Notes: generated by a model from the sequence alone, not told the origin. A DNA stretch of 64,000 nucleotides from Azolla caroliniana (GCA_043228905.1 JBHGNT010000003.1:19158001-19222000), one strand, 5' to 3'; positions 1-64,000 are shown, numbered from the stretch's first letter. Numbers and translations are program-made.

Positions 1-1269
1 TTTCTATGGGTACACTCCAAAGCGCCTTACGGACACACAAAGAAGCCCAATTTTTGCAAGTGTTGCAATGCACGACATGCTTCAATTCTGGCCACTCGGC
101 CGTGGATTACGCTTTCCAACCATACTACCCGATTTGCCACTCTCAAGGGCACACAATGGAGCAATGTGAATATAATATGCTCAACCACACAACTGCCCCG
201 GTACGACAAATCGAACCTCACCACGATCGTCCTTGACAAGATGATCGTAATCGTTCGCTACCTCGATTTCGGGAAGCCAAGCCACCCCGGTACGAAGATT
301 GGTATCGGCCCAAGTGGAATCGCTATCGGTTAGACAATCGGTACCGGCCAGAGGAGGATGAGTATTGGCCCATCGAAGATTGCCACCGGCCAAAGGAGGA
401 CCGCTATCGGCCAACCAATGACTACTATCGATACGATTACGATCGTGATGATGATTATGAGACATGATACCGTTCCGACAAAAGGCAAGATCGGCGCCAC
501 TTCCAAAATAATCACGGTCATAGACAACCAGGGAATAATCGAAGACCCCCAGACAATCGACACTGGGATGCATCGAATCTTGATCATCGTCGACCACCTC
601 CCCACACCGAGATTCGGGATGATCACCACCCAACGCAGCGATAGGACGCGCCGCCCCGAGAAGAACCCCCTAGACCGCCGCTGCAATTTGAACATGGGGA
701 ATCAAGCAACTCTGCTCCGGTCACGTGCTTCAATTGCAATCAACCAGGGCATTATGCGACTCAATGTACGGCCAATGATCGCGGCAAGAGCCCCCCAGTA
801 AATATCATCACGACCGAAGTCCAACAAGTAGCGACAAGAAGCAAGGCACAAACACACACAATTGGACGTCCAAGATGAAGTCCATCAAGCCACAGAAGAA
901 TAGATCGAGAAATCTAATAACATGAACGTCGACTGCATGAATACCAAAATGAAGGACATTGCTATCGGCGTCTCCACTTCCTCAGAACCTACTGATTTGC
1001 TGGACGAAGATCTAACATGGCAAGCACTTACCAACTGCCAGATATGAATGCCCCTAAGTAAGCTCCCTCATTTTCTTCCATGGTTCAAGGACACGGTGGT
1101 ATCCTTAACCACCGAAAAAGATCAGATGATTGTGCTCGTCCACCTTGCCGAGTCAAGTACAAGTGCCCCACTAATGGACTCCTAGAACCCCGTCGTGAAA
1201 CTCATTATCAAAGGGCATGATATACATGATTTCATTATCGACGGTGGATCTAGCGTCAATGTCATTAGT
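1..1269 (+). pseudogene. Degraded gag-protease region of old Ty3/Gypsy host element G0
   Basis: CCHC-like knuckles CTTCFNSGHS and PICHSQGHTMEQC (60-170) and TCFNCNQPGHYATQC (~723-767). Aspartic protease motif FIIDGGSSVNVIS at ~1231-1269. Many stop codons. Confidence 0.75.
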
Positions 1270-2008
1270 TGTGGCGGGCAACGTGCGGACTGTCTGCGCC
1301 TTCCCTGAGTTCCTGCTTGTTGGTTCTCAATACTCCACAGTCCGGTACGTCTGTGTGTGTGGGTGTTGGCTTCCGCTACTTGTGAAGAGCCCGTGCGCTA
1401 GGTGATTCGTTGGCAGGTTTCCCTCCTTGGCGCGCAAGACCCAATTCGGTTCAGCGAGACCATGCATTCCCCTAAAGGTGGTTGGCGATAGGAGGTGGTC
1501 GTTCTGGAAGAGGCGTGCCCTGCACGAGGGTCCCGTCGCACGAACGAGCCTGGGAGCTCCCCGACCGGCACTAGGATGCAAGCTCCCTCTTCCTCTCCGT
1601 GTGGAACTGGCATCGCAGCGAGCGTCGCATATGTATGTGTGTGTGTGTGTTTCTGTTTAGTGTAGGGTCCGAGAGTGGGTACGTGTGTGATCGCCGATGT
1701 AGAGGTGCCGGTTGTAACCGTGTGTGTATATGTGTGTGTGCGTGTGCGCGGGCGAGGTTAACCAGGCCGTGTCCCGTGCCTCTTTTGGCCCCTTGTACAT
1801 ACGAGCGAAAAGGGGGCAGCAAGGACAAGGACGCGCTCTCTCACTTCCCGTGCGATTACCGGTCGCTTTCAGAGAGTATCCGGGATCGAACCAGCCGGCA
1901 ACGCAGCAAGCTCCAGAGGATTCAGGTTCCCGGCAACTCCTCCCCTCTTGGGCCATGACCCCGGTGATCCCGCCCAGATCCAACATGCAAGCGCGGATTA
2001 CCGCGACA
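1270..2008 (+). mobile_element. Solo/chimeric LTR related to the TGTCG...CGACA Gypsy lineage
   Basis: Termini TGTGGCGG...CCGCGACA. Bases ~1600-2008 are homologous to the reverse complement of 23509-23960. Flanks TAGT / ACGG do not match. Confidence 0.65.
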
Positions 2009-2720
2009 ACGGTTGCTTCAATAGCAAAATTCATTTATGAATACATATGGTGCCCGATTGAGCTCGCCAACAACCAAAGAGGACATTTCCTGAACACAAT
2101 TATTCGGGAACTCACGACACACTACGCGGTGGTCCATTAGAAAAGCACGCCACATTATCCACAAGCCAATGGCCTGACCAAGTCCACAATAAAACGTTGC
2201 AAACAATCGTGAAGAAAATCATAAACGAAACACACACTGACTGGGATGATAAGCTGCATAGCGCACTCTGAGCATATTGAACAACATTCAAAACAAGTAT
2301 AAATTCCACACCTTTTAGGTTGGCATTTGGGTTGAAAGCCGTCATGCCAATTGAATTTCAGGTAGAAAGCCTATGAGTAAAAAATTTGGAAGGAATTGCC
2401 AAGACCGATTTTGTGTAAAAGCAACTTGAGCAATTACTCGAACTCGGGGAGGATAGGTTGACTAGTCTCAGCCACTTGGCACACAGTCAGCGGAGACGAA
2501 AAGCATTTGTCAATCGCCATTGCCAAGGGACTGAAGAATTATTCGAAATCGGTAGAGTGGTCCTAGTTTTCAAACTTGGCACAAATCAATGCCGGGAAAA
2601 GTCCGTTTCCGATGGACAGGATGTTCGAGCTCGGTGCATTAGCCAGCGACATCATGCCAAAATGGGTTAATGGATTCCGCTTAAAACCCTATCTCGGCCA
2701 TACACCACCCAACCCATTCG
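2009..2720 (+). pseudogene. Degraded integrase of G0
   Basis: TVASIAKFIYEYIWCPIEL...HFLN..IRELTTHYAVVH*KSTPHYPQANGL...DWDDKLHSAL*AY*TTFKTSINSTPFRLAFG matches an rve core, with stops and frameshifts. Confidence 0.85.
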
Positions 2721-3166
2721 CCGACAAGTGTGGCCACAAGGGCCACGGTAGGTGAAACAAAGGTTCATGAGGCCACATCGCCGAAATTACGGTAACTACC
2801 CCACCTAACCGAAAATGTATAAAAAAAAATGAGAGAGGGACTCACTAAGTTAAGTATTTAAGGAGCATGCACACCACGCAAGAAAAGCAAGTACAAACAG
2901 TTTCGACGCGTGGCCTTAAAACCTCATTATGAGAGGCAAGCTTCTGAATCTAGGGTACAAGGCCACGATTTGGGAATAGAGGCCTATACAAAAGGAGGGG
3001 CACCACAAGCCATGAATTCAATTGCGCATAAAAGCTCATAGCCCTCAAACCCTCTCGCCTCCTGCACAAAAGCTCTTTCGCTCCCTACATAGAAGTCTTC
3101 TCGCTCTCTCGCTCCCAGCCCAACAACTCTCCAACCCTCTCTTACTCTCCAGCCCTCGAGCTAAAC

Positions 3167-3967
3167 ATGCCACTCGAAGTTTCCATGCAGCTCTGCAACT
3201 GGCTAAGGCGGCTATTTGAAGGTTGTCAATACACCTTCTCACCCCGAAGCTCAGGAAATCATACTTAGGGTCCATCCCAACACCATCACCAACAACCAGA
3301 TCCGATCGATGTTGGGTCTAATGCGCGGCAGAGAACGTGACATCGAGGCTCTGCCTCAGAACTTCCTCAAGGCTCATTTCAAGGATTACTCAGTTTTCGC
3401 AAAGGCATATCACACGCAAGGAGGACCTAACGAGTTCTTTGGCAATTTGGCTTGCTTTCTTTTGGTGTTCGGCTATGTGCATGCTAGAGCGTATAGCATG
3501 CCAAAAAAGAAGGCAAGTATCATCACCACCGCCTACCAGAGTGGTGCAATTGACTAGGGAATCATCACCGGGGAAGGAGTTTGCATCAGGCTATCGACTT
3601 CTCAAGCAGAGAGAAGGTTCTTGCCTGCTCTAGCACATTACCTATCTGTGCTCTACTCTCCCCATTCCGCACCTGCTCCCCGCTGAACCCTCCCCGCCTT
3701 GGCCTGCCCACTCAGACAAAGTGGCAACGGGCTTTACATCTCGCCTAGGAAGGATGGCGCGATGACGTGCCTGCATAGAATCCGACCTCATCATTGCCAA
3801 CCGAAGCCACCATTGCCCAGGAACCAACGTACGATATCACCATGCGGGGGTGCGAAAAGCCCAAGACATCTGCCTAGGTGGAGAAGTCTAAGCCTAAATC
3901 GGCAAGCCTAGAGAGGAGTCGAAGTATACAAAGAAGGTGTCTGGACAACCAAGCCCTGCGAAGAAAT
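3167..3967 (+). pseudogene. 5' part of extra ORF downstream of pol in G0 (continues at 21480-21573 and 25918-27410)
   Basis: ORF 3216-3557 plus downstream frames. The reading frame runs continuously across both insertion junctions once the TSDs are removed. Confidence 0.55.
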
Positions 3968-4458
3968 TGTTAGGAAACAGGTCCCTCCGGATGGGAAGTG
4001 AGAAGAACAGTGTTGATATCGACCTCGGCCAAAACCAGATGTGGAGTACCCGGCATCGAAAGATCTGGTGAGAACCGAATGAGTAGTACCTGGCAAGAGC
4101 CGGATGGTGAAGACCTAGTGAGAACCGGATGAGTAATACCCGGCAAGAGCCGGATGGTGAATGAGAACCGGATGAAGAGTACCCAACTACAGAAGACCCG
4201 GTGAGAACCGGATGAAGAGTACCCGACTATGGAAGACCCGGTGAGAACCAAATGAGTAGTACCCAGCAAGAGCCGGATGGTGAAGGCCCGGTGAGAAGTG
4301 CTCACCGGATGAAGGGACGTATTCGTAAATATGTTTCTGAGAGTCCATTGGGGCTATATTTGTAAATAGCCGAAAAGTCATATTAGTATAAATATGACTT
4401 AGGGCAAACTTAGTAGTTGTTGTCATTCTTGTTGGAGCAAGATTAGAGCGCAACAGTG

Positions 4459-4498
<40 letters not shown>

Positions 4499-4775
4499 CA
4501 CGAAGAGGTTGTTGCCTCTGTTGTAACCGCCGCTTGTGGCGAAGACAGTGAACAAGAGGTTGTTGCCTCTGTGTTCATCTATTGTATATTGTTACATAGT
4601 GATAGTTAGCAGTCAATGGATTGCCGTGGTTTTTCGCATGTTTGGGTTTTTTCCATGTAAACATCCTGTGTACTCTTCTCTTCATCGTGTCGTGCATTCA
4701 TTCCCCGTTTCTGTGTTTGATTCTAAGCTCGATTGTGGCCAAGCGTTGTTCATTGCAAGCGTGTAGTTCCTGTCA
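3968..4775 (+). repeat. 5' LTR of Copia A (808 bp)
   Basis: TG...CA termini, homologous to 20549-21474. TATA-like TATAAATA at ~4387, (GA)n tract and CCGG-rich tandem units. Confidence 0.95.
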
Positions 4776-4778
4776 AAG

Positions 4779-4790
4779 TGGTATCAGAGC
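4779..4790 (+). promoter_or_regulatory. Primer-binding site (tRNA-iMet) of Copia A
   Basis: TGGTATCAGAGC, 3 bp after the LTR end. Confidence 0.95.
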
Positions 4791-4805
4791 GAAACCACAC
4801 ATAAA

Positions 4806-5643
4806 ATGGACAAATCGTTGGGCGGCATGTTCAAGCTCACCGGCTCCAACTATTCAGTGTGGAAGTCGAAGATGAGGGACATACTCATGGTTAAAGATCT
4901 TTGGTTGCCGGTTCAGTTCGGGGACAAGAGACCGGACAAAATCAACGCCACGATATGGGAGGTGATGCACATGAAGACAACGGCGTACATATGGTGCTTC
5001 ATCGACATGAGTCTATACAACAACTTCAATGAAGAGAGCAAGGCTCATGAGCTCTGGGAGAAGATCCGCATTATGTTTCAAAACAAAAATGCTATTAATC
5101 AGGTTTCGGTATTTCGAAAGCTAGTAAGACTCTGGTACCAAGATGGCTCCACCATGGCGGAGCACATGAATGCCTTCCAAGGGCTGATCCACCAGGCAAC
5201 ATCATTGGAAGTACCTCTCGCCGATGAGGTACTAGCACTACTCCTGCTCGGTTCCCTCTCAGATAGCTGGGAGACGTTGGTTGTCACTTTGGGCAACGCC
5301 GGGCCGGAAGGGAAACAGTTATCCCTACCAAGAATGAAGTCGAGCTTGCTAGATGAGGAGGCGCGTCGGAAAGATAAGGATACGAGCTCCAACTCCAAAG
5401 CGCTCATTACCGAATCGGAACGCGGAAGACAAAGAAACTGTAGTCCCCAGAACCAGGAAAAGTCGGGGACATGGTCAAAGTCAAGGGCGAGGCCTACTTG
5501 CTTCTATTGCGGCGAGCCGGGACACTTCCACAAGAACTGACGGCATTTCCGAAAAGACAAGGAAACCGACGGTACCGATTCGAAGAGGACACCGGACCGG
5601 AACAGTAAAGACCGGAGGGGAACAGACCGGAAGGGAACGACGG
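4806..5643 (+). pseudogene. Copia A gag (UBN2-type gag plus CCHC knuckle), interrupted by element B
   Basis: ORF 4806-5540 MDKSLGGMFKLTGSNYSVWK...CFYCGEPGHFHKN*, with a premature TGA. Confidence 0.9.
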
Positions 5644-6253
5644 TGTCGAGGTATTCCTCGCGGATGCATGGGACGAGGCGGGACCTCGGGGGTCTTGTAC
5701 CGAAGAGCAAGAGAGAAAAGGAGAGGGGAAGAGACCCACAAGGTGCGAACGTAGATTCGCAGGGACACGGCCCTTCGACACAGAGACGCGAATGCGACAG
5801 CGACACAGAGAGACACGAATGTATGTAAATATATATATTAACAAACAAACAACAAGAAGCACGAAGTCTGTTACAACCGAACAGGCCGGCGGACAGATGC
5901 CGATGCCTGTTCGTAAACGCACAGAAAGGAAAGGGTAGGTTGGAGGTGCTGCCGGAAGCACTCGGGCATTCCTCAGAGCAGCGCAAGCCTCCCGAAAACC
6001 TGCACAGAAAGCAGCCACGGAGTTTGTGAGGCAGAGAGAGAGAGAAGCCTTCGCCTACAAACCGACAACACTTCGTCCTCCACTCTCCGCCCCTTTTTAT
6101 AGGCTAGGAAGGAGCCGTTTCCCCTTTACTTCCTACCTACCGAATCTACCTGCCTAGGATCTCCTATGTACAACATAAGGCGCACATGCATGAAGAGCCG
6201 GTTCCTACGCTCCGGTGCACCGATTCCGCTTGTGGACGGTTTTCTTCACGACA
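5644..6253 (-). repeat. 3' LTR of Gypsy B
   Basis: TGTCGAGG...CTTCACGACA on the + strand, direct repeat of 17326-17935. Adjacent purine-rich tract on minus (AGGTGGGGGCAGA, ~6254-6266). Confidence 0.95.
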
Positions 6254-6326
6254 TCTGCCCCCACCTAACCGCGCATTCACCGGCATGTGCCAAATTGAGT
6301 TGGGACGGAGAAAACCGGTCCAGCCT

Positions 6327-6764
6327 TTATTCCCCGCCCGTCGGTTCTTCTTCGGTTTCGGATCGTTCGTCGTCCCGGTCCAGGTTATCCGGATCCAGCT
6401 CGTCGTCGTGACGCTTCTTGAACGCTTTGATCCGCTTCCCAGCTACCAGTATCGCCATTCTCGTGCCGTCGAGTTCCGCCAGACGGTACGTCCCGTTGTC
6501 GTTGGCGCTTTGTACTACGTAAGGCCCGAACCACCTTCTCGCGAACTTCCGTGTCGCTCGGTGCTGGTTGTCGAGGCTGCTGTCGTAGACTAGCACCCAG
6601 TCACCTTCCTCGATCTTCTTCGGTCGGAGCCGGTGCGTCCGGTCGAACCGGGCGTTGTTCCCCGTCCTTGCCACCCGAAGCTTTTCCGCAGCCTGCTCCA
6701 CGTCCTCCGGTCTTCGCTCGAGCTGCCGTATGCGCGCCGTCAACAGTTCCTCCCGGCTCATCTC
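6327..6764 (-). pseudogene. C-terminal part of Gypsy B integrase
   Basis: ...GDWVLVYDSSLDNQHRATRKFARRWFGPYVV...GTYRLAELDG (GPY/F region). Continuous with 12097 once C is removed. Confidence 0.9.
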
Positions 6765-6769
6765 GTCTC

Positions 6770-7373
6770 TGTTGGGATTACGGTCCCTTTCGGATGGGAT
6801 GGTCGGATGTCGGAGATGAATGACGACAAGCCCGGTTTCGGTTTCGGAACCGGATGATGAAGATCCCGGTTACGGAGCCGGATGACGAATGTACCCGGAG
6901 AGAGATCCGGATGCGGGGATATATTCGTGAATATGTTTGCCAAGAGCCCTTGAGGCTATAGTTGTAAATAGCCCGAAAGTCATATGTGTATAAATATGAC
7001 TTAGGGCAAACAGTTTTAATGTTGCTACTCATTTTTTCTGTTTTTCCACTCAAGAGGAGTGAAGAGAGAGCAGCCGTGAGAGAGATAGAGCGTGAGAGAG
7101 GAAGAGGTCGACGCCTCTGTGTAATTCCGCCGCCTGTGGCGAGGACAGCGAGCTCAAGGTCGTCGCCTTGCAGCTCGCCATTGTATATTTCTCTGTGCAT
7201 AGTTTTGGTTTGGAGTCTTGTACTCCCGTGGTTTTTCCCGTCTAGGGTTTTCCACGTTAATCCCTGTGTATTCGTGTTCTTTCTCTGTGGTTCCTATTTT
7301 CTGCTGCATTGATTCGTGCTTACTCGGTTGTGGCCGAGTGGCGAAGGTTAATCGGAGCGTCGATTGCTCAACA
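6770..7373 (+). repeat. 5' LTR of Copia C
   Basis: TGTTGGG...CTCAACA, near-identical to 11488-12091. Confidence 0.97.
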
Positions 7374-7376
7374 AAC

Positions 7377-7388
7377 TGGTATCAGAGC
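7377..7388 (+). promoter_or_regulatory. Primer-binding site (tRNA-iMet) of Copia C
   Basis: TGGTATCAGAGC. Confidence 0.95.
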
Positions 7389-7403
7389 GAACTGCTGCAG
7401 AAA

Positions 7404-10400
7404 ATGGAAGGCGGCGGCAGCGGGCAGCCGGGGATGATGGTGCTGAATGCGCAGAATTACGCCGACTGGAAGATCAAGATGGAGGATCTTCTGATTGTTC
7501 GGGACCTGTACGAACCGATTGACAGGTCGGAAATACCGAAGGGGGTACTTGAGTCGGAATGGAGGCTTCTGAACCGGAAAGCCGTTGCAACCATTCGGCA
7601 ATACGTCGACGTGAGCGTTCTACAACATGTGGCGAACGACACCAACGCATATGAGATGTGGCGGAAGCTGTCGGGCCTCTACGAGAGAAAGAATGCGTTG
7701 AACCGGACCTCCCTGATGAGGAAGATAGTGAACCTCAAGTACCGGGACGACGAGAGTATGGTGGAACACGTAAGCACGTTCATGGGATTCGTGAATCAGC
7801 TTGCGGCGATCAAGTTCCCGTTGGAGGATGCAATGCAAGCCATCATTCTGATGTGTACATTGCCGGAAAGCTGGGAGAACTTGGTGGTGACTCTCAGCAC
7901 CTCCTGCACCGAAGATAACTTGTCCCTACAAACGGTAAAGACAAGTATTTTGAACGAAGAAGCGCGTCGGAGAGATAAAGAACCGGCCTCCGATCCGAAG
8001 ATGTTGTTTACCGAATCGGATCGGGGAAGACAACGGAACCGGAGTCTGCAGAGACGGGAGAAGTCGGGGACCCGGTCGCAGTCAAGAGGAAGACCCACAT
8101 GCTTCCATTGTGGGAAGCCGGGGCACTTCCGGAAGAATTGTCGGCATTACCGAAAGGACAACGGAGCCGACGACACCGATTCGAAGAAGTCACCGGAGAG
8201 AAACGGTGCATACCGGGGAGCCACGGACCGGAGAGGTCCGGATCGGCGAGGGCAGGACAGGAAAGGAACGACGGCACTCGCGGCAAGTGAGGAAGAAATC
8301 ATGCTCATCACCGAAGAAGGTGAACTAAACATTGCCGGCGATGAGACGACCTGGGTGGTCGATTCCGGAGCGTCGTTCCACCTGACCCCGGAAAGAAGAT
8401 ACTTCTCATCCTACACAGCCGGTGAGCATGGCTGTGTTCGGATGGGAAATGAAGGTACGTGCCGGATTGCCGGCGTAGGAGACGTGTGGTTGACAACCTC
8501 GACCGGATGCAAAATGCTGCTGAAGGATGTCAAACACGTTCCGGAGGTTCGATTGAACCTGATTTCGGCCGGGAGGCTAGACGATGAAGGCTACACAGGT
8601 AGCATCCGGAACGGCGTAATGAAGTTCAGCAAGGGGAGCCTGATAGTGGCTCGGGCCCGGAAAGTCAACACACTGTACCTGATGAATGCCCGGTTATGTC
8701 CGGAAGAGCTGAATGTGGCAGCCGACACTGCCGGTGAGCTGTGGCACAAAAGACTGTGCCACATGAGTGAGAAGGGGATGAAGAGGCTTGCAGAAGACAA
8801 CCTTATTCCAGTGAAGCATGTGCACCTGGAGAAGTGCACCGATTGCCTGGCCGGTAAGCAGAACCGAACCTCCTTCCACTCAAGGCCACCGACGAGACGT
8901 AGCGCACCATTGGAGTTGGTGCACACTGATGTGTGCCAGGTAGAAACGAAGTCACATGGCGGAGCCCAGTACTTCGTAACATTCATAGATGATCATAGCC
9001 GAAGACTGTGGACGGCACCGATGAAGACAAAGGACCAAGTGTTGTCCGTCTTCAAAGAACTCCACGCGAGAGTGGAAAGAGAATCCGGCAAGAAGCTGAA
9101 AGCGATACGAGCGGATAACGGAGGGGAATACCGGGGGCAGTTCGCGGAGTACTGTCGCTCGAAAGGAATCCGGCTCGAGTTTACTGTGCCGAAGACGCCG
9201 GAACTGAACGGGCTGGCCGAGAGGATGAACCGGACCATAATGGAGAGGGTCCGGAGTATGCTGGCGCATGCGAAATTACCCAAGGGGTTTTGGGCTGAGG
9301 CAATGTCGACAGCGACATATGTGATAAACAGATCACCCTCAGTACCTCTGGACGGAGACACGCCGCAGAGAGTGTGGACCGGTAGGGAAGTATCTTACCG
9401 GCATCTGAAGGTGTTCGGGTGTCTCGCATACGTGCATGTGGCAAAGGACCGGAGAGGAAAGCTAGATCCAAAGACCCGGCCATGCATATTCCTCGGTTAC
9501 GGCGACGACGAGTTCGGCTACCGAGTATGGGACCCGGTCGACAAGAAGATATTCAAGAGTCGAGACATCATCTTCATGGAGGACAAGACACTCGCCGACT
9601 GGGAGTCGGAGAAGAAGATGAAGAGCTCCAAGTCGACCGGTGAGGATCAACTCTAAGAGGAGCAGTCCCGACCGGCAAGGGACCAGTTAGCACTCGAGGA
9701 TCCGGCCGAAGACGATGAAGAAACAGAACCGGCCGAGGAAGATGAAACTGATACCGGAACCGGCCCCGATCCCGAAATGGATTCGGATGAAGAGGAAACG
9801 GAAGAGCCGGTTACCGAAGCTCCGGAACGGAGATATCCTCTAAGAGAGAGAAGGGTCCCCCGGAGATTTCCGGAACCAGAGCACGTGCTGCTAACCGACG
9901 AGGGGGAGCCGGAGAGCTTTGAAGAAGCAAAGCACGACACCCAGAGCCGCAGGTGGTTGAGTGCCATGCAGGACGAGATGGATTCCCTCCATGAGAACCA
10001 CACATATGAACTAGTGGAGTTGCCGAAAGGAAAGCGGGCACTTCGAAACAAGTGGGTGTTCAAGCTGAAACCGGGAGATGCCGGAAACCCCCCGAGATAC
10101 AAAGCCAGGATCGTGGTGAAGGGGTTTCAGCAGAAGAAGGGCGTCGACTTCGACGAGATATTTGCCCCAGTAGTGAAGATGACCTCCATCCGGACGGTGC
10201 TGAGCATAGCGGCAAGCATGGACCTCGAGGTAGAACAGATGGACGTGAAGACGGCATTCCTTCACGGTGACCTCGAAGAAGAGATCTACATGTAGCAACC
10301 GGAAGGATTCGAGAAGAAAGGGAAGGAGCACCTGGTATGCCGGTTGAAGAAGAGCCTTTACGGACTGAAGCAGGCTCCCCGGCAATGGTACCGGAAGTTC

Positions 10401-11477
10401 GACTCTTTCATGACCGACGAAGGGTACCTCAAAACGCAGTCCGACCACTGCGTGTTTGTGAAGAAGTTCGAAGGAGGAGACTTTCTAATACTCCTCCTGT
10501 ACGTGGACGACATGTTGATCGTCGGACGGGACCAGGTCAAGATACGGATGCTGAAGAAGGCTCTTCACCGAACCTTCTCAATGAAGGACTTGGGTCCGGT
10601 GAGACAAATACTAGGGATGCACATCATCCGGGACCGGAGCAAGAAGCAGTTGTGGCTGTCACAGGAGAAGTACGTGACAAAGGTGCTTAAACGGTTCAAC
10701 ATGTCGGAAGCAAGACCGGTCGGATCGACCCTCCCGGCAAACTGCAAGCTGTCCAGCAAGCAAAGCCCCAAGACAAAGGCTGAGAAGGAGGACATGATGA
10801 AAGTGCCATATGCCTCTGCCGTCGGAAGCCTGATGTACGCAATGGTGTGTACAAGACCGGACATTGGATACGCAGTCGGAGTGGTGAGCCGGTACATGAG
10901 CAATCCCGGCAAAGAGCATTGGAACGCGGCCAAGTGGATACTCCGATACCTGAAGGGCACGGCAAACGTGTGCCTCCGATTCGGCTCCGATAAGCCCGAA
11001 CTTGACGGTTTTACCGATTCGGATATGTCGGCTGATGCAGATACCAGCCGGTCCACATCCGGGTATGTGATGACCTATGCAGGGGGAGCCGTTTCGTGGC
11101 AGTCGAGGCTGCAGAAGACGGTTGCGTTGTCAACCACGGAGGCGGAGTACATGGCAGCTGTTGAAGCCGGCAAGGAAATAATATGGATGAAGGACTTCAT
11201 TAGAGAGCTCGGGATCCGGCAGGAGGAGTACCGACTCTACTGCGATAGTCAGAGTGCCATCCACCTTGCAAAGAACGCGGCCTACCATTCCCGGACGAAA
11301 CACATCCAGCGTAGATACCACTGGATCCGGGAAAGGATAGAAGACAAGGAGTTCGTGCTGACGAAGATCCACACGGACAAGAACGGGTCGGATATGTTGA
11401 CCAAGGTGCTCACACCCGACAAGCTGGAAGCATGCCGGAAGAGGATCGGATTGGAGAGACATCCCATGCCGAAGTGA
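7404..11477 (+). pseudogene. Copia C gag-pol polyprotein (Tnt1-like) with two in-frame nonsense codons
   Basis: Single frame with gag, CFHCGKPGHFRKNC, protease WVVDSGAS, GAG-pre-integrase LWHKRLCH, rve (VHTDVC...DNGGEY...AERMNRT), RT (LLLYVDDML) and RNase H. Stops TAA 9654-56 and TAG 10293-95. Confidence 0.93.
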
Positions 11478-11487
11478 AGGGGGAGTT

Positions 11488-12091
11488 TGTTGGGATTACG
11501 GTCCCTTTCGGATGGGATGGTCGGATGTCGGAGATGAATGACGACAAGCCCGGTTTCGGTTTCGGAACCGGATGATGAAGATCCCGGTTACGGAGCCAGA
11601 TGACGAATGTACCCGGAGAGAGATCCGGATGCGGGGATATATTCGTGAATATGTTTGCCAAGAGCCCTTGAGGCTATAGTTGTAAATAGCCCGAAAGTCA
11701 TATGTGTATAAATATGACTTAGGGCAAACAGTTTTAATGTTGCTACTCATTTTTTCTGTTTTTCCACTCAAGAGGAGTGAAGAGAGAGCAGCCGTGAGAG
11801 AGATAGAGCGTGAGAGAGGAAGAGGTCGACGCCTCTGTGTAATTCCGCCGCCTGTGGCGAGGACAGCGAGCTCAAGGTCGTCGCCTTGCAGCTCGCCATT
11901 GTATATTTCTCTGTGCATAGTTTTGGTTTGGAGTCTTGTACTCCCGTGGTTTTTCCCGTCTAGGGTTTTCCACGTTAATCCCTGTGTATTCGTGTTCTTT
12001 CTCTGTGGTTCCTATTTTCTGCTGCATTGATTCGTGCTTACTCGGTTGTGGCCGAGTGGCGAAGGTTAATCGGAGCGTCGATTGCTCAACA
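11488..12091 (+). repeat. 3' LTR of Copia C
   Basis: Preceded by PPT GAAGGGGGAG and followed by TSD GTCTC. Confidence 0.97.
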
Positions 12092-12096
12092 GTCTC

Positions 12097-15000
12097 TCCA
12101 GTCCACGGTTGCCCATGAGGAGATCGTACGTTCCATCAGCATGATCGGCTTCTGTCCAAACATGAGCTCTGCCGGCATGAATCCGGTTACCGAACTGTGC
12201 GTAGTTCGGTCTGCCCACAACGCGTAAGGCAACAATCGCGGCCAGTTCCTGACTTGACCTCCGCATGCCTGAACTAACGCCTTGACGATCGATCCGTGTC
12301 CGCGCTCCACCTTCCCATTCGCCTCCGGATTGTACACAGTGGTAAGCGAGAGCTTGACTCCTAGCCGGTCGAACAGCTCCTCGGCCTCTTCGACGTCCAA
12401 CTCCCCGCGATCAGGCACGATCTTCCCGACGCACCCGTACCGGCATATCACGTCCTCGATCAGGAACCGACATACGGCCGCGGTCGTTTTGTTTTGAAGG
12501 GCTCGGCCTTCTACTTGGTTCGTCAGATCTTCCCGAGCCAGGACCAGATACCGCATCTGTCCTACTCCCATCGGCATCGTCACCAGGTCTACCATCCATT
12601 TGAAGTGGATGGTCGGAGGGTACGTAGGGTGAAGCTCGTCCCGATGTCGGACTACGGAGTGCATCTGACAGCTCTCGCAAGTTGTCACGAACCGATGCAT
12701 GTCCCGGTACAGTCCCGGCCACCAGTACTTCCCCTTTATCTTCTCGAACGTGGCCCACGTTCCACGGTGACCAGCCCAAGGGCTGTCGTGGTAAGCCGTC
12801 GGCAGCTCCTCCTGATCTTCCTTCATCGCCACCACCCGGAGCGGGACGCCGTTCCTCTTCTTCGGGTGCTTCCATAAGTATCCGTCCAGGAGAAAGAATC
12901 AGTAAGCTTTCTTCCGAATCCGGTTGGCCTCATCCTTCGTCCATGACGCATCCGGCGTCATTGTCCTCAAAAATCCACCGATCTGGAGCCACTCGCCGTC
13001 GTACTTGCTCTCGTCGAAGTCGTTAAGTGCCGGAGTGCTCGTCCCATCGGTCGTCACGTACGCCGCTTCGAAGAAGTCCACGCCGTCTTCTTCGTCCTCC
13101 GAAACCATGTTGCCCTCGTCATCAAACCTCGCCCTCGAAAGCATGTCGGCCATGGCGTTGTCCTTTCCGGATATGTGCCGTATTTCCGGATCCAGGGACT
13201 TGATGTACGCTATCCACCTGAGCATCGCCAGGTCCGGTGTCGCGCATCCGGAAACCATGCCGAGAATTGGCAGGCAATCCGTCTCGATAATCACTTCTGT
13301 CCCGATCAGGTAGTCTTTGTCGGCCTTTACCGCCGAAACGATACCCCAGAGTTCGCGTTTAACCTGGGCATACCCTCGTTGTCGCTCACTGAGGACCTTC
13401 GCGCCGAATCGGATCAGGAACCGAATGTCGTCCTCGTCTTCTTGGTTGACGACCCATCCGATCCCGGTCGGACTCATATCCACCGTTACGTATACCGGGG
13501 TACCCTTCTCGTAGACAGCCTTCCGGAGCGCCGGCGCTGCCGCAAGAGCTTCCTTTAGCTTCCGGACCGACTCCGTGTGTTCGTCTCGCCACTCGAATTT
13601 TCGCCCCTTTTTCAGCAACCCGTATAGCGGCTCCGCAACGTGGGCGTAATGCGTGATCCATATGTGGTAGAACGCGCATGCCCCCAGGAACCTCCGAACT
13701 TCCGTAACCGAGCTACAGTCGGCCTTCATCGCGGAGATGGCTTCTACCTTTGCCGAAGACGGCTTCCGGCCATATGGTCCACATAGGTGTCCGACCACCA
13801 GGATTTCTGATTGCCCGAAGGCCGATTTCTCCCCGGAGAAGGTGAGCCTTGCATCCTCTAGCCTTTGTAGCACCTTCTCCCAGTCGTCGATGTGTGCTGC
13901 TACGAATCGCCGGCATCCGTCCGATCCGAGTGTTGCGTCCTTCTCTTCCACCGGGCACCCCTTGATCGGGATGTCGTCTAGAAATGGCATGGTGATGTCC
14001 GGGATGCAATCCCTCGGTACCTTGTTCATTGCATTCACCATGTGGGCCACCGAGTTGGTCCCTCCCTGTGGCAGGGTACACATTCGCACTAGGCCGAGGG
14101 GAGTTCGCATCGTCGTAATGTCTCTGCTCTCCACGGCTAGCTGGAACTGGTCGTACCCCGAGTATAGATCACCAACCGAGTAAATCGACCTTCCGGCGAA
14201 GGCCTCCGCGAACTCGTCTATGGTCGGTCCAATTCCTGCGTTCCGAATGGTCACTCTGTTGACCGGCTGCAGGTCTTGAATGAAGCGCATCGTTCCGTTT
14301 TTCTTTGGTACGGTAAACCATCGGTTCGAGTATGGGGCACTCGACGGTTCGAGAATGCCCATATCTACTTTCTGCCTCAATAGCTCCATCAACTTCGGAA
14401 TGTGAGCTCTCGATACCGGAATCAGCTTGAGATTCCACGGCACATGCGGTACTGTGAATATTACCATCGCCTCCACGATCATTGGGTCTACGCACCCGAT
14501 CTCTTCCGGTGAGAATGCGAAGGCTTTCCCGTGCCTTCCGAGCATTCTCCAAAACCGGTCTTCCTCCGCCGGCAGTAGGAACCCGCCCCCACCGATCTTG
14601 AGCTCCCAGAGCGTCCCGTCGGTGAAGGTGTATCCTATGCAGGCCGGATCTCGTAAACTGGGGTCCGACGCCACCCCTCTGATTCGGGACTCACTGCCTT
14701 CCGGTAAGGGTGTCGCGACCGGCCTTACCTTCCGGTCCACAGTCTTGTACTTCGTGTTAACTCGGGCCATCTGATCCGACTCGAGCCCCTGACTGAAGTC
14801 CGCGATGACTTCGTACATCTCTTCGGAACATACCGGTATCGTCCGGTCTTCGTTAAGGTCTTCTCCGGCTACCTTCCTCAGCATCCCCAAGGTGTCGTCG
14901 AAGGAGACCGCCTCCACGGCTCCGCTGATTTCCTCGTCCGGGCCAAGAACTCCGCACGCTCGAAGTCACTCCTCTGCCCTTGCCTTTTCTCGGCCAACGA

Positions 15001-17274
15001 TGCCGACCATTGCACACCCTCCGTCGTTGGAGAAGCAAAATTTCCTACCTATCGTACAAGGTATCTTCGGTTTCGGTTCTATCGTACAGTTGTGGGGTCT
15101 TTCCCGAGTGTCCGGACTGTCTCGGCCCCACGCCTTGGCAGCCCCCTCTAAAAATCCTCCCGATTCTCGCTACCGAGGGATTCGCGGTTTCGCTCGTGGT
15201 TCGGTCGCACCGTCAGAAATTGGACCGAACGGCGCCCGTCCTAGCTTTTGACCCTTGCGTAGGCCGAACCGTTGTCTAGCACCTTGGTCTCCATCCGCGC
15301 CGCCGTGATGTATGGTTCCCCTAATATGACCGGGTGCGAGGACGTCTCCTGTACGAAGAAGTGCTAGTCAATCTCGACGTCGCCAATCTTGACTCGCACG
15401 TTCGGGCAGGCCCCGTGCAGTTCCTCGGTGGCGCGCGTCGCCGCCCGTATCTTCCACCCGTGCTTGGTGGTGATCGGCCACTTTCCCTTCTTATAGAAGT
15501 CCATGGAAACATGTTTATTTCCGAACCGTGGTCCACCAATGCCACCACCGGTTCCTGAACATCTCCGATCTTTACCGGGGTCTCCGTGGTCACTCGGGCC
15601 CAGTGCGGCCTCGAATAGTGGCTCTCCGCCCACTCATCTTCCAGCACCATGTCGTCGATGTGCGTCGTCCGCACCTCCACCGGTCTTTCCGGTTCCGTCT
15701 CCGTCAACAGCCTCTTCCGTTTCACCAGGTCCACAATGGAGTCGTGAAACTCCTTCTTGGCGATCCCTAGCACCTCTCGCAATGACAGCTCCACTTTGCT
15801 GTCGAGGATCCGTTCTTCTAGGACCTTTCGTAGGTCCGTAGTCCTTTCTATTTCCGTCCCCAGTCGGTATTCGCCCTTCCTGGGGTTATCTTGCGAGCTG
15901 GACCCACCGGCATCGTTCCGTCGTTGCCCGAATCGGGTCTCGTACCGTTGTGAGGGCCCGGCCGCTCCGGCTTTCCCCACTCGTTTGTCTTCTACCAGAG
16001 CCTCGTAGTTCCGGGCAGGCGGCTTCTACGAAGCCCGTCTTCTCCTCGACCGGATCACTCCACTCGGTTATTTCCCGGACCCGTCTCTCAGCACGGTCCG
16101 TTTCATCTTTCCTTAGTCGTGCGCCGGCAAGACCTTCTAGCATTGCCGACCAGAATCCGTCTCTGCCCTCCTTTCGGGCCTCGCTGCCCCCGACCCGAAT
16201 GCCGGCCGACGCCGAGTAGTGGATGGCCTCTTCGTGTCGGGCCGCTGCCTCTTCCATCAGTCTCTTCATTCCTCCTCGCCCGTCATTTCGGTTTAGGGCC
16301 CTTCTGGTGTCGTCGGCGTGCACCCGGCCTTCCCACAGGTACACCACCCGGTTCCTCAACGCTTCTGCGAAATCGCCACAGTCCTTTCGGATGTGGCCGA
16401 CCTCGTCGCACCACATGCACCTGTTCCCTGCTACCGGTCATCGGTCACGAGCCGGTTCGCCGCCTTCCCTTCGAGTCTGGGCGATCTAGAGATCCTTTAT
16501 CGCCCGCGTCAACTCCTCTAGCACTGCTCCTCCGGACGAGCTACTGACCATGCCGGTCGAAGCCGGACCGGCTTCGAGCCATTCCCGGGTTTCTTCCCTT
16601 CGCCCTTGCGCTGCCGGTTCAAGCCTCCTTGCTGTGACAGAGCCCGCACCAGCCGCCCCGTTGTCAGCCCATTCTCGTCGTTTGTCGAAACGGCCACAGA
16701 CTCTCTTAACCGCAGCCCAGTCGGTCGTCAGCCCGTCTTCGGTTTCCAGTAAGGGGCCGACTTGATCCCGGTCCCGCTCGTCCACCGACTTGACGAATAG
16801 TAGGACCCGGCTCGTATCCAGAACGGTTCGGTCAAGCGCCGAAAGGCGCGCAAAGCGTTCTTCGAACTCCCGGAGGAGTGCCGACGCGTTTCTTCCCTTG
16901 CCAGGGAACTCCACCCATTCCATGAAGTCCCGTTTCGAAACCCGGAGCGCGTCGTCCAGCCCATATTTCTCTAGGAGTCGGCCTTCAAACTCCTCCCAGG
17001 TACGGCTCTCCGCCCGCACCTTGAGCACCTCCGCATGGATACTCGGCATCGCCACTCGAGGGAACCCGGCAAAACGCCTCTCTTCCAGAATGTCCCGCAT
17101 CAGCATTTCTGCCCCGTAGGAGGCCAAATACTTCGTGGCATCCTTTCCGCTGAACCGGCCGATCGTACCGACGACCGCCTCAATGGCTCTGTCGAGGACG
17201 CCGGAGCCCTCGCGTGCGCTCAATATCCGATCCACGGCCGAAGCCATGGCCTCCGCAAGATCCGACCCTTTCAT
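12097..17274 (-). pseudogene. Gypsy B gag-pol (gag, zinc knuckle, protease, RT, RNase H, integrase), frameshifted
   Basis: ORFs 16486-17274 (gag), 15886-16416 (CMWCDEVGHIRKDC), 15321-15980 (VALVDHGSEIN), 12899-14917 (RT PFLDD, RNase H), 12086-12835 (HHCC plus rve). Confidence 0.92.
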
Positions 17275-17309
17275 CTTCTGCTCTTCTGCTCTTCTGCCGC
17301 CCCCTGTAG

Positions 17310-17322
17310 GTCGGGTTCACCA
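17310..17322 (-). promoter_or_regulatory. Primer-binding site of Gypsy B, complementary to the tRNA-Trp 3' end
   Basis: Minus strand TGGTGAACCCGAC, 3 bp from the LTR. The + strand GTCGGGTTCACCA matches my recollection of the plant tRNA-Trp(CCA) 3' end. Confidence 0.8.
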
Positions 17323-17325
17323 AGA

Positions 17326-17935
17326 TGTCGAGGTATTCCTCGCGGATGCGTGGGACGAGGCGGGACCTCGGGGGTCTTGTACCGAAGAGCAAGAGAGAAA
17401 AGGAGAGGGGAAGAGACCCACAAGGTGCGAACGTAGATTCGCAGGGACACGGCCCTTCGACACAGAGACGCGAATGCAACAGCGACACAGAGAGACACGA
17501 ATGTATGTAAATATATATATTAACAAACAAACAACAAGAAGCACGAAGTCTGTTACAACCGAACAGGCCGGCGGACAGATGCCGATGCCTGTTCGTAAAT
17601 GCACAGAAAGGAAAGGGTAGGTTGGAGGTGCTGCCGGAAGCACTCGGGCATTCCTCAGAGCAGCGCGAGCCTCCCGAAAACCTGCACAGAAATCAGGCAC
17701 GGAGTTCGTGAGCCAGAGAGAGAGAGAAGCCTTCGCCTACAAACCGACAACACTTCGTCCTCCACTCTCCGCCCCTTTTTATAGGCAAGGAAGGAGTCGT
17801 TTCCCCTTTACTTCCTACCTACCGAATCTACCTGCCTAGGATCTCCTATGTCCAACATAAGGCGCACGTGCATGAAGAGCCGGTTCCTACGCTCCGGTGC
17901 ACCGATTCCGCTTGTGGACGGTTTTCTTCACGACA
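17326..17935 (-). repeat. 5' LTR of Gypsy B
   Basis: Direct repeat of 5644-6253, adjacent to the PBS. Confidence 0.95.
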
Positions 17936-17939
17936 ACGG

Positions 17940-20538
17940 CAATCGCGGCAAGTGAAGAAGAGTTGATGCTCATCATCGAGGAGAGTGAGAGAAACCTTGC
18001 CGGCAACGAGATGACCTGGGTGGTCGACCCCGGAGTGTCGTTCCACCTTACCCCGAACCGGAAATGTTTCTCATCCTACTCAACCGGTGATCACGGCTAT
18101 GTCCGGATGGGGAATGAAGGTACATGCCGAATTGTCGGCATAGGAGACGTGTGGCTGACAACACCAACCGGATGCAAGCTGCTGTTGAAGGATGTCTGAC
18201 ACATTCCGAATGTTCGTCTGAACCTGATATCAGCCGGTCGGCTAGATGATGAAAGTTACACGGGTAGCATCCGGAATGGTGTTATGAAGTTCAGCAAAGG
18301 GAGCCTGATTGTGGCTCGGGCCCGGAAGGTAAACACGTTGTACCTGATGAATGTTCGGTTATGTCCAGAGGAAGGGAACGTGGCATCTGACACTACCGAT
18401 GAGCTGTGGCACAAAAGGTTGTGTCACATGAGCGAGAAGGGGATGAAGAGGCTTGCAGACGACGACCTCATACCAATGAAGAACGTGCACTTGGAGAAGT
18501 GCACTGATTGTCTGGCCGGTAAGCAAAACCGGACCTCCTTCCGACCAAGGCCACCGATGAGACGTAATGCACCACTGGAGTTGCTGCATACTGATGTGTG
18601 TCAAGTGGACACGAAGTCACATGCGGGATTGTAGTACTTCGTGACATTCATAGATGACCACAGCCGGAAGCTGTGGGCCACACCGTTGAAGACGAAGGAT
18701 CAGATGCTATCCGTCTTCAAAGAGCTCCACGCGAGAGTGGAAAGAGAAACCGGCCGGAAGCTGAAGGCGGTTCGAGCAGATAACGGAGGTGAATACCAAG
18801 GGTAGTTCGAAGAGTACTGTCGCTCAAAGGGAATCCGGCTCGAATTTACCGTGTCGAAGACGCCGGAACTAAACAGGCTGGCCGAGAGGATGAACCGGAC
18901 TATAATGGAGAGGGTCCGGAGTATGCTGGCGCATGCAAAACTACCCAAGAAGTTTTGGGCTGAGGCACTGTCGACGGCGACATATGTGATAAACAGATCA
19001 CCCTCAGTACCCTTGGACGGAGACACGCCACAGAGAGTCTGGACGGGTAAGGAAGTGTCGTACCGGCATCTAATAGTATTCGGGTGTCTTGCGTACGTGC
19101 ATGTAGTTAAGGACCGAAGAGGAAAGTTGGATCCAAAGACCCGGCCATGCATATTCCTCGGTTACGGCGACGATGAGTTCGACTACCGAGTGTGGGACCT
19201 GGTCGAAAAGAAGGTATTCCGGAGTCGAGATATTATCTTCATGGAGGACAAGACGCTCGCCGACTAGGAGTCAGAGAAGAAGATAATGAACTCCGAGTCG
19301 ACCGGTAAGGATCGATTCTACGATGAGCAGACCCAACCGGCAAGAGACCGGTTAACACTCGAGGAACCAGCCGGTTACGGTGAGGATACCGAACCGGCAA
19401 AAGAAGAAGTAGAGGAAGCTGAAACCGGAACCAGCCAAGACCCCGAATCGGATTCGGATGAAGATCAAATAGTGGAGCCGGTTGCCGAAGGCCAAAGACG
19501 GAGATGTCCTCTTAGAGAGAGAAGGGCCCCCCAAAGATTTCTGAATTCAGAGCATGTGCTCCTGACCGATGAGGGAGAGCCAGAAAGCTTCGAAGAACCG
19601 AAGGATGACACCCACAGCCGCAAATGGTTAAGTGCCATGCAGGATGAGATGGATTCCCTGCATGAGAACCATACGTACGAATTGGTGGAGTTACCGAAAG
19701 GAAAGCGGGCACTCCGAAACAAGTGGGTGTACAAGTTGAAACTGGGAGATGCCAGAAACCCCCTGAGATACAAAGCCAGGATTGTGGTGAAAGGGTTGCA
19801 GCAGAAGAAGGGCGTGGACTTCGACGAGATATTTGCCCCGGTAGTAAAGATGACCTCCATCCGGACGGTGCTGAGTATAGCGGCAAGCATGGACCTCGAG
19901 GTAGAGCAGCTAGACGTGAAGATGGCATTCCTTCACGACGACCTCGAAGAGGAGATCTACATGCAGCAACCGGAAGGACTCGTGGAGAAAGGGAAGGAGC
20001 ACCTGGTATGCCGGTTGAAGAAGAGCCTATATGGACTGAAGCAGGCTCCCCAACAATGGTACCGGAAGTTCGACTCCTTCATGACCGATCAAGGGTACCA
20101 CAAGACGCAGGCCGATCACTGCGTGTTTGTGAAGACGTTCAAAGGAGGTGACTTCCGTGGCAGACAAGGTTGCAGAAGACGGTTGCGTTGTAAACCACGG
20201 AGGTGGAGTACATGGCGGTTGTGGAAGCCAGCAAGGAAATATTATGGATGAAGGACTTCATCGGAGAGCTCGGTATCCGGCAAGATGAATACCGGCTCTA
20301 TTGCGACAGTCAAAGTGCCATCCACCTTGCTAAGAATGCGGCCTACCATTCCTGGACGAAGCATATCCAGCAAAGGTATCACTAGATCTGGGAAAGAGTA
20401 GATGACCAGGAGTTCGCGCTGACGAAGATCCACATAGCCGAGAACGGGTCAGATATGCTAACCAAAGTACTGATACCCGACAAGTTGGATGCATGCCGAA
20501 AGCGGATCGGACTAGTAAGACATCCCATGCCGGAGTGA
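17940..20538 (+). pseudogene. Copia A pol (PR, INT, partial RT, RNase H) with stops and a ~610-bp deletion
   Basis: Colinear with C pol. Multiple TAG/TGA stops. The RT YVDD region is missing at the junction ~20153-20156. Confidence 0.92.
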
Positions 20539-20548
20539 TGGGGGAGTT

Positions 20549-21474
20549 TGTTAGGAAACATGTCCCTCCAGATGGGAAGTGAGAAGAACAGTGCTGATAA
20601 GAAACTCGGCCGAGGCCTATCGGCCTCGGCCAAAACCGGATGTGGAGTACCCGGCATCGAAAGACCCGATCAGCCTCAGCCGAAACCGGATGTGGAGTAC
20701 CCGGCATCGAAAGACCCGGTCAGCCTCGGCCGAAACCGGATGTGGAGTACCCGGCATCGAAAGATCCGGTGAGAACCGAATGAGTAGTACCCGGCAAGAG
20801 CCGGATGGTGAAGACCCGGTGAGAACCGGATGAGTAGTACCCGGCAAGAGCCGGATGGTGAAGACCCGATGAGAACCGGATGAAGAGTACCCGATACGGA
20901 AGACCCGGTGAGAACCGGATGAAGAGTACCCGACTATGGAAGACCCGGTGAGAACCGGATGAGTAGTACCCGGCAAGAGCCGGATGGTGAAGGCCCGGTG
21001 AGAAGTGCTCACCGGATGAAGGCACATATTCGTAAATATGTTTCTGAGAGTCCATTGGGGCTATATTTGTAAATAGCCAAAAAGTCATATTAGTATAAAT
21101 ATGACTTAGGGCAAACTTAGTAGTTGTTGTCATTCTTGTTGGCGCAAGATTAGAGCGCAACAGTGTACAGAGAGAGATAGAGAGAGAGAGAGAAAGACAC
21201 GAAGAGGTCGTTGCCTCTGTTGTAACTGCCGCTTGTGGCGAAGACAGTGAACAAGAGGTTGTTGCCTCTGTGTTCATCTTTTGTATATTGTTACATAGTG
21301 ATAGTTAGCAGTCAATGGACTGCCGTGGTTTTTCCCGTGTTTGGGTTTTTTCCACGTAAACATCCTGTGTACTCTTCTCTCCATCGTGTCGTGCATTCAT
21401 TCTCCGTTTCTGTGTTTGATTCTAAACTCAGTTGTGGCCGAGCAATGTTCATCGCGAGCGTGTAGTTCCTGTCA
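20549..21474 (+). repeat. 3' LTR of Copia A (926 bp)
   Basis: Homologous to 3968-4775, with extra 50-bp tandem units. Confidence 0.95.
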
Positions 21475-22394
21475 GAAACATCGTTTTTTGCAACGACGCA
21501 GCGAGGAACTAGCCAAGGGGGACTTCTCGGGCGAGAATCTACCATTGGTCGTCGTCGTCCCCGAGAAGACCGTTGTCATGAAGGATTCCGACTACTATGA
21601 GAAAAGGGGGCAGGATGCGCGTGAACGTGGGTGTGCACGGATGCACACTAATATATCGTTATGTACAAACGTTTGTAAATACTTATGTGCATTGAATACT
21701 AGGTAGAGTGATTTAATAAAGTACTTTACAACCCACACGTATAGTGAGGAATTAGAGATATGATGTGAGAAAATCGAGGAGAGAATCTGAGTGAAAAGTG
21801 GTTGTCTTTTTCGTTTTTGGAGAACAAAGTGTTGCCGAACTAAGCTTTGCAAGATCCTTCCTATTCTCCGTCTTCCAGTTTTCCCTTTTGTCGTGTTGTG
21901 AGGCCTCTGTTTCACGTTGGTAGCCTGTGTGCTCCCAATCAAAGGCTCACTAGTGTCTACGTGTGTGTGTTTCTGATGAGCTCGAAGCTCTTTTGTCGGC
22001 CGTGTCTGGTTATAATCTTTTTTGTTCTCTCTATTAATCATTACTTCGTTAAGTTTCTCAGTGTGCTTTGGGCTTCCCCGTGTTCTTGTCTCTTATCAAT
22101 TCCTGTCATGTTGTGTATTCGAGCGAGTGAGGCCGAGAGCTCATCGTTGCCAACTGACATCCGGTCCGGAACAATACGCGTCTCCGAGCCCGTGCGCTCA
22201 CCATCTACCATCCGAGAACCGATCCGGACCGGATACGTGACCGGTAACCGATTTGGCGAAGATATCCGGACAACCTTCCTACTCTCACCGGGACCTTGGT
22301 TCGAGACTCTCGTGGTCCCGTCCAAGTTTCAACACATCCACGCGGAAATCCGTGTGGCCCCCATTCTCGTTCGCGCTTCCGGTCAATTGCTGAC

Positions 22395-22830
22395 CCATAA
22401 AGCATAGGGTGGGAGTCTCGGCCAGTGGCCGACCCACCCGTCAAATACCCTCACGATCTCCTTCACGATTGGCCCGTGTCCGCGCTCGAACTTCCCATTT
22501 GCTTCCGGATTTTACGGTGTCGTGAGGGAAAGCTTGAGCCCTAGTCGATCGCATAGCTCTTCAGATTCTTGCGCGTCCAACTCCCCTCGATCGGACACCA
22601 TCTTACCCACACACCCATACCAGCATACGGTTGTGGTCGTCTTGTTCGTCAACGCTCAACCATCCACCTGGTTCGTCAGTTCTTCTCTCGGAGCATCAGG
22701 TGGCTCATCTGCCCCACCCCCATCGGCATCATCACTAGGTCGACCATCCATTTGAAGTGAATGTTCGGCGGGTAGGTCGGGTGCAGCTCGTCACGGTCCC
22801 GGATTCCATAATGTTTCACTACTTGGCACA
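22395..22830 (-). pseudogene. Integrase fragment homologous to Gypsy B integrase
   Basis: RDRDELHPTYPPNIHFKWMVDLVMMPMGVGQM...GCVGKMVSDRGELDA...NPEANGKFERGHG...PYALW. Confidence 0.8.
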
Positions 22831-23029
22831 TGACGGAGGATGTGCGGTTTGGTGGGGGTGGATGTCGTGAAGGAATCTGGCTACTAGGGGAAAAGGAGCC
22901 CATATGCGCATGAACGCGGGTGTGCACAGATGCACACGAAAATGTCGTTATGTACAAACATATGTAAATACTTATGTGCATTGAATACTAGGTAGAGTGA
23001 TTTTATAAAGTGCTTCACATCCCATACAT

Positions 23030-25230
23030 TGTTGCGGATATCCGCGTGTACATGTCGGCTTGGGCGGAACCACAAGGTTTCAGAATAGGGAGACAGATGG
23101 TGGAGGTCTCGACCCTTTGGCTTTCCACTCGCGTCGGCTTCTGGTTGGATCGGTATATAGATCGATATCCCGTTCCGGATGGATCAACCTGGATCGGCCT
23201 CTGGCCGACGAAGATTCTGGGTTCGATAAGATGCCTAACCATGAACAAGGACCCAATTGATAAAAGGTGAAAACAGAGAAGAATATACAAAAATATTTTA
23301 TTTTTTTAAATGTTTTACAACGAATCAGTTTACATGCCTTGAATCCGGTGGCTATTACAAAACAATCAGCTAATGCAACAATGTTAGGAAATGGGAATCG
23401 GCAAAGGCGAGTCAAGTGGGCTCTCGGGACCGCGACATCCACCGTTGGTCACACCCCGAGGACGATGGAGTGTTCCTGTGCCCTTCCTTCTCGAACCGGC
23501 CGTCACGTTGTCGCAAAATCCCGCGCTTGCATGTCGGATCCGGGCGGGACCACCGGGACATGGACCAGGAGGGAAGGAGTTTCCAGAAGGCCGAATCGTC
23601 CGGAGCCAACTACGTTGCTGGCCGGATTGGTTCTAGATGGTATTCGGGGAAGACCGATCCAGACGATTCCGGAAGTGGCCCAGAAGCGGCCCAAACTCTT
23701 GAAGGAAGAGAGTGTGCGCATGCGTATCCACGCAGCCCTCCTGCCCGTATATACAAGGGCCTCAAAAGAAGCACGGGCCACGGCCCAGTTAACCATGCCT
23801 GCGCTCACGCACACACACATATACACACCAGCTACGATCGGCGCATTTGCACCAACTCACTACACATGCACCCACACTCAGATACCTAGACGCCTACGCT
23901 GCCTCTCGAGACACACGCACCCGCTCACGTATGCGGCGTTCGGTGCGACGCCGGTTCCACTCAGTCCGTAGCAACAACCTCTCGTCGCCAAGCCACTAGT
24001 TGGGAGCACACGAGCTCTTCGCACGAGTGGGGCTTGCACGACGGAGAGGAGGCCTCAACATAGGATCTTCGAACACACGTCTTGACCTAACCAATAGCAC
24101 CTCGGGACAACATGGACACACACACACACAGATGTAGTGTGGGAAGACAACATACACAGAGAGGAAGAAAGGAGTGAAGACAACCACACATCACCCGACA
24201 CAATGAATGCACGCACCTGCATAGCAAACAAACCCTAACAGAGAAACAAAAGCAAAGGAACAACCGGAAGACAAGAAGAAACAACCCTAGCTTCCTCTCC
24301 TTGACACAAGAAGTACACAAAGACGAGTAAGAACAGAATCCTATCAATAAGAAACAAAAATGGAACCAACAAGTGGGAGCCTATGGAACCTCAAAAATGA
24401 GACCCTTTTACAAGATACACTCCCTTCTTTTTATAGGACAAGGAGAGGGATGCGTAACAATGTGGGATAAATCCCGCTTTACATGGGATTCTCTGTCCTG
24501 AATTAATTATTGTTCGGCGCCATAAAGGCGCCCCTCCCCTATCTTAACACATTTTATACAAGGGTAAGTGCACATGATGCACTCCGCCGATGCCATTAAC
24601 TTCCCCGGGTTTCTCACTATGGTCATTAATCTTCACGACAACGCGAAACACTCACCATCGAGGGGAGGAAACCGAACAACCATGTGCCACAACCGGAATG
24701 CTGAAGAGCCACCATTGTAGAAACCCCAAGCCAAAACCAACCCCTCACACGAAAAAGAAGAAGAGAGTAACACCAAAACCCTAAACCACATAAACCCTAA
24801 CTCACATGAAGAAAACTGAAACCCTAAATCTCCCACGAACTCTGACAAGATGAAGAACCAAATGGAACACCTAACCTCCACTCAAGGCACGGAACCAAAC
24901 CCACAAGACGATAACAAAGAAGACCTAAAATGAAACCCTAAAATGAAACAGGGTAAAGAAGACCAAAGTTGAAACCCTAAGAAAATAAGAATAAGAAAAT
25001 TACCAAACCCTAGATCTAAGTGGTACGCCCTCCTAATTCAAAATGGGCAATCCCTTAACAAGAGACCCCTCCTTCCTTTTATAGTCCGAGGAAAGGATAT
25101 TACAATGTGGGACAAATATTCCCCTTTTTATTTTGTATACATTTTCGAATGTAAATGTGCACATGGTGCACATTGCCGACGTTGCCCATTCCACTCGATT
25201 TTCTCACCATAGCCGGCAATCTTCACGACA
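23030..25230 (-). mobile_element. Solo LTR (TGTCG lineage) inserted in the 3' LTR of X
   Basis: TGTTGCGG...CTTCACGACA. TSD ACAT/ACGT, and the uninterrupted LTR1 reads CCCAC-ACGT-ATAG at the equivalent site. Confidence 0.75.
23509..24640 (-). mobile_element. Solo LTR (TGTCG lineage) nested in the previous solo LTR
   Basis: TGTCGC...CTTCACGACA. Flanks ACGT/ACGC. Partly homologous to 1270-2008. Confidence 0.65.
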
Positions 25231-25917
25231 ACGTATAGAGAAGAATTAGAGGTATGATGTGAGAGAATCGAGGAGAGAATCTAAGTGAAACGCGGTTGTT
25301 TTTATAGCTGATGTAACGGTCTCACCAATCCTCGAGCTATAAAAGGAGGAGAGAGGATCCACGTTTTTGGAGAACGAAGTGATGCCGGACAGAGCTCCGC
25401 AGGCTTCCTTCCTATTCTCCATCTTCCGGTTTTCCCTATCGTTGTGTTGTGAGGCCTCCGTTTCGCGTTGGTAGCCTGTGTGCTCCCGATCAGAGGCTCA
25501 CGAGTGTCTGCGTGTGTGTGTTTGTAGCGAGCTCGAAGCTCTTTTGTCGGCCGTGTCCGGTTGTAATCTTTCCTGTTTTCTCTATTAATCGTTAGTTTGT
25601 TGAGTCTCTATGTGTGCTTTGGGCTTCCCCGTGTTCTTGTCTCTGATCTATTCCTGTCGTGTTGTGTATTCGAGCAATTGAGGCCGAGAGCTCATTGCTG
25701 CCAACCTGCATCTGGTCTAGAACAATACGCGTCTTTGAGCCCATGTGCTCACCATTCGCCATCCGAGAATCGATCCAGACCAAATACGCGACCAGTAACC
25801 GATCCGGCAAAGATATCCGAACAACCTTCCTACTCTTACTAGTTCCTTGGTCCGAGACCCACGTGGTCCCCCCCCCCCCCAGTTTCAACACATCCACACA
25901 AAAATCTGCGAGACCGT

Positions 25918-27410
25918 AGTTCTCGTCCAAGACAAGGCTCTGTCCTTAATAAAGGATATAGTGTAGGGTTTAGATTCCTGCATCTCAGAGGAAGAAGTAT
26001 TGACCTTCAAGGACCTGCCCGCGGAAGCATATGAGCTCGGTGCGATTTTACGGCATGATAGGGCATACAAGCTTATAGACTTTCTCGTTCGTCTCTAGGT
26101 TGCCGTCATAGCACACATGGCCGAAGAACATGCCGAGAAATAGATGGTCCAACGCGCTCTCACAGGAGAAGCTGAGTTGGACGACAAGCAGGCGTTACAG
26201 AAGATCCGTCAGAAGTTTCAAACCAAGAGTCGTTGTCTCCTCATTGAGCTACCCGAGCTTAACACGGCTCTAGTCAAAGCTTACCGAGAATTGGACAAGA
26301 CGACCCGCGCAACCAAGGATATGGCTCTCAATAACAAACATGCACAGAAATAGGCCAAGATGGCGGCGGAGCTATGGTAGGCTTCAGAAAGCCGAATAGT
26401 TTGAACAATGACTCCACGGAATTGGGCAAAATTGCTTCCGCAATAATGAATGACCAACTCATGATTCTCCAAAACGAGCACACGGAACTCCAAGACCACT
26501 TCAGTAGGCAACATCGAATGTTGCGGGAATTAAAGGAAGAAAAATACATACTGTCGGAGTCCCTCCACAAGCTATGGACCTCCGCACAATAAGATCGGGA
26601 ACGGTACCAACAAGAGCTAGAAGAGGAAAAGAATTGGATCCTCTGAAGGTACGAACAACATGCAGAATTAATGGAGACAAAGGTTGCCAGACTCAATACC
26701 TCATACCAACTCCGGATACCTCAGCTCGAACTCAACGCCAAAACTGCCAAAGAGGCAATGAACACTCTCCGGGCCAAGTATAAAATGGGCAAAGCACGGG
26801 TAAAGGCATTAGTTACAAAGCACCGACAAAAGCTGAATCTAAAGGTTGAAGAGGCACTAGCTCGGGGCAGGAAAGATTGGTCGACTCAAGCACCCAAATT
26901 ACAAGGCTTCCGAGCTGACACCGAAAATCGAAAAAAGGAGGGTTGTGGATTTTACAAAATGGACGAGAATAGCATTCAAATTCTCCACGAAGACCTCACT
27001 GAGGAATTCCAAGCTTTGGCGCGTACACACACCACGGCCATCGGAAACCTCCTTGAGGAATTCAACGATGATCAATTGTTGCTTTCTATTGAAACGGAAG
27101 GATATGAACATGAGCACCTCCAAGCCGAGAAGGAAGCCAAAACCGCGGCACAAGCATCAGCAGAAGTGTTGCCCGAAGGTGCAACACAAGCGCGGAAAGT
27201 AGACGATGTGGCGTGCCCTAACCAGGAGATCGAACCGGTGACTAAACAGGACATTGAGCCGAAGTAGGTAGAGGTGGCTCCAAAAGCTATGGTAGAGATT
27301 GTTGGCCAACAGAGTGGAAAACCAAGGGCTAAATCTTTCAGCCACACTCAAACCAAATGAGCCAAGACAAGAGGAGGGCCTTCGGGCTATTTTGGAAGAA
27401 GAATAGTGTA
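25918..27410 (+). pseudogene. 3' coiled-coil-like part of the G0 extra ORF
   Basis: In-frame continuation ...PEKT|VVLVQDKALSL..., then ORFs 26144-26353, 26374-26592 and 26671-27267 rich in E/K/Q/L/A, broken by TAG/TAA. Confidence 0.55.
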
Positions 27411-27526
27411 TAATAAAAAACAAATTCCAATTCTTTCATTACGGAAGGCAATAATTTCAATTTTTCGATTTCTTTGGTTGATTTTTGGATTCAACGTGGA
27501 AGGCACTGTCCCATGGGCATGCCAGG

Positions 27527-28122
27527 TGTTATCCGTGGGACGATAAGAGCAAGGTGTGAAACGGATCGTAAAAGTAAAAGGTGAAAGGGGACGAGTAGGT
27601 CAAGATAAAAGAAGTCAAGCACTAGCAACCGAGGGTAAAAGTAACCGAAATACAAGCAACCGAAAACATAGGCCGAGAATCAACATAGAGTAGTTGGAAC
27701 GCGCTGATAAAGGAAAGAGTTATATAAGGCGTGAAGGAGACAGAAAAAGGGGACAGGGGTATATCTAATTGTAACCAAAGTGACTAAAGCTAGAAAATCT
27801 AGATCTGGATATGAGAGAGTGAGTGATACCGACCTTACTCGGTTTTGTACTACCCTGATATTATCTATTCAATAATCAATTACTTATACGTTTTGGGTTA
27901 ACCTCTGTACCTGTCTCATTTAAATTTCATTTCCACTTGTGCTATCTGTTCTGTACATCGTGAGTACGGATCGGTTGTAGTCGATCCTCGGAGTTTCCAA
28001 CCCAAAAGGGTGTAACGTTTCGCCCCTGCTCAACCCTATCTTGGTCTCTTACGCGACCACAATTCCTTGACCCGATTACTCATGAGGAGTAATCGAAGGT
28101 GTTCCCCAGGAAGGCAGTAACA
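27527..28122 (+). repeat. LTR-like sequence, probably the 3' LTR of G0
   Basis: TGTTA...TAACA termini, TATATAAG at ~27721, follows the extra ORF. No TSD on both sides. Confidence 0.5.
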
Positions 28123-28239
28123 GTAGATAGGTAGAGGAGGCTAAGAAGTGTTGTAACAGGTGGATTTTACATACAATTATTATAATTGTGTGCTTTTATC
28201 ACACAAAGAGAGAGAGACACACACACACACATATTAACA

Positions 28240-31144
28240 CATGAACTAGAATAGGAGCAAAAGTAAATGCTCGCTTTAGGTTATCAAAAGCCTTGGCCAC
28301 ACTAGGACTCCATGTGAATGACTTGTTTTTCCATGTAAGCTTTGTGAGAGGCATGTCACAATGTTTGAATAATTGTTGATAAATTTGCAATAAAAATTTG
28401 CAAATCCCAAGAAACACTAAACGTCACACATTGAACAATGTGTCTGTGAGTTCATAATTGTTTGAGTCTTGGATGGATCCATAAATATACCTTGTTTTGA
28501 AACCACATACCCCAAAATTCTATGGGGTCACGATCAAAGTTACATTTCTGGAATTTGGCATAAATCCCATATTCCCGCAAGTGTTGCAGGACTTGGTGGA
28601 TGTGCAAGTAATCCTCCTCTTGAGTCTTGGAGAATATCAAGATGTCATCCAAATATACTATTGTGAATATGTCCAAGAATTCATAGATAATATAATTCTC
28701 CATGTGTTGAAAAACTACGAGGCCGAAAGGCATGACTGTGTATTCGAAGTGTCCGTATGAAGTATGAAATGTTGTCTTCCATTCATTGCCTAGACATATT
28801 TGAACAAGGTTATAAGCACCTTGAAGGTCTAGCTTCTTGCAATATTACGCTCCACTAAGCGTTCCAATAGACCCGATATCAAGCCTAGAGCATATTTGTT
28901 TCGAACCTTGATTTTGTTGAAATGTTGATAGTCCACAACCAATCATAAAGACTCATCTCTCTTCATGACAAAGAAGAAGGGTGCACCAACAAGGCTTTGA
29001 GAATCTCAAATGAGTCCATTTCCCAAGTGCTCATCTATATATTCTCGAAGGGCCTTGAGCTCGAAAGGTGATATATTATAGTTTAGCCCCCATGTTGGCT
29101 CTTTCCCCAGTTGTAGATCGATTGGACAATCATAAGAGTGATGCTCTATGAGAGTTCCAACTTTACTCTTGTTTAAGAAGACATCTTCAAATTTTTGGTA
29201 CTTAGTAGGGAGAAGAGCATCCGACTATTGTAGACTAGAGGATGAATTTATTATCATTGCAAATACAAACATTTCATTTTTATGTGCTTCTTCTCTTAAC
29301 CTTTGTAGAGATATGGTCGAGATTTGGTGAGGCCTTGAAGCTCAATTGGTAGAAACAAGGAAGTTGGATTCATGTTCTTGTTGGAAATTATTCACTACTC
29401 ACTTTCTCCAATCAATTTCAGGATTATGAAGTTCAAACCCAGGACAACCAAATGTTTAGGACTACTAATTATATTGAAGTAAATCACACAAGACAAGTTA
29501 CCAAGGACTATTCGAATTGGCTCAGATTCTTCAACTAAATCTTTGGATGCAATAGGGCGACCATCAATGACAGCAATAGTTGTAGGGCAAGGGAGGTTAC
29601 TCAACATGAATTTCTAGGCTAAAGTTCTATAAAACAAGAGTTGGCTCTTGAATCTAAGAGAGTAGAGGCAAGAATCTGATGACACCTAGAACTGTTAAGC
29701 TCAACATGTGCCAAAAAAACTCTACCAACATTATTTGATAAAATGGAACTAGTACTCAGGACAGACTTTACATATTCTTTGTTGTCCAACCAACCTCTAA
29801 CTTTGGTTGGACTTATTTGTTTAACATTTGATCACCATGTGTGCCGAACTACCACAATACAAACGTCGATGGTTTGCTTGATGTTGTTGCTTCTTAGCTT
29901 TAGACAAAGGCCCTCAACCACATGTTACTTTGATCTCCATCCGACTTGGGCCACCTGTTGGAATCATGTGTGATGTTTGGGCAGTGCTCAAAGGTATCGA
30001 GGCTACTATTGAATCATATGTTTGATCTATTCTTTGTCATGATATTGATTGATGCTCTAAACATCGCTCGTATATGTGGTCATTGTACCACACTTCACGA
30101 CTTATCACTTCTATAAGGGATCTTGGATCTTTATGAAAGGTTAACAAATCCTTTACATCAATGCGGAGTCCATAGTGGAATTAATCCATTAATGCATCTT
30201 CATCTCACGGAATGTCATAAGTTAAGAGGCAAAAACCTACAATGTAGGGTGAGGCAAGATTATCCCCTTGATACAGTCTTCGAATTTTGTTGATCGTCGT
30301 TCTAACACTATCGGTATCTCTAAATTTTTCCTTGAAATTCTTCGATGAAACCTTCAAAGTATTCAAGCAAAGGAGAATTCTTTTCTAGTAAAGATGCAAA
30401 CCACATTGATGTTGTTCTTGTCAAGAGAGTTCCAACTAGCCCAAGTTGAGTTGGATGGGTTTGATATTTGTTAAGATGCATATGAATTACTAGATGCACA
30501 TTATTTTAGAAATCCTAAAAACTATGACCGATTACCATCAAACTTCCAAGGCAAACAAAACTTCTGTTCTTTGGGAGAGCTTTGTTGTAGCTTGTTGATG
30601 AAGAGATTGGTACGTCGTTTCGAGTTGGTATACATGATGTCGTGAATTGTGATGTGGGAAATGAATAAGAGGAATTAAGTTAAACTATGAATATTAAAAA
30701 AGTTGTTCAATGATATATTGAGGTCTAGTAGGAAAGATATACTGTGACGTAGCTCATTGTTCGAGGGAAAAAGTTAGAGACACGGAAGCGTTGTTGAATT
30801 TTGAGGAGAGTGCTAGGGTTGAGACTTAAGAATGCGTGCGAGATCGACAACAACAAAAGGCAATGTGGTCATTGTTCATTTAGACATCATACCAAAACTC
30901 GAGGATATCCCCCTGAACCTTTACTCATGATCTTATGCATTACATTTACTCCTACCTTATTCATATCCTTCTTCTATCACTTGTTAACTCCATGTAACGG
31001 AGCCAAGAATTTTCTCTTTATACTTTCACTCTCTAAAACTTAATTTTGCTTACAAAATTTTAATATAATATTTATTTCTCTATTTTATGAAAATCCTTAC
31101 TTGAGTAATTGACACGAAGATTTCGCTATGACGATCACGTCACA
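28240..31144 (-). mobile_element. Degraded, 3'-truncated Ty3/Gypsy (chromovirus/Tcn1-like) element with 5' LTR
   Basis: RT MPFGL...VYLDDILIFSKTQEE (28452-28733), protease-like 29395-29670, gag-like ~30000-30600. LTR 30743-31144 with perfect TGTGACGT...ACGTCACA ends. Confidence 0.75.
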
Positions 31145-31383
31145 ATTTTTGTCTTGGAATTTCGAGCTTTGGACACAAAGTTACATGAATTTTGGTGAAA
31201 GCAGTGTAAAACAAGTCATTAAATCATCTTGTTGGGAAATTCATCACATCAATACGAAGCCTTCATCATGAGGTTCATGAAGAACGTTTTGGATCTAAAT
31301 TCCACCCACCATGCCGGCCAAAACCGGTGTGTTGGTGCCCAAGGAAGGGTGGGACCCACTTTTTGAAATTAAAAATAAGAAAA

Positions 31384-31469
<86 letters not shown>
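31384..31469. repeat. (TTA)n microsatellite followed by AT-rich low-complexity DNA
   Basis: Uninterrupted TTA run. Confidence 0.95.
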
Positions 31470-31470
<1 letters not shown>

Positions 31471-32033
31471 ATTAAAATACTAACATTTTATATTAGTAAT
31501 AGTAAAATAAAATAAGTGAATAAGCGTAGAATAATAATATGAAATTAACAATAATATTTAAATTAATTTTTTAATTAATTATAATATATATAATATAATT
31601 ACTAATTAATATAAATAATTTAATATATAACCATATAATAAATAATAAATAAATGATAATTAAGGACATGTATAAATTAACAATGGTTAAGTAACAGTAA
31701 TTGAATGAAAATAAATAAATAATAACTAATTAGTTAATTAAGTAAGAAAAATAAATAAAATAATTATAATAATAATAACAACAACAGAAACAATAATAAT
31801 AACCGCAAATAAATAACAATAGTAATAATTAAAAAACCTATCTCCATCATCAGCCAATATGGGACAAATACCCACACTCATCGACAAATATACACACATC
31901 ATCGACCTACAATTCAAAGCACTCACTAATTTGGACATTGACATCCCTGACTATCACATTTGGAAAACTCGAATCAACCCATCCTCTTCAGTTCATGTCC
32001 TCGATGTTTCGGCTTAGATTTCATATGCATGTC

Positions 32034-33081
32034 TGTAACTTCACAACAACACGTTGATAACTCCTCATATGGTTGTGCCTTTTCTATGGTTACTTATTGT
32101 AAATATCTAAGTAATCATTGATTTTCTTGCTCTAACACCACAAACGTATTTGTGAGATGCGTTGTCGTGTTGCCAATGGCACATGATGGTTAACCCTTCC
32201 AAACCAAATAATTTATAGGGGAAAGGAGGGAGGGAGGGAAAACGAAACACAATGTTGAGGGGTAACTTTTCTATTCCTTCCTTCTTTTCATGCCCCATGG
32301 GTGGGGTTTATATAGTGTGAAAGTGTTTTTAGAATTCAAGCCATTGAACATTATAAGAATATAAGGTATGGGGCATTCACATTTGGAGGCTAAGAACACG
32401 AACCAAGACCTTAAGAAGAAGTCAAAAGTAAAAATACAAGACACAGGGAAAAGTAAAAAGAGAAAAAGTGGGCCACCCAAAAACAGTCTAGTAAAGGGAA
32501 TGGTCATAACTCTTTTGTTTGTCACCCAAATATCATCTTTCTGTAACTTTTTAAATCTCTAAATTTGGAGCTCGGATGAGGGAGATATGATGATTAGATG
32601 GTCGTTGTGTTATAGCTAAAAATAGAAGATAAAAAGCTTCTAAAAAAGCGTGAAAAAATGAGGAAAGAGAAAGAATAAGAAGATACAAAGAGGGGGAGTC
32701 TTAGTAGAGGAGAGGTCTTAGAAGTGGGAAGAAGGAAGCATAGTCAAAGGAAGAAAGAGATTAAGGTAGAATAGTGAAAGACATTTGTAGGTTTGAGTGA
32801 TTGGAAGTAAGAAGTTCTTTGGTTTTTTGGTTCAATTTGGAGTTTATACTCTTTGTATTGACTTGATAGTGGAATATTATAACATTCTCATCTCTTTCTC
32901 ATCTTCTATACCTTTTGTCTTAATTTCTTGAGTCTCCCTCTCTAATTCGTAATTACCTTGATCTATAAAAACTATTATAATTCACAACTCCATCTAATCG
33001 GTTTGATCAAGCCCTCATATTGTGTACGACTATGATCTGTCTTATACACCCTATCATATAGTACAAAATCTGAGCGTTACA
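32034..33081. repeat. Possible old solo LTR
   Basis: TGTAAC...GTTACA termini and LTR-like composition. No recognisable TSD. Confidence 0.35.
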
Positions 33082-34209
33082 AGACAATACAAAAAGCCAA
33101 ATGGAGTTAGTTACACCTACTTACCCCACTCTCTCACATTTGTACACATGCACACAAAAAGCCAAATGTGAATGTGTACACACTCTTGCTCACACTCACA
33201 CATTACACATTTCATGTTTACACATTACACACCTTACACATTATACTCTTAACCCTCATGTACACCTATACAAGTAACAATAAATTGTGAATTATGAGTT
33301 ATAAATTAGTATTTCAATATATATATAATATATATTTTATTCAACAATAAGTTGTGGTCGATTGTTTTGAACAATCCTTTCGATCCTCCATCACCACTTG
33401 CAGATAGAGGTCTGTTGCTTGTCAACGCACGTGTAACGCGCACTTTGCGACAACGCCAACTCAAAGACAACTCAGACATACTCTTGCTTACTCAATGATT
33501 CTATGGAGTCGATAACACTTGGTAGGATTCTCATGGAAATGAAGATTCACCGATGGTTGGCATTAAACCGGAATAGCTCTACTAGTACAATATGCCATGT
33601 TTATATATTAGTAGCATGTGCCCTTTAGATATTTGTAGGGTCATGATACTCGTTGGAATATTGTAGGGTCATGACACCTAGCTCACAATATCAAAATTGC
33701 AATAATAATATTTCTATGTATGATATGAATAGTATAATGATTAAAGTGCTTTGCTTTTTCTTATAACATGAATAACTTAATGACTAAAGTTAAGTGTTCT
33801 CTCACTTAGGTTATGGGTTCGAGTCACCCCAAAGCTTATATCATTTTTTCTACTCATGACAATAGCTTATTCTCTCTATATTTTAGCTCTAAGACACACT
33901 TGCCTAGTGTCTTTATATCCCTAGTGCCTTTATATCCAAGGTATTCAATAGTTAGGTTATTGGGTTAAAGTCACCCCAAAGCTTATGATGTTTTTGTCTA
34001 CTCATGATAGTAGCTTATTCTGTCCGTGTTGTTTTCTCTCTAAGATATACAAGGTATTCAATTGTTGGGAGAGGGTCCTAGTATGTCTTGGTATTTTTCC
34101 TAGTACATCCTAGTATGTCACAAACAAATAGTTATATCTTGAGAACACATGCAATCATGGAGATATTAAGTCTTGGTTCCTCAAGAAATAACTTTAAATT
34201 TCAACACTT

Positions 34210-35092
34210 TGGTGACACCAGTGCTTCTCGATGGGGTGGTAGCATCTCTAAATCTACTTGGAAAGAGTTTTAAAATGTCCAAAAACATTTTCTTACAAAG
34301 TTTCTACAAGTTAAGAAACAAACGCCCTACCCCCTCCTTGACACAGGATCACTTCACATTCAGATCATGGACATGGAAAGGGTTGTTGAATACATGATTA
34401 AGGTTCAAAAAAAGGCCCGACATCAATATCCTAGAATTGCATGGGGAGCAAGCAAAAAAATCAAAAAGACGCTTAAAAGCAAATTTTGTGTTCTAGTTGG
34501 ATGCAGGTTATGGAAAAATCGTTGGGTAGATGGGATGAAACACACTTGCTTCATGATGCATCACTAGATTCCTCTATAAATGAGGCCTTTTTGCAATGTC
34601 AATGTATCATGACATGGGACAAATGTGGAGGCTCATGCTTCACACATTATACTACACAAGTTGCACCTAACTACAAAACCATATTTTTCGCAGAATGGGG
34701 AAACCATACACATCGATACATGTTAGAGCCCATCCCGTTATCTGCCATTCAAACCATTGCTTCTATTCGACTTAGCGCACATGCATTGCGATGTGAGACA
34801 AGGGGTTGGGGCACAAGTGATGAGAGTAGTCGACTATGCACGCTTTGCCTTAAACAAGTTTGAGAGTCTGAGTATCACACTTTGATACAATGCTTTGCCT
34901 TTGATCATATTCGACCTTGCACGAATTTCTCTCACAACCACAATGTACATCTCAATTGCAACATTCATTGTTAAAGTTCTTGAATATCGAGAGTCGCTAC
35001 TCACTTTCACGTGTATCACGTGAAATCTAGTATTTTTTGTCTTATAGGTCATATTTGACATCCGAAGACGATAATAGAATCTCTCTTTCTCT
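34210..35092 (+). mobile_element. 3' fragment of RTE-type LINE (copy 1)
   Basis: Near-duplicate of 36400-37345 (RLSAHALRCET..W, RLCTLC..QV.ESEYHTLIQC), ending in a TC-rich tail. Confidence 0.85.
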
Positions 35093-37347
35093 AAGAATAT
35101 GGGAAGTTACTCAACAATTTATCCAAACGCAAGAGAAAGCACATGCATGTGCCAAATTTTGGGGAAATCTAAAGGGGAAATGTATTGAGAGTTATGGTGA
35201 CTTAACTCTTCATGACTTGTCTATGCATTGTAAGAATTTATATGAGTTATCTCTTGCCGGAAAGATGATGTGTTTTGGTTCTCTTTCACATATGTCTCCC
35301 TTCTTTACAATTGAAGATGTATGCATAGGACTTAAGAAATTGGCCTCTCGAAAGGCAAGCGATCTTCAATGTATAAAAGCTGAAGTGCTCAAATAGACGG
35401 GAAAGGAAGCACATATATGGATATGCGATATGTTAAATGGTGCATTGCAACATGGTATGCCATATGATTGGACTACAAATTGGATCAAACCTTTACATAA
35501 AGGTGGAGATGTAAATAATGTAAACAACTATCGAACCATCATGGTTCGCTCATTAATGGCTAAACTATTTGGATGTATAATGGAATCAAAGATAAGTGTA
35601 TGGGCAGAAAAAAATGGTAAGAGAGGTTATGGACAAGCTGGTTTTCGAAAACACCATAGCATCATTGATTATCTTGTCACTCTTCGAGTATTAATGGAGG
35701 AAAGTCACCTTAAAGGTAAAGGTTTATATTGTTGCTTTGTAGACTTCAAGAAAGCTTGTGATATGGTACCTCGTGAGCATCTTTGGAGGCAGATGGAAGA
35801 GCTTGAGGTGCCAAGTGAATATATGCTTGCAATTTCCCGAATTTATGAGAAGGTTATATGTTGTGTGCGTATGAGAGATAGACTTTCAGATTTTTTCAAT
35901 AGCACTATTGGAGTTAAGCAAGGATGCCCACTCTCACCAACATTATTTGGTCTATGCATTGATGAATTAGAAGAAATGGTTACCAAGTTTGTAAAGGAAG
36001 AATGTGTTGAAGAAGTTTCCATTGGGAATGTTGTGATTATGCTTTTGTTATATGCGGATGATGTAGTGCTTTTTGCAAATACTTCAAGAGATGCACAAAA
36101 GCTTATGAAGGCATTGGAAAAAATTTGCATGCATACTAGATTAAGTGTCAATAGCTCTAAAACAAAGATTATGCTTGTGAACAGTCAAAAAAGAGATAAA
36201 CCATACATTATGTACAACAATGAGCCACTTGAATGTGTGGAAAGTTTCAAATATCTTGGCCTTGAAGTTCCTTCAAATCATAAATGGAATGAATGTGCTA
36301 CACGCTGCTTAGAGGCGGGTAAGCGAGCATATTATGCATTTGAGAACACATGCAATCTTAGATATATTAAGTGTTGGATCCTCAAGAAATATCTTTTTGA
36401 CACTTTGGTGACCTCGGTTCTTCTCTATGGGGTGGAAGTATGGGGCAGTAGCATCCCTAAGTCTACGTGGAAAGAGTTTTAAAATGTCCAAAAACATTTT
36501 CTTACAAAGTTTCTACAAGTTAAGAAACAAACACCCTACACCCTCCTCCTCCTTGAGACGGGATAACTTCCCATTGAGATCATGGCCATGGAAAGGGTTG
36601 TTGAATACATGCTTAAGGTTCAAAAAAGTCCCTCACATCGACTTCCTAGAATTGCATGGGAAGCAAGCAAAAAGATCCAAAAGACTCATAAAAGCAAAAT
36701 TTTGTGTTACGATTAGATGCAAGATTTAGAAAAATGGTTTGGTAGATGGGATGCAAGACACTTGCTTCATGATGCGTCACTAGATTCCTCTATAAGTGAG
36801 GCCTTTTGCAATGCCAATGTATCATGGACATGGGACAAATGTGGTGGCTCACGCTTCACACATTATACTACAAATGTTGCACCTAACTACAAAACCATAT
36901 TCTTCGCGGAACGGGGAAGCCGTACACATCGATACATGTTAGAGCCCATCCCGATATTTGCCATTCGAACCATTGCTTCCATGCGACTTAGCTTGCACGC
37001 ATTGAGATGTGAGACAAGGCGTTGGGGCACAAGTGATGAGAGTGGCCGACTATGCACACTTTGCCCTAAACAAGTTCGAGAGTCTGAGTATCACACTTTG
37101 ATACAATGCTCTGCCTTTGATCATATTCGACCATGCTTTCCACATCTCTTCGATCGAGGCCAATCCTTCCACGAATTTCTCTCACAACCACGATGTGCAC
37201 TCTCAATTGCAACATTCATTGGTAAAGTTCTTGAACATCGAGAGTCGCTACTCACCTTCACATGTATCACATGAAATGTAATATTTTTGGTCTCATAGGT
37301 CATATTTGACCTCCGAAGACAATAATATAATCTATCTATCTATCTCT
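35093..37347 (+). mobile_element. 5'-truncated RTE-type LINE (copy 2); RT and C-terminal zinc-finger pseudogene
   Basis: ORF 35430-36482 with NYRTI, QAGFR, FVDFKKA, GVKQGCPLSPTLF, LLYADD, FKYLG. CCHC at ~37055-37110. (TATC)n tail. Confidence 0.9.
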
Positions 37348-37397
37348 CGGGCGCACACACGTTTCATTTAGGAAGGGTAAGAAATTAATATAGGATG

Positions 37398-37399
<2 letters not shown>

Positions 37400-37456
<57 letters not shown>
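37400..37456. repeat. (TG)n microsatellite
   Basis: Perfect TG run. Confidence 0.95.
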
Positions 37457-37460
<4 letters not shown>

Positions 37461-37495
37461 CTTTTAGTTGAATATTGAACTACCACTAGTTAGAT

Positions 37496-38045
37496 ATGGT
37501 GAAGCTGAAAGAACACCAATAATCAATTTATATGTTATATCACTACTCACTCTAGCAATAGTAGTGTTGATGACTTGTGGAGCTATGAGTGGGGTGGTTA
37601 CACAATCACAAAGAGACCAATTTTTGAAGGCACACAATATGGAGAGGCAGAGATTGGGCTTTCCACTTCTAGTGTGGGACTACACATTGGCGGCCTATGC
37701 CAACGAGTACGTTGCGAGTTAGGATAGACCGACAATTGGTTATTCCAACGTGTTGTGCCATTCTGATGGTCCTTATGGCGAGAATTTGTATTGGTATTGG
37801 ACAGCAAGTGCCCCAACAACACTTGAGCAGGCCCTAGCTGATTGGATCACGGAGAAAAGATACTACAACCACCAAATCAATGTGTGTGCTAGTGGGCATG
37901 ATGTAACCACTATCCCCAAGTACTGAGGGCTAAGACACGTCGTGTCTGATGCGCCACTCATGCGTGCACATCCAACCCCTTGGCAACCTTCATCATTTGC
38001 AATTAGTACCCCTTTGTCAACTATGTTAGGCAATGGCCATACAAA
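37496..38045 (+). pseudogene. PR1: PR-1 / CAP (SCP) domain pseudogene
   Basis: Signal-peptide-like stretch, FLKAHNMERQRLGFPLLVWDYTLAAYA, HSDGPYGENLYW, W..EKRYYN...N.C, NHY.QV, FIICN*YP..N...QWPY. Several stops and frameshifts, intronless. Confidence 0.85.
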
Positions 38046-38262
38046 ATCTTCGTCTCTTTCTTATATATTTCCACTTATAGCTAAAACCTTGTGTTCCTGT
38101 AGCAACATGTAATTTTCCTTCCAAATTTGACAACTCCTTTTAAGAAATAGGTCATTTTGAGTTCCTTCCCATCAAATTCCATTCTAAAACTCTCACTATA
38201 TGAATATAACTCTTTTTAATATTTTGGGGACCTGGCAACAATTATTGAAGAGTTGCCTTGAG

Positions 38263-38376
38263 AATCATTATTGATTTCATAGCTCAAGAGTTGAATTATA
38301 AATCATTATTGATTTCATTACTCAAGAGTTGTATTATAAATCATTATTGATTTCATAACTTGAGAGTTGCACTATA
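38263..38376. repeat. 3 x 38-bp tandem repeat
   Basis: Unit AATCATTATTGATTTCATAGCTCAAGAGTTGAATTATA. Confidence 0.85.
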
Positions 38377-38656
38377 AAGAATTGGGAACTTTGACTGGAG
38401 AGTATCACGGCTAGTAATTACACAATTCCGTTCAATTTTAGTTTTAAATGCTTGGATGATGGTGTGCTCAAAGGTTTTATAGTCTCGACTCTCCATAATA
38501 AACCTCTTCAGTATTTTTGGATATATACTCAAACTAAGATCAATAAACATAACAATTACTCTTGTCGTTAGTAATACGAATACCAAGATTATGTTTTGCA
38601 TTTCCCAATCTTTATCATGTCAAATGTTTGAATTAGATGTTCCCTCAACATGGATC

Positions 38657-39193
38657 TAGCAATTGGCAACGGTTCAGTTCGGTCCGGTTCAGTTCAAGGG
38701 TATGAAACTCAAATTTTTTAAGAAAACTTAAACTTAAACCGAACCAAACCACAAATTCGTTTACACCAAAATTGTTCAAACCAAACCGTTAAAGAAAACC
38801 CAAACTCAAACCAAACAATTTTAGAGATTTTCAAACCGTTGACCATTACACCAGTTTAGTTTTGGTTTTCAAGTGAGATCAAATTTCACCTTTCGATTTT
38901 AAAATTTTAAAATTGTAAATCTTTCAATATTTTAAGTTTTAATTTCTTCCCTAAAATGTCAAAATTAGGCTTTAAATGAAAAGGTTATTCAAAAACTATT
39001 TAAGACAATATTTAAGAAAAAATAATCAAGTGACAATCTTAAACCATTTAAGCTATTTGAACCATGGTTTCAAACCATTTGAACTGAACCGTTAAAGAAA
39101 CCTGAACAGGAAATGAACCGTTTAAACCGTTAAGTCATTAGACCACGGTTTTATGGTTTGGTTTAGTTCAAACCAAATCGTTGCCGATTCTTA
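38657..39193. mobile_element. hAT-type MITE rich in AACCG/CGGTT subterminal repeats
   Basis: Imperfect TIR TAGCAATTGGCAACGG / TCGTTGCCGATTCTTA (12/16). Many GGTTCAGTT/AAACCGAACC motifs. TSD eroded. Confidence 0.6.
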
Positions 39194-39493
39194 AGTAGCT
39201 CATCCTTGTTTTTACTAGCAATGAGCAACCTAATTGCTTTTACTATAACCATGTGACTTCATAAAGGCATCAAAGTTGTAAATTCTTGCAGCAACCACAA
39301 AACTTAACATCCAAATAATCCTTCGAAAGCTCTCTAAACGAGCTTCATAACGAGCCAAGAATCACAAAAGACTGAGTTTTGAGGACAATGTTATATCAGA
39401 AACATGTTTTAACACTATCATTGGAACGTCGTCTCTTTTTTCTCTCTCTCCTCTCTCTTTAATGTAGCCATACAAAATAGTGAACTAAATAGT

Positions 39494-39496
<3 letters not shown>

Positions 39497-39567
<71 letters not shown>
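39497..39567. repeat. Compound (GA)n(GT)n microsatellite
   Basis: Direct reading. Confidence 0.95.
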
Positions 39568-39568
<1 letters not shown>

Positions 39569-39998
39569 ACGCACGTGTGCGGGTGTGCGGGAACTACAAT
39601 GACCACATTATGGAGAGAATGTGGCAAAAGAGAACAATGAGACTAAACTTTGGATACTATAAAAAGCCAAGGTTAAACTTGTTTTAAATAAAAAATATTA
39701 GCTTATCATTCATTATTTGATTGCTTCCAAAAAACCATGCAGTAGAAAGGGAGATAGTATGTGAGTGTAGAAGATTTCTTCTTAGTAACACCATTTTACA
39801 TACCAACGAATGAGAAGCTTTTCAAGAGTGGCATTTGCCTATCCAACTATACCTTCTTCAATGTACAAATTTTCTACTATACAAATTACAGAATGGAACC
39901 TATAAAATTTCTCATGCATATCCTCCAAATTATCATTTCTTCACTTGATTTTTCTTTGGTGGCTTTTTCTATTCTGCTCCAATGTTCATTTTTTATGA

Positions 39999-40148
39999 CT
40001 ATCTTCGTAAATGATCCTTCTTCTTTTGCTCCATTTCCATACTAGCTTGACGAAGCAACTTTTGAAACTCAGGTAGGCTTATCCTCCCATCCTTGTCTAT
40101 GTCAGCTTCATCTAGTACGTTATCAATTGATCCTCTCAACCCTGTATA
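39999..40148 (-). CDS. CPK28: CPK exon 12 (EF-hand 4, stop)
   Basis: YTGLRGSID...[36 protein letters not shown]. Confidence 0.9.
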   Translation of the reverse strand, partial: YTGLRGSIDNVLDEADIDKDGRISLPEFQKLLRQASMEMEQKKKDHLRR

Positions 40149-43100
40149 CTGCAATCACCAGAACATTGACAGAAAAGGTTAATACCATAGAAAAACAGTC
40201 TTTCATAAACAACCTGAGATTCCTTCTCATACATGAAATAATGGAATTGTGTAGAAAATGTGCATATTTCAATCAAATTTGTATAGGAAAAATGATTAGT
40301 CCAATCAGATTCCACTTGGCTTATAAAAATATATCCCACTAGCAAGTTCAAAAAATTGATGCGGCACTTCATTGGTATCTTTTCCCAAACACTGGAAACT
40401 ATCCTAAGCTGAAGCAGCAAAAATATGGTGAAACTTTTTATACGTTTACAGTATAGTGTGTGGTACTAGAATTTAATATACAGCAGTCTTCTTTCATAAT
40501 GCTATTAAATACTAGGGGAACATGGCATGCCACAAGTCATGCAAAGAATATGTCTAGATAATAGTAATATAATGGTTCGTTCATCTCATATTGCATTTCC
40601 TTACCACTCTTACCAATTCTTCAGGGATACCATATCCGTAAGTTATATATGTGAGACTAGAATACAACACAGTATTTATCTTTCTTAATGCTGTTAAATA
40701 TTGGTGCCACATGGCATCCAAAAAGCCATATAAACCATTTGCCTAGAAGATTATAATTTAAGTGTTCTTTCATCCCATCCATGCATTTACTTACCATTCT
40801 TAATTCCTCAGGGGTAATATATCCATCCTTATCTTTATCAAACTTCTCAAAAGCTGCACGAGTCCGTTGGTCCCATTTTTCAGCGTCATGTCCCTCCAAT
40901 TGATGAACATGTAAGGTTGCAGCGACAAACTCTTCAAAATCCACAAGACCGTCCCTATTACTATCCATCTATAAAATTCATAAATACAAAAGAACATTGC
41001 ATATATCAGGGTCCACTAATGAAAATAAAGTGCATCATCACAACTGTTTACAAATGGAAAAGAACATACTGCCTGCAGAATTTCGAGGACTTTCGACTCT
41101 TTCACTTTCCAAGGATGATCTTTAGCAAGTGCCTAAAGACATGGTAAATTAATATGAGAAAAAAATTCACATCAATTGATAAGTTGATCTGGTCTTAGAA
41201 ATAGATGATTAAAGAAGAATGTCCCAATAGTTAGATGAAAAGTTGTCGACTCACAATTGAAACTCATGTCAGTCACTTGATCTTCCAGATCTTGTGAAGC
41301 TTGCGTCCAATACAAAATATTACCTATCTTTTAAGAACCAGACCATACTAAAGCTTTCTTCAGATACGAAAAAGTACATTCTATTTTTTGTATTTACACA
41401 TGGATCTTATAAAGGATTCTCCTAATCTCATAGATCCAATGCATGAGTTTTGGACATACTTCTGTGTCCCAACACGAATGTGGCCACTGACCACATTATT
41501 TTGTGATGCATAGTACTACTTATCATGTATACAATATATATCATGCATCATACCAAATTTACTTCTATTTTATGGCTTTTACAGTTCCGTTTCATACCTT
41601 GTGACAATCAAGAAATCAATGTTTCTGAGCAGTAAGAAACTCTTGTAATAAAACAGTCGCATTTGCTACATTTGTGGGAATAGGTAGTAAATCAAGTCAC
41701 CAGCAGTGATATAATTGCTTCTGAATCCGGAAGAATCAAATTGATTTCAAGATTCAATATATGTTTTCAATAGGAAGCTCAAATGAATGACTCTTTAGCA
41801 TTCAGTTAATTATTCAGAGTGTTTCTGTACATGTCATTGGATTCTCTGTAAAACTGCATGATCTAATGAAGCAGTGGTTGTATATCAGTCATTGGAGTCT
41901 CTGTAATATTGTTTTAGCTAATGAAGCAGTGGTTTTAAAGTCCACAGAAGTGTTATGAATCCATTTTACAAAATACATCATGAGGCTCTGGTTACCAACC
42001 AAGAGCATGCAACAGAAAAACCAATTCATTGGGGTCAATATGTCTGAATATAACAATTTACCAAGAGTATGCAAATTATATTTTCTAAACACACCTGTCT
42101 TATTTCCTCTAGAGTGATAGTCCCATTTTTGTCCATATCTATAGCATTGAATTGATCACGTAAATTGGCAATTTCGTCAGCATCAAGCGTGCTTGCTAAT
42201 GCCTGAACATATGCAAAGATGTTAACTAACTATTAATTTCTACCCCTTTTGTGATGAAAACAAAACTGGAAAAACTCTGAAGGAAAATATGAAACTTTAG
42301 TATAAAAATGGTTAAATAACACATACCACCAGAAGCAAGCAATTACCTTCAAAGCGAGCTGTTTTAAGCAACTGTATTTTACAAATTTCCGCATATTGGA
42401 AAGAACAGAAATATCCAATGGAATATCTGTTGCATCACCACCTTCTCTAACCCATGGATGAGCTGAAATTAGTAAGATCAAAGTTTGTTAGCTTTTCACT
42501 CCAACTCACAATAAAACAAGAATAATAAAACTATGAATTAGGGTAAGTAAATTCAAAGAAGCACATACATAATGCTTGTCCAGCACTCATCCTAACTTGT
42601 GGATCTTTGACTAAAAGTTTCTTTACAAAATCTCTCGCACTAGGACTTATTGATGGCCAGGGTTTTTGCTTAAAGTCAGGCTTCCTTCTCAAAACCTGAG
42701 AAAACACAAGAATAATTGAGAAGTTTGCAGTAGATATAACCATCATTCAAAACATGCTCCCCTACAGAATAACTTGCCTCTTTAAATATTCCATCTTCTG
42801 TCTTATCCCAGAATGGACGCCTTCCACATAATAAAATGTAGGTGATAACACCAATACTCCAAGCATCAGACTGTGGCCCAGATTTTCTTTTCAAAACTTC
42901 TGGGGCAACGTAATATGCACTTCCAACAATATCATTGAACTTTTCACCTAACAATATGTTCCAAACACACACTTTCAGAACTTTTAGTTACCATTCAATT
43001 TACTTCATACAATACAAAATGCTCAAGAAGAAAGTAATCACCAGGCTTGATGTAGTCTGATAAGCCAAAATCAGTCGCCTTCAAGGGTGAATCTTCAGCT

Positions 43101-46100
43101 CGCGACTTGAAGAGGAAGTTCTACAAAAGAATAGTTTGAAAATTATGCAGAATAAAATATGCAAAAGCGTGCAATAATATGAATCTGATCATGATAAGTT
43201 ATACCTATTCATACCTCAGGCTTTAGATCTCGGTGCACAATTCCATGTAGGTGGCAGCGTGCAGCCACATTTAGCATTTGCCTTACAATTACTGCAGCAT
43301 CCTTTTCACTGTATCGTTTGTCTTTCCTGAAAATTTTAAATACTTTTAATACAGATTATGGCAAGACTTTATTATGTTTGAGTGCATCTGGCTAACCATC
43401 CTCACTTATCATATCCCAAATTTAGCATTTGCCTTACAATTACTACTATATCCTTTTGACCATATCGTGTCTTTCCTGAAATTTGAAGTATTTTTAATAC
43501 AGATTATGACAAGACTTTATTATGTTTGGATGCATCTGGCTAACCATCCTCACTTATCATATGCACTTCAAGATACTATACGCATGATAATTAGTAGTTC
43601 AAGATCAAATTCACTTTCTGTTCTATTAGACTCTAGATAAATAATAATCAAGGTTAAAGGCCTTCATCACTAACCCATAACACTACAGAATTAGTTGGAT
43701 GTTATTAGTCCTCACTACTGTTGATGTGAACATATATATTGATGTTGCTAATCGATGCTCTACTATAAGCTCCTATACCTACTCTTCTAGGATGATCACA
43801 ATTTAGAAAAGATGGACCAAAAACATTATGGACAGTACATCGCAATAGAGCAGATCTCCATTTACTTCTTTATATAATTCCCAAAGATATATGACGCATC
43901 TCTTTGTTACTTAGATGTCTTCAAGCATCAGCAGGGAGTTTTATTCCCTTTGCTTTGAAATGTAGTTTGATATGTGTCACAGAATAAGCAAGTTATCTTA
44001 CACGAGTACTTGGAGAAGTTTGTCTAGAGATCGGAGACTTTTTTTGAGGATATATATGCATAACTTACATACATACATAGCTAATCAATAAGCCATTAGA
44101 CAGAAAAAAAAGGATATACTAGCATCCCTAAAACACATAATGGCCTGTGAGATCTCTTCAACACTACCACTACTTATTTTAATTCATTAAAATGCGTAGC
44201 AAAAAAATATGTCATCTATATTTCTAAAACATTAAAGCTTGAATAGATGCAGCCATAGGTGACTCAATCATCGATAGTGATCACGAAAAGTACCTGGCAA
44301 CCAGGATTAGAATTGCCACCCTCTGAAGATCCCCCATCAAGGGGTGATTCCATATGAAAAGGTATGTGGGGCTCCCAAGACATCTCCAATTTTGTGTAGG
44401 ATGTGACAATATTAACATCAGGACAATGGTCCAAATAGACATGTGTGGCATGGTACAACAGAGCAATGACCAGTCATTATAAGACACATTCCCATTTTAA
44501 AAGGGGTGATAGCCATCCATCCAGTGTCAATGGGTATGTCCCCAAAGTATCTTACTGAGCATATCAATCAAATTCATCCACTGAGGTTGGTCTGTATGCC
44601 AGTCCTTCCTCAAATGAACCTCTCCATGTCTCCTTAAAAACTCTAGGCATCCTTGGTCAGTGCACTCCACTCTAAGGGTCCAGATCCTTCGGCGAAGAAA
44701 AATGGCATCTTTCCCTGCTCTATTATACAAGTGCACTAAAAGTGGAAGAGAGAGTGGAAGAGAGATGTCACATTCATACACAAAACGGCATCTTTCTAAG
44801 CATGATTGTATTGCGCTTTTCCATTCAGCAACCTATCAATCACACCAATTATCAGGACATATCTCATAGTGAAGAGTGTAGAAAGAACCAGTCATCAGAC
44901 ATGTGAATATGGATGTAGAGTGTTGGGTGAGAAAATCTCTGTTGCTAATATTAAATAATGGAAGCAACTTTTGCGGCAAAGTTATCCATCCCTCTTCACT
45001 GGATACTTTGCAGCTTTATCTAAACGCTTTTCCATTGAAAGAACAATTGTTGGTTAATGTTGCCTCTCTAATGTAGGCAGAATGGTAGTGTCTAGGATAC
45101 TGCCATCAGCAGCATGCTTATGTAGCTATACAAGCCATAGTCGTGACCCAATATTCTACATCAGCCGATGACTGTCCAAGGCAAAGAAGAACTATTCAGT
45201 TACGGTCCAAGAGGTGCTCGGGATGATTTACAGTCTGCCCAAGTCTCATCATTATCTCCTAAGACAAAAGAATGTGTTATTAGGCCCTCTTGGACTGTTA
45301 ATGGTACCTAGGAGATAATGGCGAGCCCGGTATTAGTGGTAACTGGTAACTAAAGCTTTGTAATTAGGCAACCTCATCCGATGGATGTTGAACCATGGTT
45401 TTAGTGATCAGTCTTTAGTGACCTTCAAAGCGAGGGAAGCACTTGTGATGGCTGGAGATAATGGCCTTTACGCAAGAACGTAGTCTACACAAGGCCATGC
45501 CCTACCTGCATGAAAAATTGGTTTTGCTTGATCTATTATAACCCCTTTACCATGTCCTGATCTGGATCCCACTTGTGTAGGCTTGATTGACTTGTAACAT
45601 GAATAGGAATGATGGGGCTAAATGAAGTTGTGATTGCTCTTTACTGAAGAGGTTTGAGTTTGTATTTTTGTATTGTTGTCCCTCGTAGTGGCAAACATAG
45701 TGTTCTTCCGATTCCACTCCTTGATGACACAATTGACAAACTCTTTCTTCCAGAGGTGTGCATGTATATCTTCTTACCTCAATCTCTAAGTGATCTGAAG
45801 AAGTTCACCACTGCCTTTTCACACTCGCAACCTATGTGACAGATGTATATCCATATAAGAGGGCCCAATGATAAATCTACCCTCAGATGTGTGCAAAAGG
45901 CGGGCCTTAAAGAGGAGCATCTTCCTACCAAGAGATGTTGTGGGGCTGATTCATGTTCTTTTTTTATCTAATTTGATAATATTGGTTAGGATTAGGTCAC
46001 TCTATTCTTTTCCTTTTTGATCATGTTCAGATGGGGACAATCCAAGCCATATTGGAATAGGGATAATGAATTTATTATTCTGCATGTTATTCAAACCATT

Positions 46101-48637
46101 GTTGCATTTCAAAATACTGAAAATGATTATATCTCCATATTCAGCAAGTTGTTTTGATGACGGTAAGTGCCAATCTTCAGTGCCTTGCTGCCACTGATCA
46201 GAATAATGCCTCGGTGATTATTGGGGCCCATCTCAGCCTGAATTATATCATGAGACTAAAGGTCTTCGCCAAATTTCTCCAGCTATTTTCCTTGTGAAGA
46301 CTTGGTCCCCAAGTTCCTACTTCATAGAGAAGAGAAATTGTGAAAAGTGTATCAAAAGTGTACAGCGAAACTCATGATGATGGCAGCACACAAGCTAACC
46401 GTCAATAGTTTATTCAAGTAGAGCCACGCGTGAATTTTTTAAGCATACATAATACTCAAGCAGGTTCTTGCTCCTCCACTCCCTTGTTTTGAGCTCACTC
46501 CTCAACACTGGAATATGAAGCTCAAGGCGTGAAAGATCATCATAAATAGGCTAAACCAAAGCTACGTCATCCATTCCCCCTACGTTGCCAGTGTCCAAGA
46601 GTAGGGATAGATGCAAAACATAATCAACTTAGTTGCTTTTACACCTAAATATATATGGAACCTGTTCATGATGAAGGCTAGCAGAAAAGAAAGGGGAAAT
46701 AAATATAAACAATCAACCCAGAGAATTCCTAAAGTCTAAAATTCAAATTGAGATGGAACTAAATTTCATTCCTTATTATAATTTTAGTGAACATAAACAA
46801 GGAAAAATAGCAAGGGACAGCTAAAGGGAACATGACAGGGATGGAATGGGAAGCAATCAAATGTTTATCCCATTTGACAATTCAATATTGTTTGAAATGA
46901 ATAAGATCTCCTAAGAAATAGTACAAACCAGTAAATGTGGAGTGCCACACACAAGAGATCGTCTACATGTATCTAATATGAAAACAATCATGTAAGAAAA
47001 TAGATAGAATTATTTGCCTCATCAGCAATCAAATGTTTGTCCCATTTGACAATTCAATATTGTTTGAAAAGAATAAGATCTCCTAAGAAAAAAGTACAAC
47101 CCAGTAAATGTGGAGTGCCACGCACAAGAGATCGTCTACATGTATCTAATATGAAAACAATCATGTAGGAAAATAGATAGAATTATTTGTCTCATCAAAC
47201 CACATTCATAAGTAAAGGGAATGAAAGTAGTCCCTTCCCCAGAAAAATCAGAACCCAAGGGAATACCTTGATACTGTTTGAATAGGGGCTGTTTAGAATA
47301 GTGAAAGATGACATGAGAAATCTGATAAACAGTAATATCTTTCTGCTGACAATCTTAATATACATACTTACATGTAAATATAATTTGATTAGCATAATGC
47401 TTACACACATGAAAGATGAGCATTAAAACCCTTTATAAACACACATATATCATTCATTTTGCATGAAACATGAGCAAATGTTTTAAAGACTAACTTGGCA
47501 AGAATTCTGTCAAGCAGCTCACCACCTTCACACAGTCTGCGCAACACAATTCGTACAATAAGTTTCATCACATAATATAATCAGAAATCAAATACCATCC
47601 TGCTGAAAATGACTTACTCCATCACAATATAGACAGCATCCTCATCCTCAAAAGCCTCAAAAAATTGTACTACATTTTCATGGCCAGATAAGTCTCTCAT
47701 AATGCTTACTTCTCTTTTGACATCTTCAACAGCAATTCGTTTAAGCATCTACTTTATAAATACAAAAGATGAGATAATATTCAACAGCAATTGATAAGTC
47801 TCTCATAATGCTTACTTCCCTTTTGACATCTTCAAAATCCATTCGTTTAAGCTTTATAAATACAAAAGATGTGATAAAATCCAACAACGATTGATAAGAA
47901 GCATTTACTTGCTAAAACCATACAATAAACAAGCATCTATTATTATAAACGTAAAAAGTAAGATCAAGTTCAAAAACAATAGATAAAATTCAGCTACTGG
48001 TTTGAAACACACCAAAACAAAGCATCTACTACTATGAACACAATAGGTAAGATAGTATTGAATATGTGCATATTAAAAACACACCAAATTGTAAACTAGA
48101 TTAGATGCAACACGAATGGATGTGTTTGCTTCTTATAGGTATGTGCACATATGGAACCTGATGATTTCAACATTAATACAGTGCTTGCAGATATGAATGC
48201 ATCCCAAGTACGAAAAATCATTTTCTTTTCTATGACTTTACTGCAAACATTCATACATTGTCTGAAGATATGAATACATCCAAAGCATGATGAGCCCTTT
48301 CTCATAATCATACAGTTCACACAGATATAAATACATTCCAGGCATAACGAACCTTCTTCTTTTCAATAACTTTAACTGCAACTTTTTCCCCAGTCGAACG
48401 TGAAGTCGCAGCATAGGTGAAACCAAACTGACCATGGCCAAGAAGCTTCCCCTTTTCATATCTTTGTGAAAAGTCTGTTGAGTACCCAAACTTTGTTACT
48501 TTTCCTAAAGGAACGGTAGAAGTATTCTTTGGTTTGGTACTCTTAGTTGTTTCAGAATTCTGAGTGCTGGGGTTCTGGCTCTGTTTTGTATTCTTCTTCT
48601 CTCCCCTGTTAGCTAGTAAACAGAGACACGCTCCCAT
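39999..48637 (-). CDS. CPK28: Calcium-dependent protein kinase, group IV (CPK16/18/28 clade), 12 coding exons, 518 aa
   Basis: Exons 48353-48637, 47618-47748, 47495-47536, 43215-43326, 43042-43120, 42778-42947, 42569-42695, 42347-42462, 42095-42202, 41070-41132, 40795-40968 and 39999-40148 join in frame (1557 nt). MGACLC myristoylation/palmitoylation start, [44 protein letters not shown] junction and four EF-hands. The symbol denotes the clade, not proven orthology. Confidence 0.93.
40795..40968 (-). CDS. CPK28: CPK exon 11 (EF-hands 2-3)
   Basis: [20 protein letters not shown]...[15 protein letters not shown]. Confidence 0.92.
41070..41132 (-). CDS. CPK28: CPK exon 10
   Basis: [21 protein letters not shown]. 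Confidence 0.88.
42095..42202 (-). CDS. CPK28: CPK exon 9 (EF-hand 1)
   Basis: ALASTL...[15 protein letters not shown]. Confidence 0.9.
42347..42462 (-). CDS. CPK28: CPK exon 8 (autoinhibitory junction)
   Basis: [38 protein letters not shown]. Confidence 0.9.
42569..42695 (-). CDS. CPK28: CPK exon 7
   Basis: [17 protein letters not shown]...GQAL. Confidence 0.9.
42778..42947 (-). CDS. CPK28: CPK exon 6 (ends at a GC donor)
   Basis: [16 protein letters not shown]...[15 protein letters not shown]|GCAAGT. Confidence 0.88.
43042..43120 (-). CDS. CPK28: CPK exon 5
   Basis: [26 protein letters not shown]. Confidence 0.9.
43215..43326 (-). CDS. CPK28: CPK exon 4
   Basis: [18 protein letters not shown]...HRDLKPE. 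Confidence 0.9.
44260..46500 (-). mobile_element. Highly degraded LINE-like fragments inside the 4.2-kb CPK intron 3
   Basis: zf-like remnant [14 protein letters not shown] at ~45690-45730. The rest is only weakly recognisable. Confidence 0.35.
46852..47197. repeat. 2 x ~172-bp tandem duplication in CPK intron 3
   Basis: GCAATCAAATGTTT...GAATTATTTG(C/T)CTCATCA repeated directly. Confidence 0.9.
47495..47536 (-). CDS. CPK28: CPK exon 3
   Basis: [14 protein letters not shown]. Confidence 0.9.
47618..47748 (-). CDS. CPK28: CPK exon 2
   Basis: AG|[14 protein letters not shown]...GHENVVQF...VYIVME|GTAAG. Confidence 0.9.
48353..48637 (-). CDS. CPK28: CPK exon 1 (N-terminal variable domain, P-loop)
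   Basis: MGACLC...[11 protein letters not shown]...[10 protein letters not shown]|GT. Confidence 0.9.
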
Positions 48638-49776
48638 GACTATTAATTCTTGGAGACCAATAAGCAAAAGAAATCCAGTTTACTCCAAGAACTGGCCAAA
48701 ATATGTTATCCTCCTGCATTTAGATACCATAAAAATCATTCATTTCTTTGCAAACATCAATGAATCAACGAGGCATTTGAGAAAAAATCAGAGAGAAAAA
48801 CTCCAAAATACACCTAAGGTTTTCTTTATTTCGTCAAATTCCTTTGATCAACCCCCAAAAGAGAGAGAAAAGGGAAGAATTGAGCATTTAATTGCACAAA
48901 TCGCAATATGATTGAGAGCAAGGGGGCTGAAACAACCATACATTCGCCCAAATATCATATCAAGGGGACACTGCCAAAGATCAGTTGTGATGCAACAAAG
49001 ACATATCGCCATTTTGGGAAAAAATTAAAAAGTCAGAGGTATTTCAAAGTTTTCTCCAAAACAAGATAATCTACCATACAGTTTTTCGTGTGCAGCTCTG
49101 AAGCTCTAGAAAACATACCAGTTTTTCAATTGTTCTCGTGGAAATGTCGAGATATGAGCTTGCTATGCTGTAAGAAGTGGCAGAAATATGTGATCTTTCT
49201 GTATCCAAAAACCTCATGAAATCAATTAATTTTACTTCATTTATCATGTTTACAACACAATCAAGATAACAAAAGACATACAGTGTCCTTCTGAAATCTA
49301 CTCTGCACCTAGCATATTCATATTTATGATGAATAATTCTATCTCTACAAACTGTAAGGAATATGTGACTTACCCCTACATCTGCGTATCATATAACATT
49401 CGCTTCTTCAAGAATTTCATACTTGTTCAACAAGACATTCAAGGAAACAAAATACATGAAACGTTCTTCTGCATCTAAAACGCATAGTTTTCTTCGCCAA
49501 CTAGCATACTGTTTTCTTCTGCAAATAACAGACAGATCCTACTCATGGAAATGAGAGACTGGCACTGACTTGTAAAGGAACGCCAAGGAGGAATATTGCA
49601 TAGCTCGGGATGGAAACAGTGTCCGGAACGATTTCATTAATTGAACCTAATTACAGTGAATCTCCCGTGAAGAGAAGAAGATGCACGAATCCGCATGTAT
49701 CGGAAGGATCAAAGAAGCACAGAAAGAGGAGAGACAGAGAAAATTTAAATTAGGGAGGGGGGAAGAGAGGACGTAC

Positions 49777-50100
49777 TTTTGAAGGAGAAGGATGTCCAGG
49801 ACGTGGCGAAAGGAACGGAATGGCGATGGAGGATTTGTGCGACAAAAAAGAGTATCCGGGCAAAAGCAGTAGCAGCAGCAGCAGATGATGATGATGATGA
49901 TGAGGAGGAGGAGGAAGAAGAAGAAGAGCGAGCGAGCGAGCGAGCGATCGATCGTGGAGAAGACGGAGATCGATCGGGAGAAGAAGATCGATCGATCGAT
50001 CGATCGATCGTCTGTTTGTTTTGGTTTGAGTGTCTGTTTGTTTGTTTGGTTTGTTTGTTTGTTGACGATGGACCATTTCCTTCTTCTTCTTCTGAATTGA
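49777..50100 (-). other. Probable non-coding first exon (5' UTR) of CPK, with CT-rich, (CAT)n, (GATC)n and (AAAC)n tracts
   Basis: Typical plant 5'-UTR microsatellites. Candidate donor AAAA|GTACGT at 49776 and acceptor GCAG|G at 48714. Confidence 0.5.
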
Positions 50101-50128
50101 AAAGAAATTTTCTTTAAAGTTTTACTGT

Positions 50129-50129
50129 G

Positions 50130-50167
<38 letters not shown>

Positions 50168-50171
50168 TTAC
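50129..50171. repeat. (TAC)n microsatellite
   Basis: Direct reading. Confidence 0.9.
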
Positions 50172-50339
50172 TCTACACTAAACTTTTTTCCATTCATTAG
50201 TGTTCTTCATTTACATATATACATAATATATATAAGTTCTGATTCCTATGTTTTTGTTTGTTGGCTGAATGTGCCAAGACAAGCAGCGCCATTCTTCGTT
50301 CAGAGTTCGCACGACATAAGTGGAGAGTAGCTTTCAGAA

Positions 50340-50905
50340 TCTCCGGTAATACAATCCCATTGACCCTTCAAAGAGTATGAACCATTTCCAACCAAATACA
50401 GTTGTTTACCATTTCAATTAGTGAGGCTTCTAACTTGATGAAATACGAGAGAGCACCGAGCCTTCCAGATGTAATATGTACTACTACTTGGTATTCTATG
50501 GGACTATGTTGAGTGTCAACTGGTTTGGCAACGCCTTCCTTAGAATATTTGCTAACTACTTTCCCCCATCCAGTATTCACATGGGGCATAGTGGTTCAGA
50601 CGTCGTTTGTCCGCTCTATTTTCCATTACAATGTCGCCGAATCTATGGACCATGGTTTTCATACTAACTTCTGGAAGTGTTCGTGTACTTCCATCAGTGT
50701 CTATGCAGTTTTTCGGGATAAGGAAGGAGGTGCAACCATTATGGGTGATACCGAGTAGTACTACTACTACTACATATTATATCTGGAAGGCTCGGTGCTC
50801 TCTCGTTTTTCATCAAGTTGGACCCTCACCAACTGAATTGGTAAATAATATTTGGTTGGACATGGTTCATACTTTGAAGGGTTAATGGGATGGTATTATT
50901 GGAGA
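50340..50905. repeat. Long inverted repeat (foldback) built from a LINE ORF2 3' fragment
   Basis: Arm 50340-~50495 is the reverse complement of ~50747-50905, with inner partial pairing. The right arm translates YYIWKARCSLVFHQ...IWLDMVHTLKG. Confidence 0.85.
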
Positions 50906-52750
50906 CTTGGACGATAAAGTTGCCCAGCACCAATAGTTTCTTACTTTGTGAAAAGCTACTCCACTTACGTACTCGAAGAATGACACTTCTTTTTGACACT
51001 TTTAGCCACCAAGATGGTTGTTCCCTCTTCCAATCACATAGGAATCAGAACATTGTAAACTATTTACAGTAATGAATGGATCTCTTTTCTAAACAACAAA
51101 AAACTCCACGAAGATAAGAGCTAAGAATAGTAGCATGTGTGCCTTCCTTCATGACTTGTTGTCCCATTGGATCCGCACTTGGGAGGGAGTGTTGCGAAAT
51201 TAAACTCGGGATGTGATGATCTGAGTGTGGTCAGTGCATTGCGATAAGAAAGGGTGATGATATATTGGGACTCACAACAACATACGTTGCAAATGGTCTC
51301 GTAAAGTTATGTGACTTCCTTATTCTATCATTCTCTTTCTATTGCTTGCAAATGGTCCTCTAAAGTTCTCATTTAGCCCCCCCCCCCCCCCCATTTTGAC
51401 CTGCTTGGAAGAAAAAAAACATGGGACAAATTTGTCCATGCTACCAATGAACATGTGTCATTGATTGGTTGCTCTTTTATTATTTTTGGGCATCGAGGGG
51501 TAAGCCAAGGGCATTTTTAGGGAGATCATGAAAACCCATGGATATTTGGCCACCTAAAGAAAACTTTGGGAATATCACTAAGTTCTTTTCCCCTACATTC
51601 ATGTATTCCTCAGTTTTTCCAGAAAACTCTTGAAAAATGGCATGAGAAATTTGATCATTTTACAATCACCTTATTTTGGGAATGTTGACGGAAAAACAAG
51701 AGTGCTATTTCTGTGTTTAATAAGTCAAAATAATCAACGGAACTCATAGAGGATTAACAATAATTTGATCGATTTAATTATTTTTAATTGGCTATCATTT
51801 TCGAAATACTTTTTTCCTAGTAGGGACTGGTATTGTTTTCAATCATTGGGTCATGGAAAATGATTTACAACATCACATTTTAGTTGTAGGAGAAATTTGT
51901 GCTACGCACATGGACTCATTTTAACTTGTGAATTACTTTTCTTGTAAACCTACCAGGAAACCTGATTTCGATAGCATGCTTGATCTCAAACTAAAAGCAC
52001 AATGAGCTCTTCCAAGGATTTGGGTGTCAAACCTACATTAACCTCAAGTCAAGCTTTATCGCCACACTTTACATCTCACATATTTCAGAATCTTTGAAGT
52101 AATCATTTATGGGTTGAATCAAATGAAATGTGCATGGTGCCATATGTGGTGGTGTCCCAATTTATGCTTTGACGCGTAATGTCTTTATCATTCTATTTGT
52201 TTGTTTGTCTTTGTTTTCTTTATTTTATCATTTATTTTACTCTTTCCTCTTATTCATTCATTTGAAAATTTGTTTGATTTATTCGTTCATTCACTCATCA
52301 TTCATTTATTTAATTGTTTGACTATTTATTTATTCATTTACGCATATATAATCATCTTGTTCATTTGTTTACTTATGTTGATATGATTTTGATCTATGTA
52401 GCACTAGGATTATTTGAATCCCTGTTTGAAAAGTAACATAGTTCTTTTGTAAAAGCAATAGTTTGGAGTACAAAAAGGATGCCATCGTTGCGAAAAAGGT
52501 ATGCAATGTGTTTTATATATGTCAAAATTACATATACATATGGTTGGTCAATAAGAGATTCTCTCATCTCATCAGAATCTCTCTCTCTCTCTCACTCTCT
52601 CTAATAGACACACATCACAAAATAGATTTCGATGTGACTAAGCTTTTTTTGCTATGTGTGTTGTGAAGAGAGGTGAAAGTTCACGTGTTATGCACCACAT
52701 TACATTAACATATGCTACACCAATCTACAAAGATACCAAATTCTTTCAAC

Positions 52751-53140
52751 CATTGTTGTAGAATATGTATGATAAGTATTCTACCTTTTAAAAATAATAA
52801 TTAAAATACGTGTTCTATAGATAAAATACATTAAATACGTATAAAATAGATTAAATACAGTATGTAGAATACATATAAAAAATTTGAAATACTTATTAAA
52901 TTATAAGGGTTTTTAAAAATAACATTAATAACTATTGTTTTTAAATAGTAGCACTAATAACTATTATTTTTTAAATGTTTTTTAGCTTTCTGGAAACGTT
53001 AAATACTTTTAAATATCCAATACTTAGAATACATGAAATAATATAAAATGGTAGTTCTAAAACGTAGAATACATGGAGAATACTTCAGAGTATTGAAAAA
53101 TGTATTCTGAACATAGAATACACGTTTTTTACCAACATTG
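52751..53140. mobile_element. hAT-type MITE
   Basis: TIR CATTGTTG / CAACATTG. 8-bp TSD CTTTCAAC/CTTTGAAA (6/8). Internal GTAGAATAC repeats. Confidence 0.7.
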
Positions 53141-54559
53141 CTTTGAAACATGCAAACGACAATCACCCAAACATGCTCCCCACATTTTCGACATTGACGT
53201 ATTCCTACATATTTATCTCTCGATTAGAACATGCTATCTCAATTGTAGCACTCATTAATAGAATTCTTGCAAGTTGAGAGTCGTTGACCAGCTCCACACA
53301 TGTTGTGTAAAGGACAATAATAAATTTGATATATCTCTAATAGTCATAAACCCACTTCCTATGAGCCAATTGAAGACGATCATGACTTAGCATTGGAGAT
53401 TATTTCCTTCATTAGGAGACAACAACATCTTGAATCCCGTCTTGGACTATTCTATGATTGGATATATTTAGGAGAAATCAAGCACGGTTACATTGAGTAG
53501 CTTAGCTATTCTTAAACTCTCTTGTAAGTGACTAAGTACATACCCTAAAAAGACCACTTTATACTAATTGTGGTCGAGATAGTTAACGCCTCTTCTTCGG
53601 TTGAGACCCATATTATTTACTAGTTTATACAACATGGCATATAATCAACTAGGATGTATAAAGGCAATGCTTTTGTGCATTAAGATTAAAACTCAATGTT
53701 ATGTTTTTTCTCTTTGTTTCATTCGGGCTAGTGTTCTTAAAAAGTCCTTGTTCCTCTTATTTCTCTAATGGCCCCATATCCCTTCATGTACTTGTCATAG
53801 TTTCCTACACACATTTCATTGACTTTTGTGTGTCATCAAATTCAACCCCATATATTAAATGAAGAGCACCTAACATCCTCCTAGCTTCGTGAGGGCATAC
53901 TCTTAGGTACATCATGTGACTCATTGTTCAATGAGATGTAATCCATCAAGTTGAGGGATGGCGGAGAGCATGAACTTGTTGCAAGGAAAAGATGTATCTC
54001 TTTTAGGGTGGGAAGGGAGTGGGGGGGATGTGGAAGGCTTGGACAATGGCTAGTTGCACGTGGGATGTTAGGAATGGAGGGTGCCAACAATATGAAGTTG
54101 TACTTGGGGGAAGTGGGGGTTAGGGATATTTGTTTTTTGTAGTTTCCCCTTATCTTATGATGAGTATGTGCAAGATTATTCCGAAAGGAACAAGGCTATG
54201 AGTTGAATATTACAATTCTACAACATGAGATAATTGTTAAGTGTGTTGTCACTTGACTACTTCATAAGGAGACTTGTCCTAGGGTTTTGTCCTATATAAG
54301 AAACTAGCTACCTTCTTATCAAGGAGACTTTACCTATGTCAAGATTATGTTAGAGTGGCTATTGCTCTTGTTACCTAAGCACATGTGATCCTCATTAAAC
54401 CCAAGGTATGACCTACATCAATACTCGATGCGTTGAGAATCAAACTCAATTTCCCTAGTGTGGGAACACACCTTAGGAATAGTCAAGTGTGTAAACACCC
54501 ACCACTTTGTATCATAACTAGCGTGTTATAGAAGTTAGTCATATGACACATAATTACTA

Positions 54560-55640
54560 GGTAGTTAAGTCTCCACCTCCTTCTCAAGAGGTGGTTGCAA
54601 TGTTGCCTTTTGACGGCTAACATTGCCTGTCATGAGAATGGTATTCCAAATTTTTTGCCAATTGCCCTTCAAAAAGTAAATACATCGAATATTTGTACTA
54701 AACAATATATTATACCCTTCTATCCTTTGCATCTTTCCAAATTTCATATACATGATCCCATTGTATTTCTTCAATGTGTGGCCCATTCAATGAGACTCAC
54801 ATTAAATAATCTAAATGTTCTATATTCAATCAATTTCTTTTCATCTCTTTGATGAGATTTTGCTTAGAGAACCCTCTCTCACACGAAACCGTGCTAGATG
54901 GAATAACGAAAGTAGCGTGCCATAATTTCATCAAATGAGGGAAACTATCTTGCCAATCCTTCATTTTGAAAAACATACGCCAAGCTTCATGCATAGTATA
55001 GTCTTCACAATTTAAATGTAAAGTGTCAACAAACCTATAGAGTTTCGTTTCACAAGCCTTTGCATCATGTAAATTTTGAAGACATGCATTGACATCAACA
55101 TTTGGTTGTAAGTGAGAAATCAAAATTCCCAACCATGTCTTTGCTTTACTATCCCTAATCACATCGTTATCTACATAATGGCATGGGTTGAATAATTTGC
55201 TACATTGAGGAGGCTTAAGTCAGGGAACCTTACATTTAGTCCATCAATAATCATTTGCAAATAATTTTGAGATAGTTTAATACAACTTTCAAATGATCCA
55301 TCTATAAATGGCCTCATTAGCTTAGACTTTTTAATATTGAGATTCTTATCATTGTGACTTGCTTTATCCATGGGAATTTGTTTGAAGTATAGTTCATGTC
55401 CATATGTAATGCCATCTTTATCCTCTATTTCCAAAAACCCAACTTTAGAACATCTTAAGAACTTAGATAAATACATTGTTCCATCCACAAATGTGTCATT
55501 TCTCGAGAAATACCTCTGCATATTAGAAATAGTGATATCAAATTTTGCACCAATTGAAGTTACATCCAAATCCTCTTTTTGAAGTTTCAAGCTCAAAATA
55601 TTCATCAAATGTTGAATGAATGAATGAATAGGCAAAATTG
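54560..55640 (-). pseudogene. hAT transposase C-terminal remnant (dimerisation domain)
   Basis: LSLKLQKEDLD..., FPHLMKLWHATFVIPSSTVSCERGFSKQNLIK; frameshifted. Confidence 0.8.
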
Positions 55641-56129
55641 TACACTATAGAGTGTTGAGGGCTGTAACTGATTTAATGAGCAGACTGTCACGAACAAGTA
55701 GATGAGGCTCAATACTAAGAGAGTGAGAGAGAGAGATCATAGACAAGATAATAAGAAAGAGAGAGAAAGTCGTCAAGAGAACAAGAATTGAATTATGATT
55801 CCGTAATTGTTGTTGTTCACCTTGACTAAGACCAAGGTGAACCCCTGTATTTATACATGTTTATGGGCTCTAAATGTAGCCCCATGCAAAGACTCATTTT
55901 CATGCACAAGCTTCTCGAATGTTCTAGCTTCTGGAGCTTTCTGGAAGCTTCTAAAATCCTACATGTAGAATAGATAATCTACAATAATCTACTAAGGTAA
56001 CATAATTATGTATTGGATGTATTGGTTAAAATATATCGATTAAATACAATAGGTCAAGAGTTTGAATCATGACATGATTGTTGTCATATCCATGACATGA
56101 TGCCCCTGCTAAGGCTGCCTCTGAAGATG

Positions 56130-57556
56130 CCTCCCTGGTTTTTGTGGATATTGGTGATGAAATGCATGAACAACGTCCGGTGCATTCTCCAAGTGTTGGG
56201 TTGGTTCCCAAGTTGCCTCTTAAATTGGATACCCTCTCCATAGGACTAAGTATTGAAGTTGTCGTCGATGCCAACGAGAGTCCAGAATCTTGTCCACCTC
56301 ATACTCCTCACATGTGGAAAGCTCAATTGGAGGTGGAGGTGGAGAGTGTCTTCCAGGAATAGTGGATGGATAATAAGGTTAGAGAAGAGAGGCATGGAAG
56401 ACATTATGAATCCGGAAATGTGGAGGAAGTTCCAGTCGGAAAGTGATGGGATTGACACACTCAATGATGCGGAAAGGCCCCAACTTCTTGTAATCCAACT
56501 TTCTGCAAGGTTGAGTAGTATCGACATGGTGATGTAAGAGCCAAACTTGATCACCAACTGCAAAGGCGGGTGTAGTGGAACGATGTCGATCAGATTGCGC
56601 TTTATACCGGTCCCTTGCAAGGATGAGTTCGAGGGAGAGGTCTTGATGAATGTCGGCTAAAATACAAGCACGTCCTTCCGCTGACGAGTTGACAGAGTTG
56701 CCAGGGATGGAAATACTGAAGTAATGATGGAAACCATAGTTGGCGAAAAATGGGGTGACCCCAGTTGAACCATGTAGCGTATTATTATATGTGAACTCTA
56801 CCAAGGGTAGGATGACAACCCAATCATCTTGTTGGTAGCTAAGTGAGCATCGAAGGTATTGCTCAAGAATTTGGTTCACCCGCTCCGTTTGGCCATCAGT
56901 TTGAGGATGATAGGACAAAGACAAATTCATTGTTGTGCCCAATGTTTGAAGGAGCCGCTGCAAAAAACAAGAGACAAATTGGGGTCCATGATTTGAGGTG
57001 ACATCATCTGGAACCCCATGAAGCCGCACCACATTCTTTAAAAATAGATTGATTGTTGCTTCTGCTGAAATAGTCTTTGCACAAGGGGCAAAATGAGCCA
57101 TCTTTGTAAACCGATCTACCATGATGAGCACTGTGTCATATCCGTGGACAAGAGGCAAGTCAGTGATGAAATCCATGGAAATTGATGCCCAAGGCCGGTT
57201 GTGAATGGGAAGTGGTTGGAGCAACCCATATGGCCTATGGTGGATGACTTTGGATCTAGCACAAGTATCACATGTCTTGATGAATTCTGACAGGGATGCA
57301 CGCTCCCTAAGCACAACATTCAGCCACAACCGAGTCTAAAATCAAACATAGAAAACGGATAATGAACGCACGACACAGTGAAGAGAAGAGTACACAGGAT
57401 GTTAACGTGGAAAACCCAAACTAGGGAAAAACCACGACAGCCCACAGACTGCAAACTATCACTATATCAGAATGTACAATAGTAAAGCACCGAGGCCACG
57501 ACCTCGAGCTTGCTATCTTCGCCACATGTGGCGGTTACAACAGAGGCAACAACCTC

Positions 57557-57596
<40 letters not shown>

Positions 57597-58820
57597 TACA
57601 CTGTTACACACTCTAATCTTGCACCAACAAGAAAGACAACTACAATCATAATTCTCTGTTTGCCCTAAGTCATATTTATACTAATATGACTTTTCGGCTA
57701 TTTACAAATATAGCCCCAATGGACTCTCATAAACATATTTACGAATATGTCCCTTCATCCGGTGAGCACTTCTCACCGGGCCTTCACCATCCGGCTCTTG
57801 CGGGTACTCCTCATCCGGTTTTGGCCTTGGCCTATTGGCCTCGACCGAGTTTCTCATCAACATTGTTCTTCTCTCTTCCCATCCGGAGGGACCTGTTTCC
57901 TAATAAATTCCTTGACAAACTTCCATGGTTGAGGCCACCAATATCCTTGTGAGATTAATTCGAGTGTCTTTGTAACGCCAAAATGACAAGCCAAGGGGTC
58001 ATCATGACACTTTTGGAGAACTTGAGTTCGACATCGGCCCTCCGGAACATATAAGAGTTGGTCTCGGTAAAGCAATCCCCCCTTGAATCTGAAGCGGTCA
58101 AGGTTTTCCTTGGTCTTGGATTTAGACAGATCAATAAGACCTTCCGGAATTGCGTTGGCAAATTTATCGGTGGGAAGTGCTTTGGCTATCTCCTCAAGCA
58201 AAGAGTCGTCATGGAGCATGCATGGGGTGAAGAGTTGGAATTGATCTGGTTTAAGCAAACATTGAGATTGTTGAGCATAGACATCATCCCTTGGGCTCAA
58301 CTCAAAATCCAACCGTCGTGAAAGAGCATCAACCTTCATGTTTTGTGCCCCCGGCCGAAAGACAATTTCAAGGTCATAGTCGGCTAAGAAAGTTGACCAA
58401 CGGGCCTGTCGTTGATTCAAAGTACGGGGTGTTGAGAAATACAATAAATTTTTATGATCTGTTAATACTTGAACCCGATGTTGTGCCCCAGCCAAGTAAG
58501 GTCTCCACTCCATGAAAGCTGCCACTATAGCTGCGAGCTCCTTGTCGTAGATGGGATAGTTGATTTTTGGAGCTGTGAATTTTCGGGAGTAGTACGCCAC
58601 CAGATGTAGGATGCCATCATCAGGTTGTGATAAGATGACACCAATGGCAAAGTCAGAGGCATCTATTTCAACTTGAAAATGCTTAGTAGGGTTGACGTGA
58701 AGGAGGACTGGAGCCCGGGTAAAAACTTCCTTGTGTAGGTCGAAGGCGTGTTGAGTAGATGGAGTCTATTGAAACGACATCCCTTTATGAGTAAGCTCAA
58801 TCAAGGGTTGGACTATGATG
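56130..58820 (-). pseudogene. D pol: RNase H, integrase, chromodomain
   Basis: YDKELAAIV...TDHKNL (RH), CHDDPLACHFG / CDTCARSK (HHCC), SMDFITDLP...TDGQTER (rve), EEYEVDKILDSR...QYLVLWRGY..EATWEP (chromo, ~56170-56310). Confidence 0.9.
57288..57905 (-). mobile_element. Solo LTR of the Copia A family (618 bp)
   Basis: Reverse-complement homology to the A LTRs. Perfect TSD AATTC (57283-87 / 57906-10). Confidence 0.92.
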
Positions 58821-58821
58821 G

Positions 58822-59938
58822 TGTCGTGAAGATTTTCGGCAATAGTGTGAAAATTACATGGAATGAACAAAATTGAGTGTGGTTCTTCATACACAAGACA
58901 TGAAACAATAATAGTGAAGATACTATTTTAGATTAGCTTAATATCTTAGTACAGGAAGTTGAAGGTCTTCAAGAGCTTCCGAATGTACTTTACTACATTT
59001 GAAACAGACAACTAAGAGTCAAGTTATGTGAAGTTTGAGAAGAAGAAGAGAAAAACAAAACTATGAGATATCCCATATAGATAGGACAAATCAAGATCCC
59101 ACATTATATAAGCAGAGCCAAAACTTATTACTATCTGTCTATGTGTGGAGCATAGAATGTTCTTAGGCTAAAACTGTGGCTTAACTACTCATAATGGTTT
59201 TTGAGAACCAGAACCAGGACCGGACGACGACGGAACTGAAACCGGAACCGTAATTGGATGGACGACGACGGAACCAGAATAGGACCGGCGGACGGTGCTG
59301 AACGGCCACGGAACCGGACTGGATAGACTTGATCACTGGGTCGGATGCGGACTAGATAGATGGGTCCGTCGGATAGGTTGATTGTGAAGCATGATGCCTT
59401 GAAGATTTCGGTGTGAAACGAAAAAGTTGAGTCATTTCTTTAAGTTATATTTTTATCATTATACTTTCACATGTAAATTCTCATACATGAGAGCTTGATT
59501 GAGTGACATGGTTATCATGCAACACATGTAATGCATGAGCGCCAAATGGAAAACATGCATCTCATGCATTTTATGCATGTCTTGCACCCTCACATGCATC
59601 ATATGCATGGGGGCATCTATAAAAGAGTGGATGAGGAAGAAAAACAAGGGCAATGTAATAATCAAGAAATTAAAAGTAAGAAAAATTGTTATCCCATTTG
59701 GTGATGTATTAATCGCGACTCTCGAATCTAAAGTCAAGCGTTCATTCTTAATTTCTCTCTCCATTTCAATCTTTCTCAATCTGTTTCAAAATTAGAATCT
59801 CAATCTCAATCTCTCTCTCTTTCAATCTATCTTAAATACTTTCTCGCTAAAGCTAGTGCAAACTTCGGAATCCTTCTGGTCTAGAACCACGGCGGTTCCA
59901 CCTCACGATCCGCACGTAGTGACGGATTTTTCACGACA
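58822..59938 (+). mobile_element. Solo LTR of the TGTCG...CGACA Gypsy lineage
   Basis: TGTCGTGAAG...TTCACGACA. TSD ATGG/ACGG. The D RT/RH frame resumes on both sides. Confidence 0.85.
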
Positions 59939-61262
59939 ACGGAGAACTCCTTGATAAATCGCCGATAGAAATTTGCGAAACCAAGGAACGACTCGACATC
60001 CTTTACTCCTTTTGAAGTGGCCTATTCTTGAATTGTCTTGATTTTCCTTGAATCCATGGTGAACCCCTGTATTTATACATGTTTATGGGCTCTAAATGTA
60101 GCCCCATGCAAAGACTCATTTTCATGCACAAGCTTCTAGAATGTTCTAGCTTTAGGAGCTTTCTGGAAGTTTCTAAAATCCTACATGTAGAATAGATAAT
60201 CTACAATAATCTATTAAAGTAACATGATTATGTATTGGATATATTGGTTAAAACATATCGATTAAATACAGTAGGTCAAGAGTTTGAATCATGACATGAC
60301 TGTTGTCATGTCCATGACACAGACGAGGAGAGTGGTGTCACTTTGTTTTTGTAGGTACATGATTTTGGTGGTAAATTAGCGATTTTGGCGATAATCAACG
60401 AGATCTTTGATGTGGAATTGATGAAGAAGAATGTATGTTTTTGATAAGGATGAGTGATGAGGATGTGGGGGACGAAGCATATTCTCATGAGGAGATGAGG
60501 AAACAAGACTCATTGTGTTGTATGTGTAAGATTTTTTGGTGGTATTCGGCGAGATGATTGATGTGGACTTAACGATGCAATTTTCATGGTTTGTATTAGA
60601 GATATGCCCTAATGTAAGCATATGATAAGGATAAAAGAATGATAGATAGATAGATAGAAAAGAGAGAGAGAAAGAAGGGTGTCGATCCACCCAACCACCC
60701 CCAAGTGAAGGGATCGAGATGGACTCGAGCCTCGATCAGCGTCCCATACCATTGTCGTGGCGTCGAGTCGTACCTGGTACTGGTGCGCTCGCTACAAGAG
60801 TTGAACCACCATGAAATAGAGTCTCGACGTAGTCTAAAGATGATGAAATGAGGGTAGCTAGACCTCTTATTTATAGCGATACCCAAGGCCCCTAGGCAAG
60901 TTCACACTTGGCCTAATGGGTTGTCTCAATCCCGAGTATTAAAAGTAATCCTCCCCTTCTTTACACTCTTGTTTAACCCTCACACTTATCCACGTGTATA
61001 GAATACTACGGTAAATTCTCACCACAGGATATTATATGGTCATGCTAGTAACAGTTTAGATAAGGATGAGTGATGATGGTGTGGAGGCCGAAGCAGATTC
61101 TCATGAGAAGATGAGGAATTTAAACTCATTTTATTGTCTCTGTGCAAGAATTTGGTGGTAATCGGCGAGATGGTTGATGTAGACTTCACGAAGCAATTTG
61201 TAGGTTTTTGATAAGGATGAGTGATGATGGCGTGGGAGAAAAATGACTTAATGTGTTGTATG

Positions 61263-61665
61263 ATAGGAAGTTGGTGGTAACCGGCGAGATGGTTGATGTG
61301 GAAAGAAGAAGCATATTTGTTGAGTTGACAATATAATGTATTGGATCTCCTTCCAATTTGTGATGTATAGGAAGTTGGTGGTAACCGACGAGATGGTTGA
61401 TGTGGAAAGAGGAAGCATATTTGTTGAGTTGACAATATAATGTATTGGATCTCCTTCCAATTTGTGATGTATAGGAAGTTGGTGGTAACCGACGAGATGG
61501 TTGATGTGGAAAGAGGAAGCATATTTGTTGAGTTGACAGTATAATGTATTGGATCTCATTCCAATTTGTGATGTATAGGAAGTTGGTGGTAACTGGCGAG
61601 ATGGTTGATGTGAAAAGAGGAAGCATATTTGTTGAGTTGACAGTATAATGTATTGGATCGCCTTC
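61263..61665. repeat. ~3.9 x 104-bp tandem repeat, with diverged related ~150-bp units at 60330-60590 and 61055-61260
   Basis: Unit starts ATAGGAAGTTGGTGGTAACC at 61263, 61367, 61471 and 61575. Confidence 0.9.
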
Positions 61666-61949
61666 AAATATGCAATAGACAGGAGCAGGTTGACGAAGTA
61701 TTGAAAGGTTCATAACTATGATCTGCGAATATAAGTACTTTGGTTGTTGTATGTGGATATGATACCTTGCATTGTGTCTAAGGAATAACTTACAATTAAT
61801 GGATTGTTTTCTCTATTTTGGATTTGTTTGCTCAACCAGTGTCTTTCACAAGACAGGTTGGGGGGGAAAACTTTGTATGTTGTAGTTATGACCTTTTTTA
61901 TACAACTAATGGAAGGATATTTGTTTTGAAACCCGGCACCCGAGGACGT

Positions 61950-64000
61950 CTGGTTCTTCTTTGGTTTTCTGCCTCATCAAGGGAAAGGCCGAGTGTAAAT
62001 TTTCCATATTTCTTGGCGTATTACTTTATTGCGGTCCTCATGAGAGATTAAAGTGTTATCAATCGTGTGGTTGTACCTAAGGGGAGGTAGGTTATTAATG
62101 TCTAGAAGATTCGCAAGAAGCCAACTCACCATCATGCCATACCATGAGCTAGTATAGCCGGACTCATACAGTGATCGAGAGGCCTTAAAGGCTTGATGAG
62201 ATATTCTATCATGTGGTTGGCTATGTATCCTGTGAATAAAGACTACAAGTTGGAAAAGTGCCTCTACTAACATTGGGGGTAACGTGAACTCAACCCTAAT
62301 AATGTCATGTGGTATTGTTGATTTGCTTTGGAGTTGGCATGATAACATCATCACCAATGGTCTCTCTAATTGTGTCCACATGAAAGATGGTAATCCTGGA
62401 GCCCAAACCGTTGATGCATACATGAGGGAGGAGGTCACTAATGAGTCAAAGAGCCACCCTTTAGTCTGTGGCTCTTGAAAGTATGCTTGGTGGCATTGTC
62501 TCTCAAGTAGTGAGAGGGATGCATGTCCTCTCGTAAGTCTATCCTTCGCTGCCTGTGTCATCGAAAATTTACCTGAGCGGGCACTGAAAGTGACTTCGAG
62601 ATAGACATATGATCCAACCACCTCAACTGGGCCATGGGAGATAGTTAGGTGACACTTAGCTCTAACTTGGGCCGATGTGTGGAAGATAAGGACTTTAGTT
62701 TTCCCTAGATTCACTACCAATCCTCGTTGTGCACAAAAGTCATCTAAGACATTAAGGTGCCTTTGTAGGTTGTGTTCAAATTCAGAGAGCAAAACTATGT
62801 CATCTACATAGAGCGAGATATGAACCTACGTATTCCCAAGGACTACTCCGTTGCCTCCCTTATGAGCAATAAAATCTATGATCTCATCAATGTAGATCCC
62901 AAAAAGTGTCAGTGATAGGGGGAAACCTTGTTTTACACCAATAATGTTAGTGAAACAATTAGATAGGCCACCTGGGCGTCGGACACACCCAGACACTTGT
63001 TCATATAGTGTGTAGATGGCCTAGACCATATCATTTGGTATCCTCAAGCTTTTAAGCCTATCAAACAACCGCTCTCTTGGGACTGTGTCAAAGGCTTTGT
63101 GGAAGTCCACAGAACAACAATATAATTTCTTCTTGCGAGCCTTAGTTTGGTCAATTAAGCATCTAAGTGTGAAGATATGATCAATAGTGGAGAAGGCTCA
63201 TCTAAAGCCAGCCTATTCAAGTACACGAAGATTTAGGGTCTCCATATAATCGCTAAGCTCTACTTCCATTACTACACAATATAATTTAGGAAGGGTATGA
63301 CCTATCATAATGGTCCTATATGTATTTGGGTCCATTGGGTTCCCCCCTTTATGTATGGGGACCACTGTGTTCATAGTCCATTGTGGTGGAAAACCTTGTG
63401 CGAGGGCACGATTGAAGATTAGAGATAGCAAGGGAGCTAGGCACTCTCTCGCATATATAATGTGTTCTGTTTGCAATCCTGTGTGGTCCATGGACTTCCT
63501 ATGTTGTAATTTCTTTATGGCCTTCGCGACCCTAGAGGTCGTGAAAATTGTCCCTGTGGTAGGCCGGGGTGTGGAAGGCCTTGGAATCGGTGGTTGGTTT
63601 GGGATTTGGTAAAGTCTCTCTGTATATGTGTGCTAGGTTTCTGGATCTTCGATGGGTGTTTGTGGTCTTGGCTCCCGTAGTCTCTTCCATGCCATGGCAC
63701 AATCGCTACTCATGAGCATATGGTAGAGTTCCCAATATTGGGATGCCTCCCACGCTCGTCTCTTACGACGTGTCATCTTGCGCATTTCTTTGCGAGCTTG
63801 TATTTAGGTAATACTAAAACTGAGTTGTGATACTGTAAGTTGTCTATGGAAGTCCCTACAATCCTCATCATACCATTTATTTTGTGGCATAGATCCTGAT
63901 CTACCTTGATTTGAGTGTTTTGTATATGGGAAACTGCTAACTACTGTGGAGTGAAGGATGTGTGTCAGTTTCGTACTAAGGCTTTCTAAAGGTAGGGAGG
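61950..64000 (-). mobile_element. Degraded RTE-type LINE (different family from the 35-37 kb copies), running off the window
   Basis: PIHKGG.PMDPNTYRTIMIG, SVDFHKAFDTVPR, GVKQGFPLSLTLFG, LYVDD, VVNLGKTKV, YVYL, with stops. Confidence 0.85.

What the first reader, a model, noticed from the sequence alone, without database searches (positions are those of the whole stretch)
5640..25917. Gypsy lineage with 4-bp TSDs that appears to integrate specifically at CpG
Seen: insertions with TGTCG...CGACA-type LTR ends are flanked by 4-bp (not the usual 5-bp) duplications with a central CG. The cases are B ACGG/ACGG (5640/17936), X CCGT/CCGT (21570/25914), solo LTR ACAT/ACGT (23026/25231, with the empty site ACGT visible in the sister LTR), solo LTR ACGT/ACGC (23505/24641), solo LTR ATGG/ACGG (58818/59939), and the right flank ACGG at 2009. 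Every mismatch is a C>T or G>A change of the kind expected from methylcytosine decay. The Copia and chromovirus insertions in the same window have ordinary 5-bp TSDs without CG (GAAAY, GTCTC, AATTC, CAGAC), which serves as an internal control. All six landed inside other retroelements. Knowledge: sequence-specific 4-bp TSDs are known for insect errantiviruses (e.g. ZAM, CG-rich), while plant LTR elements normally give 5 bp with weak preference. Inference: an integrase that reads NCGN, possibly methylated, would steer insertions into CpG-rich young TEs and away from AT-rich genic space, giving chromodomain-independent safe-haven targeting.
Basis: partly seen in the sequence, partly recalled or inferred. 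Interest (0 to 1): 0.82.

Follow-up and report, generated by a model that had tools for sequence, protein, structure and literature searches.

The report
Phygy retrotransposons inserting at CG sites
These plant jumping genes really do insert almost only at four-base sites centred on CG, but they most likely belong to the Phygy lineage, for which that habit was described in moss in 2019, and nothing here shows that methylation or a safe-haven strategy is involved.

Summary
Five Gypsy-type insertions have 4-bp duplications and a sixth has one flank left; 9 of 11 copies carry a central CG, and three empty-site or reading-frame checks fix the length at 4 bp. Four control insertions have 5-bp TSDs without CG. 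Related LTR families in metagenome contigs gave NCGN in 78 of 85 distinct flanks (about 3 expected), mostly ACGT; TCGA was absent. But this is known: Neumann et al. 2019 report Phygy as 4-bp TSD, 100%, NCGN. Element B matches Phygy in domain set (no chromodomain, no aRH), has a tRNA-type PBS, and is colinear with Physcomitrium proteins (up to 67% identity in the protease); a tree against REXdb references could not be run. The methylation and safe-haven reading is not supported: flanks are no richer in CG than random window DNA, 36 of 83 are CG-poor, and three of four controls also nest in retroelements. Methyl-dependence remains untested. Small additions: the ACGT-led refinement, several LTR families sharing it, and a lineage-wide change (DRGE/D) at the integrase loop that contacts target DNA in foamy virus.

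The parts
5644..17935 (-). Element B: full-length, decayed non-chromovirus Ty3/gypsy (Phygy-type), 6,965 bp net of a nested Copia
   Evidence: LTRs 98% identical; RT, RNase H, integrase, DUF4100; no chromodomain or aRH hit; length
5640..5643 (+). TSD of B, left copy ACGG
   Evidence: empty site
17936..17939 (+). TSD of B, right copy ACGG
   Evidence: empty site
5644..6253 (-). 3' LTR of B (610 bp; element strand TGTCGTGAAG...CCTCGACA)
6254..6270 (-). Polypurine tract of B
   Evidence: same tract in 29 of 120 related loci
6330..6764 (-). Integrase C-terminal part of B (weak SH3-like hit; ends 57 bp before the PPT, no chromodomain, no env)
6770..12091 (+). Control: young Copia nested in B's integrase, 5-bp TSD GTCTC (6765/12092)
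12097..12898 (-). Integrase zinc-binding and core domains of B, with DRGE at the second catalytic Asp
12902..14965 (-). RT and RNase H of B
15175..17316 (-). gag, DUF4100 and protease region of B, broken by stops and frameshifts; colinear with Physcomitrium patens proteins
17310..17322 (-). Primer binding site of B, 13 nt, 3 nt after the 5' LTR; complementary to a plant tRNA 3' end (tRNA-Trp from recall)
   Evidence: matches the miR894-type tRNA fragment listed in PMC5846777
17326..17935 (-). 5' LTR of B
21574..25913 (+). Element X: internally deleted copy, LTRs ~85% identical, TSD CCGT/CCGT (21570/25914), B-like PPT at 22846-22862, inverted integrase fragment at 22460-22803
23030..25230 (-). 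Solo LTR 1 inside X's 3' LTR, TSD ACAT/ACGT (23026/25231); empty site ACGT at 21737
23509..24640 (-). Solo LTR 2 inside solo LTR 1, TSD ACGT/ACGC (23505/24641)
58822..59938 (+). Solo LTR 3 inside a chromovirus-type RT, TSD ATGG/ACGG (58818/59939)
1291..2008 (+). Left-truncated LTR of the solo-2 family; right flank ACGG (2009-2012) in a Gypsy integrase
3968..21474 (+). Control and host of B: older Copia, 5-bp TSD GAAAT/GAAAC (3963/21475)
57288..57905 (-). Control: Copia solo LTR in the chromovirus-type integrase region, 5-bp TSD AATTC (57283/57906)
55686..60319 (-). Control and host of solo LTR 3: chromovirus-type Gypsy remnant, 5-bp TSD CAGAC (55681/60320)

Best explanation
These are decayed copies and solo LTRs of what is most likely the Phygy lineage of Ty3/gypsy retrotransposons, whose insertions leave 4-bp duplications centred on CG, likely because the integrase itself reads the CG step while bending the target, probably whether or not it is methylated. 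Shown: 4-bp stagger; central CG; outer bases biased to A first and T/G last, with T first and A last avoided; no chromodomain or aRH; colinearity with Physcomitrium proteins. Inferred: lineage membership (no tree with REXdb references); membership of the three solo LTRs (terminal similarity only); that selection is made by the integrase at the cleavage site (4-bp intasomes need a bendable central pyrimidine-purine step, PMC4422553, and here only CG among the four such steps is used); that the CA/TG exceptions are later CpG deamination. A candidate determinant, untested, is the loop after the second catalytic Asp (DRGE/D in place of foamy-virus DQGA).
For: Window TSDs and empty sites. 78 of 85 distinct flanks NCGN at one LTR end and 17 of 19 at the other. 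Majority flank ACGT in 4 of 4 runs laid (20, 27, 19, 12 contigs). Central step CG 78, CA 3, TG 1, TA 0 of 84 against 2.8, 5.9, 6.2, 5.1 expected; ACGT 36 against 4.9, TCGA 0 against 9.9. Phygy described as 4 bp, NCGN, tRNA-Trp PBS, no extra domain. 39 of the 120 listed hits of the gag-protease search are Physcomitrium patens proteins; up to 67% identity to B's protease half; B's group is sister to a Physcomitrium clade, support 82/81. Best PDB match is foamy-virus integrase, E 1.5e-17; acidic residue three after the Asp in 169 of 170 homologues. Precedents for CG-centred integrases: ZAM (PMC2527525 abstract), Ginger1 (PMC2836005 passages).
Against: REXdb Phygy sequences could not be read, so RT-RH-INT membership is untested; the protease tree has 112 columns, no Athila/Tat/Selgy outgroup and an unstarred fork. 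B (6,965 bp) is shorter than the Physcomitrella range of 7,656-9,968 bp. The PBS's tRNA was not identified by a tool. 7 of 85 flanks are not NCGN (4 look like CpG decay, 1 has no LTR similarity beyond the 20-mer, 2 unexplained); two older LTR ends seen in passing have CCAG and GCAG. Only 3 of 9 apparent solo LTRs in the contigs have matching 4-bp flanks (0 of 9 match at 5 bp), which I attribute to assembly chimeras without proof. Nothing here separates 'methylation-blind' from 'methylation-preferring'.
Confidence: 0.8

Rival explanations
1. The integrase prefers methylated CpG, which steers copies into silenced repeats and away from genes without a chromodomain.
For: CpG-context transitions are frequent in the window's elements (B LTRs 6 of 94 CpG-context sites against 1 of 513 others; Copia A 21 of 96 against 8 of 645), so repeats here are probably methylated. 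All six window sites are in, or probably in, retroelements; 40 of 85 outside flanks show some repeat evidence. Phygy was reported enriched at centromeres of a liverwort (PMC12885004, passage).
Against: Decay is post-insertion, and my CpG-context count is inflated by construction (CG in either copy counts). Flank CG density is flat with distance (0.033-0.037) and resembles random window DNA; 36 of 83 flanks have density 0.02 or less. Three of four control elements are nested too. ZAM selects CGCGCG in Drosophila melanogaster, which (recalled) lacks canonical CpG methylation. Short-read assembly under-samples repeat flanks, which weakens this counter-evidence.
Confidence: 0.12
2. The elements are a separate non-chromovirus lineage that converged on NCGN, not Phygy.
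For: No tree with labelled Phygy, Selgy or Tat references; B is shorter than the published range; Selgy and TatI also make 4-bp TSDs and TatI uses tRNA-Trp.
Against: Colinear Physcomitrium homologues at up to 67% identity; no aRH (TatI has it in 100%); NCGN is reported for Phygy alone.
Confidence: 0.06
3. Only DNA bendability matters: any central pyrimidine-purine step would do, and CG dominates by chance or host composition.
For: 4-bp retroviral intasomes favour central YR steps and avoid T first / A last (PMC4422553 section 6); the outer-base bias here follows that rule.
Against: CA 3, TG 1, TA 0 of 84, all below expectation, against CG 78; retroviral enrichment of YR is only about 63% above chance in that paper.
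Confidence: 0.015
4. Boundary artefact: the TSDs are 5 bp, or the CG belongs to the LTR.
For: X's right end is degenerate; 6 of 9 apparent solo LTRs in contigs have mismatched flanks.
Against: Three empty-site or frame checks give 4 bp; LTR ends are fixed by PBS and PPT, which follow the same termini without CG at these positions; first and fourth bases vary freely.
Confidence: 0.005

Closest known systems
Phygy, non-chromovirus Ty3/gypsy of Physcomitrium patens (Neumann et al. 2019, PMC6317226: passages, section 3 parts 2-3, Additional files 2 and 5 read; files 1 and 3 too large to read)
   Same: 4-bp TSD, NCGN preference, no chromodomain or aRH, polyprotein filling the internal region, tRNA-type PBS, colinear gag-protease homology with Physcomitrium proteins.
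   Different: Another host (nearest named RT homologues are Riccia and Adiantum, 68-75%); B is about 0.7 kb below the published size range; the paper's text gives only NCGN, whereas here ACGT and ACGG/CCGT dominate and TCGA is absent (per-element TSDs in their unread Additional file 1 may already show this).
Phygy in nesting survey (Jedlicka et al. 2019, PMC6911290, passages) and in the liverwort Apopellia (PMC12885004, passages)
   Same: 4-bp TSDs with a GC-rich centre and AT-rich outer bases; Phygy mostly 4 bp; Phygy nested in Tcn1 chromoviruses, as solo LTR 3 here sits in a chromovirus-type RT; lineage not confined to Physcomitrium.
   Different: Neither passage set tests methylation or names the integrase determinant.
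Ginger1 DNA transposons (Bao et al. 2010, PMC2836005, passages)
   Same: Gypsy-type integrase, 4-bp CG-centred TSD (CCGG 75%, CCGT/ACGG 24%), TGT termini.
   Different: DNA transposons with inverted repeats in animals; CCGG rather than ACGT is the top site.
ZAM errantivirus of Drosophila (Faye et al. 2008, PMC2527525, abstract)
   Same: LTR element whose integrase selects a CG-rich site and binds it directly.
   Different: Insect element with env (recalled); target CGCGCg; B has no room for env.
4-bp retroviral intasomes, PFV and MLV (Serrao et al. 2015, PMC4422553, abstract and sections 6, 14)
   Same: 4-bp stagger, central pyrimidine-purine step, T first and A last disfavoured; PFV integrase is B's best PDB match.
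   Different: Their preference is weak and covers all YR steps; here it is near-absolute for CG, and the Ala188-equivalent position is acidic or deleted.

Membership tests
Phygy | Ty3/gypsy domain order with no chromodomain and no aRH | tested here: met
   Pfam scans of B's ORFs and of intact homologues P0122 and P0133 give protease region, RT, RH, INT only; integrase ends 57 bp before the PPT. The stretch 14966-15323 of B was not scanned itself.
Phygy | 4-bp TSD | tested here: met
Phygy | NCGN target preference | tested here: met
   9 of 11 window copies; 78 of 85 and 17 of 19 flanks of related LTRs
Phygy | PBS complementary to tRNA-Trp (81% of elements) | tested here: inconclusive
   13-nt PBS matches the miR894-type small RNA, described as a tRNA fragment; that this is tRNA-Trp is recalled; no tRNA gene found to confirm
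Phygy | Clusters with REXdb Phygy in RT-RH-INT trees (the primary definition) | not testable with these tools
   REXdb FASTA too large to read. Surrogate: protease-half tree of 39 rows puts B's group sister to 10 of 11 Physcomitrium rows, 82/81, no outgroup lineages
Phygy | Length 7.7-10.0 kb (descriptive range from one species; the authors call size insignificant for classification) | tested here: not met
   B is 6,965 bp net of the nested Copia; not treated as defining
TatI (4-bp TSD, tRNA-Trp PBS) | aRH domain between protease and RT | tested here: not met
   No PF13456 hit in B's RT ORF or in full-length homologue P0133
Selgy (4-bp TSD) | No target-sequence preference; about 5 kb; tRNA-Ala PBS | tested here: not met
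   Strong NCGN preference; the paper names Phygy as the only exception
Chromovirus (Tcn1 and others) | Chromodomain at the integrase C-terminus | tested here: not met
Errantivirus (ZAM-like) | env ORF between pol and the 3' LTR | tested here: not met
   57 bp between the integrase stop and the PPT
Methyl-CpG-reading retroelement | Preference for methylated over unmethylated CG at integration | not testable with these tools
   No methylome or biochemistry; no MBD or other reader domain among Pfam hits

The most novel reading that the evidence does not exclude
The Phygy integrase, through its lineage-specific DRGE/D loop or C-terminal domain, reads 5-methyl-CpG directly at the cleavage site, giving chromodomain-free targeting of silenced DNA and making the enzyme a sensor of methylation.
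Probability: 0.12. Interest if true: 0.75.

Novelty: new member of a known kind. Interest (0 to 1): 0.25.

Why it matters
The core claim is in print, so the value is incremental. The data extend near-absolute CG targeting to several LTR families in another seed-free plant, sharpen NCGN to an ACGT-led motif, and point to an integrase loop that could be tested. Phygy is a tractable case for the open question of how some Gypsy-type integrases gain base-specific targeting; if methylation proved to matter it would be a new targeting route.

Tried and rejected
Of 120 loci, 29 were PPT-side ends and 6 were duplicate flanks, dropped before the count of 85; L047 (no LTR similarity beyond the 20-mer) was kept in 78 of 85 and dropped in 78 of 84. 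At least 79 of the 80 loci tabled and all 40 further ones come from one series of assemblies, so they are not independent studies; their LTRs are mostly 64-75% like B's. In one search, 16 of 37 loci examined gave no confident second LTR end. Identifying the PBS tRNA: ARAGORN on the window and on 31 viral loci plus L111 found nothing. The ESM Atlas gave no answer. Cluster look-up gave no organism names. The RT and integrase searches listed no Physcomitrium protein among their best 120. Paper searches for a test of methylation dependence (listings only) showed none for Phygy; only PMC6317226 held both 'Phygy' and 'NCGN'. PMC7466625 (passages) and PMC6839031 (passages) added nothing on TSDs of this lineage. 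Host identity was not determined: Riccia and Adiantum are equally close in RT. No structure or complex prediction was run. The 5-bp and boundary-artefact readings and the generic-bendability reading were tested and rejected.
Full report
Observation. Self-alignment and Pfam give a nested stack: an outer Gypsy remnant (protease near 1200, integrase from 2013) holds a Copia (3968-21474), which holds element B (5644-17935, minus strand, LTRs 98% identical), which holds a younger Copia (6770-12091). Element X (21574-25913) carries a solo LTR (23030-25230) that carries another (23509-24640). A third solo (58822-59938) sits in a chromovirus-type RT. A left-truncated LTR ends at 2008. Nine of the eleven TSD copies have a central CG; the other two are ACAT and ATGG.

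Length of the duplication. Three checks do not depend on the LTR ends. The sister Copia in the window and 32-39 contigs in each of four runs show B's empty site with one ACGG. X's sister LTR has one ACGT at 21737. At solo 3 the host RT frames on the two sides are in phase only if four bases were duplicated. The four control insertions have 5-bp TSDs without CG. Caveats: X ends in GCGAGA and its 5' LTR end is damaged; the ACGT/ACGC difference is outside the CG and of unknown direction; the ancestral state is shown only for ACAT.

More than chance. 29 were PPT-side ends and 6 duplicates; 78 of the remaining 85 flanks are NCGN against a background of 3.4%. At the other LTR end 17 of 19 are NCGN. 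These LTRs are mostly 64-75% like B's, and 16 of 85 flanks match other DNA of this window, so they come from related families in a close host. In runs holding the window's own DNA the majority flank is ACGT in 4 of 4, and one contig shows two LTRs separated by CCGC-GCGG. Leaving out L047, the central step is CG 78, CA 3, TG 1, TA 0, other 2 of 84; among NCGN sites ACGT is 36 (4.9 expected), ACGG/CCGT 20 (8.1), ACGA/TCGT 1 (14.4), TCGA 0 (9.9). Against this: only 3 of 9 apparent solos have matching 4-bp flanks, none at 5 bp, probably through chimeric assembly; two older LTR ends have CCAG and GCAG, two others ACGT and ACGG.

What the element is. B has gag, DUF4100, protease, RT, RNase H and integrase, with no chromodomain, aRH or env, a PPT at 6254-6270 and a 13-nt PBS at 17310-17322 that matches a plant tRNA 3' fragment (tRNA-Trp from recall, not confirmed). 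Named homologues are from Riccia and Adiantum, and the gag-protease search lists 39 Physcomitrium patens proteins among its best 120, colinear with B and up to 67% identical in the protease half. A 112-column tree of 39 selected rows sets B's group beside a clade of 10 of 11 Physcomitrium rows at 82/81 support, without outgroup lineages. X has a B-like PPT and an inverted integrase fragment 71% like B's. The three solos are tied in by their termini only; the window holds at least five LTR families, not one.

What is known. Neumann et al. 2019 state that Phygy elements have an insertion preference to the NCGN motif, and their Additional file 5 lists Phygy as 186 elements, 4 bp (100%) (NCGN), PBS tRNA-Trp 81%, no extra domain. 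Jedlicka et al. 2019 report GC-centred, AT-flanked 4-bp TSDs and Phygy nested in Tcn1. Phygy is also named in a liverwort. Ginger1 transposons and ZAM are further CG-centred Gypsy-type integrases. Their Additional files 1 and 3 could not be read: the first may already hold the ACGT bias, the second is needed for a true membership tree.

How it likely works. A 4-bp stagger needs a sharp bend at the central step, and 4-bp retroviral intasomes favour YR there and avoid T first and A last. The outer-base bias here follows that rule, but of the four YR steps only CG is used, so base reading is inferred on top of bending. B's integrase best matches foamy-virus integrase. The Ala188-equivalent position, a neutral compact residue that touches target DNA in retroviruses, aligns with Glu in B and is acidic in 169 of 170 homologues (rows include cluster mates). 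The register is uncertain by one residue, so the small residue may instead be deleted, and Ala188 contacts bases outside the TSD; this is a lead only.

Methylation and safe haven. Repeats here show CpG decay (my context rule inflates the contrast), but that follows insertion. CG sites are about 4-9 times denser in the young elements than in the genic middle of the window, so a passive bias is possible. The flanks do not show it: CG density is flat with distance, averages 0.033 against 0.040 for random and 0.061 for CG-anchored window positions, and 36 of 83 are at 0.02 or less. 40 of 85 flanks carry some repeat evidence. Three of four controls are nested as well. Short-read assemblies lose repeat flanks and one window is not a genome background, so steering is unsupported rather than excluded. 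My searches (listings only) showed no test of methylation dependence for Phygy.

Earlier notes of this scan held nothing on Phygy with NCGN; one on fungal NCGN elements pointed me to Ginger1, which I checked.

Verdict. Real, well supported and largely known: most likely a new member of Phygy. Interest 0.25.

Noticed in passing
window 27500-27530: Just before a likely LTR start (TGTTATCC at 27527) the outer Gypsy host has no purine tract but a stretch ending in GCATGCCA plus 2 nt, resembling the 'tRNA 3' end in place of the PPT' that earlier notes describe elsewhere in this genome. tRNA identity and LTR not verified.
   Followed up: partly
window 22358-22862: X's internal region is an integrase fragment inverted relative to its LTRs and PPT, and its PBS is gone, yet the whole is flanked by a matching TSD: rearranged after insertion or mobilised as a scrambled copy.
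   Followed up: partly
run X1, joint 17935 to 17326: Two B-type LTRs separated by only CCGCGCGG, as if two insertions hit adjacent NCGN sites 4 bp apart (one contig).
   Followed up: no
window ~39400-48700 (minus) and 37468-37900 (plus): A calcium-dependent protein kinase gene (kinase and EF-hand exons) and a CAP/PR-1-like ORF in AT-rich, strongly CG-depleted DNA (CG o/e 0.33 over the kinase gene).
   Followed up: partly
P0205: A distant homologue (53% in RT core) has DUF4100 and a C-terminal PHD finger after the integrase: a possible chromatin reader in a sister group.
   Followed up: no
window 34139-37341 and 61977-63700: Two or three LINE-type RT remnants; the first has an 84% identical 1-kb repeat of its 3' part.
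   Followed up: no
window 54833-55644: hAT-like transposase remnant (C-terminal dimerisation domain) next to the chromovirus-type element.
   Followed up: no
window 61263-61672: About four tandem copies of a 104-bp unit, 93-96% identical.
   Followed up: no
L019, L074: B-related LTRs with a PPT on one side and ...TATGGTGGA, neither NCGN nor PBS, on the other; possibly a deleted derivative or tandem form.
   Followed up: no
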